Of a stretch of DNA of 64,000 nt, positions 1 through 64,000 are shown piece after piece (position 1 is the stretch's first letter; each line of letters begins with the position of its first letter). The stretch lies in NCBI GenBank assembly GCA_964581565.1, contig CAZOOZ010000001.1, positions 131,470 through 195,469 on the forward strand, read 5' to 3'. The translations under genes were made by a program, and so were the position numbers. The DNA comes from an uncultured Eubacteriaceae bacterium. Lineage in GTDB: Bacteria; Bacillota; Clostridia; Eubacteriales; UBA1433. Under the pieces are notes generated by a model. The model was not told the origin of the DNA and did no database searches. It saw only the letters and a program-made list of their open reading frames with translations.

Positions 1-1
1 A

Positions 2-568
2 GGAAAATCAACATTTGCAAGATGTCTTTGCGGACTTGAAAAAAAATGTAGAGGGAAAATGTGTGTTTGTAACAAGGAATATAAAAATAAAGACAGAATC
101 AAGCAGTGTTATATGGTGATGCAGGATGTGAATCATCAGCTTTTTACAGAAAGTGTTTTAGACGAGATTTTACTCAGTATGCAGGAGCAAGATATCTTAA
201 AAGCTGAGGAGATTCTTGATCATCTTGATCTTGCCCATTTAAAAAATGTTCATCCCATGGCTTTATCCGGCGGACAAAAGCAACGCGTTGCCATCGCTTC
301 GGCTGTGGCGAGTCAGAGGGAAATCATTATTTTCGATGAGCCGACAAGCGGGCTTGATCTGCAACATATGCATGAAGTTGCCCGGTGCATCAGGATGTTA
401 AACGAAATGGGAAAAACAATTCTGATTATATCTCATGACCTTGAGTTTATTTTACAAAGTTGCACACATGTGGTGCGCATCAATCAGGGCAGCGTCATGG
501 ATAACTATTCTTTGGATGAGAAGGGCATAAGACAATTAAAAAAATTTTTTACAGATATAGATATTTAA
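2..568 (+). CDS. ABC transporter ATP-binding protein, 5'-truncated at window edge
   Basis: The frame is open from nt 2. Translation starts GKSTFARCL (end of Walker A), followed by the LSGGQKQRVAIA signature, IIIFDEPTSGLD Walker B and the ISHD H-loop. Confidence 0.85.
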   Translation, partial: GKSTFARCLCGLEKKCRGKMCVCNKEYKNKDRIKQCYMVMQDVNHQLFTESVLDEILLSMQEQDILKAEEILDHLDLAHLKNVHPMALSGGQKQRVAIASAVASQREIIIFDEPTSGLDLQHMHEVARCIRMLNEMGKTILIISHDLEFILQSCTHVVRINQGSVMDNYSLDEKGIRQLKKFFTDIDI

Positions 569-576
569 AGAAGTAT

Positions 577-1875
577 TTATATTTGTATAGTGATGGGGAT
601 TTTTATAACGACTTTTACGCCTAAAGGCATGCTGTTTTCAACTTCGATGGTACCGTTATGACTTTCTATTATTTTTTTACAGATCGAAAGGCCGAGGCCC
701 GATATCCGTCTTCCTTGATCGGATGTGTAAAACGGTTCAAAAATATGCGGCAGATCACCCTCGTCAATTCCCCGGCCGTTATCTATAAACGTAAATACAG
801 CTGTCTTTGTATCACATCTGGCATAAAAATCTATTTTTAACTGCTGTATTTTTGCATGTCGGGTACTATTGGCAATAATATTAGCAAATACGCGGCGCAG
901 TTTTAAAAGATCAATTTGCACAGCAATTTTTTCATCACAGCAATTTTTAATCGTAAAATAAATATTTTTTTCGCGCAGCAGGGCAGTATATTCATCATCC
1001 AGCATTTTAGCGATGTAACTGATTTTGTATGTTTTAATCTGATCAGAATCAGGCAATGTACAGCTAAGATATTCATCAAATTCTTCCACAATAGCGCCGA
1101 TATCCGTGGCTTGATTATAAATTGTTGTTAAGTAGCGATTTTTTTGTTTTTCTTCAAAATCTTTTTTAAGTATTCTCTCGGTGTATCCCAAAACAGAAGT
1201 GAGTGGGGTTTTGATATCATGTGAAATGGAGGCAATGATACGGTTTTGCATTTGTTTTTCTTCGCAAAGAGAAGCAGAAAGCTCAGAAAATTTGTTTTGA
1301 AGATATCCTATTTCATCGTGCCGTGCAGGCATGGGAGTGAGAAGACCCGAAGTATAGCGGGCCATATTTTCTCCAAGGCTAATAAGCGGTTTGACATAGC
1401 GAAAATGCAGTAAGATTCCAACCGAGACGAATAGAATAAATAGCACAATGCATTCAAAATATATAAGCTCACTGATGATACCTCTGGAACGTAAGCTGAG
1501 TAGATCTATATTTTTTTGCATTATAAATATATAGGGCTCATTGGAAAGTGAAATGATCTTCGTTTGTGTGAAACCGGGCATATAAACAGTACTTGCGTTG
1601 ATGAGAGTCTTCTTACCGGTTTCTACGGCTTCAAGCGTGAAGATTAAATCGTTTTTGTTTTCCAACGAAGAAAGATAAGAAAGCGCTTCATTGTAAGTGG
1701 TGCCGTCTATGGCTTCCGACAAGTCATCTATTGCACTGCCTATTGCCTGCTCTGCGAAGCTAAAGCTGTTTTCAACACTTTGAACCATATATAATTTGTA
1801 AAATATTAAAAGAGCGATTAAGTTTATGATAAACACGGCCAGCGTTATAAAAGGGATTTTATATTTCAAACTCAT
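577..1875 (-). CDS. Sensor histidine kinase (two TM segments, extracytoplasmic loop ~110 aa)
   Basis: H-box SISHDIKTPLTSVLGY, N-box NIIANSTRHA, G-boxes DNGRGI and GLGLSICKKI. I moved the start to the ATG at 1875 (MSLKYKIPFITLAV), which forms an ATGA overlap with the upstream response-regulator stop. Confidence 0.85.
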   Translation of the reverse strand: MSLKYKIPFITLAVFIINLIALLIFYKLYMVQSVENSFSFAEQAIGSAIDDLSEAIDGTTYNEALSYLSSLENKNDLIFTLEAVETGKKTLINASTVYMPGFTQTKIISLSNEPYIFIMQKNIDLLSLRSRGIISELIYFECIVLFILFVSVGILLHFRYVKPLISLGENMARYTSGLLTPMPARHDEIGYLQNKFSELSASLCEEKQMQNRIIASISHDIKTPLTSVLGYTERILKKDFEEKQKNRYLTTIYNQATDIGAIVEEFDEYLSCTLPDSDQIKTYKISYIAKMLDDEYTALLREKNIYFTIKNCCDEKIAVQIDLLKLRRVFANIIANSTRHAKIQQLKIDFYARCDTKTAVFTFIDNGRGIDEGDLPHIFEPFYTSDQGRRISGLGLSICKKIIESHNGTIEVENSMPLGVKVVIKIPITIQI

Positions 1876-2567
1876 GATATCACCTCGGGGCGTACGAGCT
1901 TGTAGCCGACACCCCAAACGGTTTTGATGATATGATTATGTGGATCGATTTTATTCCGGAGATTCTTGATCGTTACTGTCACGCTCCCGATATCACTGTA
2001 ATCCATCCCCCACACGGCATCAAAAATCTGTTCTCTGGTCAAGACTTTGCCGATATGATCACACATGTAAATCAGAAGCTGAAACTCTCTTGTTGTCAGA
2101 TTGATATTTTCATCTTGAAACCTTACTTCAAAGCGATCACGAAAAATTGTGAGTTTCCCAATGGTTATAACATTACCATCGGCAGCTAAAATCCTTTTAT
2201 CCCTGCGAATATGCGCTTTTACTTTGGCTACGAGTTCCTCGACAATAAACGGTTTTGTGATATAATCGTCTGCACCGATTTCCAATCCTAAAATCGTATC
2301 GATCGTGCGTTTTTTGGCGGTGAGGAAAAGGATGGGGCATTTAATTTTTTCTCTTATCTGTTTGCAGGCTTCAAGGCCGTTCATTTTAGGCATCATGATA
2401 TCGAGAATGATTACATCAAAGTCAGGGCAAGATTTTATGGCGGGCAAAACATCGCATCCGTCATGAACGATTACTGTTTCGATATTTTCATCATGCAGGC
2501 TGTCTGCGATTAAATAAGCGATGTTGACATCATCGTCAGCAATGAGTACTTTTGACATTGTTATCAT
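1872..2567 (-). CDS. OmpR/PhoB-family response regulator
   Basis: Receiver domain (VLIADDD ... ILDIMMPKMNG ... LTAK) plus a winged-helix C-terminus (LTTREFQLLIYMCDHIGKVLTREQI ... VWGVGYKL). An alternative ATG at 2558 is possible. Confidence 0.9.
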   Translation of the reverse strand: MITMSKVLIADDDVNIAYLIADSLHDENIETVIVHDGCDVLPAIKSCPDFDVIILDIMMPKMNGLEACKQIREKIKCPILFLTAKKRTIDTILGLEIGADDYITKPFIVEELVAKVKAHIRRDKRILAADGNVITIGKLTIFRDRFEVRFQDENINLTTREFQLLIYMCDHIGKVLTREQIFDAVWGMDYSDIGSVTVTIKNLRNKIDPHNHIIKTVWGVGYKLVRPEVIS

Positions 2568-2686
2568 TCAATCCTTAAAATAATATATGTTTCTATTTTC
2601 TGTATAATTGTTTCAGCAAATCATCCTATAATTTATTTTATCATTTTTTATTTGCATAAGTATAGAATTCTTTGCTGACTAAAAGC

Positions 2687-5659
2687 TTATTCAACGCTTT
2701 TGAGAGCTTCTGCAATTACAATTTTTTTAATTTTGGGTTGGATAATCATATTCGTCACAATAGAGACAACAAATGTCACTGCCGTTGAAAGTATTATGAC
2801 AAGGGCGCTTATTTCGTTTGGCAGAGCCAAGTTGCTGCGTGAAATCACATCTGTTAAATAGCGGTATAGCGTTATACCCAGTGGCAATCCGGCAAGACAT
2901 CCCAGGGTTGTTAAGATCATATTCTCCACAAACATCAAGCGGAATACTTCTTTCTTAAAATATCCCAACACCATTAGGGTAGCATATTCTCTCGTACGTT
3001 CAAATATATTAATAGATGTGATGTTATAGATGACGGTTACAGCCAGTACGGACGCAAAAAGAATCATAGTATAAATAGTTACATTCAGAGTTTTAAGCAT
3101 GTCTTGACTGCGTGTTAAGATATCTTGTTTTGTATTCACGCTTTTGATTTGCTCATTGGTTGACAGTGCAGAGATAGCTGCAGGAGTATCGTTGATGTCT
3201 TTTAGTTTTATCATCACTGTATTCATATCCGCATCAATGCCGGATGATTTTATCAGATCATAAGATATATACAGTTTTTCGGTTACGTACTGAATAGAAA
3301 TATCCGTAACCGTAAAGCTGTAGGCAGCATCATCTATTGTCAGTGTAACGAGGCTTCCGGGTGACAGGTTATATTGTTTTGCCAGACTGCTTGGCAGAAT
3401 AAAACTGTCTTGCTGTATATCTATTTTATTTTCTGCCGAATCAAAAAGATCGATAAGCTTGCTATCTGGCTCAATGATTTGCATATTGACATTTACATCT
3501 TCATCGAGCCTTAATGTTGTATTTAAAGAATGCGTTGATTCCAACTCTTCAAATGGAAAATTGAAATTCAACGAATCTATATCCTCAATAGGATCACTAT
3601 AGGTAACTGATAGATCATAATCTATACTTTCAATTGCCGTATTAATGGCATCGGACGCAGAATATTTCAGGGAAAATCCTGTGAATATGAGCATAAAGCT
3701 GCCAATGATACCAATAGAGCTAAGGAGCATGCGTCCTTTATTTAAAAAGATATTTCTCAAAATCAGTTTATTTGAGTAACTCAGTTTTTTCCAAAAAGAT
3801 TTAAATTTTTCTGCTAAAATAGTTTTCGAGCTTTTTGGCGGACGGGGACGCATAGCTTGTGCCGGAATTTCCTTTAAGACTTTTTCTACTGCAAGCAGTG
3901 TTGCAATACTGCAAAAGAAAATGGCCAGCAGTAACGGAAACAAAATATATTTCGGGTAAATCGGAATGATTATGCTCGGCAGCTCAAATCTGCTGATAAA
4001 TGGCCGGATCAAAAATTTTGGGATAAAAATGTTGCCAAGCAGTGCAAAAAGTATGGAGCCAAGCAGACAAGCTGTCAATGAATAAGATAAAAAGCTCAGC
4101 CTAATTTTCCATTTTGAAATCCCGATTGCCTGCATGACGGCAATTTGTGTACGCTGATTTTCAATGCTTTTAGACATGGAAATAAATGCGATTATGGCAG
4201 CCACCAAAAAGAAGATCAAAGGGAAAATACAAGAAATCGTTTTAATCGGATCAAGCGAGCCGCTGACCATGGCGTAGCTTGCCTGATCTTCACGGTCTAT
4301 AAAGGCAATATAATGATCATTCGATTTTGCAAGATCTTCTGCAGTAGACAGATCATCTGTCTTTATGAGCACTTCCTGATAATTTTTTAACGCCTGTGCT
4401 AATTCGGCCTTTGCATCCGCTCTGCTTGTTTGATACTCAGCTTCCGCGTTGGAGATTTTTTCGCGGCTTTTTTCAAGCTTTGATGCAGCTTCATTAAGAT
4501 TGGCGTAGGTTTGTTTTTTTGTGCTGTTTAATTCCGATAAGGATGCATTATATTGACTGTAACCGTGGTCGATTTGCGCCTGACTTGCTTCAAATTGATT
4601 TTGCGCCTCTTCTATTTGAGCATTTAATGCAGACTGCTGATCATCTAAATTTTTGAAACCCTCATTTAATTGACTATATTGCATGTCAACAGCAGCATCC
4701 TGAATTTGCTGTTCTTCGGCGGATAAGCCGGGGCGTATGGACAGGTACTGTTCATAGCTTAAATCTAGCTGTGTTTTTGTGGCATTGAGTTGTTCTGCTG
4801 CAAGATCGATTTGGCTTTGGACAGCATTGGTTGTCTGTGAAAATTCATTTTGCTCGTTGTTCAATTCGTCTTGAGCGGCATCAAGATCTTTTTTCGTTGC
4901 GGCAAGCTTTGCCGTAGCATCCGAAAACGATTGATCCGCTTCGGATTTTTTCTGAATATAGCTAGTGGTCGCATCTTCAAGTTTTGCCTTGGAATCAACA
5001 ATTTGCTGCCGGGCATCATCCAATTTATCGTTGATCTCTTTTTCAAGATCGAGATATATAGCTGTTGTTTTATTTAATGCTATAAGCGTATCTTTCTTTG
5101 CATAAGCAATGCCAAATGCCTTATCCGATATTACTGCTGCGGCGGAATCTTTTTGTTTGTATGCATATTCAGGATTCATGCAAAGTCCGCAGATTCTCAG
5201 ATTTATCGATTGAATTGCGATTTCATCACCAACTGATAGATTATTCGCATCTGCATATTTGTAATCAATAATTACTTCGTTTTCATCTTTGGGAAAAACC
5301 CCGTCTGTCAGCAGCGGCAGATTGATATCCGTCAGGCTGTGGATGCGAAGTGTGCTCTCACTGCCGGCGAGGACAACGTCGGCATTATAGGTATATCGTC
5401 CCTCGGCAGACGTGATGCCGGTTTCGTTTTTCAAATCCTGTACTTTTTCTTCACTAATACCGCTATAGTAGCTCCAGGCATCGGCGAGATTTTGGTCTTC
5501 GTAGTATTGAGAAGTGAACTCGTTCATACCTGTTGTAGAGGCAAACATACCCGCAAGGAGCATGGAGCCTGCGGCAATAACAAGAGCAATGGAGATAAAC
5601 TGACCAAGATTGGATTTGATGTCTCTCAGCATTCGCAAATACAGTTTTTTCATTACCAT
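2687..5659 (-). CDS. ABC transporter permease, duplicated FtsX/MacB-type with long extracytoplasmic coiled-coil insert (990 aa)
   Basis: N-terminal TM, then a MacB-like periplasmic core (VIIDYKYADANNLSVGDEIAI), then a Q/A/E/L-rich heptad region of ~250 aa. Two FtsX-like 3-TM bundles follow, separated by a second extracytoplasmic domain. The gene is translationally coupled to the upstream ATPase. Confidence 0.8.
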   Translation of the reverse strand: MVMKKLYLRMLRDIKSNLGQFISIALVIAAGSMLLAGMFASTTGMNEFTSQYYEDQNLADAWSYYSGISEEKVQDLKNETGITSAEGRYTYNADVVLAGSESTLRIHSLTDINLPLLTDGVFPKDENEVIIDYKYADANNLSVGDEIAIQSINLRICGLCMNPEYAYKQKDSAAAVISDKAFGIAYAKKDTLIALNKTTAIYLDLEKEINDKLDDARQQIVDSKAKLEDATTSYIQKKSEADQSFSDATAKLAATKKDLDAAQDELNNEQNEFSQTTNAVQSQIDLAAEQLNATKTQLDLSYEQYLSIRPGLSAEEQQIQDAAVDMQYSQLNEGFKNLDDQQSALNAQIEEAQNQFEASQAQIDHGYSQYNASLSELNSTKKQTYANLNEAASKLEKSREKISNAEAEYQTSRADAKAELAQALKNYQEVLIKTDDLSTAEDLAKSNDHYIAFIDREDQASYAMVSGSLDPIKTISCIFPLIFFLVAAIIAFISMSKSIENQRTQIAVMQAIGISKWKIRLSFLSYSLTACLLGSILFALLGNIFIPKFLIRPFISRFELPSIIIPIYPKYILFPLLLAIFFCSIATLLAVEKVLKEIPAQAMRPRPPKSSKTILAEKFKSFWKKLSYSNKLILRNIFLNKGRMLLSSIGIIGSFMLIFTGFSLKYSASDAINTAIESIDYDLSVTYSDPIEDIDSLNFNFPFEELESTHSLNTTLRLDEDVNVNMQIIEPDSKLIDLFDSAENKIDIQQDSFILPSSLAKQYNLSPGSLVTLTIDDAAYSFTVTDISIQYVTEKLYISYDLIKSSGIDADMNTVMIKLKDINDTPAAISALSTNEQIKSVNTKQDILTRSQDMLKTLNVTIYTMILFASVLAVTVIYNITSINIFERTREYATLMVLGYFKKEVFRLMFVENMILTTLGCLAGLPLGITLYRYLTDVISRSNLALPNEISALVIILSTAVTFVVSIVTNMIIQPKIKKIVIAEALKSVE

Positions 5660-6357
5660 TCAAGCTCCTCAATATCGGATTTTTTTTGATTCATAATAAT
5701 ATCCTCAATTTGTCCGCTTTTAAGGCGAATGATTTTATCGGCTATCGGGGATATCAATGAATTATGCGTGATGAGAACCACGGTTTTTTCATAGGTGCGA
5801 TTGATTTGTGTCAGAAGTGCAAGAATTTTTTTGCCTGTCTGGTAATCCAGTGCACCGGTGGGTTCATCGCATAAAAGCAGCAGTGGGTTTTTGGCAACGG
5901 CACGAGCTATTGCGACACGCTGCTGTTCTCCGCCGGATAATTGGGTAGGGAAATTATTGGATCGGTCGCTTAAGCCGACACGTGATAGAACCTCGGCAGG
6001 GTCAAGATGATCTTTGCAAACTTCGGCAGCAAATTCGACATTTTCATAAGCGGTTAAATTCGAGATGAGATTGTAGAACTGAAATACAAAACCTATTTTA
6101 TCTCTGCGGTAGCGTGTCAGCGCATGATCATTGTAGAGAGCAATATTTTCGCCGCCTACTAAGATCTGTCCGCTACTTGCGCTGTCCATACCGCCTAAAA
6201 TATTTAAAACGGTTGTTTTGCCGGCGCCGGAAGCACCCAGTATAATCACGAATTCTCCTTTATTGATTGAAAAGTTGACATCTTTTAATGCGTCAATTGT
6301 GATCTCGCCGATTCTGTACTGCTTGGATACATTTCGCATTTCGATTAACGGATTCAT
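5653..6357 (-). CDS. ABC transporter ATP-binding protein (MacB/LolD-like)
   Basis: Walker [10 protein letters not shown], signature [14 protein letters not shown], Walker [21 protein letters not shown] precedes the ATG. Confidence 0.9.
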
Positions 6358-6400
6358 ACTATACTCCTTGGATGGAATACATATAGTATGCTAAAGAAAA

Positions 6401-6447
6401 ATTAAGAGACAAGAGGGAAAAAATTAAGAAAAATTAAGAGATTAAGA
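6401..6447 (-). promoter_or_regulatory. Four direct ATTAAGA (TCTTAAT on the coding strand) repeats upstream of the ABC operon; candidate response-regulator box
   Basis: The heptamer starts at 6401, 6423, 6433 and 6441 (spacings 22, 10 and 8 nt). These lie 44-90 nt upstream of the ATPase start and overlap a possible -35 (TTGTCT) with a TACTAT -10. Confidence 0.35.
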
Positions 6448-6670
6448 AAAATCAAAATTAAAATTTCAAGAAATAAACGACAAAATATTACAAAAATATG
6501 CATATAGATTTAATAAATATAATATAAAATAACAATGTATAAATTTCTTAAGAATTAATTTTAAATAAAAATTTTTAATTATGATATAATAATAAATATT
6601 AATTTGTTGTTTTGCAAATAATTGTTCCTTATCATATATTGATAATGTCATTATCAGGAGTGATATGTAA

Positions 6671-7180
6671 ATGGATTTATTAGGAAAATATTATTTTTAT
6701 AATCATGCAAATGAAATTGTTGCTACCACACATTACCAGGAACTGCATAGATATATACAACACGGTGAGACAACGGTGTTGGAGCACAGCATTTCGGTTG
6801 CGTATTACAGCTATAAATTGGGAAAATCTTTAAAGTTAAAATGTGATTACCGCAGCCTTATTAGAGGTGCGCTGTTGCATGATTTTTTCTTATACGATTG
6901 GCATAAAAAAGATAAGACGCGCAAACCCCATGGCGTATACCACCCTGAGGTAGCGCTTGAAAATGCATTGAAGCATTTTGAACTCAACCATAAAGAGCGC
7001 GATATCATCGCGAACCATATGTGGCCGCTTAGTCCGAAACCTCCCCACTATGTTGAATCATATCTGGTGTGGACAATAGACAAATATTGCACGATTATAG
7101 AAACCACGTCTAAATTCTTTAAATATAAACAAAAAATGCCGAAAACACTGTTCTACAATACGATTAATTTTGATAAATAA
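6671..7180 (+). CDS. HD-domain phosphohydrolase
   Basis: An H...HD motif (GALLHDFFLYDWH) and a small all-helical 169-aa protein. Confidence 0.7.
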   Translation: MDLLGKYYFYNHANEIVATTHYQELHRYIQHGETTVLEHSISVAYYSYKLGKSLKLKCDYRSLIRGALLHDFFLYDWHKKDKTRKPHGVYHPEVALENALKHFELNHKERDIIANHMWPLSPKPPHYVESYLVWTIDKYCTIIETTSKFFKYKQKMPKTLFYNTINFDK

Positions 7181-7838
7181 GGCTGTCAGGCCCGGGGATA
7201 TTCACTATTTTCGTAATATCGTCTATTTTTTGCTGACTGATTTTCTTTGGTATACTTAAGTCCTCCCAGAAATGCATAGGGATTGCAATTTTGGGGGAAA
7301 TTTTTTGGATAAAATATTTTATCGAATAGTCATAAGCATCTTCAAGTCTCGGATCAACGGGGATAAAAGCCATATCTACTTTATATTTACTTAAATTTTC
7401 AATATGCCGTTTATATTCTTTTTCCATATTTATCTGATTTTGCAGTGTATCTTCATTCCAGTGCCACCAATTTAGATCGCCTGAATGGAAGATTTTATAT
7501 TTTTCGGTCACGATATAAAATGAAACGCCCATATCCGTGGAGCCGAATGTGTAGAGAATGAAGTCCTTAAAAGTGTACTCTTCGTATTCCTTTACTAAAA
7601 CAATGTTTTTTGAAGAATCATAATTTTTTATGTCATCACTTAAGATATAGGTTGTATTTTTATTATCTGCATACGCAAAAATATCCTTGGTGTAGTGGTC
7701 GCCGTGGCTGTGAGAGGCAAGAAAATAAACCGGCTTCGTGTTTAGAGAAATTTTAGGAGGCGTGATTGCATCAATAAGCAGGATAAAAGTATCAAATTCA
7801 AGCATAAAACCACTTTGGAACAAATATGTTATTTTCAT
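7164..7838 (-). CDS. MBL-fold metallo-hydrolase
   Basis: HxHxDH motif (ASHSHGDHY) and later conserved H/D residues (FHSGD, PMHF). Confidence 0.75.
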   Translation of the reverse strand: MKITYLFQSGFMLEFDTFILLIDAITPPKISLNTKPVYFLASHSHGDHYTKDIFAYADNKNTTYILSDDIKNYDSSKNIVLVKEYEEYTFKDFILYTFGSTDMGVSFYIVTEKYKIFHSGDLNWWHWNEDTLQNQINMEKEYKRHIENLSKYKVDMAFIPVDPRLEDAYDYSIKYFIQKISPKIAIPMHFWEDLSIPKKISQQKIDDITKIVNIPGPDSLIYQN

Positions 7839-7971
7839 TTTATTTTCTCCTTATACTTTAATAAGATTAATTTAACACAAAAAATATATAAAATAAATAT
7901 TTATGCTATTGATTTCTTATTTAAAACTTAATACAATAATTTAAGTTGTATAAAATAAAAGGAGAGAACAA

Positions 7972-8784
7972 ATGAAAATGCGTAAAACATTAATTTTACT
8001 CACAGTGGTCTTATTTATATTTGTAAGCTTTGCAGCCTGCGGTCAGAGCAGCTCGGCGACAGATGAATCATTAAAATATATCACAGATAAGGGCGAATTG
8101 ATATTAGGCCTTGACGATGCTTTCCCGCCGATGGGTTTTAGGGATGACAATGATGAAATCGTCGGATTTGATATTGATGTTGCAAGAGCAGTCTGTGAAA
8201 AATTGGGCGTAGAGCTTGTGCTTCAGCCGATAGATTGGAATGCAAAAGAACAAGAACTGAATACCAAAAATATTGACTGCATATGGAACGGATTTTCGGT
8301 AAACGAAGAACGTATGGAAAATATGACGCTTTCCGAACCATACATGGATAACAATATGGCTCTTGTTGTACGCGCCGATTCGGGCATTGCCACGCTTGCG
8401 GATATGGCCGGAAAAAGTCTAGCCCTTCAAGCAGGATCAAGCGCACTCGATGCATTAGATGAAAATGCGGAATTCAAAGACAGTCTGGACGAAGTTGTAG
8501 AGCTAAAAGATAATCTGCAGGCTCTAATGAATCTTGATACCAAATCTGTCGATGCCGTTTTAATGGATGATGTGTCGGCAAGATATTATATTGCAACAAA
8601 TGATAAGGATTTTGTAATTGTTGACGAATATCTGTCAACGGAAGAATATGCGGTCGGTTTCAGAAAAGGCGACGAAGCGTTGAAAGATGCTGTTGATAAT
8701 GCACTGCAAGAATTTGCTGCCGATGGAACACTTGCGGAAATTTCTACGCAATGGTTTGGTGAAGATATCACAAAAATAAAATAA
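7972..8784 (+). CDS. Amino-acid ABC transporter substrate-binding lipoprotein
   Basis: Signal peptide with lipobox (SFAACGQ). SBP family-3 pattern (LGLDDAFPPMGF ... GFDIDVARAV ... IDCIWNGFS). Confidence 0.85.
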   Translation: MKMRKTLILLTVVLFIFVSFAACGQSSSATDESLKYITDKGELILGLDDAFPPMGFRDDNDEIVGFDIDVARAVCEKLGVELVLQPIDWNAKEQELNTKNIDCIWNGFSVNEERMENMTLSEPYMDNNMALVVRADSGIATLADMAGKSLALQAGSSALDALDENAEFKDSLDEVVELKDNLQALMNLDTKSVDAVLMDDVSARYYIATNDKDFVIVDEYLSTEEYAVGFRKGDEALKDAVDNALQEFAADGTLAEISTQWFGEDITKIK

Positions 8785-8855
8785 AAGCAATGCTTTTATA
8801 AGAACTACGGGGCTGTAGAAAATACAGCCTCTTTTAAGTCGAGGATGGATAGACT

Positions 8856-9497
8856 ATGGATTTTAATCAATTGTTGGGGCCGATGCTTGAGGGCACTTTT
8901 GTTCTGCTTAAGATATTTTTTTTAACACTGCTTTTTGCGCTGCCCTTGGGTCTGCTCGTTGCGTTTGGGAGAATGAGCAAAAGAAAATATATCAGCCGGC
9001 CTGTTCGAGCCTATCAGCTCATCATGCGCGGAACACCGTTGATACTGCAGTTGATGTTTGTGTTTTTTGCACCTTATTACATATTCGGCAGGACATATGA
9101 TCGTTTTACCGCAGCGATCATCGCTTTTGTTATCAACTATGCAGCGTATTTTGCAGAAATCTATCGCGCCGGGATAGAAAGTATTCCCCAAGGACAATAT
9201 GAAGCGGCCAAAGTGCTCGGGTACTCAAAAGCAAAGACGTTTATCAGAATCATTATTCCTCAGGTTGTAAAACGTATTTTGCCGCCGATGGGCAATGAAA
9301 CGATGACACTTGTAAAAGATACGGCATTGGCTTACACAATCGGGGTCGCCGAGCTTTTTCGTGCAGCGACCAACGCATCAAGCAGAGCGTTTTCCACGAT
9401 GCCTTTGATTGTTGCCGGCCTGATATATTTTATTTTGAACTTCGTTGTAGAGAAATTATTTATTCAAGCTGAGAAAAAGCTGGATTATTACAAATAG
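8856..9497 (+). CDS. Amino-acid ABC transporter permease (His/Glu/Gln/Arg family)
   Basis: Multi-TM protein with the EAA-like loop (YEAAKVLGYSKAKTFIRIIIPQ). Located in the operon between the SBP and ATPase genes. Confidence 0.85.
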   Translation: MDFNQLLGPMLEGTFVLLKIFFLTLLFALPLGLLVAFGRMSKRKYISRPVRAYQLIMRGTPLILQLMFVFFAPYYIFGRTYDRFTAAIIAFVINYAAYFAEIYRAGIESIPQGQYEAAKVLGYSKAKTFIRIIIPQVVKRILPPMGNETMTLVKDTALAYTIGVAELFRAATNASSRAFSTMPLIVAGLIYFILNFVVEKLFIQAEKKLDYYK

Positions 9498-9508
9498 CGG
9501 AGGAGAAA

Positions 9509-10276
9509 ATGTCGGTTATAGAAGCAAGCAATCTATATAAAAATTATAATGGTATAAACGTATTGAATGGCGTATCGCTTACCGTAAACGAAGGAGAAGT
9601 TGTCGCCGTTATTGGTCCGTCGGGATCGGGCAAGTCAACGTTGTTGCGATGTCTGAATCAATTGGTCTATATAGACAGCGGCAGCATTAAAGTTGGCGGT
9701 ATTAATATGGTCGGTACAGATGAAAAGGGAATATGCAGATATGCGCATAAATCTGTGCTGCATCAAATTCAATTAAAGACAGGACTCGTCTTTCAGAATT
9801 TTCATCTTTTCCCTCATTATAATGTGCTGAAAAACATTACCGATGCGCCGGTACAGATATTAAAAATGTCTAAAAAAGAAGCGGAAGAAAAAGCGTATGC
9901 ATTACTTGAACGAATGAATCTTTCCGATAAGGCCGAGGCATATCCTTATCAATTATCAGGCGGGCAAGCTCAAAGGGTATCGATTGCCAGGGCGCTTGCA
10001 CTCTCACCCACCGTGCTGTTTTTTGATGAACCCACAAGTGCGCTCGATCCGGAACTCACGATAGAAATCTTAAAAGTAATTAAAAATTTGGCCAAAGAAA
10101 AAATGACTATGGTGGTTGTTACGCATGAAATGGCTTTTGCACGGGATGTAGCCGATCGAGTTATTTTTATGGATAACGGTTCTGTTATTGAGCAAGGAGC
10201 GGCACAGGAACTATTCACCAATCCGTCAAGCGAGAGAGTAAAACAATTTTTACAGCATTTTTCAATGGAAGGCTGA
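9509..10276 (+). CDS. Amino-acid ABC transporter ATP-binding protein (GlnQ-like)
   Basis: Walker A GPSGSGKST, signature LSGGQAQRVSIARA, Walker B LFFDEPTSALDPE. Confidence 0.9.
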   Translation: MSVIEASNLYKNYNGINVLNGVSLTVNEGEVVAVIGPSGSGKSTLLRCLNQLVYIDSGSIKVGGINMVGTDEKGICRYAHKSVLHQIQLKTGLVFQNFHLFPHYNVLKNITDAPVQILKMSKKEAEEKAYALLERMNLSDKAEAYPYQLSGGQAQRVSIARALALSPTVLFFDEPTSALDPELTIEILKVIKNLAKEKMTMVVVTHEMAFARDVADRVIFMDNGSVIEQGAAQELFTNPSSERVKQFLQHFSMEG

Positions 10277-10303
10277 TCCGGCATATAAAACCGGGTCTTT
10301 TTT
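10275..10303 (+). terminator. Rho-independent terminator after the amino-acid ABC operon
   Basis: Stem GATCCGG / CCGGGTC (one G-U pair) followed by TTTTTTATTT. Confidence 0.6.
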
Positions 10304-10538
10304 ATTTCATGCATTTATGAACGGAAAAACCATACTTTTGATATTCTTAAGCATTACAGGTTATTATATGCGTAGGTGAAATTTTGGATTTTTATAAAAT
10401 ATTAAATACTTGACTTAATTGTACTGTTTTAATTCAAAAAAAATGTTTCATTTTTGTTACAAAATAAGTTAGGTAGTTGTAATTAACTGATCTTTGGTGT
10501 AAAATAAATTGGATTAATGTCGAAGAGGACTTTATTTT

Positions 10539-11402
10539 ATGATAAAAACAAATTGTGATAAATTAATTGTTCAATCGGTTTGCGGTGATATTGCTCATCC
10601 GCCCAGAGCAGGGGCATATCGTGTAAGTAGTCAAGGAGAAGCCTTAGTGCTTCCGGGTGTGGGCGGTATTGTATATAATGTTAAAATCGGAGACAGCGCG
10701 TTTGGCTGGGTTGGAGATCATATCGAGCCCGGGGTCAGCATTAAAAATCCAGAGGCCAAATACAATGAAGCGCTCAATACCATGACATGCATAGGCAATG
10801 AAGCGAAAGTTGTATCAGGTGAAGCCAAAGGGGCGACGGGCTATGTTTCAGGCACACACGGTGGAATAGAGCACGTGCTGGTTCAGTTTAAAAGTGAAGA
10901 TTTAGAAAAAATGGTCATAGGAGATACTATTCAAATAAAAGCATGCGGACAGGGTCTGCAGATTGCAGAAATAAAAAATGTCAAGTGTTTGAATTTGTCT
11001 CCTCAACTTTTAGATAAATGGGATATATTGATAAAAGACGGAATTTTAAACGTTCCGGTGTGTACGAGTGTGCCTGCATATATGATGGGTTCTGGGGTAG
11101 GATCCGGCTCAATGCATAGGGGAGACTATGATATTATGACTTCGGATGCCGATGCGGTTAAAGAATTTGATGTCGATAAACTGCGCCTAGGCGATTTGGT
11201 AATGATTACAGATCATGATACAAGATACGGTGTTGCCTATCGAAAAGGCTACGTCAGTGTCGGTGTGGTTGTTCACACAGATTGCATACAATCAGGACAT
11301 GGGCCGGGAGTGTGTATGTTGCTTACGGGGCCGGCAGAGCGGATACGGCCTGTATATGATAAAAATGCAAACATCGGATTTATGCTAAGTGAGAAGAAGT
11401 AA
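10539..11402 (+). CDS. Conserved hypothetical soluble protein (possibly DUF4438-like)
   Basis: A 287-aa Gly-rich ORF with no TM segment or signal peptide. It has an RBS-like AAGAGGA upstream. The family assignment is from memory only. Confidence 0.5.
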   Translation: MIKTNCDKLIVQSVCGDIAHPPRAGAYRVSSQGEALVLPGVGGIVYNVKIGDSAFGWVGDHIEPGVSIKNPEAKYNEALNTMTCIGNEAKVVSGEAKGATGYVSGTHGGIEHVLVQFKSEDLEKMVIGDTIQIKACGQGLQIAEIKNVKCLNLSPQLLDKWDILIKDGILNVPVCTSVPAYMMGSGVGSGSMHRGDYDIMTSDADAVKEFDVDKLRLGDLVMITDHDTRYGVAYRKGYVSVGVVVHTDCIQSGHGPGVCMLLTGPAERIRPVYDKNANIGFMLSEKK

Positions 11403-11423
11403 GCTTGATATAGGAAGTAAAGA

Positions 11424-12260
11424 ATGAAAAAAGTAATATTATACATTATTGTTATGCTTATATTTTTATGGTCGGGAGCATCCTTTGCTGCGCAGGATCT
11501 AACTTCGTATTCTGCGTATGCCTCTCTTTCGAACGATACAATGAAAGCGCTGGCAAGCACAGATTTTGAAACATTGGTATCACTTGACAATGCTGATAAT
11601 GAAGGTACTACTGTTGAAGACGAAGATCCGTCTCAAGTACTTTATGCGCTGGAAGCAAAAAACGATGAAATAGTTACGCTTAAATACAAACTTTATTATA
11701 TGAATTATTTATCGAATAAGCCGGCAGATACGGATACTGTTTTGGATGAAGCAATGAGTCAGGCTTTAAAAAAATATCAGGAAGATAACAGTCTTACCCA
11801 GTCCGGGGTGGTGGATCAGGCTACATACGATCTGCTGAGTAGTGAACAAATTACTTATGTATCCGGTAAAGAAGGAAATGAGATCCGAGAATATCAGCTG
11901 ATTTTGTATTATATGGATTATATTGATGTCTATCCTTCGGGCTATTTTGGCACCATAACAGTTGAAGCGGTGAAGGCTTATCAAGAAGATAATAACATTG
12001 AAGTGAACGGCAAATTGGATATGCAGACGCAGCAGCTTCTTTCTCAAGAGGACTATGTGTATAAAAAAGGTAAAAAAGGCAGCGTCATTAAAGAAATGCA
12101 GCAGATCCTTATAGATAACGGTTATTTAACCGGAACAGCCGATGGAGATTTCGGTGAAAAAACGCGTCTTGCTGTGATTGAATTTCAAAAAGATAATCAG
12201 CTGGAGCAGACAGGCGAAATTGATAAGACAGCAATGGATTTATTAAATACATTAGAATAA
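11424..12260 (+). CDS. Secreted protein with three peptidoglycan-binding (PG_binding_1-like) repeats
   Basis: Signal peptide (SGASFA-AQD). Three repeats of the pattern A(L/V)KxYQEDNxLxxxGxxDxxTxxLL. Confidence 0.75.
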   Translation: MKKVILYIIVMLIFLWSGASFAAQDLTSYSAYASLSNDTMKALASTDFETLVSLDNADNEGTTVEDEDPSQVLYALEAKNDEIVTLKYKLYYMNYLSNKPADTDTVLDEAMSQALKKYQEDNSLTQSGVVDQATYDLLSSEQITYVSGKEGNEIREYQLILYYMDYIDVYPSGYFGTITVEAVKAYQEDNNIEVNGKLDMQTQQLLSQEDYVYKKGKKGSVIKEMQQILIDNGYLTGTADGDFGEKTRLAVIEFQKDNQLEQTGEIDKTAMDLLNTLE

Positions 12261-12296
12261 TAAACCTACAACTTATATAAAAAATCGGTGAAGAGA

Positions 12297-12977
12297 ATGA
12301 TTAGATTTGACAATGTATCAAAGGTTTATGAAGGAAATGAGAACTATGCTCTAAGAGATATCGATATACATATTCAAACAAGCGAATTTGTATTTTTGGT
12401 TGGAGCGAGCGGAGCGGGCAAGAGTACTTTTTTAAAGCTTATTTTAAAAGATATAGACCCTTCCGGCGGAACGGTATTTTTAAACGATGTAGATGCGAGC
12501 AAATTAAAACGTGGAGATATTCAAAGACTGCGAAGAAGAATGGGCGTTGTTTTTCAGGATTTTAAGCTTTTGGAAGGCAAAACCGTCTATGAGAATATCG
12601 CATTTGCTATGGAAGTATTAAAAAGAGATGCAAAAACAATCCGAAAAAGAGTAAATCATGTTCTGGAAATCGTGGGACTTAATGGTATGGCGGAAAGATA
12701 TCCGATTACAATGTCCGGCGGCGAGCGGCAGAGAGTGGCTATCGCCCGTGCGATTATTAATGGGCCGGAGATATTGATTTGTGACGAACCAACAGGTAAT
12801 TTGGATCCCAGAACCTCTTTCGGAATCATGAAACTGCTTGAAAACATTAATACATTGGGAACGACCATCGTTATGGCTACGCATGATAAACAAGTTGTGG
12901 ATCTTTTTAATAAACGGGTTATCATACTTGAAAACGGGATATTAAAAGGCGATAGACAAGGAGGGTATTTCTATTGA
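12297..12977 (+). CDS. ftsE: Cell-division ABC ATPase FtsE
   Basis: MIRFDNVSKVY start typical of FtsE. Walker A GASGAGKST, signature [14 protein letters not shown], Walker B LICDEPTGNLD. It is followed by ftsX. Confidence 0.85.
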   Translation: MIRFDNVSKVYEGNENYALRDIDIHIQTSEFVFLVGASGAGKSTFLKLILKDIDPSGGTVFLNDVDASKLKRGDIQRLRRRMGVVFQDFKLLEGKTVYENIAFAMEVLKRDAKTIRKRVNHVLEIVGLNGMAERYPITMSGGERQRVAIARAIINGPEILICDEPTGNLDPRTSFGIMKLLENINTLGTTIVMATHDKQVVDLFNKRVIILENGILKGDRQGGYFY

Positions 12978-13876
12978 GAATGTTTTTTAATTTCTTTCGC
13001 GATGCTTATTATAATATAAAACGCAACATGCTTATGAGCACTGCCTCTATTGCCTCTGTTGTCGCTGCCCTGATCATCATGGGAATCGTTTTGGTCATTG
13101 CTATCAATGTTTCTTATATTGCAAACGAAGTTGAAAGTAATCTGGAAATGAAGGTTTATTTAAGTGACGATATATCCGACCAGCGTGTCGATGAAATACA
13201 TGATTACATACAAAATAACGATCATGTAATACAGACAACCTATATATCAAAAGAAGAAGCATTAGAAGAATTTGCATCGTGGTTCAGCGGAAACGAGGAA
13301 GAATTGTTAAAAGGATACGCTGAGAGCGGCAATCCTCTTCCACGTTCATTTGTGATAAAAATAGATGATGCTGCCTATCTGGAGGATGTTTATAATATTA
13401 TCATGGAGTATGACGGTATCACAGATGTCGTATACGGGAAAGAGTACGTTTCGGTTTTACTGAAATTTAATAAACTAATCAATTTGATCAGCCTGATCGT
13501 GGTGTTGATACTGAGTACAGTAAGTTTATTTACGATCTACAATACGATCAAACTCACAATCTATGCAAGGCGCAATGATGTGGAGATTATGAAATATGTC
13601 GGGGCAAGCAGTTCATTTATTAAAATGCCGTTTATTATTGAAGGCAGTGTTTTAGGGCTTGTAGGCGCAATCGCCGCCGTGCTTTTGCTTCGGGGCGGGT
13701 ATACGCTTATTATAGGAATGATGCAGCTTAGCTCGGTGCTTCCACTGAGCGCATCGCTGGCTCCTTTTAATACGGTCATTTATCAAATCACCATCTATTT
13801 TATTCTTTATGGGTTTATTATAGGAGCAGCGGGAAGCTTGATCTCTGTAAGTAAATTTTTGCGAACAGCGGGGTAA
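12974..13876 (+). CDS. ftsX: Cell-division permease-like protein FtsX
   Basis: TM1, an extracellular domain, then 3 TM segments in the FtsX architecture. The start forms a TTGA overlap with the ftsE stop. Confidence 0.85.
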   Translation: MRMFFNFFRDAYYNIKRNMLMSTASIASVVAALIIMGIVLVIAINVSYIANEVESNLEMKVYLSDDISDQRVDEIHDYIQNNDHVIQTTYISKEEALEEFASWFSGNEEELLKGYAESGNPLPRSFVIKIDDAAYLEDVYNIIMEYDGITDVVYGKEYVSVLLKFNKLINLISLIVVLILSTVSLFTIYNTIKLTIYARRNDVEIMKYVGASSSFIKMPFIIEGSVLGLVGAIAAVLLLRGGYTLIIGMMQLSSVLPLSASLAPFNTVIYQITIYFILYGFIIGAAGSLISVSKFLRTAG

Positions 13877-13882
13877 TAAAAT

Positions 13883-15022
13883 ATGGTAAAAACAAAATCA
13901 AAAATTCTCTATATTTTTATCATTTTGGTTATGATATTTTCTTCTTCGGCTCATGTGAAGGCAGAGACAAATCAAGAAAAGTTGAAAAGAATCAATGAAG
14001 AAATTTCGCTTACGCAAGATGATATCGATAAGCTTAAGGACAATATTGATGCGCTTGTTGAGCAGACAAATAAGCTTGATAAAACGATTGATGAATTAGA
14101 AGATGAAATCAGCCGTATTAACGGCGAAATTAAAGTGACGGAAGATAATTTAGCAAAAACGGAAAAGGAATTGGAAGCCGCCGAAAATGAGCGGATCGAG
14201 CATAAAAAAGTAGCTGACGAAAGAATTAAAACCATGTACATGTATGGCAGCGTGGATTATGTACAGATTCTTTTTTCCGCCGAAAGCATTTCCGATCTCA
14301 TTAGCAGAATCGATGCGATTCAAACACTCACAAATTTTGATAAAGATACTTTTGATGAGCTGCTTAGGATTGAAAATGAAATAGCGGCAAAGAAACAAAA
14401 AATAGAAGAAGATAAACAGGCACTTGAAGATTACAAAGGTCAGATTCAAAATACATATGACACGCAGGTAAGCATCAGAGAAGAAAAGCAGAAGCTGATG
14501 GATGAAATGTACAACAATAAAGATTCTCTTGAAGCAGTGCTCGATCAGCAGCAAGCCGATGCAAAAGCCATTCAAAAACTGATTATCGAAGAATCGGTTG
14601 GCGAAGATGTGGATTACGGCAACGAAAAAGGACATTATTTGTGGCCAACCCCGGGATATAAGAGTATCACAAGCCCGTTTGGTTATAGAATTCATCCTGT
14701 GTACGGATATCGAAAATTCCACTCGGGAGTTGATATCGGAGCAGCCAATAAATCAAAAATTATTTCTCCCGGCAGCGGTGTGGTTATCTTAGCCAGTTAC
14801 TACGGTGGATATGGCAATACCGTAATTGTTGATATGGGTGGTGGAGTTACAATGCTTTTCGGACATTGCAGTTCTTTAAAAGTGAGCAAAGGGGATGTTG
14901 TTGTTGCAGGTGAAATTATTGCCTATGTAGGATCGACCGGTGTATCGACGGGGCCGCATCTGCACTTTGAAGTGCGCGTAAACGGTTCTCCCGTAGACCC
15001 GATGCCTTGGGTTATTTATTAA
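13883..15022 (+). CDS. Coiled-coil M23 (LytM) peptidoglycan endopeptidase, FtsEX-associated (EnvC/PcsB-like architecture)
   Basis: Signal peptide, a ~220-aa coiled coil, and a C-terminal M23 domain with HSGVDIG and GPHLHFEV metal-ligand motifs. Confidence 0.85.
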   Translation: MVKTKSKILYIFIILVMIFSSSAHVKAETNQEKLKRINEEISLTQDDIDKLKDNIDALVEQTNKLDKTIDELEDEISRINGEIKVTEDNLAKTEKELEAAENERIEHKKVADERIKTMYMYGSVDYVQILFSAESISDLISRIDAIQTLTNFDKDTFDELLRIENEIAAKKQKIEEDKQALEDYKGQIQNTYDTQVSIREEKQKLMDEMYNNKDSLEAVLDQQQADAKAIQKLIIEESVGEDVDYGNEKGHYLWPTPGYKSITSPFGYRIHPVYGYRKFHSGVDIGAANKSKIISPGSGVVILASYYGGYGNTVIVDMGGGVTMLFGHCSSLKVSKGDVVVAGEIIAYVGSTGVSTGPHLHFEVRVNGSPVDPMPWVIY

Positions 15023-15034
15023 ATAATAAAGGGG

Positions 15035-15062
15035 AAAAACGGCCTATAGCCGTTTTTTTTTA
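15035..15062. terminator. Bidirectional hairpin terminator between convergent genes
   Basis: AAAAACGGC-CTATA-GCCGTTTTTTTTT. Confidence 0.7.
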
Positions 15063-15079
15063 TTTTATATAATATTTAT

Positions 15080-15886
15080 TTATTCTAATATTTTTGGGTT
15101 TTTCAATATTTTTTCGACCGTTTTAAATGCCTTGGACATTGTATACCCGTCACATATTCGCTCGTCAATTGTATAACCTATTGATATTGTTTTAACGCCT
15201 TCGGATGATTTTTGTGTTGTTTTGCCAATTCCCGCGAAAAGGCTGCATGTGCCAAAATTATATAAATGGTGGTATACACGATCGAGTTTTATGGATTTTA
15301 AATAGGTAATATACATGCTCGCATGAAACGGGCTGGCATTTATAATACTTTTGGGAAGAAAGTTATGATTATCTGCAAATTTGCATAAACCAACACCTAT
15401 TCGAATAAGAAAATTTGGCAATTTATTGAAAAAATTAGCCAATGCTTCCGATTGGTTATCATTGATGCTTTTTGTAGCTTTGTTGATTTCTTCCTGCACA
15501 ATCTTTTGTATGTCACAGATATTTTCATTTCCACTGAAACTAATTTTTATAGTCGATTCGTCGCTGTGAAGATCCAGCCGTTTTTTGATAGTAAATGCAA
15601 TGCTGATATCATCTCTCATATAAATTCTTCTATTCACGATAAAACGGTTCAGCTGAGGATTTTCACGAATCGTTCGGACATAACACGCAATAAATAATGA
15701 CAAAAAAGAAATATCTACATGCTCGCTCTGGCGTTTTTCCCTTATATATTCCGTTAAAGGATATGCGTCAAATTCATGCTGATACAGAACTTGAGATTCT
15801 GTTCTGGTAGGCATTATATGAGGAATCACTCTAAAAAACGGATCAGGTAAAGTGATATATTTTCCATCACTTCTTTTTTTGAACAT
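15080..15886 (-). CDS. 2-oxoacid dehydrogenase E2 / CAT-like acyltransferase domain protein with variant active-site motif
   Basis: C-terminal DERICDG aligns with the DHRxxDG motif of the E2 catalytic domain. I moved the start to the ATG at 15886 (MFKKRSDG), which is preceded by AAAGGA. Confidence 0.55.
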   Translation of the reverse strand: MFKKRSDGKYITLPDPFFRVIPHIMPTRTESQVLYQHEFDAYPLTEYIREKRQSEHVDISFLSLFIACYVRTIRENPQLNRFIVNRRIYMRDDISIAFTIKKRLDLHSDESTIKISFSGNENICDIQKIVQEEINKATKSINDNQSEALANFFNKLPNFLIRIGVGLCKFADNHNFLPKSIINASPFHASMYITYLKSIKLDRVYHHLYNFGTCSLFAGIGKTTQKSSEGVKTISIGYTIDERICDGYTMSKAFKTVEKILKNPKILE

Positions 15887-16067
15887 CGTGTAGATCCTTT
15901 CAAACGAAATAATATTTGAGTGGAGGCCATTGTGTTCATTATAATTTTTATTCATGAAAATGTAAAGATATTTACACACATTCTGTGAGAGAGGATAAGA
16001 GATGCTTTTCAATTTTTGTATTTTATGATAATATTTCTATATATTTTGTCTGCATAAAGGAGTATCT

Positions 16068-18326
16068 ATGATTAAGCTATACAGCAAGGGTGTTTTTTTG
16101 GAAAAAGATCAGATCATTTCAACAGATCAGCCACAAGCAAAAAAATACAATGTACAAAACGCGAAAAAAAATACGATCACGTATGCTATATTAAAATCTC
16201 ATAATCAAAATAAGGATATGCAAAAACTGCGTATCACTTTTGATGCGCTTGCGTCTCACGATATCACATATGTGGGAATCATTCAAACGGCAAGAGCAAG
16301 CGGGATGCGTGCATTTGAGCTTCCATATGTGCTTACGAATTGCCATAATAGTTTGTGCGCGGTGGGTGGCACGATCAATGAAGACGATCATGTCTTTGGC
16401 CTCAGTGCCGCAAAAAAATACGGAGGTATTTTTGTGCCTGCCCATCAGGCTGTGATCCATCAGTATATGAGAGAAGTATTTGCCGGATGCGGCAAAATGA
16501 TACTCGGTTCCGACAGCCATACAAGATATGGGGCGCTGGGCACCATTGCCATCGGCGAAGGCGGGCCCGAGCTTGTGAAGCAGCTGTTGAATAAGACATA
16601 TGATATCGACTATCCCGAAGTTGTCTGTGTTTATTTAACAGGGCAGCCCGCTTACGGGGTGGGACCGCAGGATGTTGCTTTGGAAATCATTAAGGCAACT
16701 TTTGCGAACGGATTTGTTAAAAATAAAATCATGGAATTTGTTGGAGATGGAGTTGATACACTCAGCGTTGAATATCGTATGGGCGTAGATGTCATGACCA
16801 CGGAAACTACTTGTCTGAGTTCTGTTTGGAAAACAGATGAACAAGTAAAGAAATATCTGGCTCTTCATAAAAGACAAGGTGATTATAAAAAGCTGCAGCC
16901 GGAAGATGGCGCTTATTATGACAGCTGTCTTGTGGTGGATTTATCCAAAATCAAGCCCAATATTGCGCTTCCTTTTCATCCTTCTAATGTGTACAGCATT
17001 CAGGAGTTTAAAGAAAATATGGAAGATATTTTAGATAGTATAGAGAAAAGGGGCAGAAAACAGCTTGGGGAAGACATTGATTTTTCGCTGAAAGATAAAA
17101 TAACATCAAAAGGTTTTGTGTGTTCTCAGGCAGTTATAGCCGGATGTGCCGGCGGCATGTTTGAAAATATAGTTTCGGCGGCGGATATATTAAAAGATAA
17201 GTATATCGGAAGCGATGCATTTTCTTTGAGTATCTACCCATCCAGCCAGCCAGTCATGTATGATTTAACGCAAAAAGGCATTCTCAATAAGCTCATGCTC
17301 ACGGGAGCAACCATTAGAAGTGCTTTTTGCGGACCGTGTTTTGGAGCCGGAGATGTGCCGAGCAACAAAGGTATATCCATCAGGCATACAACGAGAAATT
17401 TTCCGAATCGTGAAGGAAGCAAGCCAGCGGATAAACAGATCGCATCGGTTGCTTTAATGGATGCAAGAAGCATTGCGGCTACGGCGGCAAACCAAGGAAT
17501 ACTGACAGCGGCAGATGAAATAGATACCATTTATAGTCAGCTTCATTATGAATATAATGATACAATTTATAAAAACAGGATCTATAACGGATGGCAAAAA
17601 CCAAAAAAAGATGAAGAGTTAATTTTGGGCCCTAATATTACACCTTGGCCGCCTCTTTTAAGACTGGCAGAGGATGTGCTTATAAAAGTGGTCTCTGTTA
17701 TAAATGATCCCATTACTACTACAGATGAATTGATCCCCTCCGGAGAGACGTCCTCCTACCGTTCAAATCCTTTAAAATTGGCGGAATTCACGCTTTCGCG
17801 CAAAGATAGCCGATATGTTCAAAACGCAAAAAATGTAAAACGAATGGAAGAATGCAGACAAAGCGGAAAACTTGACAAAGAAATAGAGGCGCTGAGCGAT
17901 TTGTTTAAAAAAGAGTTTGGTTATGATATTGAAAAAATAAAGAATATCCAAGTATCAAGTACGATTTTTGCCGTGAAACCAGGTGACGGTTCTGCAAGAG
18001 AACAAGCTGCATCTTGTCAGAGAGTGCTCGGAGCGGGTGCGAATATTGCTACTGCATATGCTACAAAAAGATATCGATCCAATTTGATAAATTGGGGCAT
18101 GATGCCGTTTGTCTATCAGGGAGAGCATGAATTTAAAACCGGAGAATGGATATTTATACCAGAAATAAGAACATCGATTAAAAATAAAAACAGCCAAATA
18201 AACGCATATTTAATCAATGAACAAGGTACAAGCAAACTGATTTTTGAATTGGGAGAGCTAACAAATTTCGAGAGAGAAATTCTCCTTGCTGGAGGGCTTA
18301 TCAATTATTATAAAGATAATAAATAA
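16068..18326 (+). CDS. Aconitase-family Fe-S hydro-lyase (aconitate hydratase-like, 752 aa)
   Basis: Motifs GSDSHT, AGCAGG and CGPCFG (cluster Cys ligands), TTRNFPNREG, and a swivel-domain C-terminus. Confidence 0.75.
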   Translation: MIKLYSKGVFLEKDQIISTDQPQAKKYNVQNAKKNTITYAILKSHNQNKDMQKLRITFDALASHDITYVGIIQTARASGMRAFELPYVLTNCHNSLCAVGGTINEDDHVFGLSAAKKYGGIFVPAHQAVIHQYMREVFAGCGKMILGSDSHTRYGALGTIAIGEGGPELVKQLLNKTYDIDYPEVVCVYLTGQPAYGVGPQDVALEIIKATFANGFVKNKIMEFVGDGVDTLSVEYRMGVDVMTTETTCLSSVWKTDEQVKKYLALHKRQGDYKKLQPEDGAYYDSCLVVDLSKIKPNIALPFHPSNVYSIQEFKENMEDILDSIEKRGRKQLGEDIDFSLKDKITSKGFVCSQAVIAGCAGGMFENIVSAADILKDKYIGSDAFSLSIYPSSQPVMYDLTQKGILNKLMLTGATIRSAFCGPCFGAGDVPSNKGISIRHTTRNFPNREGSKPADKQIASVALMDARSIAATAANQGILTAADEIDTIYSQLHYEYNDTIYKNRIYNGWQKPKKDEELILGPNITPWPPLLRLAEDVLIKVVSVINDPITTTDELIPSGETSSYRSNPLKLAEFTLSRKDSRYVQNAKNVKRMEECRQSGKLDKEIEALSDLFKKEFGYDIEKIKNIQVSSTIFAVKPGDGSAREQAASCQRVLGAGANIATAYATKRYRSNLINWGMMPFVYQGEHEFKTGEWIFIPEIRTSIKNKNSQINAYLINEQGTSKLIFELGELTNFEREILLAGGLINYYKDNK

Positions 18327-18391
18327 ATTTATTTATCAATGTGATAATCTGTGCTATAATGTTTGAATGATTTTATTAGGAAGAGTATTTT

Positions 18392-19789
18392 ATGGATAAT
18401 GATAACAGCAAAAAATATGAAGACGAAGAAAGCAGTATAAACAACGAAAATGATCAGTCAATAAATGACGAAGATGATCAATTAATAAATGTACACACAG
18501 ATATTGCGAATACTGATGAAAATAATGGGTCAGATATACAGCTTGTCGAACAAATACCTGAAGTTGAATATGATATCTCCGATGATGAAGAATATGATAC
18601 ATACGAGAAGAAAAGTGTCATTCAAAGAAGATGGTTCAAAGTTTTAATATCTGTTATCGTATTGCTGGGTATTGCAGGTGTTGTAGGTTTTGGTTATATT
18701 AATAAACTTGCAAGCAGTGGATCGGATTCGCTGGCAAGAGAAAATGATAAATTTTTAAATAAAGTTAATGTTTATAAGGGTTTAAATACTGCCGAGAATT
18801 TTGACAGCAATACAATTAATGTGTTGGTTTTTGGTATCGACAGAAGTGAGAGCCGGGAGGAAAGCGGTAAATTCGGGGATATTTACAGACCCGATACGAT
18901 CGTCTTAGCAAGTATAAATTTAGACACAGAAGAAGTGAATTTAATTTCTATTCCCAGAGATACGTATGTGCCTCTTTACGGAAACAGAGGAAAAACAAAG
19001 ATTAACTCATGTATGTATTACGGAGCTATTTACGGCGATAAAGACAGTGATTTCGAAAACGGCTTGGATTGCCTTGAGCAAACGGTAAGTGCTTTGTTTG
19101 GCGGGGTTCCCATTGATTTTTATGTGGGAATAGATATGGATACTGTTGTTGATGTTGTCAACAGCATGGGCGGGGTTGAATTCGATGTTCCGTATAATTT
19201 ATATAAAGATGGCGAGTTGAGGCTAAAAAAAGGGACTCAAGTCTTAAATGGAAAAAATTTTCTTTTCTTGGCTAGAGATAGATACAATGCAGGAAGCGAT
19301 ATCGAAAGAGTATCCATGCAGCAGAAATTATTAAAAGCATTGTTTGAACAATTCAAGGAATCCAATAAGTTGATGTCAATTCCCACGATCTATCAGTCAT
19401 TGAAAGAAGATATCTATACGAACTTTACTTTTGAGCAAGTTGTATCGTTGGCTGCCAATATAAAAGATTTGGAAGTTGATAATATAAATACACATACATT
19501 TCCAGGATTTTATGGCTCCAGAGATGGTATTTCTATGTGGATTATCAATCAATCTGCAAGAGTGTCTTTGATTAAAGAAGTTTTTGGTATTACCGCATCA
19601 CAATGGACGCAAGAGGAACTAAGAATAGATACACGCAAAAATACAACGACCACAGATTCAAGTGATGAAGAAGATGTAACGCCTGATGACGATGCATCAA
19701 CCGACGATACATCAACCGACGATGCTTCTACTCCTGATGACACATCGACAGAAGATACTCCTGCGGACGATTCTACAACAACGCCTTAG
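18392..19789 (+). CDS. LytR-CpsA-Psr (LCP) family glycopolymer ligase with acidic N- and C-terminal tails
   Basis: Single TM (VLISVIVLLGIAGVVGFGYI). LCP core (VLVFGIDRS ... RPDTIVLASIN ... ISIPRDTYV ... FLARDRY). Confidence 0.85.
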   Translation: MDNDNSKKYEDEESSINNENDQSINDEDDQLINVHTDIANTDENNGSDIQLVEQIPEVEYDISDDEEYDTYEKKSVIQRRWFKVLISVIVLLGIAGVVGFGYINKLASSGSDSLARENDKFLNKVNVYKGLNTAENFDSNTINVLVFGIDRSESREESGKFGDIYRPDTIVLASINLDTEEVNLISIPRDTYVPLYGNRGKTKINSCMYYGAIYGDKDSDFENGLDCLEQTVSALFGGVPIDFYVGIDMDTVVDVVNSMGGVEFDVPYNLYKDGELRLKKGTQVLNGKNFLFLARDRYNAGSDIERVSMQQKLLKALFEQFKESNKLMSIPTIYQSLKEDIYTNFTFEQVVSLAANIKDLEVDNINTHTFPGFYGSRDGISMWIINQSARVSLIKEVFGITASQWTQEELRIDTRKNTTTTDSSDEEDVTPDDDASTDDTSTDDASTPDDTSTEDTPADDSTTTP

Positions 19790-19798
19790 GCAGAAAAA

Positions 19799-19824
19799 TT
19801 AGCCTTTTACAGGCTGATTTTTTA
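19799..19824 (+). terminator. Weak rho-independent terminator after the LCP gene
   Basis: Stem TTAGCC / GGCTGA followed by TTTTTT. Confidence 0.45.
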
Positions 19825-19850
19825 TTGTGATTTTCCCATAAATAGACAAG

Positions 19851-19878
19851 TTGACAAATATTAAAAATATATTAAAAT
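19851..19878 (+). promoter_or_regulatory. Candidate sigma-A promoter of the phosphonate operon
   Basis: TTGACA (19851-19856), a 16-nt spacer, then TAAAAT (19873-19878). It lies ~80 nt upstream of the ATG at 19961. Confidence 0.45.
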
Positions 19879-19960
19879 ATTGTAAAATCAAATTATTATT
19901 GTAATAAGAAAAACTATGATATAATTAAAAGAAGTTGCATTTTTCTAAGGAGAAAAAAAT

Positions 19961-21274
19961 ATGCAAGATAAGAAAAAAGTATATATAGCTGTGTCCGCTG
20001 ATATTATTCATAGCGGACATATAAATGTAATCGAAGAAGGGGCAAAATACGGACGAGTCATTATAGGTCTTATGACAGATGAAGCGATCGCAGCCTATAA
20101 GAGACTTCCTTTGTTAGATTATGAGGCAAGAGAAAAAATATTTAAAAATATAAAAAATGTTTCAAAAGTAGTACCGCAAACAAGTCTGGATTACACAGAA
20201 AATTTATTAAAATTTAAACCTGATTATGTTCTTCATGGAGACGATTGGAAAAAAGGGATTCAATCGCTTGTAAGAGAAAATGTAATTACCATTCTTTCGC
20301 AGTGGGGCGGAGAATTGGTGGAAGTGCCCTATACAAAAGGAATTTCCGCTACAGACTTAGAGCAGCAATTCAGGCTGTTAAATAACACGCCTGATAACCG
20401 ACGTGCAAAACTTAAACGTTTACTTTCTTTAAAACCCTACATTAGTGCAATGGAAGCTTCCAACGGCTTGACAGGGCTTATCGTTGAAAATATCAGAGTT
20501 GAAAACCCCGTTACTGCGACAATGAAGGAATTTGATGCTATGTGGGTCAGCAGTTTATGTGACTCTACTTTTAAAGGAAAGCCCGACATTGAACTGGTAG
20601 ATTTAACAAGCAGAATAAACACAATCAATGAAATAATGGAAGTGACGACAAAGCCGATTATTTTAGACGGCGATACGGGCGGGAAAATCGAACATTTTGT
20701 GTATAACGTAAAAACACTTGAACGACTTGGTGTTTCCGCAATTATTATTGAAGATAAAACAGGGCTGAAGAAGAATTCGCTTTTTGGTACGGATGTTGAG
20801 CAGACAATGGACGACCCGCATTTATTCGCAAAAAAAATCCTGGCCGGAAAACAAGCGCAGGTTACAAGAGATTTTATGATTTTTGCGAGAATCGAAAGTT
20901 TGATTGCGGGCTATGGGGTTGATGAGGCATTATCGAGAGCGAAGATCTATATAGAAGCAGGTGCGGATGGCATTACAATTCACAGCAAAGAAAAAGACGG
21001 AAAAGAAGTCTTGGAATTTTTAGCAAAATTCAGAGAATATTCGACAGATATACCTATTATCGTTATCCCTACATCGTATAATTATATTAAAGAAGAAGAA
21101 TTGCATGCGGCTGGAGCGAATATTATTATTCATGCCAATCATTTACTTCGAAGTGCGTATCCTGCGATGGAAAAAACGGCAAAAATGATTTTGCAATGCG
21201 GACGAAGTAAAGAAGTAGACGAGTTTTGCATGCCTATAAATGAGATACTGACATTGATTCCAGGAGGCAAATAG
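19961..21274 (+). CDS. Bifunctional cytidylyltransferase (TagD-like, N-terminal) / phosphoenolpyruvate mutase (C-terminal)
   Basis: N-terminal HxGH (IIHSGH), GDDW and an RTxGISTT-like YTKGISAT motif. The C-terminal ICL/PEPM fold has SNGLTGLIVE, ILDGDTGG and IIIEDKTGLKKNS (the Ppm EDKxxxKxNS motif). The gene sits directly upstream of a Ppd gene. Confidence 0.85.
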   Translation: MQDKKKVYIAVSADIIHSGHINVIEEGAKYGRVIIGLMTDEAIAAYKRLPLLDYEAREKIFKNIKNVSKVVPQTSLDYTENLLKFKPDYVLHGDDWKKGIQSLVRENVITILSQWGGELVEVPYTKGISATDLEQQFRLLNNTPDNRRAKLKRLLSLKPYISAMEASNGLTGLIVENIRVENPVTATMKEFDAMWVSSLCDSTFKGKPDIELVDLTSRINTINEIMEVTTKPIILDGDTGGKIEHFVYNVKTLERLGVSAIIIEDKTGLKKNSLFGTDVEQTMDDPHLFAKKILAGKQAQVTRDFMIFARIESLIAGYGVDEALSRAKIYIEAGADGITIHSKEKDGKEVLEFLAKFREYSTDIPIIVIPTSYNYIKEEELHAAGANIIIHANHLLRSAYPAMEKTAKMILQCGRSKEVDEFCMPINEILTLIPGGK

Positions 21275-21276
21275 AA

Positions 21277-22386
21277 ATGATTGAAACAAAAGAATTTTAT
21301 GATTACCTGCAAACAAAACAGCTGGATATGTATATGGGAGTACCCGATTCGCTTCTGAAAAATATCTGTGCCTGCATAAAAGAAAATTGTTGTAATAAGA
21401 AAAATATTATTACAGCAAACGAGGGAAATGCCGTGGCCATGGCATGTGGATATCATATAGCTACAGGCAAATATGGTATTGTTTATATGCAGAACTCAGG
21501 ACAAGGAAATACTGTAAACCCTCTGCTATCTCTCGCGGATGAAGATGTTTATAAAATTCCGATGCTGCTCCTTATCGGATGGAGGGGAGAGCCGGGGACA
21601 AAAGATGAGCCGCAGCATAAAAAACAGGGGAAAGTGACCCTGTCTTTATTGAATGCGATGGGCATTGAGTATATTATTTTGGAAGATGATTATAAATGTC
21701 AGATAGATTATTGCTATGAATATATGAATAAATATAATAAACCGATAGCACTTATTATACGCAAAGGGCTGTTTTCGGACTATAAGGGATCCAAGAAATC
21801 AAGTCCGTACGTTTTGACACGAGAAGAAGCATTAAAGAGTATTTTAAAAATACTTGATGATGACGAGTTTATTGTGTCTACGACAGGGAAAACATCGCGA
21901 GAAATTTTTGAGTTGAGAGAAGCAAGTGGGCAAGGGCACTCCAATGATTTTCTCACCGTTGGTTCTATGGGGCATACGGCATCCATTGCTTTTGGCATGT
22001 CGCTTGGGACGGAGAAAAACATATATTGTATCGATGGCGACGGATCGTTTCTAATGCACGCAGGTGGTTTTGGAATCATTGCGCAAAATGCGCAGAGTAA
22101 TTTTAAATATATATTGATCAACAATGGTGCGCATGAATCTGTGGGAGGACAGCCGACAGTAGCTTTTGATGTCGATATCGAAATGATATTAAAAGGATTT
22201 GGGTTTAAAGATGTTTATACGGCGACTGACTGCAAAGAAATAGAAAATGCAATGGAAAGTCTTAAAGTCAGTCATAGAAGTGCATTGATAATCTATACAA
22301 AACAAGGTTCTAGAAGCGATTTAGGGCGTCCGACAACAACGCCTCAGGAAAATAAAATTGCGATGATGGAGAAATTGAGTAAATAG
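21277..22386 (+). CDS. Phosphonopyruvate decarboxylase (TPP-dependent)
   Basis: N-terminal GVPDSLLKN motif typical of Ppd, TPP-binding GDGSFLMH ... NNGAHES, ~370 aa. There is a 2-nt gap after the mutase gene. Confidence 0.85.
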   Translation: MIETKEFYDYLQTKQLDMYMGVPDSLLKNICACIKENCCNKKNIITANEGNAVAMACGYHIATGKYGIVYMQNSGQGNTVNPLLSLADEDVYKIPMLLLIGWRGEPGTKDEPQHKKQGKVTLSLLNAMGIEYIILEDDYKCQIDYCYEYMNKYNKPIALIIRKGLFSDYKGSKKSSPYVLTREEALKSILKILDDDEFIVSTTGKTSREIFELREASGQGHSNDFLTVGSMGHTASIAFGMSLGTEKNIYCIDGDGSFLMHAGGFGIIAQNAQSNFKYILINNGAHESVGGQPTVAFDVDIEMILKGFGFKDVYTATDCKEIENAMESLKVSHRSALIIYTKQGSRSDLGRPTTTPQENKIAMMEKLSK

Positions 22387-22388
22387 GA

Positions 22389-24227
22389 ATGAGAGCGGTT
22401 ATTTTGAATTCGGGATTGGGAAAAAGAATGGGCGAGCTGACGGAAAATAATCATAAAGCGATGGTGCAACTGTCAAACGGAGAAGCTGTTTTTTTAAGAC
22501 AGCTTCGTATTTTGATGGAATGCGGGATCAAAGAATTTGTCGTCACAACAGGGCCGTATAAAGAAAAGATAGAAGCTGCGGTGGCGCAGATGAATACAAA
22601 GAACCAAGTATCTTTTACTTTTGTGCATAATCCGTGCTATGATAAAACCAATTATATATATTCAATGTATTTGGCGAAGCAATTCTTGGATGATGATATA
22701 CTTCTCATGCACGGCGATCTGGTCTTTACGAAAAAACTTGTCGAGGAAATGTGTAAAGATAAGAGAGATAATATTGCTACCGTAAATAAAAAGAAAAGTT
22801 TGCCTGAAAAAGATTTTAAGGCGAAACTTGAAGAAAATAGAATCCAAAAGATAGGCATAGAGCTTTTTGATGAAGACTGCTATGCATTCCAGCCTTTTTA
22901 TAAGCTAAGCAAAGAATATGTCATGCGATGGCGAGAACAAATATGTAAATTTATAGAAAAAGGAATTGATCAGGTTTATGCGGAAAATGCATTGAATGAA
23001 ATCCTGCCTTCTTTAAACATGAATGCATTCGATTACGAAGATTATTATATAGATGAAATCGATACGCCTGAAGACCTAAAGAGGGTAAGCGAAGAAATCA
23101 GGCAATATGATTTTGATGCACAGCAGATATATGATGAAGAAAACGCATATTTGCAAATTGAGTCTATTCTTCAGAAAAATAACGTCAAAAAAGTTATGCT
23201 GGTTTGCGGCAAAAGTTACGACAGGCAGTTTATAAAAGAGTACATGGATTCTTTGAACGTGGAGATGATTCGTTTTAGCGGCTTTGCATCTAATCCTGTA
23301 TATGAAGATGTGGTGAAAGGTGCTGAATTATTCAAGGCCAATAAATGTGAATTTATAATCTCGGTTGGCGGGGGAAGCGCTATCGATACAGCGAAAAATA
23401 TTAAATTGTTTTCATGTCTTGACAGCACTGATAATTATTTGAAGCAAAAATATAAATTTTGCCCTGTGCAGCATTTAGCAATACCTACAACGGCAGGAAC
23501 GGGCAGTGAATGCACCAGATTTTCTGTTTTGTATTATAAAGGGCAAAAACAATCAGTCAGCCATGACAGCATCATCCCCGATTATGTTATTTTAGAACCC
23601 AGATTGCTGCTTGGGTTACCCGAATATCAAAAAAAATCCACAACGCTTGACGCACTTTGCCAAGCAGTTGAAGCTTTTTGGTCGGTAAATTCAAATAAGA
23701 TCAGCAAACAATATTCTAAAGAGAGTATACAGCTCATACTTAATAGTTTTGATAAAGCACTTTTAAATGATTTAAAAGCATTAAAAAATATGCAAAAAGC
23801 ATCTTTTTTAAGCGGGAAAGCAATTAATATAGCGCAAACAACAGCTGCACATGCGATGAGCTATAAATTATCGTCACTTTATAACATTTCTCATGGTCAT
23901 GCCGTAAGCTTAAGTCTGCCTTATATCTGGGAATATATGGTTCAGCATTTAGATCAATGTGCGGATAAAAGAGGCAGAGCATATTTAGAAAATGTATTCA
24001 TCGAGTTAAACGATATATTTGGGGTCAGTAATACTGATGAATGTATCAATAAATTTAGACAAATATGCAATGAATTTAATCTGCAAAATCCAAAATTAAA
24101 AAATAAAGATGAGTTAGAAGAGTTAATAAACTCTGTAAATCCGCTTCGCTTGAAAAATAATCCTGTCACATTGAATATAGATAGTATTGAAGATATTTAC
24201 AGACATATTTTAACTGAGAAAAAGTGA
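22389..24227 (+). CDS. Fusion of LicC-like nucleotidyltransferase (N-terminal) and iron-containing alcohol dehydrogenase (C-terminal; predicted phosphonoacetaldehyde reductase)
   Basis: N-terminal MRAVILNSGLGKRMGELTENNHKAMV plus YDKTNYIYSMYLAK and IDEIDTPEDL, which parallel pneumococcal LicC. The C-terminal domain has GGGSAIDTAKN and the His-rich AHAMSY...SHGHAV Fe-ADH motifs. Confidence 0.8.
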   Translation: MRAVILNSGLGKRMGELTENNHKAMVQLSNGEAVFLRQLRILMECGIKEFVVTTGPYKEKIEAAVAQMNTKNQVSFTFVHNPCYDKTNYIYSMYLAKQFLDDDILLMHGDLVFTKKLVEEMCKDKRDNIATVNKKKSLPEKDFKAKLEENRIQKIGIELFDEDCYAFQPFYKLSKEYVMRWREQICKFIEKGIDQVYAENALNEILPSLNMNAFDYEDYYIDEIDTPEDLKRVSEEIRQYDFDAQQIYDEENAYLQIESILQKNNVKKVMLVCGKSYDRQFIKEYMDSLNVEMIRFSGFASNPVYEDVVKGAELFKANKCEFIISVGGGSAIDTAKNIKLFSCLDSTDNYLKQKYKFCPVQHLAIPTTAGTGSECTRFSVLYYKGQKQSVSHDSIIPDYVILEPRLLLGLPEYQKKSTTLDALCQAVEAFWSVNSNKISKQYSKESIQLILNSFDKALLNDLKALKNMQKASFLSGKAINIAQTTAAHAMSYKLSSLYNISHGHAVSLSLPYIWEYMVQHLDQCADKRGRAYLENVFIELNDIFGVSNTDECINKFRQICNEFNLQNPKLKNKDELEELINSVNPLRLKNNPVTLNIDSIEDIYRHILTEKK

Positions 24228-25078
24228 GAAAGATGCACGATAATTTATATAGAAATAACATTGAACATACTCAAGTAAAGCAACTGCAAGCATACGAGCT
24301 GGAGATTCTGCTTGCAGTAGACGAATTCTGCAAGCAGAACAATATCAATTATTATTTGGGGGAAGGAACTCTACTCGGCGCAATCCGGCACAATGGCTTT
24401 ATTCCGTGGGATGATGATATAGATCTTTTGATGCCGAGAGAAGATTATGAAAAATTTATTAGTCTGGCTCAGATTGCATTTCCTGATGGTTATTATTTAG
24501 ACTGTATGGAAACAAATCCAAATTACTGGGTCATAGGAGCGAAAATTAAATTGACGAGACAAACAAAATTTGAACAGACAAAAGTAAAAAAACTATCAAA
24601 GTATGCCGGGCCGTATATAGACATTTTTCCTTTGGATTATGTTGCAAAAAGAAGTAGTTTCCCGCAGCTTTGGCAAGGATACAAAATAAAAGCTTTACGA
24701 AGAACATTATTTTTCAAAACCAGATATTCAATGAATTTTAAAAATAAATTTAATGTCTTATTATTTTTGTTCAGTAAAATCGTAACTATTAAATTTATTC
24801 ATAAGAGAATAAAAAAAATCATGACTAAATATAACGATAAAAAAGATAATGCATATATGCTGAGTTATGCAAGTTATTATCCGCCCGCCAATCAGACAGT
24901 GCATAAATCTGTATACGGCAAGGCAAGAATGCATGTTTTCGAAGGCTACGAATTCCCGATTCCGGCGAAAACAGAGTGTTTGCTTACGGCCATCTACGGT
25001 GATTATATGACCGTTCCCGATGAGGAAGACAGAATCATGAAGCATCACTTTTCCGTAAAACAAAATTTTTCATATTAG
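24224..25078 (+). CDS. LicD-family phosphotransferase
   Basis: LGEGTLLGAIRHNGFIPWDDDIDLLMPREDYEKF and YGDYMTVPDEE motifs. GTGA overlap with the upstream stop (alternative ATG at 24233). Confidence 0.85.
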   Translation: MRKMHDNLYRNNIEHTQVKQLQAYELEILLAVDEFCKQNNINYYLGEGTLLGAIRHNGFIPWDDDIDLLMPREDYEKFISLAQIAFPDGYYLDCMETNPNYWVIGAKIKLTRQTKFEQTKVKKLSKYAGPYIDIFPLDYVAKRSSFPQLWQGYKIKALRRTLFFKTRYSMNFKNKFNVLLFLFSKIVTIKFIHKRIKKIMTKYNDKKDNAYMLSYASYYPPANQTVHKSVYGKARMHVFEGYEFPIPAKTECLLTAIYGDYMTVPDEEDRIMKHHFSVKQNFSY

Positions 25079-25091
25079 CAAAGGAAGATGT

Positions 25092-26975
25092 ATGGAACAA
25101 GGTAGCATAAAAGTATCTGTTATTGTGCCGGTTTATAATGTGGAGCATTATCTGCCGCAATGTCTGGACAGCTTGGTAAACCAGACATTAAATGATGTGG
25201 AAATTCTTGTAATCAATGATGGCTCCCCCGATAATTCTCAAGTCATTATCGATGAATATGTAAGAAAATATCCAAATAAAATAAAAGCATTTATAAAAGA
25301 AAACGGTGGGCTCAGCGATGCACGCAACTATGGCATCAAAAAGGCGAAAGGGGAATATATCGGGTTTGTTGACTCGGATGATTATGCCGAAGTAAATATG
25401 TTCGAGGAGCTTTATATAAAAGCCGTCAGTGAGAACTTTGACGTTGTTGTTTGCTATATAAATGAGCTTAAAGAAGATAAAACAAAAATCATGCCTCTGC
25501 ACTATTTAAGAGCTTTTGGAGGCAGCGTTGAAGAAAACCCCGAGGTTTTATTTGCGTGTAAATCTTATGCATTTAACAAATTGTATAAAAGAAAACTCTT
25601 TATAGACAATGATCTATATTTTCCTGTGGGCCAGGTTTTTGAGGATTCGGCCACTGTCTATAATGTGCTTTTAATGGCAAATAAAATTGGGCTTGTCGAT
25701 AAAGCTTTATGCAATTACAGAACAGACAGAGTAAATTCCATCACGAACAGTGTTGATATGGGCATGTTTGATGTATTTAAATCCTGCGATAGTATTATTA
25801 ATTTTTATACATCAAAAGGTGTGTTTGATATCACATATGAAGTGCTGGAAAATATATGCAGAATGCATGTTTTTGCAAGAATCAATACACTTAAAAATTC
25901 AACGAACAGAAAATTTCAAAATCAATTTTTTGATAAAGCATATAAATATTTAGATAACCATTTTCCAAATTGGAGAAAAAATAGATATTATCAATATTCG
26001 TATAAAAATTTAATCAAAAAAAGAACGTACAAAAAGTTTACGAAAGCAAAAATGTATAAAACAAGATTAAAAATGTATTTTATAATCCCGATGAGTTTTC
26101 GGCGAAAACTGATGAAAATATTTTGGCGCAAGAAACCAAAGCTTGTTAAGGCAAAGTTTTCGCCGGAACAATTTAAACAATTACAGCTCATTGAATTAGA
26201 CATATTAAAGACTGTGGATGCTTTTTGCAAAGAAAACAATATCGCGTACTATTTGGCCGAAGGAACACTGCTTGGAGCAATCAGGCACAACGGATTCATA
26301 CCATGGGATGATGATGTGGATATTCTGATGCCGAGAGAAGATTATGATAGATTTATCAAATTATTCAATACACAAATAATTGATAACTGCATACTTTGCA
26401 GTCGTCATACTATAAAAGAGTATCATTTGCCGTTTTCAAAAATAGTCACACTTCAAGATACAGGCTTTATTAATAACGAAAGCTTTTCTTTAAAAGAGTA
26501 TAATGGGGTATATATTGATATTTTTCCTCTCGATAAAGCAATCGAATATGGAGAGGAACAGAATCAAAGAAGAAAAAAAATAAGAAAATACAGAGATATG
26601 CTTCTTTTTAAAACAGGCTATCCCATGAAAGCAACAAAAGAGAGGTTTGTCACAAAGATAAGATCTTGTTTTTATTCATATGAAATTTTACATAAAAGAA
26701 TAGAGCAGCTTTCAACTTACTATAATGATAAAGAAGATTGCGAGTATGTAGCTAACTATGCCAGCTCATACCAGCTGAAAAGACAAACATTTCCCATATG
26801 GGCATTTGAAGAAGTTGAATATGTTTCCTTTGAAACATATAAACTACCTGTTCCAAAAGGATATGATTTGGTTTTGAGTATCATTTATGGCGACTACTTA
26901 ACGTTCCCGCCTCTTGAAAAAAGAAAATCAAAACATAGCTTTATTTATATGAATGACGGGCAGATAAAGAGTTAA
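25092..26975 (+). CDS. GT2 glycosyltransferase (N-terminal) fused to LicD-family phosphotransferase (C-terminal)
   Basis: GT2: VSVIVPVYNVEHYL ... INDGSPDNS ... FVDSDD. LicD: LAEGTLLGAIRHNGFIPWDDDVDILMPREDYDRF ... YGDYLTFPP. Confidence 0.85.
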   Translation: MEQGSIKVSVIVPVYNVEHYLPQCLDSLVNQTLNDVEILVINDGSPDNSQVIIDEYVRKYPNKIKAFIKENGGLSDARNYGIKKAKGEYIGFVDSDDYAEVNMFEELYIKAVSENFDVVVCYINELKEDKTKIMPLHYLRAFGGSVEENPEVLFACKSYAFNKLYKRKLFIDNDLYFPVGQVFEDSATVYNVLLMANKIGLVDKALCNYRTDRVNSITNSVDMGMFDVFKSCDSIINFYTSKGVFDITYEVLENICRMHVFARINTLKNSTNRKFQNQFFDKAYKYLDNHFPNWRKNRYYQYSYKNLIKKRTYKKFTKAKMYKTRLKMYFIIPMSFRRKLMKIFWRKKPKLVKAKFSPEQFKQLQLIELDILKTVDAFCKENNIAYYLAEGTLLGAIRHNGFIPWDDDVDILMPREDYDRFIKLFNTQIIDNCILCSRHTIKEYHLPFSKIVTLQDTGFINNESFSLKEYNGVYIDIFPLDKAIEYGEEQNQRRKKIRKYRDMLLFKTGYPMKATKERFVTKIRSCFYSYEILHKRIEQLSTYYNDKEDCEYVANYASSYQLKRQTFPIWAFEEVEYVSFETYKLPVPKGYDLVLSIIYGDYLTFPPLEKRKSKHSFIYMNDGQIKS

Positions 26976-27138
26976 GAAATTTATAAGTTGTATAAACGGC
27001 TTCGTTTCTGTATAATAGAGGCGATATATTTAGTAGATTAAATGAAAAATAAATATAATAAAACATAAAAACAATCTATACGTTTATAATAATAATGCGC
27101 TAGATGCATGACAAAAATGATGCAAAGTATCATTACAG

Positions 27139-27960
27139 TTGGAGAATTCGAAATTGACTATAGAACAAATAAAAGAGTTGCAGGCTATAGAACTAGATAT
27201 CTTATTGCAAGTAGACAAAGTTTGTAAAAAACATAATATAACCTATTATCTCGGAGAAGGCTCTCTGCTTGGAGCTGTACGCCATAAAGGGTTTATCCCA
27301 TGGGATGATGATTTGGATATTCTAATGAAGCGGGATGAGTATGAAAGATTTTTAAAAATCGCACCGGCAGAAATGGGCCCGAATTATGAAGTACAGCATC
27401 CTACCACTGTGTATAGCTATTGGTCGCCTTTTATTAAAGTAAGATTGCTTGGAAAACAGAAGTTCAGGCAAAAGCATATCGCACATCTTACCGAAAATAA
27501 CGGGCCGTATATCGATATTTTTCCGATGGAATCGGTGCCGAAACTAAAAAGTCTCGGACAATTATGGCAAGGCATGAAGATAAATTTTTTGAGAGCCATG
27601 CTTACCTATAAACTAGTTCTGCGTAAACCTAATACTATGAAAAGAAAACTAGTCACTGCATCATCCAAGTTTTTATCGATCAATACAATACACAAGATGC
27701 TTGATAAAAATTTCAAACTATATAATGACAGAAAAGATAATAATTATACCGTCACGCTTGCCAGTTATCATAATATGTTTAATCAGACAGTGCCCGATGA
27801 AGTATACGGGCAGCCTGTAGAGGTAGAGTTTGAGGGACACGTGTTTCCGGCCCCAAGGCAATACGATTATCTTTTAAGACGGGTTTATGGAGATTACACA
27901 AAGCTGCCGCCCCTAGAAAAACAGACTATTAAGCATCATTTTATAGTCATTGAAGAATAA
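27139..27960 (+). CDS. LicD-family phosphotransferase (third paralog)
   Basis: LGEGSLLGAVRHKGFIPWDDDLDILMKRDEYERF ... YGDYTKLPP. The more likely start is the TTG at 27154, 7 nt after GGAGAA. Confidence 0.8.
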   Translation: MENSKLTIEQIKELQAIELDILLQVDKVCKKHNITYYLGEGSLLGAVRHKGFIPWDDDLDILMKRDEYERFLKIAPAEMGPNYEVQHPTTVYSYWSPFIKVRLLGKQKFRQKHIAHLTENNGPYIDIFPMESVPKLKSLGQLWQGMKINFLRAMLTYKLVLRKPNTMKRKLVTASSKFLSINTIHKMLDKNFKLYNDRKDNNYTVTLASYHNMFNQTVPDEVYGQPVEVEFEGHVFPAPRQYDYLLRRVYGDYTKLPPLEKQTIKHHFIVIEE

Positions 27961-27987
27961 ACTTTGATTATGTAAGCAACACTAGAC

Positions 27988-29871
27988 CTAATTTGAAATT
28001 TTTTCATTTAATTCAAGCCATTCATTTTCATATTGATTCAGCGACTTTTTATTTTCTTCATATTGTTTTGTAATCTCATCACTATTTTCCAGTTTATAAA
28101 AATCATTTTGACACATTATGTCTTCCGCTTCGCTGATTTTTTGTTCAAGGTCGGCTATTATTGTTTCCAACTCTTCAATACGCTTCGCTATTTTCTTTTC
28201 TGTGTTATCGCGTTGAGGACGCTTATTTTTTTGTTTAATTTTTCTTATTTGCGCTTCAGCCTCCCGGCTTGCTTTGCGAGCGAGATAATAATCATAATTG
28301 CCGTCGTAAAAGTTGACGGTATCATCTTCAAACACCAATAAATGATCGCATATATTATTTAAAAAGTACCTGTCGTGTGAGATGAATATAAGAGTACCGT
28401 CATATTGCTTCAAAGCCTTTTCAAGCGCTTCCATAGAATAAATATCCAAATGATTGGTTGCCTCATCCAAGAGAAGAAAATTTGCACCTTTAAGCATCGT
28501 TTTAAGCAAATTTAACCTGCTTTTTTCTCCTCCGGAAAGAACGGAGATATCTTTGCCTACATCTTCCGCGAAGAATAAAAACGAGGCCAGATAATTCCTG
28601 GCTTGCTCAACGGATAAGCTCCTGTCTTCCGAATAAATTATTTCTTCTAGAACAGTATCATGTTTAAAATGAAATTGCTGTTCAAAATAAGCAATATCTA
28701 CATTGTGACCGTAATTTAATTCGCCACTGTACTGAGTATCTTTACCGGCGATAATCTTTAGCAAGGTGGATTTTCCGATGCCATTTGGACCGAATATGCC
28801 GATTTTTTGATTTTTGTAGAAAATATGTGAAAAATCTTTAAGGATTGGCTTAAAATCAAAAAATTTAGATAGGTTTTTTATTTCCAGAACAGTTTTGCCT
28901 GAAGGAGTATTACATTTAAACGATAAATCCATATTGATATTGTTTACGGACGGTTTGTCGATACGGGGCAATTTATCAAGCGCTTTTTGCCTGCTCTCGG
29001 CTTGCTTTATGCTTTTTTCTCTGTTGTATTGACGAAATCGTGCAATGATCTGCTCCTGGCGCGCGATCTCTTTTTTTTGTTGTGTATATTGATTATAATC
29101 TTCTTCGTTTTTCTTATTTTTTAATTTTATATAATTTGTGTAGTTTCCATGATATATGGTCAATTTCGTATTTTCAATTTCAAAAATTTTTTCCACAAGA
29201 GCATCTAAAAAATATCGATCATGCGAGATGATGATAATGGCGCCAGGATAATCCTTAAGGTAATTTTCCAACCATGATATTGTAGAGATGTCAAAGTAAT
29301 TGGTCGGTTCATCAAGAAGCAATATATCCGGTTTTTGCAAAAGAAGTTTTATAAAGGCTATCTTGTTTTGCTGCCCGCCGCTAAAGGTGCCAACAGGACG
29401 CGATAATTCTTCGTCATTAAAACCAAAGCCCTTCAAAGCACCTTTAATAAAAGAAGGATAAGAATACCCGTCTTGCTTTTCATACATATCGAGCAATGCT
29501 GCGTATTTGTTTAATAATTTATCGGTCTGTTCTTGAATATGGGTATGAGGTAACTCATTTTGTATATTTGTTATTTCGTTTTCTATGAGAAGTAAATCTT
29601 TGAATTCGCTTATAAGATTATCATAGGCATTAAGGGACAAATCAAGAGCCGGCATCTGAGTCAGCTGGCCCATTTTTATGCTGGGAGATTTGCTGATGCT
29701 GCCGCTATCCGGAGGCAAGATGCCTATAAGCAAATTAAATAATGTGGTTTTACCGGCACCGTTTTTGCCCACGATACCTATCTTTTCAGATTTATTTAAA
29801 GAAAAAGAAATATTATTAAGTATGGCGGTAGAGCCAAATGATTTATTTATATTGCTGACAGTAAGTAGCAT
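27988..29871 (-). CDS. ABC-F family ATPase (two NBDs, no TM, C-terminal coiled coil)
   Basis: Two Walker A sites (GKNGAGKTT, GPNGIGKST), two signatures (FSGGQQNK, LSGGEKSR), a charged interdomain linker and a basic/acidic C-terminal helix. I moved the start to the ATG at 29871, preceded by GGAGAA. Confidence 0.85.
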   Translation of the reverse strand: MLLTVSNINKSFGSTAILNNISFSLNKSEKIGIVGKNGAGKTTLFNLLIGILPPDSGSISKSPSIKMGQLTQMPALDLSLNAYDNLISEFKDLLLIENEITNIQNELPHTHIQEQTDKLLNKYAALLDMYEKQDGYSYPSFIKGALKGFGFNDEELSRPVGTFSGGQQNKIAFIKLLLQKPDILLLDEPTNYFDISTISWLENYLKDYPGAIIIISHDRYFLDALVEKIFEIENTKLTIYHGNYTNYIKLKNKKNEEDYNQYTQQKKEIARQEQIIARFRQYNREKSIKQAESRQKALDKLPRIDKPSVNNINMDLSFKCNTPSGKTVLEIKNLSKFFDFKPILKDFSHIFYKNQKIGIFGPNGIGKSTLLKIIAGKDTQYSGELNYGHNVDIAYFEQQFHFKHDTVLEEIIYSEDRSLSVEQARNYLASFLFFAEDVGKDISVLSGGEKSRLNLLKTMLKGANFLLLDEATNHLDIYSMEALEKALKQYDGTLIFISHDRYFLNNICDHLLVFEDDTVNFYDGNYDYYLARKASREAEAQIRKIKQKNKRPQRDNTEKKIAKRIEELETIIADLEQKISEAEDIMCQNDFYKLENSDEITKQYEENKKSLNQYENEWLELNEKISN

Positions 29872-30074
29872 GTATTCTCCTTCATTTAAAACATATTCTT
29901 GTTTACATCTGTGTAATTTATGATATAATAATATTGTTAAATATAAAACAAAGTAATTCAAACCTTGAGAGGCTGGCGCAAGAATTAATTTTTAATTATA
30001 AAGGCTGGCTGAATAAATATCAATGAAAAATAAAAAAGATAATTGTTAATACATAAATAGAACTGGAGGCGAAT

Positions 30075-30719
30075 ATGCAGACATTATCTAAAAATGCACC
30101 TATGCCGGTAGTGAGAAGGTTACCTAAATATCACAGATATTTAAAAGAATTGCTTGAAGAAGGTATTTATAAAATATCGTCAAAAGATTTATCTGCCAGA
30201 ATGGGCCTCACGGCATCTCAGATCAGGCAGGATTTAAATTATTTTGGTGGGTTTGGACAGCAAGGATACGGATATAATGTAGAAGACTTAATCGCTGTGA
30301 TTGAAGATATTTTATCCATCAATACTCCGTCCAATTATATTATTATTGGTGCCGGCAATTTAGGCAAAGCCATTACAAATTATATATTTGGCTTGGACGG
30401 CAATGCAAAAGTATGTGCAATGTTTGACAGCGACGAAAATAAAGCTGGGTTATCCGTAAAAGATATTCCCATATACCATATGAAGGAATTAGAAAATTTT
30501 ACGAAAGAAAATGTAGTTGATATCGCAATTTTAGCTGTACCTAAAACAGCGGGGCTTGAAGTGGCGCAGGAAATCATAAAGAACAATATAAAAGCTATCT
30601 GGAATTTTTCTACGGCGGATTTAGAGCTGGATAGTGATATTGTTATTGAAAATGTTGCTATCAATGAGAGCTTCTATGTGCTTACGTATTTGTTATCGGA
30701 AAATCATAAAAACGCTTGA
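30075..30719 (+). CDS. rex: Redox-sensing transcriptional repressor Rex
   Basis: N-terminal VVRRLPKYHRYLKEL winged helix, a Rossmann GAGNLG motif, ~214 aa. Confidence 0.9.
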   Translation: MQTLSKNAPMPVVRRLPKYHRYLKELLEEGIYKISSKDLSARMGLTASQIRQDLNYFGGFGQQGYGYNVEDLIAVIEDILSINTPSNYIIIGAGNLGKAITNYIFGLDGNAKVCAMFDSDENKAGLSVKDIPIYHMKELENFTKENVVDIAILAVPKTAGLEVAQEIIKNNIKAIWNFSTADLELDSDIVIENVAINESFYVLTYLLSENHKNA

Positions 30720-30841
30720 CATTTTGTTTTAATAATGTTATGTTATAAAAAATATAATTTGACAACGGCGTCAACGAATAATACAGGGATAGATGTATTT
30801 CTTATTTAGTTGGCGTTTTTTTAATTTTTAGGAGGATTAAT

Positions 30842-32176
30842 ATGAAAGATGTATGTACAAAAGAAGATGTACTAAGAAAAGCCGATGAGCTCGGTGTCGA
30901 GTTCATACACTTGCAATTCACGGATTTAACCGGAATATTGAAAAATATGTCAATAACACGCTCGCAACTGGAAAAAGCATTAGATAATGAAATTATGTTT
31001 GACGGCTCTTCAATTGATGGATTTGTTCGAATTGAAGAAAGTGATATGTACTTAAGACCAGATATCTCCACTTTTGAAGTTTATCCGTGGAAACCTCAAA
31101 TTGGTCAAGAAGCAAGATTAATATGCGACGTATATACTCCTGACGGCGAACCTTTTGAAGGATGCCCGAGATACATTTTGAAAAAAACAATACAAGAAGC
31201 AAAAGATTTGGGTTATGAAATGTATGTAGGTCCGGAATGTGAATTCTTCTTGTTCCATTTAGATAACGACGGAAAAGCGTCTCTGCGAACACATGACGAA
31301 GCAGGATATTTCTCACTTGCGCCTGTTGATTTAGGTGAAGCGGCAAGAAGAGATATGGTGCTTACACTTCAAAAAATGGGATTCGAAATCGAAGCCTCTC
31401 ATCATGAAGTAGCAATTGGCCAACATGAAATAGACTTCAAATACGCAGATGCACTTACAGCGGCAGATAATATTATGACCTTTAAAATGGTTGTGAAAAT
31501 TATCGCTCAAAGACATGGGCTTCATGCAACATTTATGCCGAAACCGATTTTTGGAATAAACGGTTCAGGTATGCATACAAATCAATCGCTGTTCAAAGAC
31601 GGCAAAAATGCTTTCTATGATCCGAACGGCAAAAATCAATTAAGCGAAGCAACATATCAATATATTGCCGGATTGCTAAACTTTGCAAAACCGATGGCAG
31701 CTATAACAAATCCTACAGTTAATTCTTACAAACGTCTTGTTGTAGGATATGAAGCACCGGTATATTTGGCATGGTCTCCGAAAAACAGAAGTCCATTGAT
31801 TCGTATCCCGGCTAAAAGAGGAGCAAGCACACGTGTTGAGTTGAGAAATCCTGATCCGTCAGCAAATCCTTATTTGTCACTTGCGGTGAATTTGGCTGCA
31901 GGCCTTGAAGGAATAAAACAAAAAATGACAGCTCCCGAACCGGAATCTTCGAACTTATATCATATGAGTGAAGATGAAAGAGCGGCCAAAGGCATCAAAA
32001 GCTTACCGGCTACTTTAATAGAAGCGGTTAATGAGCTTGAAAACAGTGAATTCTTAATGGGTGTTTTAGGACCTCATGCATCAGAAAAATACATTGAAGC
32101 AAAAAGAACAGAGTGGGACAGCTATAGAATGCGTGTCAGCCAATGGGAATTAGACACTTATTTAAACACAATATAA
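30842..32176 (+). CDS. glnA: Glutamine synthetase, type I
   Basis: 444 aa with FDGSSIDGF, the GPECEFFLF-type motif, GSGMHTNQS and NRSPLIRIP. Confidence 0.92.
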
Positions 32177-32241
32177 TATTAATTATATAAAATAAACTAT
32201 ATAGATAAATAGTATATTATTTATATATATTAATTCTCTAG

Positions 32242-32278
32242 AACTGTATGTGTATACTTGCACATACAGTTTTATTTT
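32242..32278 (+). terminator. Rho-independent terminator after glnA
   Basis: 11-bp stem AACTGTATGTG / CACATACAGTT followed by TTATTTT. Confidence 0.8.
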
Positions 32279-32393
32279 GAATATACTAAAATAATTAAAA
32301 AAATCAGAATATTTAAAAATTTTACTTGCATAATTTTTATACTATGTTATAATACGAGGAAAATTATCTATAAACTGGAAGGAAAAAACTATT

Positions 32394-33461
32394 ATGAACA
32401 TCAAATTTAGCCAATCAAAAACCAAAAAAGAAAAACCTTCGTGGGACGAATGTGGATTTTGCAATTATTATTCAGACAATATGTTTGTCGTTGATTATGA
32501 CGATAAAATCGGATGGCATAATGCAAGAATCGAAGAATACGCACAATTTCTGATTGATCCCGCCGCTTTGGTTTTTCATTACGGACAGGAAAGCTTTGAA
32601 GGCATGAAAGCTTTTTATGGGGTAGACGGAAAGATAAGACTTTTCAGACCGGAAAAAAATATGGAACGTATGAATGACACGCATGACCGTTTGGCGATGC
32701 CGACTTTTGCTGTGGATGAAATGCTGGATGCGATCGAAGAACTTATTAAAATAGATCAAGATTGGGTTCCGCCAAAAGATGGAATGGCGCTTTATATCCG
32801 ACCATTTTGTATCGCGACCGGAACACATCTCGGTGTAAAACGTTCCGATAAATATATATATTTTGTAATCTTATCTCCTGTAGGAGCATATTATCCCGAG
32901 GGAATGAAACCCACAAAAATATATATTGAAGATAAATACATACGTTCGGCACAAGGTGGTATCGGCCATTATAAAGCCGGAGCAAACTATGCAGGTACGC
33001 TAAAACCGGGCGAAGAAGTTATTCAAAAAGGTTACTCGCAGATATGCTGGCTTGATGCTAAAGAAAATAAATATATAGAAGAAGTTGGAACGAGCAATAT
33101 TATGTTTGTCATAGACGGTAAAATTGTAACGCCGCCTCTAACAAGAGGAACTATCCTTCCAGGGATTACAAGAGCTACTGTCATTCAGCTCGCCAATGAG
33201 TGGAGTATTCCGGTGGAAGAGAGAGATATCACTGTTGACGAAGTATTTAAAGCGGCGGAAGAAGGTAGATTAACGGAAGCCTTTGCAACGGGTACGGCAG
33301 CGGTTATTTCTCCTGTAGGATTATTGAAATGGAAAGATAAAGAAGCTGTTGTAAACAATCAAGTCATTGGTGAAATTTCACAAAGATTATATGATGAAAT
33401 CACAGACCTTCAATATGGTAAAAAAGAAGATACAAGAGGCTGGATTAAGGTAATAGAATAA
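32394..33461 (+). CDS. ilvE: Branched-chain amino acid aminotransferase
   Basis: 355-aa class IV aminotransferase pattern (FEGMKAF ... LFRP ... GGIGHYKAGANY ... EVGTSNIMFV ... GITR). Confidence 0.85.
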   Translation: MNIKFSQSKTKKEKPSWDECGFCNYYSDNMFVVDYDDKIGWHNARIEEYAQFLIDPAALVFHYGQESFEGMKAFYGVDGKIRLFRPEKNMERMNDTHDRLAMPTFAVDEMLDAIEELIKIDQDWVPPKDGMALYIRPFCIATGTHLGVKRSDKYIYFVILSPVGAYYPEGMKPTKIYIEDKYIRSAQGGIGHYKAGANYAGTLKPGEEVIQKGYSQICWLDAKENKYIEEVGTSNIMFVIDGKIVTPPLTRGTILPGITRATVIQLANEWSIPVEERDITVDEVFKAAEEGRLTEAFATGTAAVISPVGLLKWKDKEAVVNNQVIGEISQRLYDEITDLQYGKKEDTRGWIKVIE

Positions 33462-33507
33462 AATTTGTAATTCGGTTAATCTTAGGAATCATAATAGTAT
33501 AATTATA

Positions 33508-33540
33508 GGGATAGTAAATATGTTTTATTATCCCTTTTTC
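33508..33540 (+). terminator. Rho-independent terminator after ilvE
   Basis: ~11-bp stem GGGATAGTAAA / TTTATTATCCC followed by TTTTTC. Confidence 0.75.
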
Positions 33541-33644
33541 TATTATTGAGATATATATTTATAGAATTGATTTATCTAATTATTTATTATAATATATAAT
33601 ATGAATAAAAATCATAAAAAATATAATATAAATGAGAGAGTTAA

Positions 33645-34514
33645 ATGAATATTCAAAAATATAAAGCTTTTGTAGAAACAGCGGAATATAAAAGCCTAAC
33701 AAAAGCGGCAAGTGTTCTTGGGTGCACACAATCAGCGATAAGCCATATACTTAGCGATCTTGAAAAAGAATGGGGAATTATCTTATTTAAACGCAATCGA
33801 TCAGGTGTTAGAATTACTGTTGACGGAGTCAAAGTATTACCTTTTGCACAAGAAGTCTGCGATGCACATGAAAGGCTTCAAATGCAAATAGAAGACTTGC
33901 ATGGATTGAAAGCGGGGTTTATTCGGATCGGGGCTTTTTCGAGTGTGGCGACACATTGGCTTCCGACCATCATTAAGATTTTTAAAAGAGATTATCCAAA
34001 GGTAGATTTTGAACTGCTTATCGGAGAGTATGCAGAAATTGAAAGTTGGATTATCCAAGGCCGCGTTGACTGTGGATTTTTAAGGCTGCCTACAAAACCC
34101 GGACTTGAAAGCATCTTCTTAGGCCAAGATAAACTATTGGCGATATTACCGCAAAATCATCCGTTGGCAAAGGGCGATAGATTTCCGATTAATGCTTTCA
34201 ATAGTGAACCGTTTATACTTTTAGAGAAAAGTGCAAAATCAGAAATAACGGAAATCTTCGAAAAATATCATCTTTCTCCCAATATACAGCTTACAACATG
34301 GGATGAATATACAATTATGTCAATGGTCGAGCAGGGGATGGGAATCAGTATTTTGCCTGAATTGATTTTAAAGCGTATGCCCTATCATATCATTAGTAAA
34401 GAGCTGGAAGTGGCCGCATATCGTAAAATAGGCTTTGTCATGAGGGATTCCAAGACAGCCTCTCTTGTGCTTAAACAGTTCATTGGGTACTTGCAGTACA
34501 GAAATAACCCTTAA
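33645..34514 (+). CDS. LysR-family transcriptional regulator
   Basis: N-terminal HTH (FVETAEYKSLTKAASVLGCTQSAISHILSDLE) and a LysR substrate-binding C-terminus. Confidence 0.9.
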   Translation: MNIQKYKAFVETAEYKSLTKAASVLGCTQSAISHILSDLEKEWGIILFKRNRSGVRITVDGVKVLPFAQEVCDAHERLQMQIEDLHGLKAGFIRIGAFSSVATHWLPTIIKIFKRDYPKVDFELLIGEYAEIESWIIQGRVDCGFLRLPTKPGLESIFLGQDKLLAILPQNHPLAKGDRFPINAFNSEPFILLEKSAKSEITEIFEKYHLSPNIQLTTWDEYTIMSMVEQGMGISILPELILKRMPYHIISKELEVAAYRKIGFVMRDSKTASLVLKQFIGYLQYRNNP

Positions 34515-34525
34515 ATGAAAGTATA

Positions 34526-34570
34526 CAAAAAAGAGCTGCCTCAATTTAGTGAGACAGCTCTTCTCTTCTT
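34526..34570. terminator. Bidirectional terminator between convergent genes
   Basis: AGAGCTGCCTCA ... TGAGACAGCTCT hairpin, flanked by an A-run upstream and a T-rich run downstream. Confidence 0.7.
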
Positions 34571-34600
34571 ACTTATTTTAAAAAAGCAAATTGTATAAGC

Positions 34601-35620
34601 TTAAAACAATTTATCAATAAAAATTTTGTCTTTTGTAATTTCTGCAAGATTTTTTGCGCCTGTCATCATCATGGTTTCTTTAAGCTGCCCACCTATCATA
34701 TTTGTATAAAGCTTTGCGCCTTCTTGATCCGCTCCATATACCGCAAGGACATAAGGTCTGCCTATCATAACCGCATCGGCGCCCATAGCTAAGCATTTGT
34801 ATACGTCTATGCCGCTTCTTATGGCACCGTCTATAAATATTTTCATTTTGCCCTTCACCGCACCGGCAATTTCTTCGAGCATTTCAATCGGTGCAGGAGT
34901 CTGGTCTTGAACACGACCGCCGTGAGTTGATACAACGATTCCGTAAGCGCCCGTATCCAAAGCTTTCTTTGCTCCGCCCGCAGTCATGACGCCTTTTATA
35001 AGTACAGGTATCTTGACGCTGGAGATGAGATATTCCAGCTGCTTTACAGATTTGGGGCCGACAGGATTTGCACCTCCCTGCACTAAAGAAAGACCTGCCC
35101 CGTCTACATCGGTGGCAACGGCTATGATTCCGTTAGCTTCGGCTTCTTTAAATTGTCGCAGCATGACATCAACGGGCCACGGTTTTACTGTAGGTATGCC
35201 GAGTCCTCCGACTTCTACGATCTCATCAAGAGCTTTGTCATCATTGGGATCGAAAAAGGTAAACGCAAGAGTACCGGCATCTTTGCAGCCATAAATGACA
35301 GCTTTGTTATAGTCGTGATAATTGTATTTTTCACCATACTGTATATGTGTTCCCATTATAGGAGCCGCAAATACCGGATATTTAAAATTTTTGCCAAACA
35401 GTGAACAAGAAGTGTCAATTGGTGCATCGTCATAGATGGTATCCATATGTACCTTAATTTCCTGAAGTTTTTTATACGAACGTACAAAGCCGTCTCCCGT
35501 AGCTTTCCCTCCGGGGCCTGGAATTGTGCCTCTGCATGCTTCGCCGTTACATATTTTGCACACTTTACAGTTTCCGTTCATATGTTTACGTGCGCTTTCT
35601 AAAATTTCCGCATAAGTCAT
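34601..35620 (-). CDS. FMN-dependent alpha-hydroxy-acid oxidase/dehydrogenase family protein with N-terminal Cys cluster
   Basis: TIM-barrel FMN motifs (VSTHGGR, IFIDGAIRSG, IGRP). The N-terminus carries CKVCKICNGEAC. Confidence 0.7.
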   Translation of the reverse strand: MTYAEILESARKHMNGNCKVCKICNGEACRGTIPGPGGKATGDGFVRSYKKLQEIKVHMDTIYDDAPIDTSCSLFGKNFKYPVFAAPIMGTHIQYGEKYNYHDYNKAVIYGCKDAGTLAFTFFDPNDDKALDEIVEVGGLGIPTVKPWPVDVMLRQFKEAEANGIIAVATDVDGAGLSLVQGGANPVGPKSVKQLEYLISSVKIPVLIKGVMTAGGAKKALDTGAYGIVVSTHGGRVQDQTPAPIEMLEEIAGAVKGKMKIFIDGAIRSGIDVYKCLAMGADAVMIGRPYVLAVYGADQEGAKLYTNMIGGQLKETMMMTGAKNLAEITKDKIFIDKLF

Positions 35621-35691
35621 TGATCTACCTCCAAATATATTTTTTAGTTAATATTATTGTTATTCGTTCCATGTATTTAAATTTCAATCAT

Positions 35692-36222
35692 TTAAAACCA
35701 GTCTTTAATATCGACGCCGTAAGTGTCTTTAAACCCTTCTACATCGGCTTCGTAATAATTTCTCGCGTTTTCCAGTACCAGTTCGGCATCTATATCCGTG
35801 TTATCTGAGAGTATTTTATAACCAAGCAGCTCATCTTTGGAATAAGAATATGCAAATTCTATTTCGATGCTGTCTTCTTCACTGTAATAATAACATAAAA
35901 ATATCTTTTGATCAGGCAGAAATGCCGATACATTGAGCTCGGTATTACTGAAATAAATGATAACCAGATATGGATAGGTAAAGGGTTGTATATCTTCCAG
36001 TTCTTCAAAATATTGCATGAATGTAGTCATCTCGGCGTCACTGAGTGCAACGTTTCTGTCGTTATGTGCATAAATAGCATAGCCGCCATCCATGGAATAC
36101 GTATAATAAAATGCATCATCCTGTAATTGAAGTCCGTATTCGGTGAGATCCTTTGTTTGACGGCATGATGTGGCAGTAAAAGCGAGTAGAATAAGTAGTA
36201 TGATTGCCAGTGTTTTTTTCAT
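35692..36222 (-). CDS. Hypothetical lipoprotein
   Basis: Signal peptide with lipobox (LAFTATSC). I recognised no other motif. Confidence 0.6.
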   Translation of the reverse strand: MKKTLAIILLILLAFTATSCRQTKDLTEYGLQLQDDAFYYTYSMDGGYAIYAHNDRNVALSDAEMTTFMQYFEELEDIQPFTYPYLVIIYFSNTELNVSAFLPDQKIFLCYYYSEEDSIEIEFAYSYSKDELLGYKILSDNTDIDAELVLENARNYYEADVEGFKDTYGVDIKDWF

Positions 36223-36359
36223 CTTTTAACCTCATAATTCACAATCATGGTTATTATACCATTATTTATTGCGATCATATAGGCAATTTTTATTTTCTAT
36301 TCGTATGAAGCAAATTAAATATATGATATAATAAAGCATAATTATTTTGGAGGCACTTC

Positions 36360-37127
36360 ATGCTTACAGTATGCAATGTTACAAAAAAATACGGTAAATT
36401 TGTAGCAAATAATGATGTCAGCTTAACCGTAGAAGCCGGACAAACCACTATTTTAATCGGCCCGAACGGAGCGGGTAAGACAACGCTGATAAAATGCATC
36501 GCCGGTCTTTTGCGCTTTGAAGGGAAAATTGAAATATGTAATTGGGATAATAAGTCGATTGAAGCAAAAAAAGTATTTGGATATGTTCCGGAAATTCCGG
36601 CTGTTTATGATTTGCTCACAGTAGCCGAACATATCGAATTTATAGCAAGAGCTTATCAATTAAAAGAATATGAAGAATATGCCGAAGAGCTACTCGAATG
36701 CTTTGAGCTTACCGATAAAAAAGACAAACTCGGAAGAGAGCTTTCAAAAGGCATGCAGCAAAAACTAAGTATTATCTGTGCGCTTCTGCCAAAGCCGAGC
36801 GTTGTTGTTTTTGATGAACCGATGGTTGGACTGGATCCACATGCAATAAAAGAATTAAAAAAAATATTTGTCACATTAAAAAAAGCCGGCGTATCTGTCC
36901 TGATAAGTACACATATGCTTGATAGTATCAAGGAGTTATGGGATAAGGCCTATATCATGATGGATGGCAAAATCGCTGCTTCAAAAGAGAAAAAAAATAA
37001 ATCTAAAGATACATTATCCTTAGAAGAGTTGTTCTTCAATATAACAGAAAATAACAAAACTTTACCTGAAGATGCTTTTGTGCAAAGAGATATAGATGTG
37101 CAAAGGGACATAGAAAATGAAAAGTAG
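36360..37127 (+). CDS. ABC transporter ATP-binding protein
   Basis: Walker A GPNGAGKTT, signature-like LSKGMQQKLSI, Walker B VVFDEPMVGLD. Confidence 0.85.
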   Translation: MLTVCNVTKKYGKFVANNDVSLTVEAGQTTILIGPNGAGKTTLIKCIAGLLRFEGKIEICNWDNKSIEAKKVFGYVPEIPAVYDLLTVAEHIEFIARAYQLKEYEEYAEELLECFELTDKKDKLGRELSKGMQQKLSIICALLPKPSVVVFDEPMVGLDPHAIKELKKIFVTLKKAGVSVLISTHMLDSIKELWDKAYIMMDGKIAASKEKKNKSKDTLSLEELFFNITENNKTLPEDAFVQRDIDVQRDIENEK

Positions 37128-37137
37128 GATTAAATAA

Positions 37138-38700
37138 ATGAATGCTTTATCGTATTTATTTTTTATAAAACTAAAAAACTATTTTAAAAGCTTTAAGCAA
37201 AATATTTCCAGATTAATCGTACTGATAATATTTATTGGTCTGATTGTAGTATCTGCTTTTTCGGCAAAAGGAGGCACCAGTGCTTCCAGAGATATAAGCG
37301 AGTTATATTCAATCCTTTTTGCACTCTATTTATTTGCTTTCATAGCCGGAAGTGTGCAAGGGTTACACTCGGGGGCAACTTTTTACACGCTGTCCGATGT
37401 CAATATTTTATTTCTGAGCCCCATCAATTCAAAACTTATTTTATTATACGGACTTATTAAGCAAATGGGGACATCTTTGCTTATTGGATTGTTTATATTG
37501 TTCCAATATTCGTGGCTTCATAATTTATATGGTATTTCTTTCGCAGATATATTAATCATTTTATTATGCTATGCATTATCAATTTTCGCATCAAATATCA
37601 CGGCAATGGTGATTTATTCTTTTTCAAACCATGATCCGCAAAAACAAAAATTAGTAAGATTTATTTTATATGCTTTTTGCATTGTGATAGGTATCATCAT
37701 TTTTTTGCCGGCAATAGCTAAAATTCTAACGGGGAAAAGCATGATCGAGGCATTCGTACTCGCTTCCAGTGCGCCCGTCATTAGCCTTGTGCCGGTTGCG
37801 GGATGGTTGCAGGTGCTCACGGCTTCCTGGATTATCGGGAATAAAGTTATGTTTATTTTTGCCTTCATTCCCGTTATCATTTATTTATTGATAGCTGTTT
37901 GGATTTTTTTCAAACTGCATCCCGATTTTTTTGAAGAAGTGCTTTTGGCAACTGAAATGAGGCATACGGCCCAAAGCAATGCTATGATGGGCAAGGTTGC
38001 CGAAAATACGCCGCAAAAAATAAAATTAAACAAAACAGGTATTCATAAAGGGAGCGGTGCGAGTGTATTTTTTTATAAACAAATACTGGAAAATAAACGT
38101 TCCCGTGTGATGCTTGTAGATAAAAATTTTCTTATTTATTTTTTCATAACGCTTATTTTCGCTTTTGCAATGAAAAAAATAGGTATTGTAGCCGTATTTA
38201 CTTTTTCAGTCTATATGATGATTTTTTCGACTGCGCTCAGCAGAGGAATCAAAGAACTTGCTATGCATTATGCGTATTTGATTCCGGTAAAGCCCGCTTT
38301 CAAGCTACTTGCTATTTTTATGGAAAGCATTTTAAAAATGACTGTAGAATCCGCAATTACTTTCTTTGTTATAGGCCTGCTGTACAAGGCATCTGCGAGT
38401 GAGATAATTTTATATATTTTTGCACGGATAGGGTTTGGAATTTTATTCTTAGCCGGAAATATTTTGATGGAAAAAGTACTTAAGGGCTCTATGAGCAAAG
38501 TTATAATGATCACATTATATTTCATCATATTAATTGCGTTAGGACTGCCCGGGGTTCTTCTGGGTATTTTGCTGAGCCATTTGTTGTCGGTTGCCTCGGC
38601 GGTATCGTTTATATTTATGATTTCATTTATTTGGAATATCTTTGTTTCGGTGGCAATCGGGTATTTATGCAGAGATTTGCTGCAATATCCTCATGCGTAA
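37138..38700 (+). CDS. Polytopic membrane protein, putative ABC exporter permease partner (520 aa)
   Basis: About 12 or more hydrophobic segments. It lies immediately downstream of the ATPase (10-nt gap). Confidence 0.6.
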   Translation: MNALSYLFFIKLKNYFKSFKQNISRLIVLIIFIGLIVVSAFSAKGGTSASRDISELYSILFALYLFAFIAGSVQGLHSGATFYTLSDVNILFLSPINSKLILLYGLIKQMGTSLLIGLFILFQYSWLHNLYGISFADILIILLCYALSIFASNITAMVIYSFSNHDPQKQKLVRFILYAFCIVIGIIIFLPAIAKILTGKSMIEAFVLASSAPVISLVPVAGWLQVLTASWIIGNKVMFIFAFIPVIIYLLIAVWIFFKLHPDFFEEVLLATEMRHTAQSNAMMGKVAENTPQKIKLNKTGIHKGSGASVFFYKQILENKRSRVMLVDKNFLIYFFITLIFAFAMKKIGIVAVFTFSVYMMIFSTALSRGIKELAMHYAYLIPVKPAFKLLAIFMESILKMTVESAITFFVIGLLYKASASEIILYIFARIGFGILFLAGNILMEKVLKGSMSKVIMITLYFIILIALGLPGVLLGILLSHLLSVASAVSFIFMISFIWNIFVSVAIGYLCRDLLQYPHA

Positions 38701-38719
38701 AGAGGCACAAAAAATCTTC

Positions 38720-39850
38720 TTATGCCATCGCTGTAAAGGCATTGTCGATATGAAGTATTTTATTGTCTTCATAGATTTCAATGATATCGAAGCGAATATC
38801 CGTATCCTGAATATGATGTTGCATGATGTAATGCAGTGCGGTTTGTGTGATCTTATTTATCTTGGCATAGTTGACCGCCATGGAGCCTGTGCCGTAGTCG
38901 GTATTTTTTCTCGTTTTGACTTCGCAAAATACCAGATATTCACGATCTTTATAAACAATATCAATCTCACCGTAAGGACTGGCGTAGTTTTTCTCTAGGA
39001 TGCGATACCCTTTATTTGCGATATATTCACAAGCCAGCACTTCGCCTGCATTGCCTATAGCTTTTTTGTCTTTTAGTGTAAATATATTTTTAATAAAGCT
39101 CTGTCTGTGAATAGTGCAAGGACCGTATTTGCGGATTGCTTCAATATGTGAGGATGTACCGTAGCCTTTGTTCGCATCAAATTCATACATAGGATATTCA
39201 AGAGCATATTGCTTCATCATGTGATCTCTGGTAACCTTTGCGACAATGCTTGCCGCTGCGACGGAGTAATAATTCTCATCAGCTTTACTTGGTCCCGCCT
39301 GTCTGATGGGGCAGGGCAGTAACAGTGCATCAATGAGCAGTGCATCGGGGTTGATATTTAAGTTTTCAACTGCTTGCATCATTGCTTCTTTGGTTGCATT
39401 TAAAATGTTGATTTTATCAATTCTATTATTATCGACAAAGCCGATTCCTATGGACATGGCATTTTCATAAATAGTTTGATATAGTTCTTCACGCTTTTTT
39501 TCGGTTAGTTTTTTGCTATCGTTTAGATACAAAACGGGGTTAGTAGCGCTCATTATTGTTGCACATGCCACGACCGGGCCTGCCAGAGGCCCTCTGCCGA
39601 CTTCATCAATTCCGGCAATGAGAACAGCCTCGCCGCCAAACAATGAATTTTGCGCAGCAATCATATGGTCTGTTCTTGTAATCTCTTTGTGATGCAGCGT
39701 TTCCTGTTTTTGCAATTGAGCTGCAAACGCGAGCACACTTTTACGATGATCTAAAAGTAAGTCATTATAATAATTCTTATATTCTTTTATATGAATTGTT
39801 TTGAAATAATTTTTGATTTCCTGAAGGGAAAAGTCTTTAAAATTTATCAT
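38720..39850 (-). CDS. rnhB: Fusion protein: ribonuclease HII (N-terminal) + YraN/UPF0102 PD-(D/E)xK-like endonuclease domain (C-terminal)
   Basis: RNase HII motif GIDEVGRGPLAGPVV ... DSKKL. The C-terminal ~110 aa (GNAGEVLACEYIANKGYRILEKNYASPYGEIDIVY ... FCEVKTR) match the YraN pattern. The two parts lie in one uninterrupted ORF. Confidence 0.8.
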   Translation of the reverse strand: MINFKDFSLQEIKNYFKTIHIKEYKNYYNDLLLDHRKSVLAFAAQLQKQETLHHKEITRTDHMIAAQNSLFGGEAVLIAGIDEVGRGPLAGPVVACATIMSATNPVLYLNDSKKLTEKKREELYQTIYENAMSIGIGFVDNNRIDKINILNATKEAMMQAVENLNINPDALLIDALLLPCPIRQAGPSKADENYYSVAAASIVAKVTRDHMMKQYALEYPMYEFDANKGYGTSSHIEAIRKYGPCTIHRQSFIKNIFTLKDKKAIGNAGEVLACEYIANKGYRILEKNYASPYGEIDIVYKDREYLVFCEVKTRKNTDYGTGSMAVNYAKINKITQTALHYIMQHHIQDTDIRFDIIEIYEDNKILHIDNAFTAMA

Positions 39851-39855
39851 TTTTA

Positions 39856-40698
39856 TTATTCCATCGGTTCTATATCATCCGGAGCTTGCAGGCTAATTTT
39901 ACCGATGACACCGTTTTTAAATTCATCATAAATCGTATCGGCGCATCGATTAATATCGACCTCGCCGCCTTTTATAATAAAACCTCTTTTTTTAGCAATC
40001 TCAGAGATCATTTCATCACTTGAGCTATGAAGACTGCTCAGTGCGTAACGTGCTTTTATCAAAGAAGGATAACGCTCTTTCATAAAGTCAAGGATTTCCA
40101 TGCAGGCAATATATTTATCAAAAATAATATCTTTGACACAACCTATCGCGACAAGATTAAAAGCATCTGTTTCGTTTTCTATTTTTGGCATCAAAACACC
40201 AGGGGTATCCAAAAGATGAAGCCGGTTATTTATACGTATCCATTGGTTGCCTCGTGTAATGCCTGGACGGTTACCGGTCTTAGCGCCGGAAGAAAGCGTG
40301 AGACTATTAATGAGCATGGATTTGCCGACATTGGGCAGACCGATCACCATAGCCCTGACAGCGCGGTTATAGCGTATATTGGTACCTGCATGACTGATCA
40401 AAATATTCGACAAGGCTTTGATCCCTTTGCGTGTAAGAGCATCAGTAAACACAAAAAGTTCATCATTGTTTTTTAAATATTTTTCCCATTTTTTTGAGGT
40501 AGCGTCATCGGCAAGAGAAGATTTATTATAGGCAACAAGCCGTTTTTTTTCACCTAAAATGGATGTCAACTCGCTGTTTCTGCTCGATACAGGGGCTCTC
40601 GCATCACATACCTCAATGACAATATCCACATTTTTGAGTTGTTCTTTTACAAGACGCATGGCTTTGGCCATATGCCCCGGAAACCATTGAACTTGCAT
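39856..40698 (-). CDS. rbgA: Ribosome biogenesis GTPase A (YlqF/RbgA)
   Basis: MQVQWFPGHMAKA start and a circularly permuted GTPase (NKSSLAD ... GLPNVGKS ... DTPG). Confidence 0.9.
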   Translation of the reverse strand: MQVQWFPGHMAKAMRLVKEQLKNVDIVIEVCDARAPVSSRNSELTSILGEKKRLVAYNKSSLADDATSKKWEKYLKNNDELFVFTDALTRKGIKALSNILISHAGTNIRYNRAVRAMVIGLPNVGKSMLINSLTLSSGAKTGNRPGITRGNQWIRINNRLHLLDTPGVLMPKIENETDAFNLVAIGCVKDIIFDKYIACMEILDFMKERYPSLIKARYALSSLHSSSDEMISEIAKKRGFIIKGGEVDINRCADTIYDEFKNGVIGKISLQAPDDIEPME

Positions 40699-40701
40699 AT
40701 T

Positions 40702-41244
40702 TTACTCCGTTACTATGTTGTAAGGCGAATTGAATTCATTTAGCGGCCATACTCTAAATACGATTTTACCGTCTATATCCTCTTTGGCGATAAAACCCAC
40801 GGAGGCATAACGACTATCCTGGCTTACCGGGCGGTTGTCTCCAAGCACAAAATAGCAGCCATCAGGCACGGTAACGGCGCTAAAGTCAGGATAAGTAAGT
40901 CCCTGCATCAAATAGGGTTCATCGAGCACAGCACCATTTCGATATACAGTGTTGTTTTTAATTTCTATCGTATCACCTTCTTTGCCGACAATACGTTTTA
41001 CATAATCATCAATGCTTTGTGATACATCTATGATTATAATATCGCCATACTCAGGCTCTTTAAAGTGATAGGTGATTTTGCTTACCAAAAGTCGATCGCC
41101 TTCCTTAAGAGTATTAAGCATACTCGTTCCTTCAACTTTGGCAAATACAAAAACGAAACTTCTAAGTATAATAGCCAGAATCAATGTAATGACAATGGCT
41201 TCAATCCATTCCTGCAATTCGGATTTTTTTCTTTTTTGTTTCAT
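40702..41244 (-). CDS. lepB: Signal peptidase I
   Basis: GTSMLNTL (catalytic Ser), VKRIVG (Lys) and GDNRPVSQDSR boxes. I moved the start to the ATG at 41244 (MKQKRKK). Confidence 0.9.
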   Translation of the reverse strand: MKQKRKKSELQEWIEAIVITLILAIILRSFVFVFAKVEGTSMLNTLKEGDRLLVSKITYHFKEPEYGDIIIIDVSQSIDDYVKRIVGKEGDTIEIKNNTVYRNGAVLDEPYLMQGLTYPDFSAVTVPDGCYFVLGDNRPVSQDSRYASVGFIAKEDIDGKIVFRVWPLNEFNSPYNIVTE

Positions 41245-41357
41245 GAAATAGGCCTTTCTTAAAGTCAAACTATACCTGTTCATTATCGCGCAATATCTTT
41301 TTTATTATATATGTTTTAAAACTAAAAAAAAAGGATTATTGTGTATAAAAATTTTCA

Positions 41358-41389
41358 ATAAAAAAAATAAAATCAGCAATGCTGATTTT
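41358..41389 (-). terminator. Hairpin terminator/attenuator downstream of rplS
   Basis: Perfect palindrome AATCAGCA/TGCTGATT flanked by A/T runs. It overlaps the rplS stop. Confidence 0.6.
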
Positions 41390-41750
41390 ATTTTGCTGTT
41401 TTTCTGTCTATCCTTTTTTCTTTGATTTTAGCGGCTTTACCTACTCTGTCTCTTAAATAATATAGTTTAGCGCGTCTTACTTTGCCAAGTCTGACCACTT
41501 CTATTTTATCGATTCTCGGAGAGTGAACAGGGAATGTTCTTTCAACACCTACACCGTAAGAGATTTTTCTTACCGTAAATGTTTCGCCAATACCGCCGTT
41601 TTGCTTTTTGATTACGATACCCTCGAATATCTGAATCCTTTCTCTTTTGCCTTCTACAACTTTAACGTGAACTTTAACGGTATCGCCGATATTAAAATCA
41701 GAGACGGTGTCTTTTAAATAATCACTTTCAATAGCTTTTATGAGGTCCAT
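41388..41750 (-). CDS. rplS: 50S ribosomal protein L19
   Basis: [25 protein letters not shown] ... [18 protein letters not shown]. Confidence 0.95.
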
Positions 41751-41767
41751 AATTGCTACCTCCTTTC

Positions 41768-42487
41768 TTACTTTTTGTTCATTTTTTGTGTGATTTCTGT
41801 CTTTGTCATATATTTTTCATATAGATCTTTTCGGTGCTTTTTTGTTCTTTGAAGCGAATCATGATGTCGATATTCTTTTATTTTGGCATGATTTCCGCTC
41901 AGCAACACACTCGGCACTTCAACGCCTTCAAAAATTTCGGGCCGTGTATAATGCGCATATTCTAAAAGGCCGTTTTCAAAGCTTTCTTCGCTGCTGCTTT
42001 CATCATTTCCAAGTATCCCGCTGCAGTAACGCATAATACTGTCCATAAATACGATTGAGGCGATTTCTCCGCCTGTAAGCACGTAGTCGCCCACAGATAT
42101 ATATTCGTCAACCACCATATCCAACGCACGCTGATCGATGCCTTCATAATGACCGCAAAGCAAAATCAGTTCTTTGTAATCAGAATAAGTTTTTGCAATC
42201 TCATTATTGAGTGTTTGACCGATAGGGGAGAAATAAATCACAGGGATATCTCTGCCGTCTTTTGCGGAATTGACGGCATCTACCACAGGTTGCGGTGTGA
42301 GAACCATTCCTGCACCGCCGCCATAAGGATAGTCATCTGTGTTTTTGTGTCTATCTTGCGAATAGGAACGAATATTTATAAAATTTATTTCCGCCATCGA
42401 GTTTTTTACAGCACGAGAAATGATGCTGTAACTTTTATAGGCTTCAATTATTTCGCTGAATAATCCGACACAAGTAAATTTAATCAT
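41768..42487 (-). CDS. trmD: tRNA (guanine37-N1)-methyltransferase
   Basis: [12 protein letters not shown] and [10 protein letters not shown] motifs. Confidence 0.92.
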
Positions 42488-42998
42488 AATCTACTCCGCT
42501 TGATATATCAACTTTTATCATGCCTTGATCAATAAAAACCGATACATTTTTTTTCAGCGCAGGAATCAAATATTTTTTTTTGCCTGTAATAACGATCACG
42601 TCAACAGATCCCGTTTGGATAATGTCGCTTATTTCACCGATATTGATATTATCTAGATCATAGGCACTCAGCCCGATTAAATCTTCAATAAAATATTCAT
42701 CGTCATTGAGCGGTACGGCATGTGCTCTGTCAATATAAAGAAAATTGTTTTTAAGAGTTTCTGCTTCGTTACGGTTATTGAATTCATCAAATTTAATGAA
42801 AACAATATTCTCATTCAGCTGAACTTTTTGAATCGTTAATTTTTGCGGCATATCACAGTCGTTTAGAAAGACATGTGTTAAATTTTGAAATCTTGTGATG
42901 TCATCTGTCAGCGGAATGACTTTAACGGTGCCTTTGATGCCGTGAGCTGCTGCTATTTTGCCTATTTTCAGATAATTATGCATCGCGGTATTCATCAT
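42480..42998 (-). CDS. rimM: 16S rRNA processing protein RimM
   Basis: IGKIAAAHGIKGTVKV N-terminus and a PRC-barrel C-terminus. Conserved position between the KH-protein gene and trmD. Confidence 0.88.
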   Translation of the reverse strand: MMNTAMHNYLKIGKIAAAHGIKGTVKVIPLTDDITRFQNLTHVFLNDCDMPQKLTIQKVQLNENIVFIKFDEFNNRNEAETLKNNFLYIDRAHAVPLNDDEYFIEDLIGLSAYDLDNINIGEISDIIQTGSVDVIVITGKKKYLIPALKKNVSVFIDQGMIKVDISSGVDYD

Positions 42999-43225
42999 TA
43001 AATGATTTCTAATTCAACACGGCAATTCTCTTTGATCGCTGCAGCTTTAAGCACAGTTCGCATAGCATGCGCTACTCTGCCTTGTTTTCCTATGACTTTG
43101 CCCATATCTGTGTCTGCGACATGCAATTCAAGGAATATGGTGTTTCCTTCTTTTCGCTCTGTTACTTCAACTTGTTCCGGGTAATCAACCAGTGACTTTG
43201 CTATTGTTTGTATTATTTCTTTCAT
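42998..43225 (-). CDS. KH-domain RNA-binding protein (YlqC-like)
   Basis: 75 aa with GKVIGKQGR (a GxxG KH motif). Conserved position after rpsP. Confidence 0.85.
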   Translation of the reverse strand: MKEIIQTIAKSLVDYPEQVEVTERKEGNTIFLELHVADTDMGKVIGKQGRVAHAMRTVLKAAAIKENCRVELEII

Positions 43226-43240
43226 AATAACCTCGTTATC

Positions 43241-43483
43241 TTAAGAGATAATGCCTTCTTTTTTTAACAGTGATTTCACCGTATCAGTAGGCTGTGCACC
43301 ATAACTAAGCCATTTTAGTGCCTTTTCTTTATCGATCGCAAGATCTTTTTCTCCGACAGGTTTATAGTAGCCTATTTCGTCTATATTTCTGCCGTCTCTG
43401 GGTGCTCTAGCATCTGCAACAACAATCCTGTAAAAGGGTTTTTTCTTTGCGCCCATTCTTTTAAGTCTGATTTTAACTGCCAT
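43241..43483 (-). CDS. rpsP: 30S ribosomal protein S16
   Basis: [32 protein letters not shown]. Confidence 0.95.
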
Positions 43484-43524
43484 TTTTTCACCTCCTCGAG
43501 TTAGATATATATATTTAGAATTTA

Positions 43525-44841
43525 TTACATAAAAGGAAAGTTGAGTTTTCCTTTTTTGCCTGATTTGCCTGAAAATTGTTTCATTAATTTTTTGCTTTGT
43601 TCATATCCGTTGATCAGTTTATTCACGTCACTGACATTGGTACCGCTTCCGCTGGCTATTCTTCTTCTTCTGGAAGCATTCAATATAGATGGATTTTGGC
43701 GCTCCTTTACTGTCATAGACTGAATAATGGCTTTTTGATGCAGCAAGTCTTTTTCGTCTATTTTTAATCCTTTGAATTGTTTTGCATTCGGCATCATTTT
43801 AAGCATTTCTTCAATGCCGCCCATTTGCTGCATTTGCTGGAGCTGCTGCAAAAAATCTTCCAGAGTAAATGCGTTTTTTGCTATTTTGCGGCTTAGCTCT
43901 TCTGCCGCCTGTGCATCATATGCTATTTCCGCTTTTTCAATAAGACCCAAAACATCTCCCATACCGAGAATTCTGCCAACGATTCTATCGGCGTTGAAAA
44001 TCTCCAAATCGGATATTTTTTCACCTACTCCGCAAAATTTAATGGGTTTTTGTGTCGTGTGGGTGACAGATAAAGCTGCACCGCCTCGCGTGTCACTGTC
44101 AAGCTTTGTGAGTATGATGCCGGTTAGGTTTAGCGTTTCATCAAATGCTTTTGCAGTGTTCACTGCATCCTGGCCGGTCATAGCGTCAATACACAGTAAT
44201 ATTTCAGTAGGATTTGTAATTTTGGCAATATCCGATATTTCAGCCATCATTTCTTCATCAATACTCATTCGTCCCGCTGTATCGACTATCAAAACATCAA
44301 CGAATTGTTCTTTGGCTGCTTTTAAAGCCGCTGATACAATTTCCTGAGGTTTGGAATCCGTATAAAAAACGGGGATATCTATTTGAGCTCCGAGTGTTTG
44401 CAGTTGTTTTACGGCGGCAGGACGATAGGTGTCGCAGGCAGCCAGCATCACTTTTTTATTTTGTTTTCTGATGAGATTCGCAAGTTTGGCGGCAGATGTT
44501 GTTTTTCCGCTTCCTTGAATACCTGCCATTAAGATTACGGTAAGGCCGCGGCTGCTGTAATTGAGTTTATTGTCTTGTCCGCTTAATATATCAATCATCT
44601 CGTCGCGAACGATTTTTATATATTGCTGGGAAGGGGTAAGGCTTTTCATTACTTCATCGCCTAAAGCCCTTGCAGATATTTTATCTGTAAATTCTTTTAC
44701 GACTTTATAGTTCACATCGGCTTCAAGCATAGCCAGCTTTATTTCTCTGCCGGCTGTCTTGATATCTGCTTCCGTAAGTTTTCCTTTTTTTTTGAGTTTG
44801 GAAAGGGAGTCTTGCAGTTTGCTTCCTAAATTATCAAACAT
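43525..44841 (-). CDS. ffh: Signal recognition particle protein Ffh
   Basis: NG domain ([18 protein letters not shown]) and a Met-rich M domain. I placed the start at the second ATG (44841), 8 nt after AGGAGG. Confidence 0.93.
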
Positions 44842-44855
44842 TGACATCGCCTCCT

Positions 44856-45200
44856 TTATTCATTGATGAATGCATCAAGTAACGTTTCAATATCTTTTAT
44901 GGTTTTTTTATCTTGCCCATCTGCACAAAGGGTAGACAAAAGAGCTTTTATTTCACTGATCGAGTTTTCACGCAGGGATTGTTTTTGCAGTAAATGAAGC
45001 ATATTTTCATATTTGTTCAACAATGCTTCTCCTTTTTTTATGGTGTCATGCGCCGCTTGCCTTGATATCAAATATAAATCGGCAATCTCGCTCAGCGAAT
45101 AGTCTTCTTCGTAATATAATTTCAAAATTTCGCTTTGCTTATCGGTCAACAATATGCCATAATGATCGAGAAGCATTGAAATGCGTACAAACTCTTTCAT
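44856..45200 (-). CDS. ylxM: YlxM/UPF0122 HTH protein (SRP-operon associated)
   Basis: LLDHYGILLTDKQSEILKLYYEEDYSLSEIA, a sigma-70 region-4-like HTH. Located upstream of ffh. Confidence 0.85.
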   Translation of the reverse strand: MKEFVRISMLLDHYGILLTDKQSEILKLYYEEDYSLSEIADLYLISRQAAHDTIKKGEALLNKYENMLHLLQKQSLRENSISEIKALLSTLCADGQDKKTIKDIETLLDAFINE

Positions 45201-45406
45201 AATCCACCATGATCGTAAAGTTTATTGGCTTTGTAAAGCAATATCACTTTACACCTAAGATATTTTAAATAAATATATTGAATTTGTCAATTATTATTTT
45301 GTAAAACATGTAATAAAATGAATCTGATTGATATAATCTAATATATATGTTAAAATGTTTTATCTATCTAAAATAAACAAGCACTTTAGCTATAGGGAGG
45401 TAAAAA

Positions 45407-46339
45407 ATGATTTCGATTTATTATACTGAAAATGAAAAATTACATAAAAATGATACTATATTGCCCGATAGTTGGGTGCATTTAATAAGTCCCACTTCCG
45501 AGGAGATTGACTATGTCTGCGAGTCTTTGAATATCGATATCGATTTTTTAAGGGCATCATTGGACGAAGAAGAGAGGGCGAGACTCGAGATTGAAGACGG
45601 CCACACAATGGTTATCTTTGACACTCCCATCGTTGAAGCAGACGGGGACGGATATGTATACAGCACAATTCCGGTAGGCATTGTATTAACTGAAAATAAT
45701 ATTATAACAATCTCTCTTAAAGATGTACCTACGCTGAAATATTTTTACGATTTTCGAATGGTAAAATTTTCTACAAAAAAAAGAAACAGAATGTTTTTGC
45801 AAATACTGTACAGAAATGCGGCGCTGTTTTTAACTTACTTAAAACAAATAGATAAAATGAGCACAAAAGTAGAACAGGAACTGCATAAATCCATGAAAAA
45901 CAAAGAGTTGATACAAATGCTCAAACTTGAAAAGAGCTTGGTTTACTTTGCTACATCACTGAAATCAAATGAAGTGGTTATGGAAAAGCTTTTACGTGTA
46001 TCTTTTATCAAAAAATATCCGGATGATTTGGATTTGCTGGAAGATGTTATCATTGAAAATAAACAAGCTATTGAGATGTGTAATATTTACAGGGATATCC
46101 TAAGCGGCACAATGGATGCATTTGCTTCGGTGATTTCAAACAATCTAAATATTGTCATGAAGCTTCTCACATCCATCACGATTATCATTGCAATTCCGAC
46201 GCTTATAGCCAGTCTTTGGGGAATGAACGTAGCCGTTCCTTTTAAAAATGATGCGTACGGATTTGTTATTGTAGTGGCTATCGCGCTTGTTTGTGCGATC
46301 GTGAGCATTTTTGTTATGATTCGAAAAAAAATGATGTGA
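45407..46339 (+). CDS. corA: CorA-family divalent cation transporter
   Basis: C-terminal two TM segments with the GMN signature (LWGMNV), ~310 aa. Confidence 0.88.
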   Translation: MISIYYTENEKLHKNDTILPDSWVHLISPTSEEIDYVCESLNIDIDFLRASLDEEERARLEIEDGHTMVIFDTPIVEADGDGYVYSTIPVGIVLTENNIITISLKDVPTLKYFYDFRMVKFSTKKRNRMFLQILYRNAALFLTYLKQIDKMSTKVEQELHKSMKNKELIQMLKLEKSLVYFATSLKSNEVVMEKLLRVSFIKKYPDDLDLLEDVIIENKQAIEMCNIYRDILSGTMDAFASVISNNLNIVMKLLTSITIIIAIPTLIASLWGMNVAVPFKNDAYGFVIVVAIALVCAIVSIFVMIRKKMM

Positions 46340-46358
46340 ATAGAATGCAAACAAAATA

Positions 46359-46390
46359 AAAAGTGCAGTTATGACACTGCACTTTTTTAT
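46359..46390. terminator. Bidirectional terminator between corA and proS
   Basis: AAAAGTGCAG-TTATGACA-CTGCACTTTTTT. Confidence 0.8.
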
Positions 46391-47833
46391 TTAATACGCT
46401 CTTGCCAGATAAACCATTGTATCGGATTGCTTGCCGCAGCATATACACGTGCCGTCTCCGATGACTTCCTGCTCAAAAGGAATACAGCGGATACTTGCGC
46501 CCGTGAGTTCTTTTATCTTCTCTTCGCATTCTCTGCTGCCGCACCACATAGCCTTAATAAAACCGGGGTTTTCTTTAAGATTTGTTTTCATTTCTTCAAT
46601 ACTTTGCGCGGTGCTTGTTTTTTGTTCTCTCATTTCCAATGCGCGATGATACATATTATTTTGAATATCTTGTAAGGTTTGTGCTGCGATTGTGTTTGCT
46701 TCATCAAGACAAACATTAAATTTTTCACCTGTGTCTCTTCTCACAAAAACACATTTGTTATTTTGTATATCTTTGGGACCGATCTCTATGCGGAGAGGCA
46801 CGCCTTTCATTTCCCACTGGCTGAATTTCCATCCCGGCGAATAGCTTTCAGAATCGTCCACTTTCACCTTATATTCCTTTAAACATTCTTTAAGCTTGTA
46901 AGCTTTGTTCAATACGCCTTCCTTGTGCTGAGCAATAGGAACGATAACAATTTGTATTGGGGAAATTTTGGGAGGCAGCATAAGCCCGCTGTTATCGCCG
47001 TGAACCATGATAATAGCACCTATTAATCTGGTTGAAATACCCCATGATGTGTGATAGGGATAGGAACGTTTGCCTTCTCGGTCTGTATACATAATATCGA
47101 ATGCTTTTGTAAAATGCTGCCCTAAATTATGACTGGTGCCGGATTGCAGTGCTTGTCCGTCATGCATGAGCGCTTCCATCGTATATGTTGCATGAGCGCC
47201 GGCAAATTTTTCTTTTTCGCTCTTTTGACCTGTAATCATAGGGATGGCCATATATTCTTCAGCGACTTTTCTGTAGATATTCAGCATTTGCATTGTCTCG
47301 GTCTGCGCTTCTTCTTCGCTTTCATGCAAGGTGTGTCCTTCCTGCCATAAAAATTCGGAAGTGCGCAGAAAAGGCCTTGTTGTTTTTTCCCAGCGCACAA
47401 CACTGCACCATTGATTATATAAAAAAGGCAGCTGACGCCATGTTTGTAGCCATTTGGAATACATGCTGCATATTATCGTTTCCGAAGTAGGGCGTATACA
47501 TAGTTTTTCCGCAAGTTCCGAGCCGCCGCCATGTGTGACCCATGCCACTTCGGGAGCGAATCCTTCCACATGTTCGGCTTCTTTTTTCAACAAGCTCTCA
47601 GGGATGAGAAGAGGGAAATACATATTTTCATGCCCTGTCTGTTTGAATAATTTGTCATATTCATTTTTAATATTTTCCCATATTGCAAAGCCATATGGAC
47701 GTATAACCATGAATCCTTTCACAGGAGAATAATCCGCAAGCTCTGTTTTCATGATCACATCTGTGTACCATTTTGCGAAGTCTTCCTCCATATTTGTGAT
47801 TGCTTCAATGTTTTGTTGTTTATCTTTTGCCAT
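46391..47833 (-). CDS. proS: Prolyl-tRNA synthetase (archaeal/eukaryotic-like type, 480 aa)
   Basis: Class II motifs (FRxE-like [19 protein letters not shown] ... GTSHNLG), no bacterial INS editing insertion, and a C-terminal Cys-rich domain. Confidence 0.9.
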
Positions 47834-47864
47834 GTAGCCTTCTCCTAAATTATTTGTCTATAGA

Positions 47865-49691
47865 TTATCTGTTTCTTTGTCTTAATTTTATTATTATAAT
47901 ACATGCTGCAAGAACTATAAATACCGCACCTATGATAATGACGGCAGTGAGCGGGAATGTCGAGAGACTGACGGGATCAAAGCTAAATTCCAGCTGCTCT
48001 CCGTCATCTGTTGTGCATTTCACTTTCAGCGTAATATCTTTATCGTCTTTATAGTCTTGATCTGATAGCTGTATTACTTGTTTATCGCCAATGATAAGGG
48101 AATCGAGTGTGGCGAGCAAGGCGCCGTTTCTCGCATCGATGATTTCTATATTATTTAAATTTGCATTTCCGTCATTAAGCAGTGTCACATCAAAGCTGAC
48201 ATGTTCTTTATCTTTAGAATTGATATTTTCAATTAAGAGCATTGTGCTCGGTTCGTTTTTACGCTCGACTTCAAAAATCTGTTTCGATAATATGAAAGAA
48301 TTTGCCGTATTTTTTCCGTCTTGCAAAGTCACGCTCACACTGGGAGCACTGACAAAATCGTTTGTGAATTTACCGGTTGCTGTAAAGCTGAATTCTTCAC
48401 CTACAGCTATGCTGTCCGCGGTATAAATTTCTCCCAGAACACCATCCGATATTACCAAATCCGTCAGTTCATAGTCACTGACGTTTTTGGCGGTGTAGGA
48501 AATGGTCGCGTCTGTATAAAAAGGCAACTTATCCGTATCTATACTTCTTTGTATATCCAAACTTGGCGGAACAGAAGAAATGGTGAGTTCGGCGGTTGCT
48601 TTAAAAGGCGTGCTGCTGTCGGCTACATAGGCGTAAATTGCAAACGAATATTGCTTATCGGGTTCAATGGTCATATTTTCCGTAGATGAATTTGAAGCGC
48701 CTGATGCAACTGCGCCTATATCAATGATAGGTTCACTCGATGCTTTGCCGCTGTCATCAAGCAGATAGATAAAAGCTGTAATGACTTCGTAATCCGTATT
48801 ATTTTGAAAATCAAACATAATATCCATTTTTTCTGCGGTTTCGATATAGGTCTTTGCAGGCGTGATATCTAAAGTCAGTTTGCTCTCAATCGGTGAATCT
48901 ATAACTTTGCCTGTTACCTTAACTGTGGGAAGCTCTGTTCGTACACTTTCGCCTGTCATGGCATCCGTATATTCTAAAATAATGTACGAGTTGACGGAGC
49001 CTGCCGGAACAGAGATGTCTTTTTGAAACCGCTTGCTCTGGCCTTCTTTGAGATCGCCGAGGCTGCCAAGCAATCCGTAAGTGGAATCATAGACTTTTAC
49101 ATCGTTTGCTTTCCCGCCCGATGATAAGGTTACTTTTCCGCCGAAAAAGACAGGAAAGTCGCTGATGCCAACCGGATCGGCATCTGTGGTATAAGTGACG
49201 GTAAACTGGGGGGAATAAAGCTTGATCGTGTTACTTGAAGAGGAGTATTCAATCCATTCATTATCCAGTTTATACATAAGTTTGTAAGCAATAGTTATGC
49301 TTTTTCCGTATGTAGATTTCATCGTAACAGAGGTGCCGGTCACTTTTGCTGTTGAGTTTTGGTTTACTGTGGCATACAAGGTTGTCCAGTCTGAGACAAC
49401 GCTGCCGGCCGTGGATGTTATTTTTTCATAAATTGCTATTTCTATAGAACCAGTATACGTGGAGGAGTTTTTAATGCTGTATGTTTGAGCAAATACGCTA
49501 TCCTCGCTTACGGTATAAGTGTCATCTATTGTTTTACCCTGGCCGCTGCTTACAATTTGCGATACGCTTAGGTTCAAATTTATGCTGTCTTGTGTGAGAA
49601 GTTCTTCCGCTGAGATAAATGTCATACTAAAAAGTAAAAAGGTAGTTATAAATAATAACGATATAATCGGTTTAATATTTCTTTTTATCAT
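47865..49691 (-). CDS. Large membrane-anchored surface protein, beta-rich repeat domains, unknown function (608 aa)
   Basis: N-terminal signal peptide (LFSMTFISAEE). The body is S/T/V/Y-rich and looks like several Ig-like modules. A C-terminal TM segment is followed by the basic tail KLRQRNR. Confidence 0.7.
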   Translation of the reverse strand: MIKRNIKPIISLLFITTFLLFSMTFISAEELLTQDSINLNLSVSQIVSSGQGKTIDDTYTVSEDSVFAQTYSIKNSSTYTGSIEIAIYEKITSTAGSVVSDWTTLYATVNQNSTAKVTGTSVTMKSTYGKSITIAYKLMYKLDNEWIEYSSSSNTIKLYSPQFTVTYTTDADPVGISDFPVFFGGKVTLSSGGKANDVKVYDSTYGLLGSLGDLKEGQSKRFQKDISVPAGSVNSYIILEYTDAMTGESVRTELPTVKVTGKVIDSPIESKLTLDITPAKTYIETAEKMDIMFDFQNNTDYEVITAFIYLLDDSGKASSEPIIDIGAVASGASNSSTENMTIEPDKQYSFAIYAYVADSSTPFKATAELTISSVPPSLDIQRSIDTDKLPFYTDATISYTAKNVSDYELTDLVISDGVLGEIYTADSIAVGEEFSFTATGKFTNDFVSAPSVSVTLQDGKNTANSFILSKQIFEVERKNEPSTMLLIENINSKDKEHVSFDVTLLNDGNANLNNIEIIDARNGALLATLDSLIIGDKQVIQLSDQDYKDDKDITLKVKCTTDDGEQLEFSFDPVSLSTFPLTAVIIIGAVFIVLAACIIIIKLRQRNR

Positions 49692-49762
49692 AGGATCCTC
49701 TCTATACTTTTATACTTAGTAATTACTTTAAAGTATATTATAATCAAATTACAAAAAAAAGA

Positions 49763-49795
49763 AAATAAAAAAGACAGCAAGCTGTCTTTTTTTGC
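49763..49795. terminator. Hairpin terminator downstream of the Cys-rich protein gene
   Basis: AAGACAGC-AA-GCTGTCTT flanked by A-runs and T-runs on both sides. Confidence 0.75.
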
Positions 49796-49804
49796 AAAAT
49801 GATA

Positions 49805-50479
49805 TTAACATCTTTGTTGAGGCGGGAAAAATTCCGGGAAGGGAGTAACATTTTCATCCATGAATGTATCGCAGAATTCGATATCGCTTGGCATTTCATC
49901 ACATTCAGGCGGAATATCACAAAATCCATAAGTAGGAATTTTAAGTTGCACTTCACTGACAACTTTTACAATCAAGAATACGCCTATGCTCAGTTGTATC
50001 GCTTCTCTGTTGTCTACGAGATTGCTATAGCCCACTTCTGCAAAGCTTTCAACATAAGGCTCAAAACGGCCTTGTCTTAAATATTCAGCCGGCGCATAGA
50101 CAACAACTTCTATCGGGAAACGTATTTTATTATCGCATTGCATCGTTCCGTTTACAAGTAGTTTGGCGGGAAGTCTGAATATTTCTCCGTCACATTTTCT
50201 TTTTACGACTACGTAGACAGGTATTGCAGCGACAAATCTCATCAATGCATAATTTTCATTGATTTCTTGGAAAAACGGATAATCTCCCCAAGGTTCTACA
50301 TGTGCTTTGCCGAAGTCGGCATGTAAAAATTTATAATCATCGGCTGTACCCGTTGGAAAGTTTACGCAGAATAATGCTCGCTCCAAACAATCGCGCTTTG
50401 AACATGCGTCGTAAACTTTATTTACAATTAAACAATCAACTTCCATACAGCAATTGTTTACTTCAATTCTTTCATCCAA
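49805..50479 (-). CDS. Cysteine-rich hypothetical protein (224 aa, 12 Cys)
   Basis: Uninterrupted ORF with an N-terminal CC-x4-C-x9-C-x4-C-x6-C cluster and a C-terminal FCD..ECD..FCD...C cluster. It has no signal peptide and has its own terminator. Confidence 0.6.
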   Translation of the reverse strand: MDERIEVNNCCMEVDCLIVNKVYDACSKRDCLERALFCVNFPTGTADDYKFLHADFGKAHVEPWGDYPFFQEINENYALMRFVAAIPVYVVVKRKCDGEIFRLPAKLLVNGTMQCDNKIRFPIEVVVYAPAEYLRQGRFEPYVESFAEVGYSNLVDNREAIQLSIGVFLIVKVVSEVQLKIPTYGFCDIPPECDEMPSDIEFCDTFMDENVTPFPEFFPPQQRC

Positions 50480-50619
50480 ATGCTTAATCCTCCTTTATTT
50501 ATTTCTATGGTCATTATATGAGGCGGCAAATGAAGTGTGCGGGATATTTCTTTTGTTTGATAATTATTCAAATAATATAAAAAAATTCAGCATTTGCTGA
50601 ATTTCATATCTCTGTAAAT

Positions 50620-51171
50620 TTATTCTTGAATAAGCCTTTTTCTTAGTTTTACGAGTTCGATTTGATTTTCCAAAAGCCGCTCTTCCATCGATTCATATTC
50701 ATGTTTCATTTTTTCGTTTTCGGTACGTATTTCGGTAAGGCGTGTTTTATAGCCTGCTATGATTGCGTTAGAGCGATTTAATTCTTCGCTCACACGCTTG
50801 ATCTCTTCCTGATATTGTTCGATTTTTTTAAGCTCGTTCTGATTTTTTGTCAGATTCATATTTTCTATATCGATAACTCTTTCTTCTTTTTTTGTCTGAT
50901 AAGAGGAAGGAGCTGCGGCAGGTGTGCTCGCAAGTTTTTTCTGAAGATTTAGAAACGCTTTTTGTGTATCCAGAATTTCTTCACTTAAGTTCATGCATGT
51001 CAGGATAAGTGCCACATAGTTGCTTATGTAAGGATTTTTCTTTTTGGTATCATTTAAAATATATTCAAGATAGTTTACGGTATCTTCAATTTTTACGGTA
51101 TCATTTGTACTTGTCAGAAATGAATATTCTGAACCCAATATCTTCACGCTTACTTTGTTTTTCTTATCCAT
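50620..51171 (-). CDS. zapA: ZapA-like cell-division protein with extended C-terminal coiled coil
   Basis: The N-terminus VSVKILGSEYSFLTSTNDTVKIEDTVNYLE resembles the ZapA fold signature. The C-terminal ~90 aa are heptad-rich. Confidence 0.55.
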   Translation of the reverse strand: MDKKNKVSVKILGSEYSFLTSTNDTVKIEDTVNYLEYILNDTKKKNPYISNYVALILTCMNLSEEILDTQKAFLNLQKKLASTPAAAPSSYQTKKEERVIDIENMNLTKNQNELKKIEQYQEEIKRVSEELNRSNAIIAGYKTRLTEIRTENEKMKHEYESMEERLLENQIELVKLRKRLIQE

Positions 51172-51430
51172 ATACTAAAAATGATCCTTTCCTGCAAATT
51201 ATTACAAGATTACACGTATTCAAAATATATTATATATGAACAGCATTAAAATTACAAATAATTATTTTATGTTCAAAAGAAAATAAAGTAAAAATTTTAA
51301 GCTGCCAATCAGGATAAAAATATTAAATTTATTAAAGAATAGCAAGAGAACTATTGTTTTTATTTTGAAGAGCTTGTATTATTATACTACTGATAAAATT
51401 GAAGCATAAACGATATGTTTGAGGTGTAGA

Positions 51431-51787
51431 ATGGATTATATCAAAAAGGCTGAGTTAATAGCAAAATGGGCGGAAGAAAAAAATGCAGAAGATATTCATA
51501 TTATCGATGTTACGGCGTTGACGTCGATTACGGATGCGTTTGTGTTTTTAAGTGCTTCAAACGAACGCCAGTTGGATGCTATCACAGAGCATATTTACTT
51601 ACAGTCAAAAGAAAACGGAATGGATATACCCATCATTGAAGGCAAAAAAGAAAGCCGATGGATACTGCTTGATTTCGGCGATGTGGTCGTGCATGTTTTT
51701 CATAAAGAAGAGAGAAGTTATTACGATATTGAAAAGCTATGGGCTGACGGTAAATTTATACTTTTGCCCAGCAGAGATGAACACTAA
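51431..51787 (+). CDS. rsfS: Ribosome silencing factor RsfS (iojap-like)
   Basis: AEDIHIIDV ... TDAFVFLSASNERQLDAI ... WILLDFGDVVVHVF ... REYYDIEKLW-like motifs. I placed the start at the ATG at 51431, after GAGGTG. Confidence 0.88.
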   Translation: MDYIKKAELIAKWAEEKNAEDIHIIDVTALTSITDAFVFLSASNERQLDAITEHIYLQSKENGMDIPIIEGKKESRWILLDFGDVVVHVFHKEERSYYDIEKLWADGKFILLPSRDEH

Positions 51788-51920
51788 ATTAAAAATAAAA
51801 AGCCATAGTTAGTTAAGAGCGTTACCATGAGAAAACATGAAGAAACCTAGTAAAATCAATGTTTTTGGGCAGCGGATAACGGGGGCAGGAAACTAAAACT
51901 GAATATGTAAATGCCAAAAA

Positions 51921-51951
51921 GGGTGCTATCTATGAAGATAACGCCCTTTTT
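51921..51951 (+). terminator. Rho-independent terminator ~130 nt downstream of rsfS
   Basis: Stem GGGTGCTATCT / AGATAACGCCC (one mismatch, one G-U pair) followed by TTTTTG. Confidence 0.6.
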
Positions 51952-52106
51952 GTGTGTTTTCATATCAGCAATTTTTTTTGTGAAAGCTTAACTCTTCACG
52001 TAACAATCTTAAATGCTGACCAATTATCTTTAAGCAACCGCTTTCTTTTTGTTAATTACATTTTATTCGATAAAAGAATTATTAATTGTTGATATGATCC
52101 CTCTTC

Positions 52107-52135
52107 TTGACTAAATACATATACGGTGTTAAAAT
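52107..52135 (+). promoter_or_regulatory. Candidate promoter of the AraC-family gene
   Basis: TTGACT (52107-52112), a 17-nt spacer, then an extended -10 TGtTAAAAT (52127-52135). Confidence 0.5.
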
Positions 52136-52137
52136 TA

Positions 52138-52155
52138 AGTTAGCAAAGGCTAACT
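52138..52155 (+). promoter_or_regulatory. Palindromic box AGTTAGC-AAAG-GCTAACT (copy A)
   Basis: Perfect 7-bp arms located just downstream of the candidate -10 and 20 nt upstream of the AraC ATG. Copy B is at 53246. Confidence 0.55.
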
Positions 52156-52174
52156 GTAAAGCGGGGCTACTATT

Positions 52175-53161
52175 ATGGAGCAAGAGATTTCTATAAACTC
52201 AAAGGATGAATATTTCAGTGATCTCGTAAATCGCTATGGCTTCTCTTATGCGCAGGGTGAAAATACGGCAACCCTGATACCTCCAAAAGAGCTTGGTAGC
52301 GGATATATCAAAGCGGTTCAAGCAAGCGGCGATATTGACATCGGGATCATAGATCTTTTTCTGGCGCGGCCGATTATTTCATATTATGATAATTATTCAA
52401 ATACCTGTGAGGTGACATATTGTTTCAGCGGACATATTTTCTACTCGGAAACTGGTATCACAAAGGCAAATTTAAATAAAAATGAAATGGGAATATATGC
52501 ACTTCCATACAGTCGGGGAATGACCATGATTCCTTCGGGTAAGCGGGTATGTGTTGTGTCGGTGGAATCAAAGAAGCCCTTTCACGATCGACTGCCGTAT
52601 ACCGAGAAGTGCACACAATATGACGATACGTCAGTGAAGAAATTATTACACCAGTTGGTACAGCCGAAAAAGGCAAATGCAAAAATCCACAACTATTTCA
52701 GTCAAATTATAGAAAATAATATCGGTCGGGAATTAAAGAATACATACCTTGATTCGTTAGGCAAAGTCTTATTATCTGATCTGTGGCAGGAAAATATCAT
52801 ACTTCCTCTCACCGGAGGGAAACGCACGGTTTATTCCGGTTTTGAAAGAAACGCACTACTGGAAGCCAAAGAAATTTTATGTGACCATTATTCTTCTCCG
52901 CCAACTATTCCTGAGTTGGCCAAGATGGTTGCGCTCAACGAGCATAAGCTAAAATCTGGTTTCCGTGATATGTATGGCAAGAGCATATATGAATACGTCC
53001 GCAGTTTAAGGATGAAAAACGCAAGCCACCTGCTTGAGAATGTTGATTTAAGCATCAGCGAGATTGCGGGGATGGTGGGGTACGTGAACACCAGCCATTT
53101 TGCCCGCGCCTTCCGAAATGAATATGGCTTAAACCCCAGCGATTTTCGTCTTGGAGTGTAA
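52175..53161 (+). CDS. AraC-family transcriptional regulator (328 aa)
   Basis: C-terminal double HTH (TIPELAKMVALNEHKLKSGFRDMYG ... ISEIAGMVGYVNTSHFARAFRNEYGLNPSDFR) and a ~220-aa N-terminal putative ligand domain. Confidence 0.9.
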   Translation: MEQEISINSKDEYFSDLVNRYGFSYAQGENTATLIPPKELGSGYIKAVQASGDIDIGIIDLFLARPIISYYDNYSNTCEVTYCFSGHIFYSETGITKANLNKNEMGIYALPYSRGMTMIPSGKRVCVVSVESKKPFHDRLPYTEKCTQYDDTSVKKLLHQLVQPKKANAKIHNYFSQIIENNIGRELKNTYLDSLGKVLLSDLWQENIILPLTGGKRTVYSGFERNALLEAKEILCDHYSSPPTIPELAKMVALNEHKLKSGFRDMYGKSIYEYVRSLRMKNASHLLENVDLSISEIAGMVGYVNTSHFARAFRNEYGLNPSDFRLGV

Positions 53162-53204
53162 AAAATCCCGGTTGGAGCGGCGGGAACAACATCATAACTG
53201 GTAA

Positions 53205-53238
53205 AATAAGTGTTGATTTGTAGGCGCTTATTTTTTTT
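53205..53238 (+). terminator. Rho-independent terminator after the AraC gene
   Basis: Stem AATAAGTG / CGCTTATT followed by a T-run. Confidence 0.6.
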
Positions 53239-53245
53239 GAATTGA

Positions 53246-53263
53246 AGTTAGCAAAGACTAACT
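53246..53263 (+). promoter_or_regulatory. Palindromic box AGTTAG-CAAAGA-CTAACT (copy B)
   Basis: 6-bp arms, 21 nt upstream of the permease TTG start. It is embedded in a 34-nt stretch that is 29/34 identical to copy A by manual alignment. Confidence 0.55.
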
Positions 53264-53283
53264 ATATAGTGGGGGTACATATA

Positions 53284-54222
53284 TTGTGGAAATTCTTGTG
53301 TAGACGGGTAATTCATCTGATAACAGTCTTGATTGGTATATCGTTGTTATCTTTTGTCCTCGCCAATATATCGGCCGTTGATCCGGCAGAAGCTTATGCA
53401 AGGCGCGTTTCAAAAACAGCCAGTGAAGAAATGGTCGAGCAATACCGCGAAGAATTGGGATTTAATCAGTCGATACCAGAGCAGTATTGGAATTGGCTGA
53501 AGAATGTTGTACGCCTGGATTTTGGCAACTCTTATATCACCGGCCGGCCGGCCATGCAGGATTTGTTGAGCGTTATGCCTATGACACTTATCTTATCCGG
53601 CTTATCGTGTATCCTGATCATCGCCGGCGCTGTTCCGCTGGGGATACTGGCGGCGTTCAAAGAAGGAAAATGGGTTGATAAACTGGTTATGGGGTTGTCT
53701 TTTGTCTCAATCTCTGTGCCGGGATATTTTCTTGGTTTGCTGTGCCTGCTGGTTTTTGGCATATATTTAAGGCTGATGCCGATCGTGGGCCATAACCACC
53801 CGATAACATTATTATTTGCTTCGCTGGTTTTATCTTTTCCGATGGTCGGTGCACTTGCACGGATACTGCGTTCACTTTTACTGGAAAATCAAAGAAGTGA
53901 ATATGTTGTATATGCGAAGGCCAGAGGTATCGGCAGGCGTAGGGTGATGACCAACCATCTGCTGCGAAATGCTGCCCCTTCCTGTATTGTGATGTATGGC
54001 CAAAACATCGGGTATCTGCTTGCGGGCACAGCGATTGTCGAAACGATTTTTTCAATATCGGGGTTGGGACAGTATGCGTTGAACGCCGCAGTCAACCGGG
54101 ATTTTCCGGTCATCAACGCCTATATTGTCCTGATGGCGCTTTGTTTTGTGGTATGCAACGTTACGGCCGAAGTCTGCGGCCGGCTGCTCAATCCCAGCCT
54201 GAACCGGGAGGACCGTGCATGA
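53284..54222 (+). CDS. Peptide/nickel-family ABC importer permease (DppB/NikB-like)
   Basis: (M)WKFLCRRVIHLITVLIGISLLSFVL N-terminus typical of the family. TTG start 8 nt after GTGGGGG. 6 TM segments. Confidence 0.85.
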   Translation: MWKFLCRRVIHLITVLIGISLLSFVLANISAVDPAEAYARRVSKTASEEMVEQYREELGFNQSIPEQYWNWLKNVVRLDFGNSYITGRPAMQDLLSVMPMTLILSGLSCILIIAGAVPLGILAAFKEGKWVDKLVMGLSFVSISVPGYFLGLLCLLVFGIYLRLMPIVGHNHPITLLFASLVLSFPMVGALARILRSLLLENQRSEYVVYAKARGIGRRRVMTNHLLRNAAPSCIVMYGQNIGYLLAGTAIVETIFSISGLGQYALNAAVNRDFPVINAYIVLMALCFVVCNVTAEVCGRLLNPSLNREDRA

Positions 54223-55049
54223 GACGGCTAAAACATAATAAAAGTGTGATGGTGGGTCTTGGATTCATTACGATCATTGTATTGTGCGCTGTGTTTGCGG
54301 GTGAACTGTCCCCCAATGACCCTATGAAAATCAATATGAGCCTGCGTTTTACGGAACCCTCGCAGAGCTTTCCGTTGGGAGCCGACGCATACGGCAGATG
54401 CGTTTTTTCCCGTCTACTGTATGGGGCAAGGTATTCATTGGGGCTTGCTTTTTTGGTCATGATCGGGATCGTTATTACGACAATACCGTCTGGAATGGCC
54501 GCGGTGTATAAAGGTGGTTTTTTTGAGCGCATATTCCTGTGGCTGTGCGATATCAGCATGGCCCTTCCCCCCACCGTGTTGGTGCTTGCCATCATGGGCG
54601 TGATAGGAAACGGAATTGCCAATCTGGTGTTTAGTACGCTATTTTCCTATTGGGGTTGGTATGGGCGGATGGTACGCAGCTATACGCAGACTGAGCTGGC
54701 CAAAGGGTATGTCACATACGCCGTAACAGGTGGGGCTTCAGGCGTTTCCGTGTTGGTAAGGCAGGTACTTCCCAATATATTCCCCGGCCTGATTATACTA
54801 TTCGCGCTGGGAATCGGAGATACCATACTGATGATTTCAGGGTATTCCTTTTTGGGCATTGGCCTTCCGTCCGGCCTGCCGGAATGGGGCGCCATGCTAA
54901 ACGACGCCAAAAGCATGCTGTTGCAGGCACCGCAGTATGCCATTTATCCGGGTGTCTGTGTTTTTATCACCGTATGTGCTTTTAATTTGTTTGGAGAAGG
55001 AATGAGAAAGGCGCTCGCCGTAGGCGGCATGGGAGTAAATTATGAATAA
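54219..55049 (+). CDS. Peptide/nickel-family ABC importer permease (DppC/NikC-like)
   Basis: The ATGA overlap with the upstream stop gives the start MRRLKHNKSVMVGLGF. It contains the binding-protein-dependent transport signature region. Confidence 0.85.
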   Translation: MRRLKHNKSVMVGLGFITIIVLCAVFAGELSPNDPMKINMSLRFTEPSQSFPLGADAYGRCVFSRLLYGARYSLGLAFLVMIGIVITTIPSGMAAVYKGGFFERIFLWLCDISMALPPTVLVLAIMGVIGNGIANLVFSTLFSYWGWYGRMVRSYTQTELAKGYVTYAVTGGASGVSVLVRQVLPNIFPGLIILFALGIGDTILMISGYSFLGIGLPSGLPEWGAMLNDAKSMLLQAPQYAIYPGVCVFITVCAFNLFGEGMRKALAVGGMGVNYE

Positions 55050-55854
55050 AGACACTATTTTGGCTGTACGGGATTTATCCGTTCGTTATCTCAGTACCGG
55101 CGTCAATATCGAGAAAATGACTTTTGAGATCGGGCGTGGAAAGGTTTTGGGTTTGGTGGGGGAAAGCGGCAGCGGGAAAAGCACCGTATGCAACGCCATT
55201 CTCGGCCTGCTGGATTCCGCCGCAGTCCAGATATCCGGCAGTGTTCGACTGCAGGACAAAGAGATTTTACCGCTGTTTTGGGACGAACGCGAGAAGATTA
55301 ACGGCAAGGAGATCGGTGTCATTCTACAAAATTCCATGGCTGCCTTCAACCCCTGCATGCGAATACGGACCCATTTCATTGAAACGCTGTATACGCACTT
55401 GCTTTGCAGTAAACGTGATGCGACACTGTATGGGATCGAACTGTTGCGTAAGGTCGGTCTGCCCGATGGACAGAGAGTTATGCGCAGTTATCCGTATCAA
55501 TTGAGCGGTGGCATGCTCCAACGCGTGATGATTGCAATTGCAATATCACTGAATCCGGTGCTGATTATCGCGGACGAGCCGACGACGGCGCTTGATACCG
55601 GCAATCAGGCCATCATCTTGGAACTTCTTTCTTTCATAATGAAGGAATATAAGCCGGCCATGCTTTTGGTCTCCCATGATATGGATACTGTTACGGCTTT
55701 GGCGGACGATATTGCCGTGATGAAAGACGGCCGCGTTTTGGAACAGGGTACCAAAACAAAAATACTGCATGATCCGCAGGTTGGCTACACGAAGGAATTG
55801 CTGGCCTCGGCAGGTTTAATGGAGGAGACGGATTGCTTGAGATCAGGAATGTAA
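55042..55854 (+). CDS. ABC importer ATP-binding protein (DppD/NikD-like)
   Basis: Walker A GESGSGKST, signature LSGGMLQRVMIA, Walker B IIADEPTTALD. Confidence 0.88.
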   Translation: MNKDTILAVRDLSVRYLSTGVNIEKMTFEIGRGKVLGLVGESGSGKSTVCNAILGLLDSAAVQISGSVRLQDKEILPLFWDEREKINGKEIGVILQNSMAAFNPCMRIRTHFIETLYTHLLCSKRDATLYGIELLRKVGLPDGQRVMRSYPYQLSGGMLQRVMIAIAISLNPVLIIADEPTTALDTGNQAIILELLSFIMKEYKPAMLLVSHDMDTVTALADDIAVMKDGRVLEQGTKTKILHDPQVGYTKELLASAGLMEETDCLRSGM

Positions 55855-56606
55855 GAAAGAAATATGGCCATCAGGTTGCATTGGATGATGTATCGTTATC
55901 CATTGCACCCGGCGAAAGCGTATCCTTGATCGGGGAGAGCGGTAGCGGAAAAAGCACGCTTTCAAGGCTTATTCTCGCCCTTGAAAAGCCGTCGGGTGGC
56001 GTCATACTTTGGAACGGCAGAAACGTATCCGAGTTGCGTGGCAAAAAGTTGTACCGGGACATTCAGCCGGTCTTTCAGGACAACACGGGCTGTTTCAATC
56101 CCCGGCGCAGAGTAATGGACAGCCTTGACGAGCCGATGAGAAACTTACTTGGGATACCTGCAGCCGAGCGGGAAAAAAGAATTTGCAGCTTGCTTGAACG
56201 GGTTGGTCTCCCGGTGGATATTGCAAACCGCTATCCGCACGAGCTGTCCGGTGGGCAGCGCAGGCGCGTTTGCATCGCAAGAGCCATCTCCATCCATCCC
56301 GAGCTGGTAATTCTTGATGAAGCGGTTACCGGCCTGGACGCTACGGTCATGATGAAAATACTGGCCCTGCTGAAAGCGTTGCAGCGGGAGACCGGATGCG
56401 CTTATCTGTTTATCACCCACGATTTGCGCGCCGCCCTGTATATATCTGAAAAAATCGCGGTGATGAAAGACGGCCGCATCGTGGAAACCGCCGAGCATGT
56501 CTCTTCATTGTCTGCGTTTAAACATCCTTTTTCCAAACAGCTTATAGGAAACAGGAAATATATATTACTAAATCAGGAGGATTATAATGAAATACTACAT
56601 GAGTAA
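55833..56606 (+). CDS. ABC importer ATP-binding protein (DppF/NikE-like)
   Basis: TTG start 5 nt after GGAGGAG. Walker A GESGSGKST, signature LSGGQRRRVCIARA, Walker B VILDEAVTGLD. Confidence 0.88.
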   Translation: MLEIRNVRKKYGHQVALDDVSLSIAPGESVSLIGESGSGKSTLSRLILALEKPSGGVILWNGRNVSELRGKKLYRDIQPVFQDNTGCFNPRRRVMDSLDEPMRNLLGIPAAEREKRICSLLERVGLPVDIANRYPHELSGGQRRRVCIARAISIHPELVILDEAVTGLDATVMMKILALLKALQRETGCAYLFITHDLRAALYISEKIAVMKDGRIVETAEHVSSLSAFKHPFSKQLIGNRKYILLNQEDYNEILHE

Positions 56607-58188
56607 ACTAATTACACTGCTGCTTGCTGTCGTACTGGCTTTTTCGCTGGCGGCGTGCCAAAGCAGCAACGATGAAAGCGATATTTCAGAAATCATAATC
56701 GGCGAATCGGTGGACTTCTCCAGCTTCGATCCCATAGGTATCTATGACGGTCAGGGTTTTTACCATTATACCAAACTCGTCTATGAAACTCTCGTTGATT
56801 TTGAAGACGGAATTGCCGTACCTTCTCTTGCAGAGAGCTGGGAAAATGACGGAGATACATGGACATTTTATTTGAGAGAGGATGTGACATTCTCGGACGG
56901 CGAAGCGTTCAACGCGGAAGCGGTCAAACTCAACTTTGACACCATGCGGGAAAATATGATGGATTATATATCATACTATGGCGGCGTGTCCAGAATCACC
57001 GAAATAGAAATCGTTGACGAATACACGGTCGCTTTCCATTATGACGCGCCGTACTATGCTGTTTTACAGGACTTAAGCGCAGGGGCTTTTGGTATCATGT
57101 CGCCGAGTCTGTTTTCGGACGGCAATATCCCTTATAACAATGTGCTTACCGAAACGGCCGGAACGGGGCCGTATGTGATACAGGAAGGGAATTATACTGT
57201 TGGCGCTTCCTACAACTTTGTACGCAACGAAAATTACTATGGCAGTGCTGCCGGTCCAGATGGGTTCGCGGTTAAAATCATCACGGATGCCGACAGTCGT
57301 ATGATGGCGCTGCAATCCGGCGAAATCGACTTATTGTATGGTTCTTATCAGGTGACTTATGATATGTTTGACTATCTGGCCAAGCTGGATAACGTGCAGG
57401 CGGTGCAGTCCGAAACCACATATGCAACGCGCAACCTGCTGCTAAATACGACTTCCGAAATTCTGAGCGATCCGCTGGTGCGTCAGGCGATCCAACACGG
57501 CACCGACAAGGAACAGATCAACAGCACGGTACTGCACGGGATGGAGTCTGCTGCGGACACGCTGTTCCCTTCCACCCTGCCCTACTGCGACGTGGCGCAG
57601 GTCATCTATGACTTCGACCCGGACTTGGCCGCAAGCCTGCTGAGTGATGCCGGTTGGAGTGAGCTGAACGAAGAGGGTATCCGTATCAAAGACGGACAAA
57701 CGCTTTCCCTCGATGTGATTTATATGAGCGAACGCTCCACGGACGAGCAGATTCTCATGGCCTTCAAAGGGCAGATGGCTGAAATCGGAATACAAATTAA
57801 TATCAACGGCTATGAGGCAATGACATGGTGCGAAAAAGGGATGGCAGGCGAATTTGACATTACCGTGAACGATACCTACGGCTTCCCGCAAGATCCGCAA
57901 GTGTTCTTGGCTGCCATGCTGGATTATGCCGTGGATTATCCTGCACAGCAGGGCCTTGCGCAAAAGCCGGAAATCGATGCGCAGATCACGGTGATGCTGA
58001 ACACAACGGATGAAGCAGTGATCCAGCAAGCCTATACCTATGTGCTGACGACATTACAGGACGAGGCGGTGAATGTGCCGACGACAAATATCCGGGAAAT
58101 GGCCGTCTTCAATTCAGAGAAAATCAAAAGCGTACATTTTTCGGACGACCCAACCTGCTGCGATGTTTGCGGAATCGTACTAAAATAG
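56587..58188 (+). CDS. Family-5 (peptide/nickel/opine-type) substrate-binding lipoprotein
   Basis: Lipobox (FSLAACQSS), 533 aa, SBP_bac_5-like pattern (YTKLVYETLVDFEDG ... PSLAESWE ... DGDTWTFYLREDVTFSDGE). Confidence 0.85.
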   Translation: MKYYMSKLITLLLAVVLAFSLAACQSSNDESDISEIIIGESVDFSSFDPIGIYDGQGFYHYTKLVYETLVDFEDGIAVPSLAESWENDGDTWTFYLREDVTFSDGEAFNAEAVKLNFDTMRENMMDYISYYGGVSRITEIEIVDEYTVAFHYDAPYYAVLQDLSAGAFGIMSPSLFSDGNIPYNNVLTETAGTGPYVIQEGNYTVGASYNFVRNENYYGSAAGPDGFAVKIITDADSRMMALQSGEIDLLYGSYQVTYDMFDYLAKLDNVQAVQSETTYATRNLLLNTTSEILSDPLVRQAIQHGTDKEQINSTVLHGMESAADTLFPSTLPYCDVAQVIYDFDPDLAASLLSDAGWSELNEEGIRIKDGQTLSLDVIYMSERSTDEQILMAFKGQMAEIGIQININGYEAMTWCEKGMAGEFDITVNDTYGFPQDPQVFLAAMLDYAVDYPAQQGLAQKPEIDAQITVMLNTTDEAVIQQAYTYVLTTLQDEAVNVPTTNIREMAVFNSEKIKSVHFSDDPTCCDVCGIVLK

Positions 58189-58251
58189 AAATCCCGATCG
58201 GAGCGGTGAAAATCCGGTTCGGGGTGGTATAAAACCAAACATACCGTTAGA

Positions 58252-58283
58252 ATGGGCATTGAGGGATTGATGCCCATTTTTTT
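58252..58283 (+). terminator. Intra-locus rho-independent terminator immediately upstream of the exporter-fold ABC genes
   Basis: Perfect 8-bp stem ATGGGCAT / ATGCCCAT, then TTTTTTT, then AAGGAGG and the ATG at 58299. Confidence 0.7.
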
Positions 58284-58298
58284 AAGGAGGCAATCAGG

Positions 58299-60080
58299 AT
58301 GACTAAGCGAAATAGAAAAAAGGGGCTTTGGGCGATTATGGCCCCGGTAAGTCGCTATGTCAAAGCGGCCATAGGCCTTTCGGCATTCGGTGGGATAAGC
58401 GCACTTTTCGGGTATGTTTTTTTGGCGTACGTGCTTTCAATCGCCACAGGCGGAAGCATAGCATTTTTCGGACTGACATTGCGTTTTAACCAGGCGTTTT
58501 TGATACTGGCGCTGGTGGTGATCCTTTCCTTCGTGATTAAATATTATTCGACTGTCGTATCACATCTCGGCGCTTTTAAGCTTGAGGAGATATTAAGAAC
58601 GGATATCACCGCGCATCTGGCAAAGGTGCCGTTGGGATACGTCATTTCCACAGGCACAGGGGCATTTAAAAAAGTCCTGCTGGATGACGTCAAAAATCTT
58701 CACGCTTTCGTCGCGGATAGTACGCCGATGATCGGCAGGAGCATCGCCACACCTGCTGCGTCCCTCGCCGCCCTTATCATCATTGATTACAGGTTGGCGG
58801 TTATCGCTTTGAGCGTATTGCTGCTCGGCGCCGCAATCATGTATTTTGCTATGAAGGATGAAGCCAGCCGCAGGAGCAAATATGAGCAAAGCCAGTCGGA
58901 TATCAATAAAGCGGTGATCGAGTTTGTTCAGGCGATGCCGGTTGTCAGGACGTTTGACGACGGCACGACTTCTTTTAAGCGCTATAATAAAGCGCTTCAT
59001 CGATACCGTATCCATTTGAAAGCATGGATCGCGGCGACAAGCACACCTGCCAGAATCTCCATGATTATACTAAGCCCGATGCCGACACTGATTGCGGTCA
59101 CGATAGCGGGTATCTTTTTTGTGTCGGGCGGCAGTTTATCGTTTGCCGTTTTCATTGCCGCGTTGCTGGTCAGCACCGGCATGGCGGATGTTTTGATGCC
59201 GCTGATGTGGGCGAGCGAGTTCATCAAAATATCTCAGGCGGCAGCCGTCAGGATCCATGAAATTATGGATTTGCCCGAACTTAGAAGCGCTTCGGCTTTT
59301 CAAAAACCAACAAAGTTTGATGTCGTTTTTGACAACGTTTCATTTAAGTATAATGAAAAAGATCCATACGCGTTAAAGAATATCAGCTTCAGTGTCCTGC
59401 AAAACACGATCACAGCACTCGTGGGACCAAGCGGTGCCGGGAAAAGTACCGTTGCAAAGCTCATCCCCAGGTTCTGGGACGTGACGGAAGGCAGCATAAA
59501 AATAGGCGGTATAAATATAAGGAATATGGATGCGGCGGCGCTCATGGATACCGTTTCATTCGTTTTTCAGGATACGTTTTTATTCAATGATACGCTTGCG
59601 AACAATATCAAAATCGCCAATGACAATGTAACATATGAATCCATGATAGAGGCTGCAAAAGCAGCGCAGATTCATGATTTTATCATGACCTTGCCGGGCG
59701 GATACGAAACAATGGCCGGAGACAGAGGCACAAGCCTATCCGGCGGCCAGAAGCAAAGGATTACGATTGCGAGAGCCATTTTAAGAAACGCCCCGATTAT
59801 TGTCCTTGATGAAGCGACGGCCTTTACTGACCCCGAGAACGAAGAAGAGATCATCAAAGCGCTGTCCAACCTGATGAAAAACAAAACAGTCATCGTTATC
59901 GCGCACAGGCTTTCGACGATTAGGAACGTAGAGCAAATCGTGGTTTTTGATCAGGGAGAGATATCAGAGATAGGTCAGCATGATGAGCTGTTAAAAAAAC
60001 GGGGGATATACGAGAAACTGTGGCGCAATTTTGACAAAGCGCAGAATTGGGATTTACACCATATGGGAGATATAAAATGA
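58299..60080 (+). CDS. ABC half-transporter, fused TMD-NBD (type I exporter fold), subunit 1
   Basis: 6 TM segments plus an NBD with Walker A GPSGAGKST, signature LSGGQKQRITIARA and Walker B IVLDEATAFTD. Confidence 0.88.
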   Translation: MTKRNRKKGLWAIMAPVSRYVKAAIGLSAFGGISALFGYVFLAYVLSIATGGSIAFFGLTLRFNQAFLILALVVILSFVIKYYSTVVSHLGAFKLEEILRTDITAHLAKVPLGYVISTGTGAFKKVLLDDVKNLHAFVADSTPMIGRSIATPAASLAALIIIDYRLAVIALSVLLLGAAIMYFAMKDEASRRSKYEQSQSDINKAVIEFVQAMPVVRTFDDGTTSFKRYNKALHRYRIHLKAWIAATSTPARISMIILSPMPTLIAVTIAGIFFVSGGSLSFAVFIAALLVSTGMADVLMPLMWASEFIKISQAAAVRIHEIMDLPELRSASAFQKPTKFDVVFDNVSFKYNEKDPYALKNISFSVLQNTITALVGPSGAGKSTVAKLIPRFWDVTEGSIKIGGINIRNMDAAALMDTVSFVFQDTFLFNDTLANNIKIANDNVTYESMIEAAKAAQIHDFIMTLPGGYETMAGDRGTSLSGGQKQRITIARAILRNAPIIVLDEATAFTDPENEEEIIKALSNLMKNKTVIVIAHRLSTIRNVEQIVVFDQGEISEIGQHDELLKKRGIYEKLWRNFDKAQNWDLHHMGDIK

Positions 60081-61846
60081 ATAAACTTAAGTTTACATCT
60101 GTTTTCAACATTTACAAATTGACGCTGGAACTGGCGGGAGAAAAAGCGGACAGCTTCAAAAGAAGCATGATCTGGTTTACAATTGCTTTTGTGCTGCAGG
60201 GGTTTGCATTCGGGTTGTTTTATCCGCTTTTAACACGCCTGTTTGCCGAATCTGTCGTGATGATGGATATATGGCCTTATCTTGGGCTGATGGTTCTTTT
60301 CAGCACTATATCTTCTGCGGCAAAATGGAAAGGGTATGATTTTGATTATACGGGCAACATCGTCGATATCACGCACGACTTGAGAACAAAGCTGGGCGCC
60401 AGCCTGAGAAGGATGCCTCTAGAGAAATTATCCGACTATAAAACGGGCGAGCTGAACGCCATATTTTCAAGCAATGTGGATGATTCCGTATTACACATGG
60501 GCTCGGTTGCCGCCATGCTATTGGAGCTGGTGATCGTTCCGGTTATAATCGCTGCCGTGACTTTTTTCGTCGATTGGCGGCTAGCCCTTTTAATGCTGCT
60601 GCTTTTTCCGCTGGCCATACCGATCTGCCGCTGGATGAGGAAGCTTGCCCTTGATGAGAAGACAGAGCTGGCCCTTGCCAATGCGGCGCTTGAATCGGGA
60701 TTTATCGAGTATATTCAGGGGCTGCCGGTGCTAAGAGCCGTCAACAAAACGGGCATCAATGCGCAGAACCTGCAGGGGTCTATCAAGTATGTCAGGTCGG
60801 TGCAAAAGCAGGGCCTTTATAAGCAGCAGTTTCCATTTGTTTTAATGGGTGTTTTGATGGAGGCAATACTCCTCATCATTTTATTGGTTGGAGCTTGGTT
60901 TGTTGGAGGCCATACTCTGGCACTCGTGACGCTGGGAGCCGGTATTGTGATTGTGGCCAGGCTGACAGAGCCTTTATCATTATTTTTGGGCGTTGTCACG
61001 CTGTTTGATTTGATGGATTCCTCGTTCAAAAGAATCAAGTCGGTATTGAAAACAGATCCGCTTGAAACCGACAAGCCCATTCAAACGCCCGAAAGCTTTG
61101 ATATAGAGTTCAGCCATGTGGATTTTACATACGCTGGACAGGATATAAAAGCGATCAACGATATCAGCTTTTATATACCCAATCGAACGATGACGGCTAT
61201 CGTCGGGCATTCGGGTTGCGGCAAAACAACGCTAACACGGCTAATGATGAGATATGCGGATGTTCAAAAGGGAAATATCAGAATCGGGGGAGTTAATATA
61301 AAGAATATGAATCCTGATGATTTGATGAAAAATATATCTGTGGTGTTTCAGGATGTATATTTATTTGACGATACGATTTTGAACAATATCAAAATGGCAA
61401 ACCCGAATGCAACGGATAAAGAAGTGGAAACAGCGGTGAACTCAGCCCACTGCCATGAGTTTATATCTAGATTGCCAGATGGATACGATACAAAGGTGGG
61501 CGATATCGGAGGAAGCTTATCCGGCGGGGAAAGGCAAAGAATCAGCATTGCGAGGGCTATTTTAAAAAATGCGCCTATTGTGATTCTGGATGAACCGACC
61601 GCAGCGCTGGATACTGAAAGCGAGGTGGCGGTACAACATGCGATCGATAAGCTTGTGAAGGATAAGACCGTTATTGTAATCGCCCATCGGTTATCGACGA
61701 TTGCTGGAGCGGATCATATATTGGTCGTGGACAACGGCGTCATCATCGAAAGCGGGAAACATGGCGAGCTGGTGGCAAAAAGAGGGCAATACTTTAATAT
61801 GTGGTCTGCACAACAACGAGTAAAAGAATGGCATATAGATTCATAA
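60077..61846 (+). CDS. ABC half-transporter, fused TMD-NBD (type I exporter fold), subunit 2
   Basis: The ATGA overlap gives the start MNKLKFTSVF. The NBD has Walker A GHSGCGKTT, signature LSGGERQRISIARA and Walker B VILDEPTAALD. Confidence 0.88.
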   Translation: MNKLKFTSVFNIYKLTLELAGEKADSFKRSMIWFTIAFVLQGFAFGLFYPLLTRLFAESVVMMDIWPYLGLMVLFSTISSAAKWKGYDFDYTGNIVDITHDLRTKLGASLRRMPLEKLSDYKTGELNAIFSSNVDDSVLHMGSVAAMLLELVIVPVIIAAVTFFVDWRLALLMLLLFPLAIPICRWMRKLALDEKTELALANAALESGFIEYIQGLPVLRAVNKTGINAQNLQGSIKYVRSVQKQGLYKQQFPFVLMGVLMEAILLIILLVGAWFVGGHTLALVTLGAGIVIVARLTEPLSLFLGVVTLFDLMDSSFKRIKSVLKTDPLETDKPIQTPESFDIEFSHVDFTYAGQDIKAINDISFYIPNRTMTAIVGHSGCGKTTLTRLMMRYADVQKGNIRIGGVNIKNMNPDDLMKNISVVFQDVYLFDDTILNNIKMANPNATDKEVETAVNSAHCHEFISRLPDGYDTKVGDIGGSLSGGERQRISIARAILKNAPIVILDEPTAALDTESEVAVQHAIDKLVKDKTVIVIAHRLSTIAGADHILVVDNGVIIESGKHGELVAKRGQYFNMWSAQQRVKEWHIDS

Positions 61847-61935
61847 GCCTATGGATACATTTTTACGACGTTACAGCAAACCAATTTATGTGATTTGCGC
61901 AAAAACAGCCTGAAATCAATCTTATCTCTTGCGTA

Positions 61936-62478
61936 TTATGCGTAGATCTTGATTCCTGTTGAACTCATAACGTCTAACGCGTTTTTATGCATAGCTTCGT
62001 CAAAGCTGGCACATGCTGAGGAATCGACCATAATGCTGCTGTCAAAAAAGCGCGACTGTAAAATAAATGCGTTGGCAATCACGCATATATTGGTCACGAC
62101 TCCGCATAGTTCGATTTCTTCTATGGACGATTTTTTCTGCACGGATTCAATAAAATCAGGTAGCATTGCTGTGCCGTAGGTGTTTTTGTTGATGAAATGA
62201 ATATGTTTATTCTCCAAGTTTTCAAACTCTCTCATTTTGCCGTATAAATGCCAGCCTTCTTCGTTCAGTTGACAGTGGAGGGGAAATAGAGAGCCTTCTT
62301 TGCTGTCTTTATAGCTGTCGTCATGTGTATCCATCGTAAAAAAAACTTCATAGCCGTTTTGCAGATATGTTTTAATTTTATCATAAATTGTGTCTTCTAT
62401 GTTTTTTGCACCTTCAAATCCGAGGGAACCTGTCACGAAATCATTTTGGTAATCGACAACAATCAATATTTTACACAT
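61936..62478 (-). CDS. Isochorismatase-family cysteine hydrolase (nicotinamidase-like)
   Basis: ILIVVDYQNDF and ELCGVVTNICV (catalytic Cys) motifs. I placed the start at the ATG at 62478, after AGGAGAA. Confidence 0.8.
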   Translation of the reverse strand: MCKILIVVDYQNDFVTGSLGFEGAKNIEDTIYDKIKTYLQNGYEVFFTMDTHDDSYKDSKEGSLFPLHCQLNEEGWHLYGKMREFENLENKHIHFINKNTYGTAMLPDFIESVQKKSSIEEIELCGVVTNICVIANAFILQSRFFDSSIMVDSSACASFDEAMHKNALDVMSSTGIKIYA

Positions 62479-62507
62479 GATGTTCTCCTGTTTTTTAAAA
62501 TTATTTA

Positions 62508-63515
62508 TCACACCGCTAGCGAATCGGCGTTCTTGGGTTTAGTATCGGCGAATGAATGAAAAAATATTTTATATAAATTGACAGCACTTACCGTTACTTC
62601 GTTTGTGTTTATAAAATTTGCATAGTGATAGAGCATTATTTGAGAAGTGAATAGGTAGCGGATGATTTTAGTCAATAAATAAATTGGGATAAGGAAGGCG
62701 ATACCTATTATGCTTACACTTAAAAGCAAAGCAATAAGGATGATACACGCAATGCTGATCAAATTGCCGAAAATGAAAACAGATAAATTTGTCTTATAGT
62801 TGTTTTTTATTAAAACACATGAATACTTTAGCGCACCTATGATGCTGATATCATATAGCAGTGCCAGCATTTGCGTAAGCTGAAAAAAAGAGGCGAGAGC
62901 GATAGTTATAAGCAGGCCTATGATACTGACAGAGCAAAAAACAATTAAACTTTTACGGCTGATTAAAAGGCTGTCGCCAAGCAGTTTTATCGACATATCC
63001 TTAAAGTATATATATGGTTGGGCAGAAAGATATGCAATATAAATTGTAAGTAAAATGAGCATCGCAAGTAAAATAAATACACTCAAACTGACCAGAATTG
63101 TTTTGGGAAGCCGTTTGAATGAAAAACGCATAATTTCATTATAAGACAACAGGTGATGATCGTTGTAATAATTAAAGGACAGTATTGTAAAGATGTTTCT
63201 TATGAATAGCATAGAACATGAAATAACACAATAAATGACTGCGCAAAAAAACAAAGTCACAGCAATCCATGATCTTGGGATATCTTCCAAAGGCTTCGTA
63301 CTAAGCAAGGTGAGCAGATATTTTAACATTGGGATAAACCATGAAAATAACATCACAAAAATAAGAGTCGTAACGATCGAGGTCAGCACTCCCAACAGAA
63401 TGAATATTTCTTTTCTTTGTTTTTTTATGATGGCAAAGCTGTTTTTAAAAAATAATTTTATAAGTGCAAAGGATGAAGACGAATTATTTTTATGTAAGGT
63501 CAGTAATGTATTCAT
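62508..63515 (-). CDS. Polytopic membrane protein, unknown function
   Basis: About 7-8 hydrophobic segments and no recognisable motif. I placed the start at the ATG at 63515, 8 nt after AGAGGGG. Confidence 0.55.
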   Translation of the reverse strand: MNTLLTLHKNNSSSSFALIKLFFKNSFAIIKKQRKEIFILLGVLTSIVTTLIFVMLFSWFIPMLKYLLTLLSTKPLEDIPRSWIAVTLFFCAVIYCVISCSMLFIRNIFTILSFNYYNDHHLLSYNEIMRFSFKRLPKTILVSLSVFILLAMLILLTIYIAYLSAQPYIYFKDMSIKLLGDSLLISRKSLIVFCSVSIIGLLITIALASFFQLTQMLALLYDISIIGALKYSCVLIKNNYKTNLSVFIFGNLISIACIILIALLLSVSIIGIAFLIPIYLLTKIIRYLFTSQIMLYHYANFINTNEVTVSAVNLYKIFFHSFADTKPKNADSLAV

Positions 63516-63642
63516 TTTAAATGCCCCTCTGAAAAACATGCAGTAAAATATATAAATAAGTATATCACAAAATGTATAGTTTAAATGAATGAAAAATTTT
63601 ATTTAATAAATTTTTATGAATACATATTGTTTAAAATATATT

Positions 63643-64000
63643 TTAATAATAATAACGCCTTGCGAAATTGATGCAGGAATCCACATGTGAAATTGCGGCG
63701 TTTTGTGCCACTTCCGGAATACCTGATTCTATGCTGTTGCAGATTGCCAGATGCTGATATGCAATGGATGAAATAGATTTTATTTGAGGGGCTTTATCCA
63801 AATACAGCCTTGTTTTGGCAGAATGATAGCGCACGAGTTTCTCAATGTCTTCATACATTTTAATTAAAAATTTGTTATTTGAAGAAAGTATGATCATCTT
63901 ATGAAAGGGCACATCCAGCTGATCGAGTGCATCGAAATTTTTAGTATGAAACAATGTTTCGAATTTGCTCGCATAGTCTTTGAGACGCTTTATATCGATC
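63643..64000 (-). CDS. GntR/FadR-family regulator, C-terminal FCD-like domain; N-terminus lies beyond the window
   Basis: The frame stays open to nt 64000 (... IDIKRLKDYASKFETLFHTKNFDALDQLDVPFHKMII ...). The helical ligand-binding domain pattern includes conserved His residues. Confidence 0.6.
   Translation of the reverse strand, partial: IDIKRLKDYASKFETLFHTKNFDALDQLDVPFHKMIILSSNNKFLIKMYEDIEKLVRYHSAKTRLYLDKAPQIKSISSIAYQHLAICNSIESGIPEVAQNAAISHVDSCINFARRYYY

Follow-up and report, generated by a model that had tools for sequence, protein, structure and literature searches.

Three diverged LicD-type transferases, one fused to a GT2 glycosyltransferase, in a predicted phosphonate operon of an uncultured Eubacteriaceae bacterium

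In a 64,000-nucleotide stretch of DNA from an uncultured Eubacteriaceae bacterium (the window), a six-gene operon begins with phosphonate genes and ends, at its 3' side, with three LicD-type genes. The locus raises the question of how the three copies came to stand together, which group they transfer, and to what acceptor. To our knowledge, phosphonate decoration of bacterial surfaces is frequent in genomes and its chemistry is almost uncharacterised; no published demonstration of a LicD enzyme transferring phosphonate was found in the literature searched.

Gene Content of the Operon

The genes and signals of the locus are as follows:

18392–19789, + strand: gene for an LCP (LytR-CpsA-Psr) glycopolymer-to-peptidoglycan ligase (PF03816, E 2e-33; TIGR00350 domain model, 99 bits, cutoff 62.3)
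19851–19878, + strand: best sigma-70-like promoter match 5' of the operon, TTGACA-16-TAAAAT (11/12; consensus match only)
19961–21274, + strand: Fom1-like cytidylyltransferase (aa 6–135) fused to PEP mutase (aa 151–435) (PF01467, PF13714)
21277–22386, + strand: phosphonopyruvate decarboxylase, Ppd (TIGR03297, 436 bits, cutoff 312.5)
22389–24227, + strand: LicC/IPCT/PntC-like nucleotidyltransferase (aa 1–235) fused to an iron alcohol dehydrogenase, Fe-ADH (aa 246–607) (PF12804, PF00465, PF25137)
24224–25078, + strand: LicD1, orthogroup b (PF04991, E 3e-46); likely start ATG at 24233; overlaps the stop of the upstream gene
25092–26975, + strand: GT2-LicD2 fusion, orthogroup a (PF00535 and PF04991)
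26988–27016, + strand: TTGTAT-17-TATAAT element in a 163-nt gap, read from the sequence and an intergenic alignment
27139–27960, + strand: LicD3, orthogroup c (PF04991, E 4e-45); likely start TTG at 27154, 8 nt after GGAGA

The LCP gene adjoins the operon but is probably transcribed separately, and a hairpin (19793–19823) lies downstream of it. No priming transferase, transporter or further glycosyltransferase was found in the window around the cluster.

Predicted Route to CMP-2-Hydroxyethylphosphonate

The PEP mutase domain carries EDKTGLKKNS, a genuine EDKxxxxxNS signature, and scores 380 bits with TIGR02320 (cutoff 319.6). The cytidylyltransferase domain fused to it is 55% identical (72/130, E 1.5e-48) to the Fom1 CyTase structure 5X3D, a 2-hydroxyethylphosphonate (HEP) cytidylyltransferase (function as cited in PMC6697681). 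The nucleotidyltransferase–Fe-ADH protein matched 2xme, 1jyk and 6pd1 in the PDB, and its LicC/IPCT-like domain would be the second cytidylyltransferase of the operon. An aminotransferase (AEP transaminase) is absent from the operon and the step after Ppd is occupied by the Fe-ADH, which therefore points to the HEP branch as PMC8942020 uses the term. HEP is assigned from gene context only, because the Fe-ADH reaches the cutoff of no specific ADH model among the NCBIfam equivalogs and no AEP transaminase is present. Read in this context, the Fe-ADH is a predicted phosphonoacetaldehyde (PnAA) reductase yielding HEP, and CMP-HEP is the predicted donor made by the operon. The route would lead from PEP mutase through phosphonopyruvate decarboxylase to reduction by the Fe-ADH, giving HEP, which the Fom1-type cytidylyltransferase would activate to CMP-HEP. 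HEP bears a phosphonate and a free hydroxyl, as glycerol phosphate does.

The same four activities up to CMP-HEP are predicted here as in the early fosfomycin pathway of Streptomyces (Fom1 CyTase-PepM, Fom2, FomC). That pathway continues with Fom3, Fom4 and FomD, whereas here CMP-HEP is predicted to feed the LicDs and not an antibiotic; no Fom3 methyltransferase, Fom4 epoxidase or FomD hydrolase domain was found among the seven proteins scanned at the operon.

The Pnt clusters of A. rimae, O. uli and T. denticola combine Ppm, Ppd and AEP transaminase with the cytidylyltransferase PntC and LicD-like transferases, and dual NTases as well as triple NT-CT-Ppm fusions were noted in the survey describing them (Rice et al. 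2019, PMC6697681). Our operon shares with them a PEP mutase–cytidylyltransferase fusion, Ppd, a second nucleotidyltransferase and LicD-like transferases beside genes for wall glycans, with one PF12804 domain (fused to the ADH), one PF01467 domain (fused to PepM) and three LicDs directly downstream. Both would also follow one scheme, in which activation with CMP precedes the presumed transfer by LicD. The differences are the AEP transaminase there as against the Fe-ADH of the HEP branch here, and the presence in our operon of three LicD orthogroups, of which one carries a GT2 fusion. The operon is best read as an uncharacterised version of known phosphonyl-tailoring logic.

LicD Domains and Their Catalytic Residues

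The initial annotation recognised three LicD domains, and all three match PF04991 at full length (positions 1–227 of 227, 155–159 bits with a cutoff of 22.6, E ~1e-45 each), encoded at 24224/24233–25078, 25092–26975 and 27139/27154–27960. Across 115 LicD domains, 36 columns are at least 80% conserved; LicD1 and LicD2 keep 36/36, while LicD3 has D->E at two, plus two non-catalytic changes. The core motif said to be common to the three copies is indeed present in each, except that LicD3 reads GSLLGA, not GTLLGA. The hG[GS], WDDDxD and YIDIFP-Asp elements, invariant across the 115 domains, occur in LicD1, LicD2 and LicD3 and align with G345/S346, D360/D362/D364 and D416 of FKRP, residues essential in that enzyme (PMC6965139).

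Relative to an orthologous cluster with 80–92% identity, dN/dS of the three LicDs was 0.032–0.078 (LicD1, 0.051), compared with 0.030 for GlnA. The most conserved copy is LicD3, with 92% amino acid identity to its counterpart in cluster L001 and a dN/dS of 0.032. All three LicDs are thus under strong purifying selection with FKRP-type catalytic residues intact; neither pseudogenisation nor loss of the DxD metal site, which would have spoken against functional paralogs, was found. No TM helix was detected in any of the three proteins, and all three have basic segments. From their family and residues, the proteins are predicted to take a phospho- or phosphono-alcohol from a cytidylyl-activated donor and attach it to a hydroxyl of a glycan.

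An AF2 model of LicD1 (pLDDT 92.1, pTM 0.90) was searched against the PDB, and all chains matched by this predicted structure at E<=1e-3 were FKRP chains (13/13, ~240 aligned columns), FKRP being the only solved structure that matches the LicD model. FKRP and fukutin, the mammalian ribitol-phosphate transferases (PMC6965139), share the hG[GS] element, the three Asp and the metal site, and are themselves two paralogs that work in succession on one glycan. They differ in being eukaryotic, with ~13–15% identity, an extra stem domain and zinc finger, and CDP-ribitol as the donor.

Origin of the Three LicD Copies

It had been proposed that the copies arose by intra-operon duplication still visible at the DNA level. 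Near-identical stretches do exist, with 42/47 identical positions, although their true positions are 24404–24450 (not from 24408) and 26301–26347, and a repeat search extended them to a longer in-register family:

24317–24459, + strand: reference copy of a 143-nt in-register DNA similarity, containing the 47-mer 24404–24450
26214–26356, + strand: second copy of the 143-nt family (79%)
27211–27353, + strand: third copy of the 143-nt family (71%)

Recent intra-operon duplication or gene conversion, with the 47-nt stretches as its DNA footprint, would account for the 42/47 identity, the 143-nt family and a 22-nt exact run that is nominally unusual (p=0.035). However, this value precedes correction for three pairs and two statistics, and significance is lost when six tests are allowed for. 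When codons were redrawn from local usage along the same protein alignment, 42/47 was reached in 9.8% and 113/143 in 8.7% of simulations. Pairwise alignments gave 40–44% identity for protein and 50–52% for DNA; synonymous sites between the paralogs are saturated (pS 0.77–0.85), and identical codons among identical residues are about as numerous as codon usage predicts (59 vs 58.9, 53 vs 59.5 and 58 vs 55.1). The proposed DNA-level trace of duplication could therefore not be upheld: the similarity is real homology restricted to the best-conserved peptide, and protein constraint together with codon bias explains all of it. In an AT-rich genome these two alone can make paralogs share short tracts of near-identical DNA.

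The phylogeny also speaks against a recent event. Each LicD of the window finds higher-scoring matches among LicDs of distant clusters than in the two LicDs encoded beside it, and orthogroups a, b and c are each shared with distant clusters of Clostridia, Bacilli and Actinobacteria. In neighbour-joining trees (about 265 columns, limited sampling, 200 bootstraps), c was recovered in 200/200, b in 181/200 and b+c in 173/200 replicates; support for a was 149/200 with the unassigned L013 and a modest 91/200 without it. A clade of the window lineage only appeared in 0/200 replicates, and we give recent duplication or conversion next to no credence. Paralogy itself stands, since a, b and c (plus L013) group together in 182/200 replicates, apart from all other LicDs sampled, pneumococcal-group LicD1/LicD2 among them, but the duplication is ancient and no intra-operon event is traceable in the DNA.

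In S. pneumoniae, LicD1 and LicD2 serve two GalNAc positions of the teichoic acid repeat (PMC13385700). The suggestion that the copies here likewise serve distinct acceptors is fair as a functional analogy, both systems having side-by-side PF04991 paralogs and a cytidylyl-activated donor. It does not extend to descent: S. mitis-group LicD1/LicD2 form a separate clade and result from an independent duplication. The S. pneumoniae enzymes use CDP-choline from LicA and LicC and have no glycosyltransferase fusion.

The GT2-LicD Fusion

The middle gene had been described as a GT2 glycosyltransferase with a DSDD motif fused to LicD, and this architecture was confirmed. An N-terminal PF00535 domain (120 bits) with the DSDD motif belongs to a GT-A glycosyltransferase with a helical acceptor domain (aa 1–~345), which is followed by the LicD domain (aa ~351–627; PF04991 match at residues 379–600). 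The linker (aa 309–348) is basic and helical, with a net charge of +17. Residues D94/D96/D97 and E184/D185 of the GT2 part are invariant among 64 homologues, and more than 100 homologues of the fusion have the collinear architecture.

In the AF2 model (pLDDT 92.4), the GT2 part matched CgT (5hea), TarS, TarP and RmlT by Foldseek at E 1e-15 to 1e-21. With TarS, TarP and RmlT the GT2 catalytic and helical domains superpose over ~345 columns (aa 1–~345; E 1e-15 to 1e-17, TM 0.67–0.72). The PF00535 domain with DxD, the GT-A fold and the helical acceptor-binding domain place the GT2 part in the TarS/TarP type, and its DxD and ED motifs are invariant. Identity is 18–24%, and these enzymes carry C-terminal trimerisation or other domains where the fusion has LicD. 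It is plausible that the fusion adds a sugar and then a phospho- or phosphono group, because its GT2 fold is TarS/TarP/RmlT-like and phosphonate genes lie upstream.

Related Clusters and the Donor of Each LicD

The cassette of CT-PepM, Ppd, nucleotidyltransferase and Fe-ADH recurs together with LicDs in clusters L001, L007, L004, L008, L011, L014, L035, L063, L090, L091 and L094. Cluster L024, truncated by the end of its contig, has a partial cassette in which Ppd, the nucleotidyltransferase and Fe-ADH are seen and PepM is not. In L091, L004, L094 and L090 the cassette lies within TagGH/TagB-like clusters of the wall-teichoic-acid type, L091 also having a TagO-like gene, and L016 encodes an Fe-ADH–LicD(c) fusion adjoining TagGH-like genes.

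The existing annotations read 'lipopolysaccharide cholinephosphotransferase', and the Mf1 cholinephosphotransferase model of NCBIfam is matched weakly (83–90 bits, cutoff 225), as would suit ordinary phosphocholine transferases incidentally adjacent to phosphonate genes. This is very unlikely, given that no LicA kinase, LicB transporter or choline-uptake gene was found in the cluster or in the window, that the genes are tightly packed and overlap the phosphonate genes, and that pneumococcal-group LicD1/LicD2 branch separately. The linkage is moreover kept in at least 10 divergent clusters, and Fe-ADH–LicD fusions exist.

Our preferred reading, held with moderate confidence, is that three intact, non-redundant LicDs are the transfer half of an operon that makes and uses CMP-HEP for a teichoic-acid-type polymer. 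We infer the donor and acceptors, the sequence of events and the share of each LicD as follows. At the cytoplasmic membrane face, the phosphonyl group of HEP would be placed by the LicDs on distinct hydroxyls of a lipid-linked teichoic-acid-type glycopolymer, possibly along with another alcohol phosphate activated by CDP. Sugar addition, in a TarS/TarP-like glycosylation, would fall to the GT2 domain, and joining of the completed polymer to peptidoglycan to the LCP enzyme encoded next to the operon.

The donors could also be mixed, with only the c-type LicD3 moving HEP, and LicD1 and GT2-LicD2 forming a module for building glycopolymers in general, supplied with a different CDP-activated alcohol phosphate, e.g., the product of the LicC/IPCT-like nucleotidyltransferase. 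The c-type is present in most sampled HEP cassettes and is the sole LicD of L014; in L016 it is the type fused to Fe-ADH, and of the three copies it is under the strongest constraint. Every cassette retains two cytidylyltransferases, and therefore one or more LicDs may use a non-phosphonate donor; L008 joins the cassette with TarI/TarJ-like CDP-ribitol genes. GT2-LicD fusions of clade a occur without PepM within 10 kb in L092, L093 and L074, so a-type LicD is not intrinsically phosphonate-specific, and in L092 (a 513-aa LicD grouping with b) and L093 a further LicD accompanies the fusion. On the other hand, b-type LicDs lie directly against the Fe-ADH gene, or overlap it, in the window, L090 and L024. 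The nucleotidyltransferase occurs without a-type LicD in L014, L090 and L035, hence has no specific pairing with a. Among the a-type domains, those linked to HEP also form their own subclade, albeit weakly (109/200). We regard mixed donors as possible but somewhat improbable.

Simple side-chain decoration by HEP is one possible form of the polymer; the other is a chain in which HEP is the building unit, with GT2-LicD as bifunctional polymerase of an alternating glycosyl-hydroxyethylphosphonate backbone, or with a LicD oligomerising HEP. This second form, which we consider rather unlikely, is suggested because, apart from a TagB-sized Glyphos_transf gene, the only obvious candidates for a polymerase in the complete TagGH-type clusters L091, L004 and L094 are GT2-LicD and the LicDs, and because the LicD family includes a glycerol-3-phosphate polymerase, CpsC of Actinobacillus pleuropneumoniae (PMC11666461). 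The likeness to CpsC is at the family level: a PF04991 enzyme oligomerises a hydroxyl-bearing phospho-alcohol, in company with glycosyltransferase-containing polymerases, into teichoic-acid-like polymers. CpsC differs in its Gram-negative capsule, TPR-LicD architecture and CDP-glycerol donor. Were HEP the chain unit, the main chain of the wall polymer would contain phosphatase-resistant C–P bonds, and its priming, branching or capping would be left to the b- and c-type LicDs.

In one survey, ten HEP-type gene-cluster families were recognised and only two HEP-type clusters had an isolated product (PMC8942020). The operon and its relatives offer a compact, conserved and testable set, comprising a Fom1-like CMP-HEP route, three separable LicD orthogroups and a GT2-LicD fusion, within teichoic-acid export/ligation clusters in several uncultured Clostridia and Bacilli. 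Assigning the role of each LicD would pin down how transfer takes place in phosphonyl tailoring, and wall polymers with phosphatase-resistant C–P linkages, if formed, would matter for phage receptors, for immune recognition and for the cycling of phosphorus in gut and rumen communities.

A Conserved Element Upstream of LicD3

The consensus scan did not pick up the TTGTAT-17-TATAAT element in the gap before LicD3, and a weak hairpin (27002–27024) overlaps it. The element is conserved in L001 and in part in L007, and is a possible internal promoter for LicD3.

LicD genes and the source of their DNA similarity

The initial annotation placed three LicD genes here, the middle one fused to a GT2 glycosyltransferase, and both points were borne out: each gene encodes a full PF04991 domain (profile positions 1–227 of 227, E of about 1e-45), and the middle protein carries an N-terminal PF00535 domain (120 bits, Pfam). 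The genes occupy the downstream half of a compact gene unit that is delimited by a convergent ABC-F gene. Their setting is as follows:

18392–19789, LCP ligase gene, followed by a hairpin and then the best promoter-like site (19851–19878)
19961–21274, cytidylyltransferase–PEP mutase fusion (CT-PepM) with the EDKTGLKKNS motif; TIGR02320, 380 bits versus a cutoff of 319.6
After the PEP mutase gene, phosphonopyruvate decarboxylase (Ppd); TIGR03297, 436 bits versus a cutoff of 312.5
22389–24227, between the decarboxylase gene and the LicDs, fusion of an NTP_transf_3 nucleotidyltransferase domain (NT) and an iron alcohol dehydrogenase (Fe-ADH)
24224–25078, plus strand, LicD1
25092–26975, plus strand, GT2-LicD2 fusion
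27139–27960, plus strand, LicD3

LicD1 and LicD3 probably do not begin at their longest-frame starts (GTG 24224 and TTG 27139). More likely are ATG 24233 and TTG 27154, the latter 8 nt downstream of GGAGA: both have a better ribosome-binding context and agree with the majority of gene calls in databases, which give 281 and 268 aa.

Two near-identical 47-mers in LicD1 and LicD2 had been read as a DNA-level trace of duplication. Both are present and agree at 42 of their 47 positions, but lie at 24404–24450, four bases earlier than claimed, and 26301–26347; the core motif is likewise present in all three LicDs, but with GSLLGA rather than GTLLGA in LicD3. A repeat search extended the resemblance to a 143-nt in-register family at 24317–24459, 26214–26356 (79%) and 27211–27353 (71%). 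Pairwise, the LicD domains are 40–44% identical as protein and 50–52% as DNA. The numbers of identical codons at aligned identical residues (59, 53 and 58) compare with 58.9, 59.5 and 55.1 expected from local usage, and pS between paralogs (Nei–Gojobori) is saturated at 0.77–0.85. Simulations that fixed the protein alignment and drew each codon anew from neighbouring-gene usage gave a 47-nt window with at least 42 matches in 9.8% of cases and a 143-nt window with at least 113 in 8.7%. The sole nominal outlier was an exact run of 22 nt (p = 0.035), whose significance disappeared once the three pairs and two statistics were corrected for. On codon counts, codon redraws, exact runs and pS, gene conversion and recent duplication were rejected, and reading the 47-nt similarity as a duplication trace is not supported. 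The shared tract encodes PWDDDxDxLMPREDY, the catalytic core, and its codons GAT, GAA, TAT and AGA are favoured in this AT-rich genome.

Catalytic sites, predicted folds and selection

Every column conserved in at least 80% of 115 LicD domains is kept in LicD1 and LicD2, while LicD3 shows two conservative D-to-E and two non-catalytic changes. FKRP, the only solved homologue, aligns with the LicD-sequence profile across YYLxEGxLLGAxRHxGxIPWDxDxD. Its hG[GS] motif and residues D360, D362, D364 and D416 bind metal and are essential (PMC6965139), and the equivalent LicD positions are invariant. The AlphaFold2 model of LicD1 (pLDDT 92.1, pTM 0.90) gave a predicted structure for which all 13 PDB matches at E ≤ 1e-3 were FKRP chains. 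Relative to the orthologous operon of a related metagenomic genome (L001), dN/dS was 0.051 for LicD1, 0.055 for the GT2 domain, 0.078 for the LicD2 domain and 0.032 for LicD3, compared with 0.030 for GlnA. Pseudogenisation or loss of the DxD metal site, considered in the initial annotation, was therefore not seen. No transmembrane helix was found in the three LicD proteins, and such anchoring was ruled out by a maximum Kyte–Doolittle 19-residue mean of 1.33. All three contain strongly basic segments, most notably in the fusion, whose helical linker has a net charge of +17 over 40 residues.

In the AlphaFold2 model of the fusion (pLDDT 92.4, pTM 0.67), the domains are predicted confidently and their relative orientation less so. 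The stretch from residue 1 to about 345 has structural matches in CgT (5hea) and in three GT-A glycosyltransferases of wall teichoic acid, TarS, TarP and RmlT (Foldseek E 1e-15 to 1e-21, TM 0.67–0.79). Residues D94, D96, D97, E184 and D185 of the fusion are invariant in 64 homologues.

Phylogeny of the LicD paralogs

Each paralog has higher BLAST bit scores to LicDs of other clusters than to its operon-mates (LicD1, 262 and 248 versus 230 and 200; LicD2, 259, 225 and 218 versus 200; LicD3, 314, 293 and 268 versus 230). A neighbour-joining tree of 59 LicD domains with 200 bootstraps also included pneumococcal-group LicD1/LicD2, Treponema, Mogibacterium and other LicDs. Its supports were as follows.

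Bootstrap support for LicD groups
Group c (LicD3 type, including an ADH-fused LicD, L016): 200/200
Group b (LicD1 type): 181/200
Groups b and c as sisters: 173/200
GT2-fused group a with the unassigned sequence L013: 149/200
Group a alone: 91/200
HEP-linked subclade of a: 109/200
Groups a, b and c (plus L013) versus all other sampled LicDs: 182/200
Clade of only the three paralogs of this lineage: 0/200

These values indicate that the three LicDs are genuine paralogs, derived from ancient duplications inside a single LicD lineage; on the sequences sampled, all three were established before the cassette dispersed across Clostridia, Bacilli and Actinobacteria. First trees, computed without loci L090 and L091, gave 10% support for a, 55% for b and 36% for the superclade and were set aside; support rose once further sequences, including these two, joined. 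The contig scan derived from the GT2-LicD alignment used generic LicD peptides (FIPWDDDxD), and the matches listed were mostly distant LicDs, which served as a background sample for comparison; the nearest relatives were absent from that listing.

The existence of three conserved orthogroups would imply three different transfer steps, with different acceptors, donors or both. A mixed-donor rival, with LicD3 moving 2-hydroxyethylphosphonate (HEP) and LicD1 and GT2-LicD2 using another CDP-alcohol, is credible but less likely.

Gene context in related genomes

Two related metagenomic genomes share the whole gene order: L001, whose fusion protein is 84% identical, and L007, where the figure is 65%. 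More distant clusters retain the cassette (CT-PepM, Ppd, NT, Fe-ADH) and LicDs in shuffled architecture.

LicD-containing loci in other genomes
L091: GT2-LicD, LicD, LicD, TagB-sized Glyphos_transf, TagG/TagH-like transporter, epimerase, TagO-like GT4
L004: Glyphos_transf, 896-aa GT2-LicD-LicD protein, LicD, TagGH, LCP
L094 (Bacilli MAG): Glyphos_transf, GT2-x-LicD, LicD, TagGH
L008 (Oscillospiraceae): GT2-LicD, LicD, TarI/TarJ-like genes
L090: LicD overlapping an ADH gene, TagF-like genes, TagGH
L011: NT-CT-PepM triple fusion, three separate LicDs
L024 (Arachnia): Ppd, NT, Fe-ADH, then LicD and GT2; contig cut, PepM not seen
L016: Fe-ADH-LicD fusion adjoining TagGH-like genes

Of eight GT2-LicD fusions whose context was looked up, six lie in HEP-type cassettes; the other two (L092, L093) and one from the background sample (L074) lie outside, which points to a fusion architecture that predates its phosphonate association and extends beyond it. 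The 896-aa protein of L004 (10001–12691, P0007) belongs to a GT2-LicD-LicD family of about 900 aa with about 25 similar proteins; it in effect joins the a- and b-type LicDs of the window in one polypeptide, with a separate c-type LicD after it.

In L016 (7345–10795, Acutalibacteraceae MAG), the c-type fusion lies directly 3′ of the TagG/TagH-like transporter genes, and neither PepM nor Ppd occurs in the 10 kb flanking it in each direction. Its phosphonate genes may lie at another locus, or the cell may scavenge HEP. In L008 (12729–16027), TarI-like (IspD), TarJ-like (Zn-ADH) and alkaline phosphatase genes follow the cassette, GT2-LicD and LicD, which suggests polymers combining ribitol phosphate and phosphonate.

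Every HEP-type cassette examined has two cytidylyltransferase types, PF01467 (Fom1-like) and PF12804 (LicC/IPCT-like), here at 19961–20395 and 22389–23093 and also in L004, L008, L011, L014, L035, L090, L091 and L094; in L011 both are fused to PepM in a single protein. Dual nucleotidyltransferases and triple fusions have been described, with roles unassigned (Rice et al. 2019, PMC6697681). Specific pairing of NT with a-type LicD was ruled out, since NT occurs in cassettes lacking this type (L014, L090, L035).

Proposed phosphonate pathway

An ungapped alignment of the PepM-fused cytidylyltransferase with the Fom1 CyTase structure 5X3D shows 55% identity (72/130); this Fom1 domain, as summarised in PMC6697681, cytidylylates 2-hydroxyethylphosphonate in fosfomycin biosynthesis. 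NT most closely resembles CTP:inositol-1-phosphate cytidylyltransferase, LicC and PntC. The operon contains no AEP transaminase, and Fe-ADH occupies the post-decarboxylase step, an arrangement classified as the HEP branch (PMC8942020); as no specific ADH model scored above its cutoff against Fe-ADH, HEP is the product we infer.

Beyond the observed gene identities, intact catalytic sites, selection, orthogroups and gene contexts, established family knowledge suggests conversion of PEP via phosphonopyruvate and phosphonoacetaldehyde to HEP and CMP-HEP. The LicDs would then displace CMP, transferring the phosphonyl group onto glycan hydroxyls of a lipid-linked intermediate at the inner membrane face, while the GT2 domain would add a sugar; after export, LCP would attach the polymer to peptidoglycan. 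Alternatively, HEP could be a backbone unit and GT2-LicD an alternating polymerase; no further polymerase is evident in clusters such as L091, L004 and L094, and polymerisation of glycerol phosphate has been demonstrated for CpsC, a LicD-family enzyme (PMC11666461), but we consider this reading improbable.

The proposed phosphonyl transfer shares the logic of phosphonyl tailoring (Rice 2019, PMC6697681), the early enzymes are those of fosfomycin biosynthesis, and the side-by-side paralogs recall pneumococcal LicD1/LicD2 (PMC13385700). Nevertheless, this is neither a Lic phosphocholine system nor a fosfomycin cluster, since the defining genes of the former are absent from the 64-kb window and those of the latter from the operon. 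In the library searched, a literature search for a LicD–phosphonate link after 2019, PntC with LicD, and HEP with teichoic acid found only Rice 2019; in one survey, only two HEP-type gene-cluster families had an isolated product (PMC8942020).

Other features of the window

All three syntenic operons retain an AT-rich spacer of about 165–195 nt that separates GT2-LicD2 from LicD3 (26976–27153 here, 11882–12074 in L001, 11879–12044 in L007). It contains a TTGTAT-17-TATAAT element (26988–27016), overlapped by a weak hairpin (27002–27024); the element's conservation in L001 suggests that LicD3 may have its own promoter.

No other wall-polymer synthesis genes were found within the 64 kb, and a whole-window Rfam search gave nothing at gathering score. 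Ffh places the genome among uncultured Clostridia, with 83% identity to MAGs labelled Eubacteriaceae and only 56–60% to the named genera Alkalibaculum, Anaerofustis and Caloramator. Region 52000–62000 has a GC content of 45–50% versus about 36% elsewhere and looks like a horizontally acquired island; its genes specify an AraC-type regulator, two fused ABC exporters and an Opp/Nik-like ABC importer made up of permeases, two ATPases and a lipoprotein binding protein.

Follow-up and report, generated by a model that had tools for sequence, protein, structure and literature searches.

What is the block of eight genes between rsfS and an isochorismatase-family gene in the 64-kb stretch of DNA analyzed here (the window), and how did it come to be there? 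The explanation that we favor, at a probability of roughly 65%, is an acquired, iron-repressed, AraC-activated, uptake-only metallophore module that acts like YbtA/YbtPQ. The earlier interpretation, which was made from the letters of the window, was supported overall, and its testable elements held apart from the corrections given below.

Borders, composition and genes of the island

We delimited the block by blastn against the sister loci L036 and L037, where only 36438-51810 (84%) and 61913-64000 (79%) of the window aligned, together with junction sequences and G+C content. The resulting borders are nearly identical to the predicted 51800-61900. A terminator-like structure lies in the left arm.

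51811..61912, no strand, inserted island of 10,102 nt
51915..51952, + strand, strong hairpin and U-run, terminator-like; left arm of the island, non-coding (fold -20.1 kcal/mol, z = -6.0)

The G+C content was 0.474 in the cassette compared to 0.369 in the remaining window, and 1-kb windows gave 0.45-0.515 within 53-61 kb against 0.31-0.42 in the flanks. Mean GC3 was 0.539 for the eight cassette genes and 0.363 for the 48 other genes (Mann-Whitney p = 5.6e-9), with araC intermediate at 0.44. The step in G+C is therefore real by 1-kb windows and GC3, although the absolute values first given were about 8-10 points too high. As first noted, the island has no integrase, no border repeats were found by searching, and no tRNA was found across the entire 64-kb window. 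The rsfS flank was confirmed, but the name ‘nicotinamidase-like’ for the gene on the other side was not established since its nicotinamidase match was only 22.8 bits. Framing of the block by terminators was true of the strong hairpin and U-run within the left arm; however, the junction sequences show that the insertion disrupts the native rsfS terminator, and there is no clear terminator 3’ of the last cassette gene. Assemblies from three samples stop at 51900; a chimeric assembly was ruled out by independent contigs from several samples that span both junctions.

The gene content was as originally claimed, consisting of an AraC regulator, NikB/C/D/E-like proteins with a family-5 substrate-binding protein (SBP), and two TMD-NBD ABC proteins.

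52175..53161, + strand, AraC-family regulator of 328 aa, N-terminal cupin-like barrel and C-terminal double helix-turn-helix domain
53284..54222, + strand, NikB-like permease, TTG start (NCBIfam NikB 289 bits, cut-off 447; Opp2B 297; gene call in L001)
54219..55049, + strand, NikC-like permease (NCBIfam NikC 256 bits, cut-off 358)
55042..55854, + strand, NikD-like ATPase, short, without the oligo_HPY extension (NikD 266 bits, cut-off 319; CntF/CntD about 255)
55833..56606, + strand, NikE-like ATPase (NikE 270 bits, cut-off 333)
56587..58188, + strand, substrate-binding lipoprotein, family 5, NikA/CntA clade, divergent pocket (SBP_bac_5; NikA model 368 bits, cut-off 393)
58299..60080, + strand, YbtP-like TMD-NBD half-transporter (PDB 6p6i_A 508 bits, E = 3e-151)
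60077..61846, + strand, YbtQ-like TMD-NBD half-transporter (PDB 6p6i_B 496 bits, E = 8.5e-148)

The regulator matched Pfam HTH_18, and its AlphaFold model (pLDDT 89.9) returned ToxT/Rns/CuxR in Foldseek. It aligned over its full length with the AraC of an Acaryochloris siderophore-uptake cluster (25% identity over 305 aa), a cyanobacterial AraC / TonB-receptor / MFS / YbtPQ-like arrangement, in keeping with the proposal of a siderophore-type AraC. Its low-scoring family matches took in many families of efflux and catabolic regulators.

The ‘peptide/nickel-type’ importer proved to be NikBCDE-A-type but not a canonical nickel system, as every curated cut-off was missed and NikA residues are replaced. 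The SBP has an LAAC lipobox and was closest in the PDB to Brucella NikA (4oer), with S. aureus CntA the next-closest solved structures after Brucella and E. coli NikA. None of the three nickel-histidine ligand residues of NikA is retained in it; the clade-wide replacements are R97 → D, R137 → G and H416 → A. Neither ATPase carries the oligo_HPY extension.

The ABC proteins matched YbtP and YbtQ one to one, bearing out the YbtPQ analogy. The YbtP-like subunit was 43% identical to Klebsiella YbtP over 578 aa, with canonical Walker A/B, signature and H-loop in that alignment, and its runner-up scores were 303 bits for YbtQ and 283 bits for IrtA. The YbtQ-like subunit was 41.8% identical to annotated ybtQ and 46% to its Acaryochloris partner, and scored 274 bits against YbtP. 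The closest annotated relatives lie in siderophore contexts, one being a Rhodovulum locus adjoining NRPS genes and the other the AraC-TBDR-MFS-ABC-ABC cluster of Acaryochloris. The ABC pairs of related cassettes split into two lineages that are 35-39% identical to one another, so similarity at the YbtPQ level is not general to the cassette family; for the divergent pairs, YbtP or YbtQ was still the best PDB half-transporter.

Predicted promoters and operators, and candidate activator sites

The intergenic regions of the island contain the following predicted elements.

52107..52135, + strand, predicted araC promoter, TTGACT, 17 nt, TG-n-TAAAAT with extended -10 (promoter scan 10/12 with TG)
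52138..52155, no strand, palindromic operator 1, AGTTAG-N6-CTAACT, directly 3’ of the -10, over the expected araC transcription start
53143..53181, + strand, two direct-repeat boxes with a 21-nt period, candidate AraC sites of the importer promoter
53199..53207 (feature 53199..53238), + strand, extended -10 TGGTAAAAT of the importer promoter, which reaches into the 5’ arm of the hairpin that terminates araC
53246..53263, no strand, palindromic operator 2, again AGTTAG-N6-CTAACT, about 20 nt 5’ of the start codon within the importer leader
58192..58227, + strand, direct-repeat boxes TCCCGATCGGAGCGG and TCCGGTTCGGGGTGG at 21-nt spacing, candidate AraC sites for transcription of the ABC pair
58248..58283, + strand, -10-like TAGAAT (58248-58253), overlapping the hairpin that terminates the importer operon

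An equivalent strong araC promoter is kept in L007, L008, L009, L010, L012 and L043. The palindrome occurs twice in the window against 0.11 copies expected, and operator 1 recurs at the equal position in seven other cassettes. Its half-sites (GTTAG/CTAAC) are invariant across cassettes and the N6 spacer varies; the AraC proteins of the other cassettes with the conserved palindrome are about 39-44% identical to that of the window. A 55-nt repeat (D1) connects the operator 2 region with the araC leader. The palindrome was also found 5’ of a DUF2325-DUF3793-flavodoxin operon and of an Fe3+-type ABC importer beside two cassettes. Its hairpin could alternatively work in RNA.

The original account had suggested a search for Fur, Zur or NikR boxes; our search recovered no canonical one in the promoters of the window, where this different conserved palindrome stands in that place. 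The Desulforamulus importer promoter has a 16/19 Fur box between box B and the -10, the sole one in 21.6 kb (0 in shuffles), carrying the G and C that distinguish Fur-type from PerR-type boxes. The link to iron comes from the neighboring genes in two relatives and, in a distant one, from this single Fur box. The block gave no Rfam match at all, indicating that it carries no known metal- or cobalamin-sensing riboswitch.

We aligned the direct-repeat boxes over 11 intergenic regions. The box pattern occurred three times in 64 kb, compared to 0.06 expected, and all occurrences lie in two intergenic regions. At the importer promoter, box A is degenerate and overlaps the 3’ end of araC, and box B is TCCCGGTTGGAGCGG. 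The distance from box B to the -10 is 35-36 nt at the promoters of the window, in IGR2 and in L042; it is likewise conserved in the Desulforamulus cassette, whose -10 is TATAAT and lies outside any hairpin. The TGn-TAAAAT of the importer promoter is kept in 6/7 cassettes, and the -10/terminator arrangement of the ABC-pair promoter in L007, L008, L010, L043 and L044. The hairpins concerned are those of araC (53203-53234 plus U-run, -10.4 kcal/mol, z = -3.3) and of the importer operon (58249-58280 plus U-run, -17.1 kcal/mol, z = -4.3). Conservation of the -10 hexamers could be partly structural because they overlap terminator A-tracts.

Proposed function and alternative explanations

We propose that araC has a strong sigma-70-type promoter closed by a putative repressor, which probably responds to iron and may be DtxR-type, at GTTAG-N6-CTAAC over the transcription start. 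Once repression is lifted, AraC protein would build up and, by analogy with YbtA and PchR, bind the imported metal-chelate complex in its cupin-like domain. The ligand-bound AraC would then occupy the two 21-nt-spaced direct repeats overlapping the -35 region of two weak promoters, turning on both the importer operon (NikBCDE-A-type) and the YbtPQ-like pair. The activated promoters each appear to be nested within the terminator of the preceding unit, which would insulate the units from read-through. The SBP, with acidic residues replacing the NikA nickel-histidine ligands, would capture a chelate complex of external origin and deliver it to the type-I importer. Like YbtPQ itself, the YbtPQ-like pair most likely needs no binding protein to take up this complex or a related one. 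The pair would be the core of the system, as AraC and the pair occur alone elsewhere, in a three-gene version without the Nik-like importer (L043, L044). From these comparisons we infer the substrate, the metal and the direction in which the ABC pair transports, a ferric siderophore being the most likely cargo; strict anaerobes are generally thought to depend on ferrous iron, which counts against such a cargo. The window contains no biosynthetic genes, and none adjoin the cassette in the examined loci except for a hint in Desulforamulus, in agreement with the original claim; the module may serve ‘piracy’ of metallophores made by other microbes.

A possible but decidedly less probable arrangement is a cycle in which the metal-chelate enters through the Nik-like system and the ABC pair expels emptied or excess chelator, limiting toxicity and allowing reuse. 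The pair has the exporter fold (Pfam ABC_membrane), and the activator boxes are common to both transporter units, which would be co-induced as a result. The pair has been swapped for a distant lineage with the remaining cassette kept, as if generic efflux sufficed. EqbKL, the YbtPQ-like pair of the equibactin system, was dispensable for equibactin-dependent iron import in what is the only Gram-positive system of the yersiniabactin-like kind tested (PMC3672683). Against such a cycle, the 42-43% identities to the importer YbtPQ are subunit-specific, and L043 and L044 contain AraC and the ABC pair without another importer or biosynthesis close by, which would be difficult to explain if the pair served metal acquisition by export only.

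The same architecture might instead serve nickel or cobalt (or zinc), as a nickelophore or broad-spectrum metallophore system in an acetogen-like host with high Ni/Co demand, which we consider unlikely. NikA-E and CntA/D/F are the best family matches of the importer, the relatives of the host are Acetobacterium/Alkalibaculum-like, the window has no Fur box, and YbtPQ also takes in non-iron yersiniabactin complexes. However, every Nik model fell below its cut-off, the three NikA residues are replaced throughout the clade, and neither a NikR- or Zur-type site nor an Rfam match was found in the block; the Fur-type rather than PerR box of Desulforamulus and the palindrome shared with flavodoxin and Fe3+-importer genes also argue for iron.

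It is quite improbable that the block is unrelated to metals and combines AraC-controlled import of a peptide-like compound with ABC efflux of an antibiotic or toxic compound. Peptides are common cargo of family-5 SBP importers, heterodimeric type-IV ABC pairs often export drugs in Firmicutes, and AraC-family regulators, such as those matched here at low scores, govern many efflux and catabolic systems. Yet the best importer matches fall in the Nik/Cnt rather than the Opp/Dpp branch, with ATPases free of oligo_HPY; the ABC pair scored about 500 bits for YbtP/YbtQ compared to at most 283 for other half-transporters; the relative of the regulator belongs to a siderophore cluster; and the Desulforamulus cassette has its Fur box.

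Spread of the cassette and comparison with known systems

We compared the site with one close sister lineage of conserved synteny (ProRS 93% identical), which is syntenic on both sides and lacks the block. Its site holds only a 255-nt GNAT acetyltransferase gene, intact and with an intact bidirectional terminator. A further relative (ProRS 87%) also has no block beside rsfS. The island status originally proposed stands, since the composition is foreign and the block is missing from the otherwise syntenic nearest relative. The eight genes occur in identical order in Syntrophobotulus, Syntrophomonas, Desulforamulus and Anaerovoracaceae, in a Bacillota MAG and in Anaerolineaceae oral taxon 439 (Chloroflexota). 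The flanks of the cassette differ in every one of these hosts, some cassettes adjoin mobile-element genes, and nucleotide homology between cassettes is confined to the stretch from the araC promoter (beginning at 52104 in the window) to the last stop codon. One cassette has thus spread among unrelated strict anaerobes, including another phylum. On sequence grounds, the best reading is that the lineage of this Eubacteriaceae-like anaerobe acquired the block horizontally, replacing the small acetyltransferase gene between rsfS and the isochorismatase-family gene. An ancestral block that the sister lineage deleted, with a higher G+C owing to gene-specific constraints, would fit the single sister comparison and the presence of the block in every contig with identical flanking proteins, but is already disfavored and very improbable given the 18-point GC3 shift across all eight genes, the promoter-to-stop-codon cassette in unrelated contexts, the intact gene and terminator at the sister site and the second relative without the block.

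The importer resembles NikABCDE and CntABCDF (staphylopine), its best family-level matches, in being a five-component type-I system with a family-5 SBP and short ATPases. It differs in its BCDE-A gene order, the missed cut-offs, the replaced NikA ligand residues and the absence of a NikR site from the window; cntKLM-type opine synthesis genes are absent from the island, whose genes match only regulator and transporter families. The equibactin locus eqbA-N of Streptococcus equi ICESe2 is Gram-positive, horizontally acquired, iron-regulated and yersiniabactin-like, with a dedicated importer and a YbtPQ-like fused ABC pair (PMC3672683). Unlike the cassette, it lies on a conjugative element, carries NRPS biosynthesis genes and is controlled by a DtxR-like repressor where the cassette would have its AraC activator, and EqbKL is just 28-30% identical to YbtPQ.

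Plasmid pREB1 of Acaryochloris marina has an uptake-only cluster of AraC, TonB-dependent receptor, MFS and YbtPQ-like genes, known from annotation and experimentally uncharacterized as far as that goes, which is embedded among iron and siderophore uptake genes. It shares with the cassette an ABC pair (46-47% identical), an AraC that aligns full length and an immediate unit without biosynthetic genes. It is Gram-negative-type, with an outer-membrane receptor and MFS replacing the SBP-dependent importer.

The unit of the Yersinia high-pathogenicity island (ybtA, ybtPQ, ybtX, Fur) differs in that the window lacks yersiniabactin biosynthesis genes, an outer-membrane receptor and YbtX, the putative repressor site is not a Fur box, the cassette hosts are single-membrane strict anaerobes, and a NikBCDE-A-type SBP importer lies between the regulator and the ABC pair. 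The DNA-binding domain of the regulator is 36% identical to that of YbtA, and a further comparison with YbtA was dominated by this domain and did not demonstrate homology of the N-terminal parts. In both, an AraC-family regulator lies beside a YbtP/YbtQ-type heterodimeric exporter-fold ABC transporter, similar subunit for subunit (43% and 41.8%), and both would share a two-tier control by a metal-type repressor and an AraC activator on repeats near the -35.

Boundaries and acquisition of the island

The original prediction placed a higher-G+C island at 51800-61900 of the window (51811-61912 by comparison with the sister lineage), and 1-kb windows gave G+C values of 0.45-0.515 within 53-61 kb compared to 0.31-0.42 on either side. 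The whole cassette had a G+C of 0.474 versus 0.369 for the remainder of the window; the predicted contrast therefore held, but the absolute values first quoted were about 8-10 points too high. Mean GC3 was 0.539 for the eight cassette genes versus 0.363 for the 48 other genes of the window (Mann-Whitney p = 5.6e-9). The gene content was as predicted, with an AraC regulator, a peptide/nickel-type importer, an SBP and two exporter-fold ABC genes. The block holds regulator and transporter genes only, in agreement with the proposed lack of biosynthetic genes. rsfS borders the block as expected; the nicotinamidase-like gene on the other side is assigned here to the isochorismatase family. The expected lack of mobility signatures was also borne out, since we found no recombinase or integrase gene in the block, no tRNA in the window and no border repeats of the block.

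Features of the island (positions in the window)
52175-53161: AraC-family regulator
53143-53181: candidate AraC box pair, importer promoter
53284-56606: NikB/C/D/E-like genes with overlapping stops and starts
56587-58188: family-5 SBP
58192-58227: candidate AraC box pair, ABC-pair promoter
58299-61846: two TMD-NBD ABC genes, with ABC_membrane and ABC_tran in both

By the sequence of its ProRS, encoded 4 kb away, the host belongs with the Eubacteriaceae-like anaerobes; the protein is 87% identical to one annotated 'MAG: Eubacteriaceae bacterium' and 72-76% identical to those of Alkalibaculum and Acetobacterium. Contigs selected for an identical RsfS or isochorismatase protein yielded no empty site; it was obtained by a ProRS-based search. 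The closest sister lineage (ProRS 93% identical; from samples with accession numbers of the same series) has the gene order PFOR, GntR, 335-aa protein, isochorismatase, 84-aa GNAT acetyltransferase, RsfS, ZapA ... ProRS, CorA. Its nucleotide sequence aligned with 36438-51810 of the window at 84% and with 61913-64000 at 79%, and it carries 257 nt at the site where the window has 10,102 nt. The left break fell within the rsfS terminator stem and the right break at the GNAT start codon. The island precisely replaced the GNAT gene, from start codon to terminator. The presence/absence comparison suggested by the original prediction thus yielded a sister lineage without the block and with conserved synteny on either side, and the block was also absent beside rsfS in a further relative (ProRS 87%). 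In the sister loci (L036/L037, 5766-6020), the 84-aa GNAT gene at the empty site has a bidirectional terminator in common with rsfS.

All population contigs with an identical RsfS or isochorismatase protein carried the block where they were long enough, so the island has gone to fixation in this population, and independent assemblies confirm both junctions. Contigs from three different samples ended exactly at 51900, another ended at 51989 and one began at 52041. These ends (51900-52041) fall in the unique non-coding left arm, near a strong hairpin, and could reflect strain heterogeneity or an assembly problem.

Related cassettes in other genomes

All eight genes, in unchanged order, were recovered in unrelated flanks from L007, L008, L009, L010, L012, L042 and L033, and one more locus (L011) was cut short by its contig end. 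The nearest sampled relative, L007, carries a cassette about 85% identical in nucleotides to that of the window, with homology that begins at the araC promoter (52104) and goes no further than the last stop codon (61845); the left arm of 293 nt and the right arm of 67 nt are unique to the window's island. The genome scan with the SBP gave three loci, so the sampled distribution is thin, and a metagenome scan with an alignment of the AraC sensor domain added one short locus only. We did not find this cassette described in the searchable literature (open-access texts).

Loci with related cassettes
L007: long metagenomic contig; cassette and flanks both about 50% G+C
L008: long metagenomic contig; adjoins ParB/TnpV genes; cassette split by a group II intron (its reverse transcriptase lies at 8283-9530, between nikE and the SBP gene)
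L009: Syntrophobotulus glycolicus
L010: Anaerovoracaceae MAG; insertion sequence in nikD (6930-8606)
L011: Syntrophomonas MAG; same transporter order; contig ends before the araC position
L012: Bacillota MAG
L033: Anaerolineaceae bacterium oral taxon 439, Chloroflexota
L042: Desulforamulus ruminis

Copies of the cassette are undergoing disruption by mobile elements, as in L008 and L010. Immediately upstream of the L012 cassette (44-4822) are another family-5 SBP gene and another ABC pair; this points to paralogous systems in tandem, which may serve different chelators. No biosynthetic genes adjoined the cassettes of the examined loci, with Desulforamulus as a possible exception. The Desulforamulus cassette is flanked by a cysteine-synthase-like (cysK-like) gene, an Sfp-type phosphopantetheinyl transferase, an alpha/beta hydrolase and an O-methyltransferase, and these neighbors hint at a chelator biosynthesis cluster nearby, past the end of the L042 locus.

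Two further loci (L043, 10001-14616; L044, 10001-14699) carry AraC and the ABC pair only, without the Nik-like importer, and their promoter elements match those of the cassettes, with the same boxes and a nested terminator-promoter. Because AraC and the ABC pair stand alone in these loci, we regard the regulator and the ABC pair as the core and the Nik-like importer as an added module. The L043 AraC is 72% identical to that of the window but its ABC pair only about 35%, so modules have been recombined. The ABC pairs of the related cassettes form two lineages, 35-39% identical to each other, and YbtP or YbtQ was the best half-transporter in PDB for the second lineage as well.

Transporters and regulator

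The abc1 and abc2 genes lie in tandem with a 4-nt overlap, each encoding a fused TMD-NBD, and their products are predicted to form a heterodimeric half-transporter pair of the YbtPQ type. The analogy to YbtPQ-type exporter-fold importers drawn in the original prediction was strengthened by subunit-specific matches that exceeded those to other half-transporters: abc1 scored 508 bits (E = 3e-151) with YbtP of the PDB YbtPQ structure compared to 303 with YbtQ and 283 with IrtA, and abc2 scored 496 bits with YbtQ compared to 274 with YbtP. Full-length identity was 43% to YbtP and 41.8% to YbtQ (annotated Klebsiella and Salmonella proteins), and alignment placed the canonical motifs in the nucleotide-binding domains of both proteins. 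The closest annotated relatives of the pair, at 45-47% identity, come from a cluster on an Acaryochloris plasmid, which runs AraC, TonB-dependent receptor, MFS, ABC, ABC with iron-siderophore uptake genes around it, and from a Rhodovulum plasmid locus that adjoins NRPS and ferric-enterobactin-type genes.

The pair might alternatively export the emptied chelator, and the equibactin system offers a precedent, in that its YbtPQ-like EqbKL pair is dispensable for import (PMC3672683). The existence of AraC and the ABC pair alone in L043 and L044 argues against this and for the pair as the primary transporter, which would be able to act without a binding protein as YbtPQ does.

By sequence, the importer belongs to the Nik/Cnt branch. 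All five components missed the curated equivalog cut-offs: NikA 367.8 bits (cut-off 393), NikB 289 (447), NikC 256 (358), NikD 266 (319) and NikE 270 (333). The SBP scored 287 bits with the CntA model, for which the cut-off is 800, and no cntKLM synthesis genes were found in the island. The SBP is a lipoprotein with the lipobox LAAC. Arg97, Arg137 and His416 of E. coli NikA, which hold Ni-(His)2, align to Asp, Gly and Ala in the window's SBP. Across the cassette-associated SBP clade, in which the motif NDTYGFPQDP is strictly conserved, these positions are Asp/Glu, a small or hydrophobic residue, and Gly/Ala. Since the NikA ligand residues are replaced across the clade, the SBP is not a canonical nickel-binding protein, and a neutral or cationic, fully chelated ligand would be plausible. 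Cobalamin or heme uptake was rejected: there is no B12 riboswitch, the SBP pocket is acidic and not basic, and the regulator type fits siderophore systems.

A large N-terminal ligand domain had been proposed for the AraC protein, and the predicted structure (pLDDT 89.9) contains a cupin-like barrel and a double helix-turn-helix domain, with similarity to ToxT, Rns and CuxR. As in YbtA and PchR, the N-terminal ligand domain is joined to a C-terminal AraC DNA-binding domain and the gene lies beside a transporter, an adjacency kept in 11 of the 11 loci with araC in view (the 12th, L011, being the truncated contig). Homology to the AraC of the Acaryochloris cluster extended over the full length, with 25% identity over 305 residues (E = 3e-23). 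The BLASTP match to YbtA covered the DNA-binding domain only, at 36%, and a profile alignment with YbtA reached 227 columns, its score driven by the DNA-binding domain. By analogy with YbtA and PchR, the candidate ligand of AraC would be a metal-chelate, probably after its internalization.

Regulatory elements and proposed mechanism

The araC promoter is near-consensus (TTGACT, 17 nt, TG-n-TAAAAT). The araC-nikB intergenic region can be aligned with the SBP-ABC one, and both with their counterparts at other loci; each contains two direct-repeat boxes with the consensus TCCSGNTYGGRGYGG and a 21-nt period. This box pattern occurs three times in the 64-kb window compared to 0.06 expected by chance, in every case within the two intergenic regions. 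The distance from box to -10 hexamer (TGGTAAAAT at 53199 and TAGAAT at 58248) is 35-36 nt, and the boxes fall at about -69 to -33, where AraC-family activators classically bind, making them candidate AraC binding sites. The -10 of both transporter promoters forms the foot of the terminator hairpin of the upstream unit (-10.4 and -17.1 kcal/mol), so read-through transcripts would terminate; those initiated at the nested promoter would not contain the hairpin's 5' arm. The distant Desulforamulus cassette has the same two boxes at the same spacing, with a TATAAT -10 outside any hairpin, which supports the reading of these elements as promoters. A riboswitch or other cis-regulatory RNA was rejected for the two conserved intergenic regions, as they gave no Rfam match even at E <= 10 and their conservation is sequence-specific and not covarying. 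These results and the hairpin-free Desulforamulus geometry lead us to read the elements as protein-binding DNA boxes plus terminators.

A palindrome, AGTTAG-N6-CTAACT, lies at 52138-52155 directly after the araC promoter, and a second copy (53246-53263) is found in the nikB leader. Both the half-sites (GTTAG / CTAAC) and the position of the palindrome are kept, with the 6-nt spacer free, in cassettes with an AraC only about 39-44% identical to that of the window. Near cassettes in other genomes, the palindrome also immediately follows the strong promoters of three further genes or operons.

Palindromes near other cassettes
L007, 15566-15634: two copies before a DUF2325-DUF3793-flavodoxin operon
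L008, 16011-16026: before an Fe3+-type ABC importer
L033, 1726-1741: before a second AraC gene (paralogue) in the Anaerolineaceae genome

This distribution suggests that the palindrome may serve the wider regulon of a probably iron-responsive candidate repressor. A function as an RNA 5' hairpin only was rejected; since its stems do not vary and no consistent extension of the helix by the spacer is seen, a sequence-specific DNA operator is favored, which may have an RNA role in addition. The terminal inverted repeats of the insertion sequence in L010 contain AAGTTAGAC, a likeness to the palindrome that is probably coincidental.

Fur, Zur or NikR boxes, also raised in the original prediction, did not appear in the window's promoters. 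There was no Fur site with <=3 mismatches in the three promoter regions, no Zur box (counts at chance level) and no GTATGA-N16-TCATAC-like NikR operator (chance-level matches; E. coli-type site only). The Desulforamulus homologue does carry a canonical Fur box at a promoter (L042, 6375-6436), matching at 16/19 between box B and the TATAAT -10 of the importer promoter; it was the only match in 21.6 kb and none occurred in shuffles. Flavodoxin is induced under iron limitation, and the flavodoxin operon, the Fe3+-type importer and the Desulforamulus Fur box, taken together, point to an iron-responsive repressor as the likeliest partner of the palindrome. DtxR-family proteins recognize TTAG/CTAA-type half-sites at various spacings (PMC10783522), and the DtxR-family (Fe_dep_repress) gene near the L007 cassette provides a lead to a putative palindrome binder. 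That cassette is followed downstream (17158-21369) by DUF454, a further heterodimeric ABC pair and then this DtxR-family gene, and with the flavodoxin operon they look like a larger iron-related region.

From homology and context, we propose that under metal (probably iron) sufficiency a repressor would occupy the palindromes and keep araC and the importer silent. Under metal limitation AraC would be made, and once bound to its ligand it would activate the two nested promoters; the SBP-dependent importer and the YbtPQ-like pair would then be produced. The gene identities, the acquisition of the block, the conservation of the cassette between lineages and the motifs with their geometry and statistics are established here, whereas the proteins that bind the motifs, the signal, the substrate and the transport direction of the ABC pair are inferred. 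The predicted island was confirmed and its interpretation as an uptake module is supported; cross-phylum spread, the modular core-plus-importer structure and two conserved regulatory elements go beyond the original reading.

A bolder and tentative reading, to which we give about three chances in ten, is that the cassette defines a so far undescribed 'metallophore piracy' module, mobile across phyla, in strict anaerobes, with a recruited importer, a new operator and nested promoters as its three new points. The AraC and YbtPQ-type core may have recruited a NikA-clade importer with an acidic pocket lacking the nickel-coordinating histidine, and the two transporters, as an obligatory pair, may both serve for entry, or may combine entry with export of the emptied chelator. 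Control may be exerted by a previously unrecognized iron-type operator (GTTAG-N6-CTAAC) together with the AraC direct repeats, and the activated promoters may be nested inside the terminators of the preceding units. If true, chelator-mediated metal acquisition, and cheating on it, would be common across anoxic communities, a setting in which it is generally considered to matter little.

Siderophore-type acquisition under AraC regulators and YbtPQ-like importers is known chiefly from pathogens with an aerobic or facultative lifestyle; this locus is a compact version without biosynthesis genes that moves between strictly anaerobic Firmicutes and Chloroflexota. It suggests that chelated metals are competed for, and the chelators of others used, in anoxic and sulfidic habitats. 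Its parts include a regulator with candidate boxes, a candidate new metal-responsive operator and an SBP clade with a distinct pocket, and its type-I importer naturally paired with an exporter-fold ABC system bears on the role of YbtPQ-like pairs in single-membrane bacteria.

Compared with known systems, the block has the deviant composition and the absence from close relatives of a classical genomic island, but not the hallmark integrase, tRNA target or flanking direct repeats. Its importer differs from NikABCDE in scores, SBP residues and the NikR operator, and from the Cnt system in the CntA score and the cntKLM genes. The system as a whole resembles the uptake-only cluster of Acaryochloris and would work like the ybtA-ybtPQ unit of the Yersinia island, which is under Fur.

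Follow-up and report, generated by a model that had tools for sequence, protein, structure and literature searches.

A duplicated GTTAG-N6-CTAAC repeat upstream of an AraC-family regulator gene and a Nik/Cnt-like importer operon as the probable operator of a DtxR-like metal repressor

The inverted repeat GTTAG-N6-CTAAC, present twice in the window (the whole 64-kb stretch of DNA analysed here), once upstream of a gene for an AraC-family regulator and once upstream of a Nik/Cnt-like ABC importer operon, is, judged from its sequence context, probably the operator of a small DtxR/MntR-family metal repressor, which would participate with AraC in a two-tier DtxR-AraC control. The motif is strictly spaced, recurs in characteristic placement and is statistically tied to DtxR-like and iron-uptake genes. 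Most likely, the duplicated palindrome represents a DtxR-family docking site, in itself an ordinary kind of element which would be undescribed in these anaerobes; no description of the box was found in the literature on AraC, nikA and metallophores or on DtxR, feo and Clostridium motifs. A first-pass annotation of this DNA had proposed, as one of its readings, a DNA operator shared by the regulator gene and the importer operon, through which a single regulator would act on both, and for a repressor acting in trans this reading is supported by the conservation of the box at promoters and the enrichment of the N6 spacing only.

The two copies of the element, copy A at 52137-52170 and copy B at 53245-53278, were recovered with the coordinates and sequences as annotated; a direct comparison likewise gave the annotated identity of 29 of 34 positions, which includes 19 of the 24 positions outside the ten core bases, and the gaps of 4 nt to the ATG at 52175 and 5 nt to the TTG at 53284 were confirmed. 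Box A (GTTAGCAAAGGCTAAC, 52139-52154, no strand assigned) starts 3 nt past a -10 hexamer and is the core of a perfect 7-4-7 palindrome AGTTAGC/GCTAACT (52138-52155), with a conserved GTTAG-N6-CTAAC found in the same position before araC orthologs and distant paralogs. Box B (GTTAGCAAAGACTAAC, 53247-53262, equally without strand) is situated 9 nt past a T-run and 8 nt 5' of a Shine-Dalgarno (SD)-like sequence, a placement common to loci L002, L081 and L167. Two exact cores in the 64-kb window compare with 0.02 expected from Markov simulations, and the 19-mer AAGTTAGCAAAGRCTAACT, with up to three mismatches allowed, matches copies A and B only, 0.03 matches being expected from shuffled sequence. 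The SD-like G-runs on the forward strand, GGGG (52163-52166) in copy A, where orthologs have GGAGG, and GGGGG (53271-53275) in copy B, each lie 8 nt 5' of the start codon; the TTG start at 53284 is supported by a Pfam N-terminal permease domain that aligns from residue 1 and by a TTG-TGG/TGT-AAA start kept in orthologs. While the repeat itself stands, the '34-nt leader' does not hold as a separate element but resolves into operator, short spacer and SD, since the A-rich 5' flank, CTAACT-A/G-T and a G-rich SD 6-10 nt further on recur at unrelated boxes, for instance before feoB; also the order of box and then SD is seen 5' of feoB genes, as in CTAACtatttGGAGGGGG.

A consensus scan predicted an araC promoter on the forward strand (52107-52135), consisting of the -35 element TTGACT (52107-52112), a 17-nt spacer and the extended -10 element TGnTAAAAT with the TG at 52127-52128 and the hexamer at 52130-52135, which together match the consensus at 10 of 12 positions with the TG. 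Copy A thus lies directly 3' of a near-consensus extended -10 promoter, as the annotation had it, and the same arrangement is found before araC orthologs in six loci (L001, L002, L003, L081, L167 and L168). By the usual 7-nt rule, araC transcription is predicted to start at A52142. Copy B does follow the araC terminator, but the accompanying view that no promoter fits in between needs amending, as the stretch taken for the terminator holds in addition a -10-like TAAAAT (53202-53207, forward strand) and a conserved upstream motif (53165-53183). This hexamer, in a position fixed relative to an ATCC-type motif in orthologs, would belong to a putative AraC-dependent importer promoter, for which the lack of a -35 consensus would be expected if it is activator-dependent. 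RNA folding predicts the terminator of araC transcripts as a hairpin AAAAUAAGUGUU/GGCGCUUAUUUU with a T-run (53203-53238, forward strand), not called in the terminator scan because it holds fewer than three G-C pairs, and with equivalents in L002, L081 and L167. The 5' arm of this terminator overlaps the -10 hexamer and the predicted start of the importer promoter, at about 53214, so that the design would be a compact one in which the promoter -10 serves as 5' arm of the terminator of the upstream gene and the operator is placed between terminator and ribosome-binding site. The promoter scan additionally predicted TTGAAG-17-TATAGT (53242-53270), with palindrome B within its spacer.

The AraC-family regulator of 328 amino acids (52175-53161, forward strand; Pfam HTH_18/HTH_AraC) combines a cupin-like N-terminal sensor domain with an AraC DNA-binding domain (AlphaFold2 pLDDT 90), and the best Foldseek matches of the model are ToxT, Rns, CuxR and BgaR. 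An extra DNA-binding module in the N-terminus was considered and rejected, as the model shows at this end a sensor domain of the cupin-like type known from ToxT, Rns and BgaR. The Nik/Cnt-like ABC importer operon assigned by Pfam (53284-58188) encodes, all on the forward strand, a permease (53284-54222), a second permease (open reading frame 54141-55049), two ATPases (55042-55854 and 55833-56606) and a family-5 binding protein (56587-58188). Best NCBIfam matches are NikB/C/D/E/A and CntA/C/D/F, all under the equivalog cut-offs, and the solved structures nearest to the binding protein are NikA proteins. Downstream, an exporter-fold ABC transporter pair of 593 and 599 amino acids (58299-61846, forward strand; Pfam ABC_membrane and ABC_tran, NCBIfam) is encoded. 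The same pair is located 3' of the araC orthologs of L001, L167 and L168, and similar ABC pairs face boxes in five loci (L010, L053, L058, L084 and L085).

Beyond the window, the box is associated with DtxR-like genes. In 80 metagenome loci (567 kb) chosen only for the presence of a DtxR-like gene, 42 exact boxes surround the DtxR/MntR-family genes, with 0.3 expected, an enrichment of about 100-fold, and N6 alone is enriched, spacers of N2-N5 and N7-N10 giving 0-1 occurrences. Among the first genes that face boxes in these loci (n=39), FeoA dominates with 14 cases, followed by DtxR-family genes with six, FeoB with three to four and ABC exporter-type genes with three; Peripla_BP_2, flavodoxin and MatE genes are present as well, and AraC only once. 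Box targets overall include feoA/feoB, a Peripla_BP_2/FecCD importer, SBP_bac_5 importers and flavodoxin, and this regulon content makes Fe2+ the most likely metal. On the other hand, in distant AraC loci many box targets resemble drug efflux (MATE, DrrA-type ABC, ABC-F-like and glyoxalase-like proteins), not metal uptake. The box often lies 2-4 nt past a -10 hexamer, while it may be as close as 6 nt to the start codon or over 300 nt away from it, although a strong -10 match just upstream accompanies only about half of the gene-facing boxes; at some feoA promoters (L096, L099, L106 and L121) abutting boxes 15 bp apart are found. In Clostridia-type loci, the box precedes araC orthologs of 42-88% identity and paralogs of 25-29% identity. 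Boxes are present also in Clostridium aceticum and Ruminiclostridium hungatei (L082, L084).

The candidate binder is a DtxR-like protein of 121-130 amino acids with the domains Fe_dep_repress and Fe_dep_repr_C and without an SH3-like third domain; its nearest solved structures are MntR, DtxR and IdeR, and its best scores are to MntR models and MntR structures, although it falls short of the NCBIfam cut-offs for MntR (91 bits against 153). In L168, where AraC is 84% identical to the AraC of the window, a DtxR-like gene is divergent from araC with a box between the two, and DtxR-like genes adjoin araC or ABC-pair modules also in L030, L081, L084 and L085; a tblastn search of the 80 AraC loci with the DtxR-like gene returned L030 only. 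No box is present at the promoter of the DtxR-like gene of L081, so autoregulation is not universal. As tblastn found no DtxR-family gene in the 64-kb window, the cognate gene is assumed to be located elsewhere in the source genome. Other candidates for the binder were discarded: further small open reading frames near boxes are rsfS, a DDE transposase, a LysM protein or are without Pfam match, and TetR genes neighbour boxes in L037, L044 and L085 but are missing from the window and from the majority of box loci. In principle, the association with DtxR-like genes could reflect their own co-regulation by some other factor.

To our knowledge, none of the consensus sequences of Fur, Zur, NikR, CsoR/RcnR, Rex, CRP/FNR, CIRCE and cre fits the box in both half-site and spacing. 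Boxes A and B, written as (G)TTAG-N6-CTAA(C), match the published geometry of the single-dimer IdeR site and of the enterobacterial MntR box: one IdeR dimer touches repeats 1 and 3 of TTAGGTTAGSCTAACCTAA, with the single-dimer consensus TTAGGNNNNCCTAA (PMC8464063), and the enterobacterial MntR consensus is, in the form in which PMC1698941 quotes it from Patzer and Hantke, AACATAGCnnnnGCTATGTT. Both the IdeR format and the MntR format so quoted are 8-N4-8, as in the window. With the IdeR/DtxR iron boxes of Actinobacteria the element shares TTAG/CTAA cores, the N6 gap, promoter overlap, iron-uptake targets and the family of the candidate repressor, while differing in having one dimer site per box, a variable inner base (A, C or T, not G) with the outer G/C fixed (GTTAG/CTAAC), an AT-rich spacer, and a candidate protein of smaller size (121-130 amino acids, no SH3-like domain) in anaerobic Firmicutes-type hosts. 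The quoted MntR consensus shares the positions AA..TAGC-N4-GCTA..TT but has CA at positions 3-4, where GT is found here, and the regulon, with feoAB, flavodoxin and importers of the siderophore and Nik types, suggests iron and not manganese as the metal.

The binder, its metal, the sites of transcription initiation and the part played by AraC are inferred from the sequences and are combined in the following model. The 16-bp GTTAG-N6-CTAAC (extended AAGTTAG-N6-CTAACTT) would take one dimer of a two-domain DtxR/MntR repressor. When metal is plentiful, loaded repressor would block initiation at the strong araC promoter by occupying box A, which covers about -3 to +13, and would likewise occupy box B just 5' of the importer ribosome-binding site, where it would halt transcription initiated either at the araC promoter or at the AraC-dependent promoter inside the araC terminator. 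With scarce metal, the repressor would leave the DNA and AraC would be made, which, probably after its cupin domain has taken up a ligand, would activate the Nik-like importer and the ABC pair via a separate ATCC-type site overlapping the -35 region. Two-tier control of metallophore systems is known for Fur together with an AraC-type activator, PchR in Pseudomonas and YbtA in Yersinia, in which a metal-repressor box is located at -10/+1 of the activator and transport genes and the activator site overlaps the -35; with YbtPQ, an exporter-fold ABC pair is among the targets, like the pair in the window. Here, the repressor would be a candidate DtxR instead of Fur, acting on a Nik/Opp-type importer, and the window shows no biosynthetic genes.

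In the main reading of the annotation the operator gives autoregulation; as the site of AraC itself, the palindrome would let AraC repress its own gene and control the importer directly, which we regard as very unlikely. AraC is the sole regulator encoded in the GC-rich island of the window, and the box accompanies araC homologs over wide divergence, often two per locus, at araC and at the neighbouring operon; however, the box is equally enriched without AraC nearby, with an AraC homolog near only two of 35 box-bearing DtxR loci and the boxes of the other 33 located before feoAB, flavodoxin and DtxR-like genes. It stays invariant while AraC diverges to 25% identity, whereas ATCC-type repeats change along with the protein, and in 699 kb around Paenibacillus and Brevibacillus AraC homologs with 42-45% identity in the DNA-binding domain it is missing. 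Nor does the predicted AraC structure hold an extra DNA-binding domain. Half-sites of the AraC family are usually asymmetric, about 17-19 bp long, often arranged as direct repeats with a 21-bp period and overlapping the -35, unlike the palindrome, which is symmetric, spans 16-20 bp and is situated at or past the -10.

A second motif, ATCCCnnTYGGRGCGG, on the other hand, has this format, being asymmetric and able to repeat in tandem, with a 21-bp period and -35 overlap, and is confined to araC loci. It is found 3' of araC, 36-37 nt 5' of -10 hexamers and thereby in the classic position of an AraC activator site, and twice before the ABC-exporter pair. The instance ATCCCGGTTGGAGCGGCGG (53165-53183, forward strand), a candidate AraC activator site, lies 37 nt upstream of a -10-like hexamer, and in nine araC loci (L001-L004, L007, L008, L081, L167 and L168) the motif is located 5-7 nt past the araC stop, always 36-37 nt before TAnAAT. 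Two tandem repeats with a 21-bp period (58191-58209 and 58212-58230, forward strand), present as the same pair in L001 and L167, are candidate AraC sites for the promoter of the ABC pair, where a -10-like TAGAAT (58248-58253) is followed by the hairpin GGGCATTGAGGGATTGATGCCC (58254-58275) and a T-run (58248-58283 in all, forward strand), a layout conserved in L001, L003, L005, L008 and L167; a GTTAG box is absent from this region. The ATCC-type motif is hence, on sequence grounds, the likelier candidate for the AraC activator site than the palindrome.

A repressor of the MarR family (MepR-like), or another multidrug-sensing repressor of efflux modules, to which the link with DtxR would be secondary, is a very doubtful owner of the box. 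The operators of Staphylococcus aureus MepR, GTTAGNNNNCTAAC, are inverted GTTAG repeats with a 4-bp linker which cover the -10 and start site both at mepR and at mepA, the gene of a MATE pump (PMC3936728). The half-site is identical and inverted in the same way, MATE and ABC exporters make up several of the box targets, and in three loci (L037, L044 and L085) TetR genes adjoin boxes. The linker, though, is 6 bp in both copies of the window, and in 1.4 Mb of related loci 62 sites with N6 were counted against none with N4 and 0-1 for each other spacer from N2 to N10. No MarR-family gene adjoins the boxes examined or is located in the island, Pfam MarR matches being weak overlaps on the DtxR winged helix, and none of feoAB, flavodoxin and the siderophore-type importers is a drug-efflux target.

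Least probable of all is a hairpin in the 5' leader RNA that governs stability or translation, the other reading of the annotation, which was not borne out: although the 41-42-nt leaders fold (-9.0 kcal/mol for A and -6.6 kcal/mol for B), both copies lie 15-20 nt 5' of a G-rich SD and, at L028, L029 and L037 as well as at copy B, the whole box would be transcribed, the folds do not stand out from shuffled sequence (z of -1.03 and -1.09, or +0.2 for the araC leader cut at the predicted start A52142, which, with the -10 ending 3 nt before box A, would leave little of the 5' arm). A scan of the whole window against Rfam gave no match at gathering score, the arms are invariant instead of covarying, with a G-to-A change in copy B breaking one pair without compensation, some boxes are located 5' of a -35 or have no gene within 200 nt, the spacing to the -10 hexamer is often constant where that to the start codon is not, and strict N6 spacing with A/T flanks is a feature of protein-DNA recognition.

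With the DtxR-like repressor as the preferred reading, the vaguely annotated AraC, 'peptide/nickel' and ABC genes would, if it is correct, form an uptake island that is induced by metal starvation and probably dependent on a metallophore. It is about evenly balanced whether a new iron regulon is seen here, in which a two-domain DtxR repressor of anaerobic Firmicutes-type bacteria acts at single-dimer operators and into which mobile AraC-transporter islands carrying the operator plug. Genomes with AraC and transporter islands come from Christensenellaceae, Anaerovoracaceae and Clostridia, and one even from Petrotogaceae. If true, such a regulon would cover feoAB, flavodoxin and several transporter modules, and the operator on horizontally moving islands would couple them to the metal sensor of the host, which would form the upper tier above a ligand-sensing activator, with some metallophore as cargo. 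The consensus AAGTTAG-N6-CTAACTT would be usable for a widespread family labelled MntR or 'metal-dependent regulator' in databases, whose regulon looks iron-related, and could allow the prediction of iron regulons across uncultured anaerobes, which may use a DtxR-type sensor beside Fur or in its place.

The 34-nt leader that the first-pass annotation had reported in duplicate, before the AraC-family regulator gene (52175-53161; copy A, 52137-52170) and before the five-gene Nik/Cnt-like ABC importer (53284-58188; copy B, 53245-53278), was recovered at these positions with the reported sequences, the copies being identical at 29 of 34 positions by direct comparison. Both contain the exact core GTTAG-N6-CTAAC (box A, 52139-52154; box B, 53247-53262), which is found twice in the window versus 0.02 times in Markov simulations; a 19-mer covering the palindrome matched, at up to three mismatches, no further place in the 64 kb (0.03 expected). 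Equally borne out was the near-consensus extended -10 promoter upstream of copy A (TTGACT-17-TGnTAAAAT, 52107-52135). Transcription usually starts 7 nt after the -10 and, as the hexamer ends at 52135, the araC transcript would be expected to begin around A52142, within the left arm of the palindrome. A further scan-predicted promoter, TTGAAG-17-TATAGT, has box B in its spacer but is not conserved in the comparison loci L002, L081 and L167.

Among 80 AraC loci from reference genomes, the orthologs L001-L003, L006 and L007 have the core upstream of araC, and L004, from a Petrotogaceae genome, has the symmetric variant ATTAGA-N4-TCTAAT. The core also precedes araC paralogs with 25-29% identity (L010, L028-L030, L037, L044, L053 and L058), and a second copy often precedes the operon neighbouring araC. 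Most of these sites start 2-4 nt past a -10 hexamer, frequently with an upstream TG, and the distance from box to start codon varies from 6 to more than 300 nt; only about half of the boxes facing a gene are closely preceded by a strong -10 match. Judged from sequence, the conserved unit is the palindrome, going with the promoter rather than with the start codon. No box occurs in the remaining AraC loci, which lie outside the box-bearing set and amount to 699 kb. In L167, the closest relative, whose AraC is 88% identical and whose gene order is the same, two more boxes (L167:19978-20046) lie before a DUF2325-DUF3793-flavodoxin operon directly after its pair of exporter-fold ABC half-transporters (the ABC pair, 58299-61846 in the window); the window has different genes and no third box at that position. 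DUF3793 and flavodoxin are box targets in locus L115 too.

The element most likely works like a single-dimer operator of the DtxR/IdeR/MntR family. Proteins of the DtxR family recognise TTAG-type pentamers. In TTAGGTTAGSCTAACCTAA, one IdeR dimer contacts the first and third repeats, and the single-dimer consensus TTAGGNNNNCCTAA has been demonstrated for IdeR (PMC8464063); the enterobacterial MntR consensus is AACATAGCnnnnGCTATGTT (PMC1698941). The window's AAGTTAGCnnnnGCTAACTG has exactly this family geometry, and by the computable membership tests the box belongs with DtxR/IdeR/MntR-family operators of single-dimer format. The candidate binder, a small DtxR-like protein, is nearest to MntR by sequence, yet falls under NCBI's MntR cut-offs, and its apparent regulon is iron-like. 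In L030 (121 aa) and L168 (AraC ortholog 84% identical), its gene and araC are transcribed divergently, a box separating the two, and the gene also occurs on the contig of an 81%-identical ortholog in L081, where its own promoter has no box. There it adjoins a Fur-family gene with ZnuA/ABC-3 transporter and ArsP_1/DUF1980 genes, a metal-homeostasis neighbourhood directly upstream of araC (L081:3285-9399). In Ruminiclostridium hungatei (L084) the neighbours of the DtxR-like gene are an araC and an ABC pair carrying two boxes; in Syntrophobotulus (L085/L086) it is flanked by a box-bearing ABC pair beside a TetR gene, with no araC nearby. Clostridium aceticum (L082), likewise with no araC nearby, has boxes before a Peripla_BP_2/FecCD importer and a family-5 binding-protein gene, and a one-mismatch box 6 nt past the TATAAT of the DtxR-like gene itself. 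The 64-kb window encodes no DtxR-family gene, so that a copy elsewhere in the genome is assumed.

In an unbiased sample of 80 metagenome loci, picked solely for encoding the DtxR-like protein, 42 exact boxes occur in 567 kb versus 0.3 expected, other spacer lengths from 2 to 10 giving 0 or 1 each, and 25 of the 45 loci of at least 8 kb carry a box. The 39 non-redundant first genes facing boxes include FeoA (14), FeoB (3-4), the DtxR-family gene itself (6), exporter-type ABC (3), and a siderophore-type binding protein, flavodoxin, MatE and AraC (1 each). Promoter layouts repeat those of the window, for example -10, 3 nt, box, and a G-rich SD follows the box 6-10 nt on, as in CTAACtatttGGAGGGGG before feoB; this recurrent box-plus-SD layout accounts for part of the extended similarity of copies A and B. 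At feoA promoters (L096:7517-7547, L099, L106, L121, L122 and L124), boxes abut as doublets or triplets at an offset of exactly 15 bp (GTTAGnnnnnnCTAA-GTTAGnnnnnnCTAAC), suggestive of adjacent binding by two or three dimers, unlike the actinobacterial iron box with its overlapping dimers at a 5-bp offset. In distant AraC loci, several box targets resemble genes for drug efflux or resistance (MATE, DrrA-type ABC, a glyoxalase-like protein and a protein with two ATPase domains), so that the regulon may be broader than metal uptake, or some family members may answer other signals.

The first-pass annotation had considered the palindrome a shared operator through which AraC might regulate itself. 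The common DNA site for regulator and importer stood, but AraC as its binder failed the association test, since an AraC homolog is present in only 2 of 35 box-bearing DtxR-like loci (the 80 loci plus L082-L086), and the putative binder is the DtxR-like protein. A second motif, ATCCCnnTYGGRGCGG, suits AraC better and is probably its real activator site. It lies 5-7 nt downstream of the araC stop in the window (53165-53183) and in L001-L004, L007, L008, L081, L167 and L168, in every case 36-37 nt from a downstream TAnAAT hexamer, and upstream of the ABC pair it forms a tandem repeat of 21-bp period (58191-58209 and 58212-58230). Activator sites of the AraC type are expected to be asymmetric, repeated at a helical period and placed over the -35 region of a promoter without -35 consensus; the motif is asymmetric, tandem-capable and so placed. 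Its strict form was found in araC loci only, looser tandem versions (ATCCnnnTTnGG) lie downstream of AraC homologs in many other Firmicutes, and, unlike the palindrome, it varies as the AraC proteins diverge. Modelled with AlphaFold (pLDDT 90), the window's AraC comprises a cupin-like sensor and an AraC DNA-binding domain, with no further DNA-binding module, and is structurally closest to ToxT, Rns, CuxR and BgaR. In Syntrophobotulus glycolicus (L085:2150-2232) and L086, a ATCCCGGTTGGAGGG motif and then a box precede the ABC pair; in L085 this ATCC-like motif is downstream of a TetR-family regulator gene with no araC within 6 kb, and TetR genes homologous to it adjoin boxes in L037 and L044.

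On the other hand, the palindrome had been read as a 5'-UTR hairpin controlling translation or stability. The leaders fold no better than shuffled sequences (z about -1) and have no Rfam match, and the arms are invariant across sites, with no covariation; together with the -10-linked position, this argues for a DNA site and not an RNA hairpin. A site of the MarR-family protein MepR, whose GTTAG inverted repeats likewise cover the -10 and start site (PMC3936728), is rejected on spacing, its linker being 4 bp versus 6 in the window.

The block of araC, importer and ABC pair (52000-62000) has a G+C of 0.42-0.50 versus about 0.34-0.39 across most other window sequence, and orthologous blocks are scattered over Christensenellaceae, Anaerovoracaceae, Clostridia and Petrotogaceae genomes, once adjoining a DDE transposase (L001), which suggests horizontal transfer. 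The block starts just past rsfS (51419-51787) and its terminator. Close relatives of the window's AraC number only about 40 in a large protein collection, mostly from metagenome-assembled genomes. Beside a ZapA-like gene, two minus-strand ORFs (47865-49691, 608 aa; 49805-50479, 224 aa) have no Pfam match at E <= 0.001.

Alongside the observed motifs, spacings, positions and associations, we infer the binder, the metal, the start sites and the role and ligand of AraC, most likely as a two-tier circuit with a metal-loaded DtxR-family repressor over an AraC activator. Because the box targets include feoAB, flavodoxin and siderophore-type importers, iron is the probable metal. When metal is plentiful, a loaded dimer would occupy box A, spanning the strong araC promoter's start, and the same repressor box B, between the araC terminator and the importer ribosome-binding site, where it would stop both araC read-through and transcripts of the putative AraC-dependent promoter. 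The -10 of the latter (53202-53207) makes up the 5' arm of the hairpin in that terminator (hairpin, 53203-53234), and its transcripts would be without the terminator. At 53202-53238 and 58248-58283 alike, a -10-like hexamer is followed immediately by a hairpin and T-run, the hexamer at 53202 being itself part of the hairpin; the upstream gene's terminator overlaps the next operon's promoter, and an RNA initiated at that promoter would be missing the terminator 5' arm. Upstream of the ABC pair, the sequence of the loop region (CATTGAG..ATCAGTG) is kept in L001, L003, L005 and L167. When metal is scarce, AraC would be made and, acting at the ATCC sites, would activate the importer and the ABC pair. 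As there is no box at the promoter of the ABC pair, the metal signal would reach this pair solely by way of AraC abundance. The searchable literature yielded no account of this box or its regulon, which is weak evidence of absence. While the mechanism is not surprising, the outcome is a solid and useful regulatory annotation.
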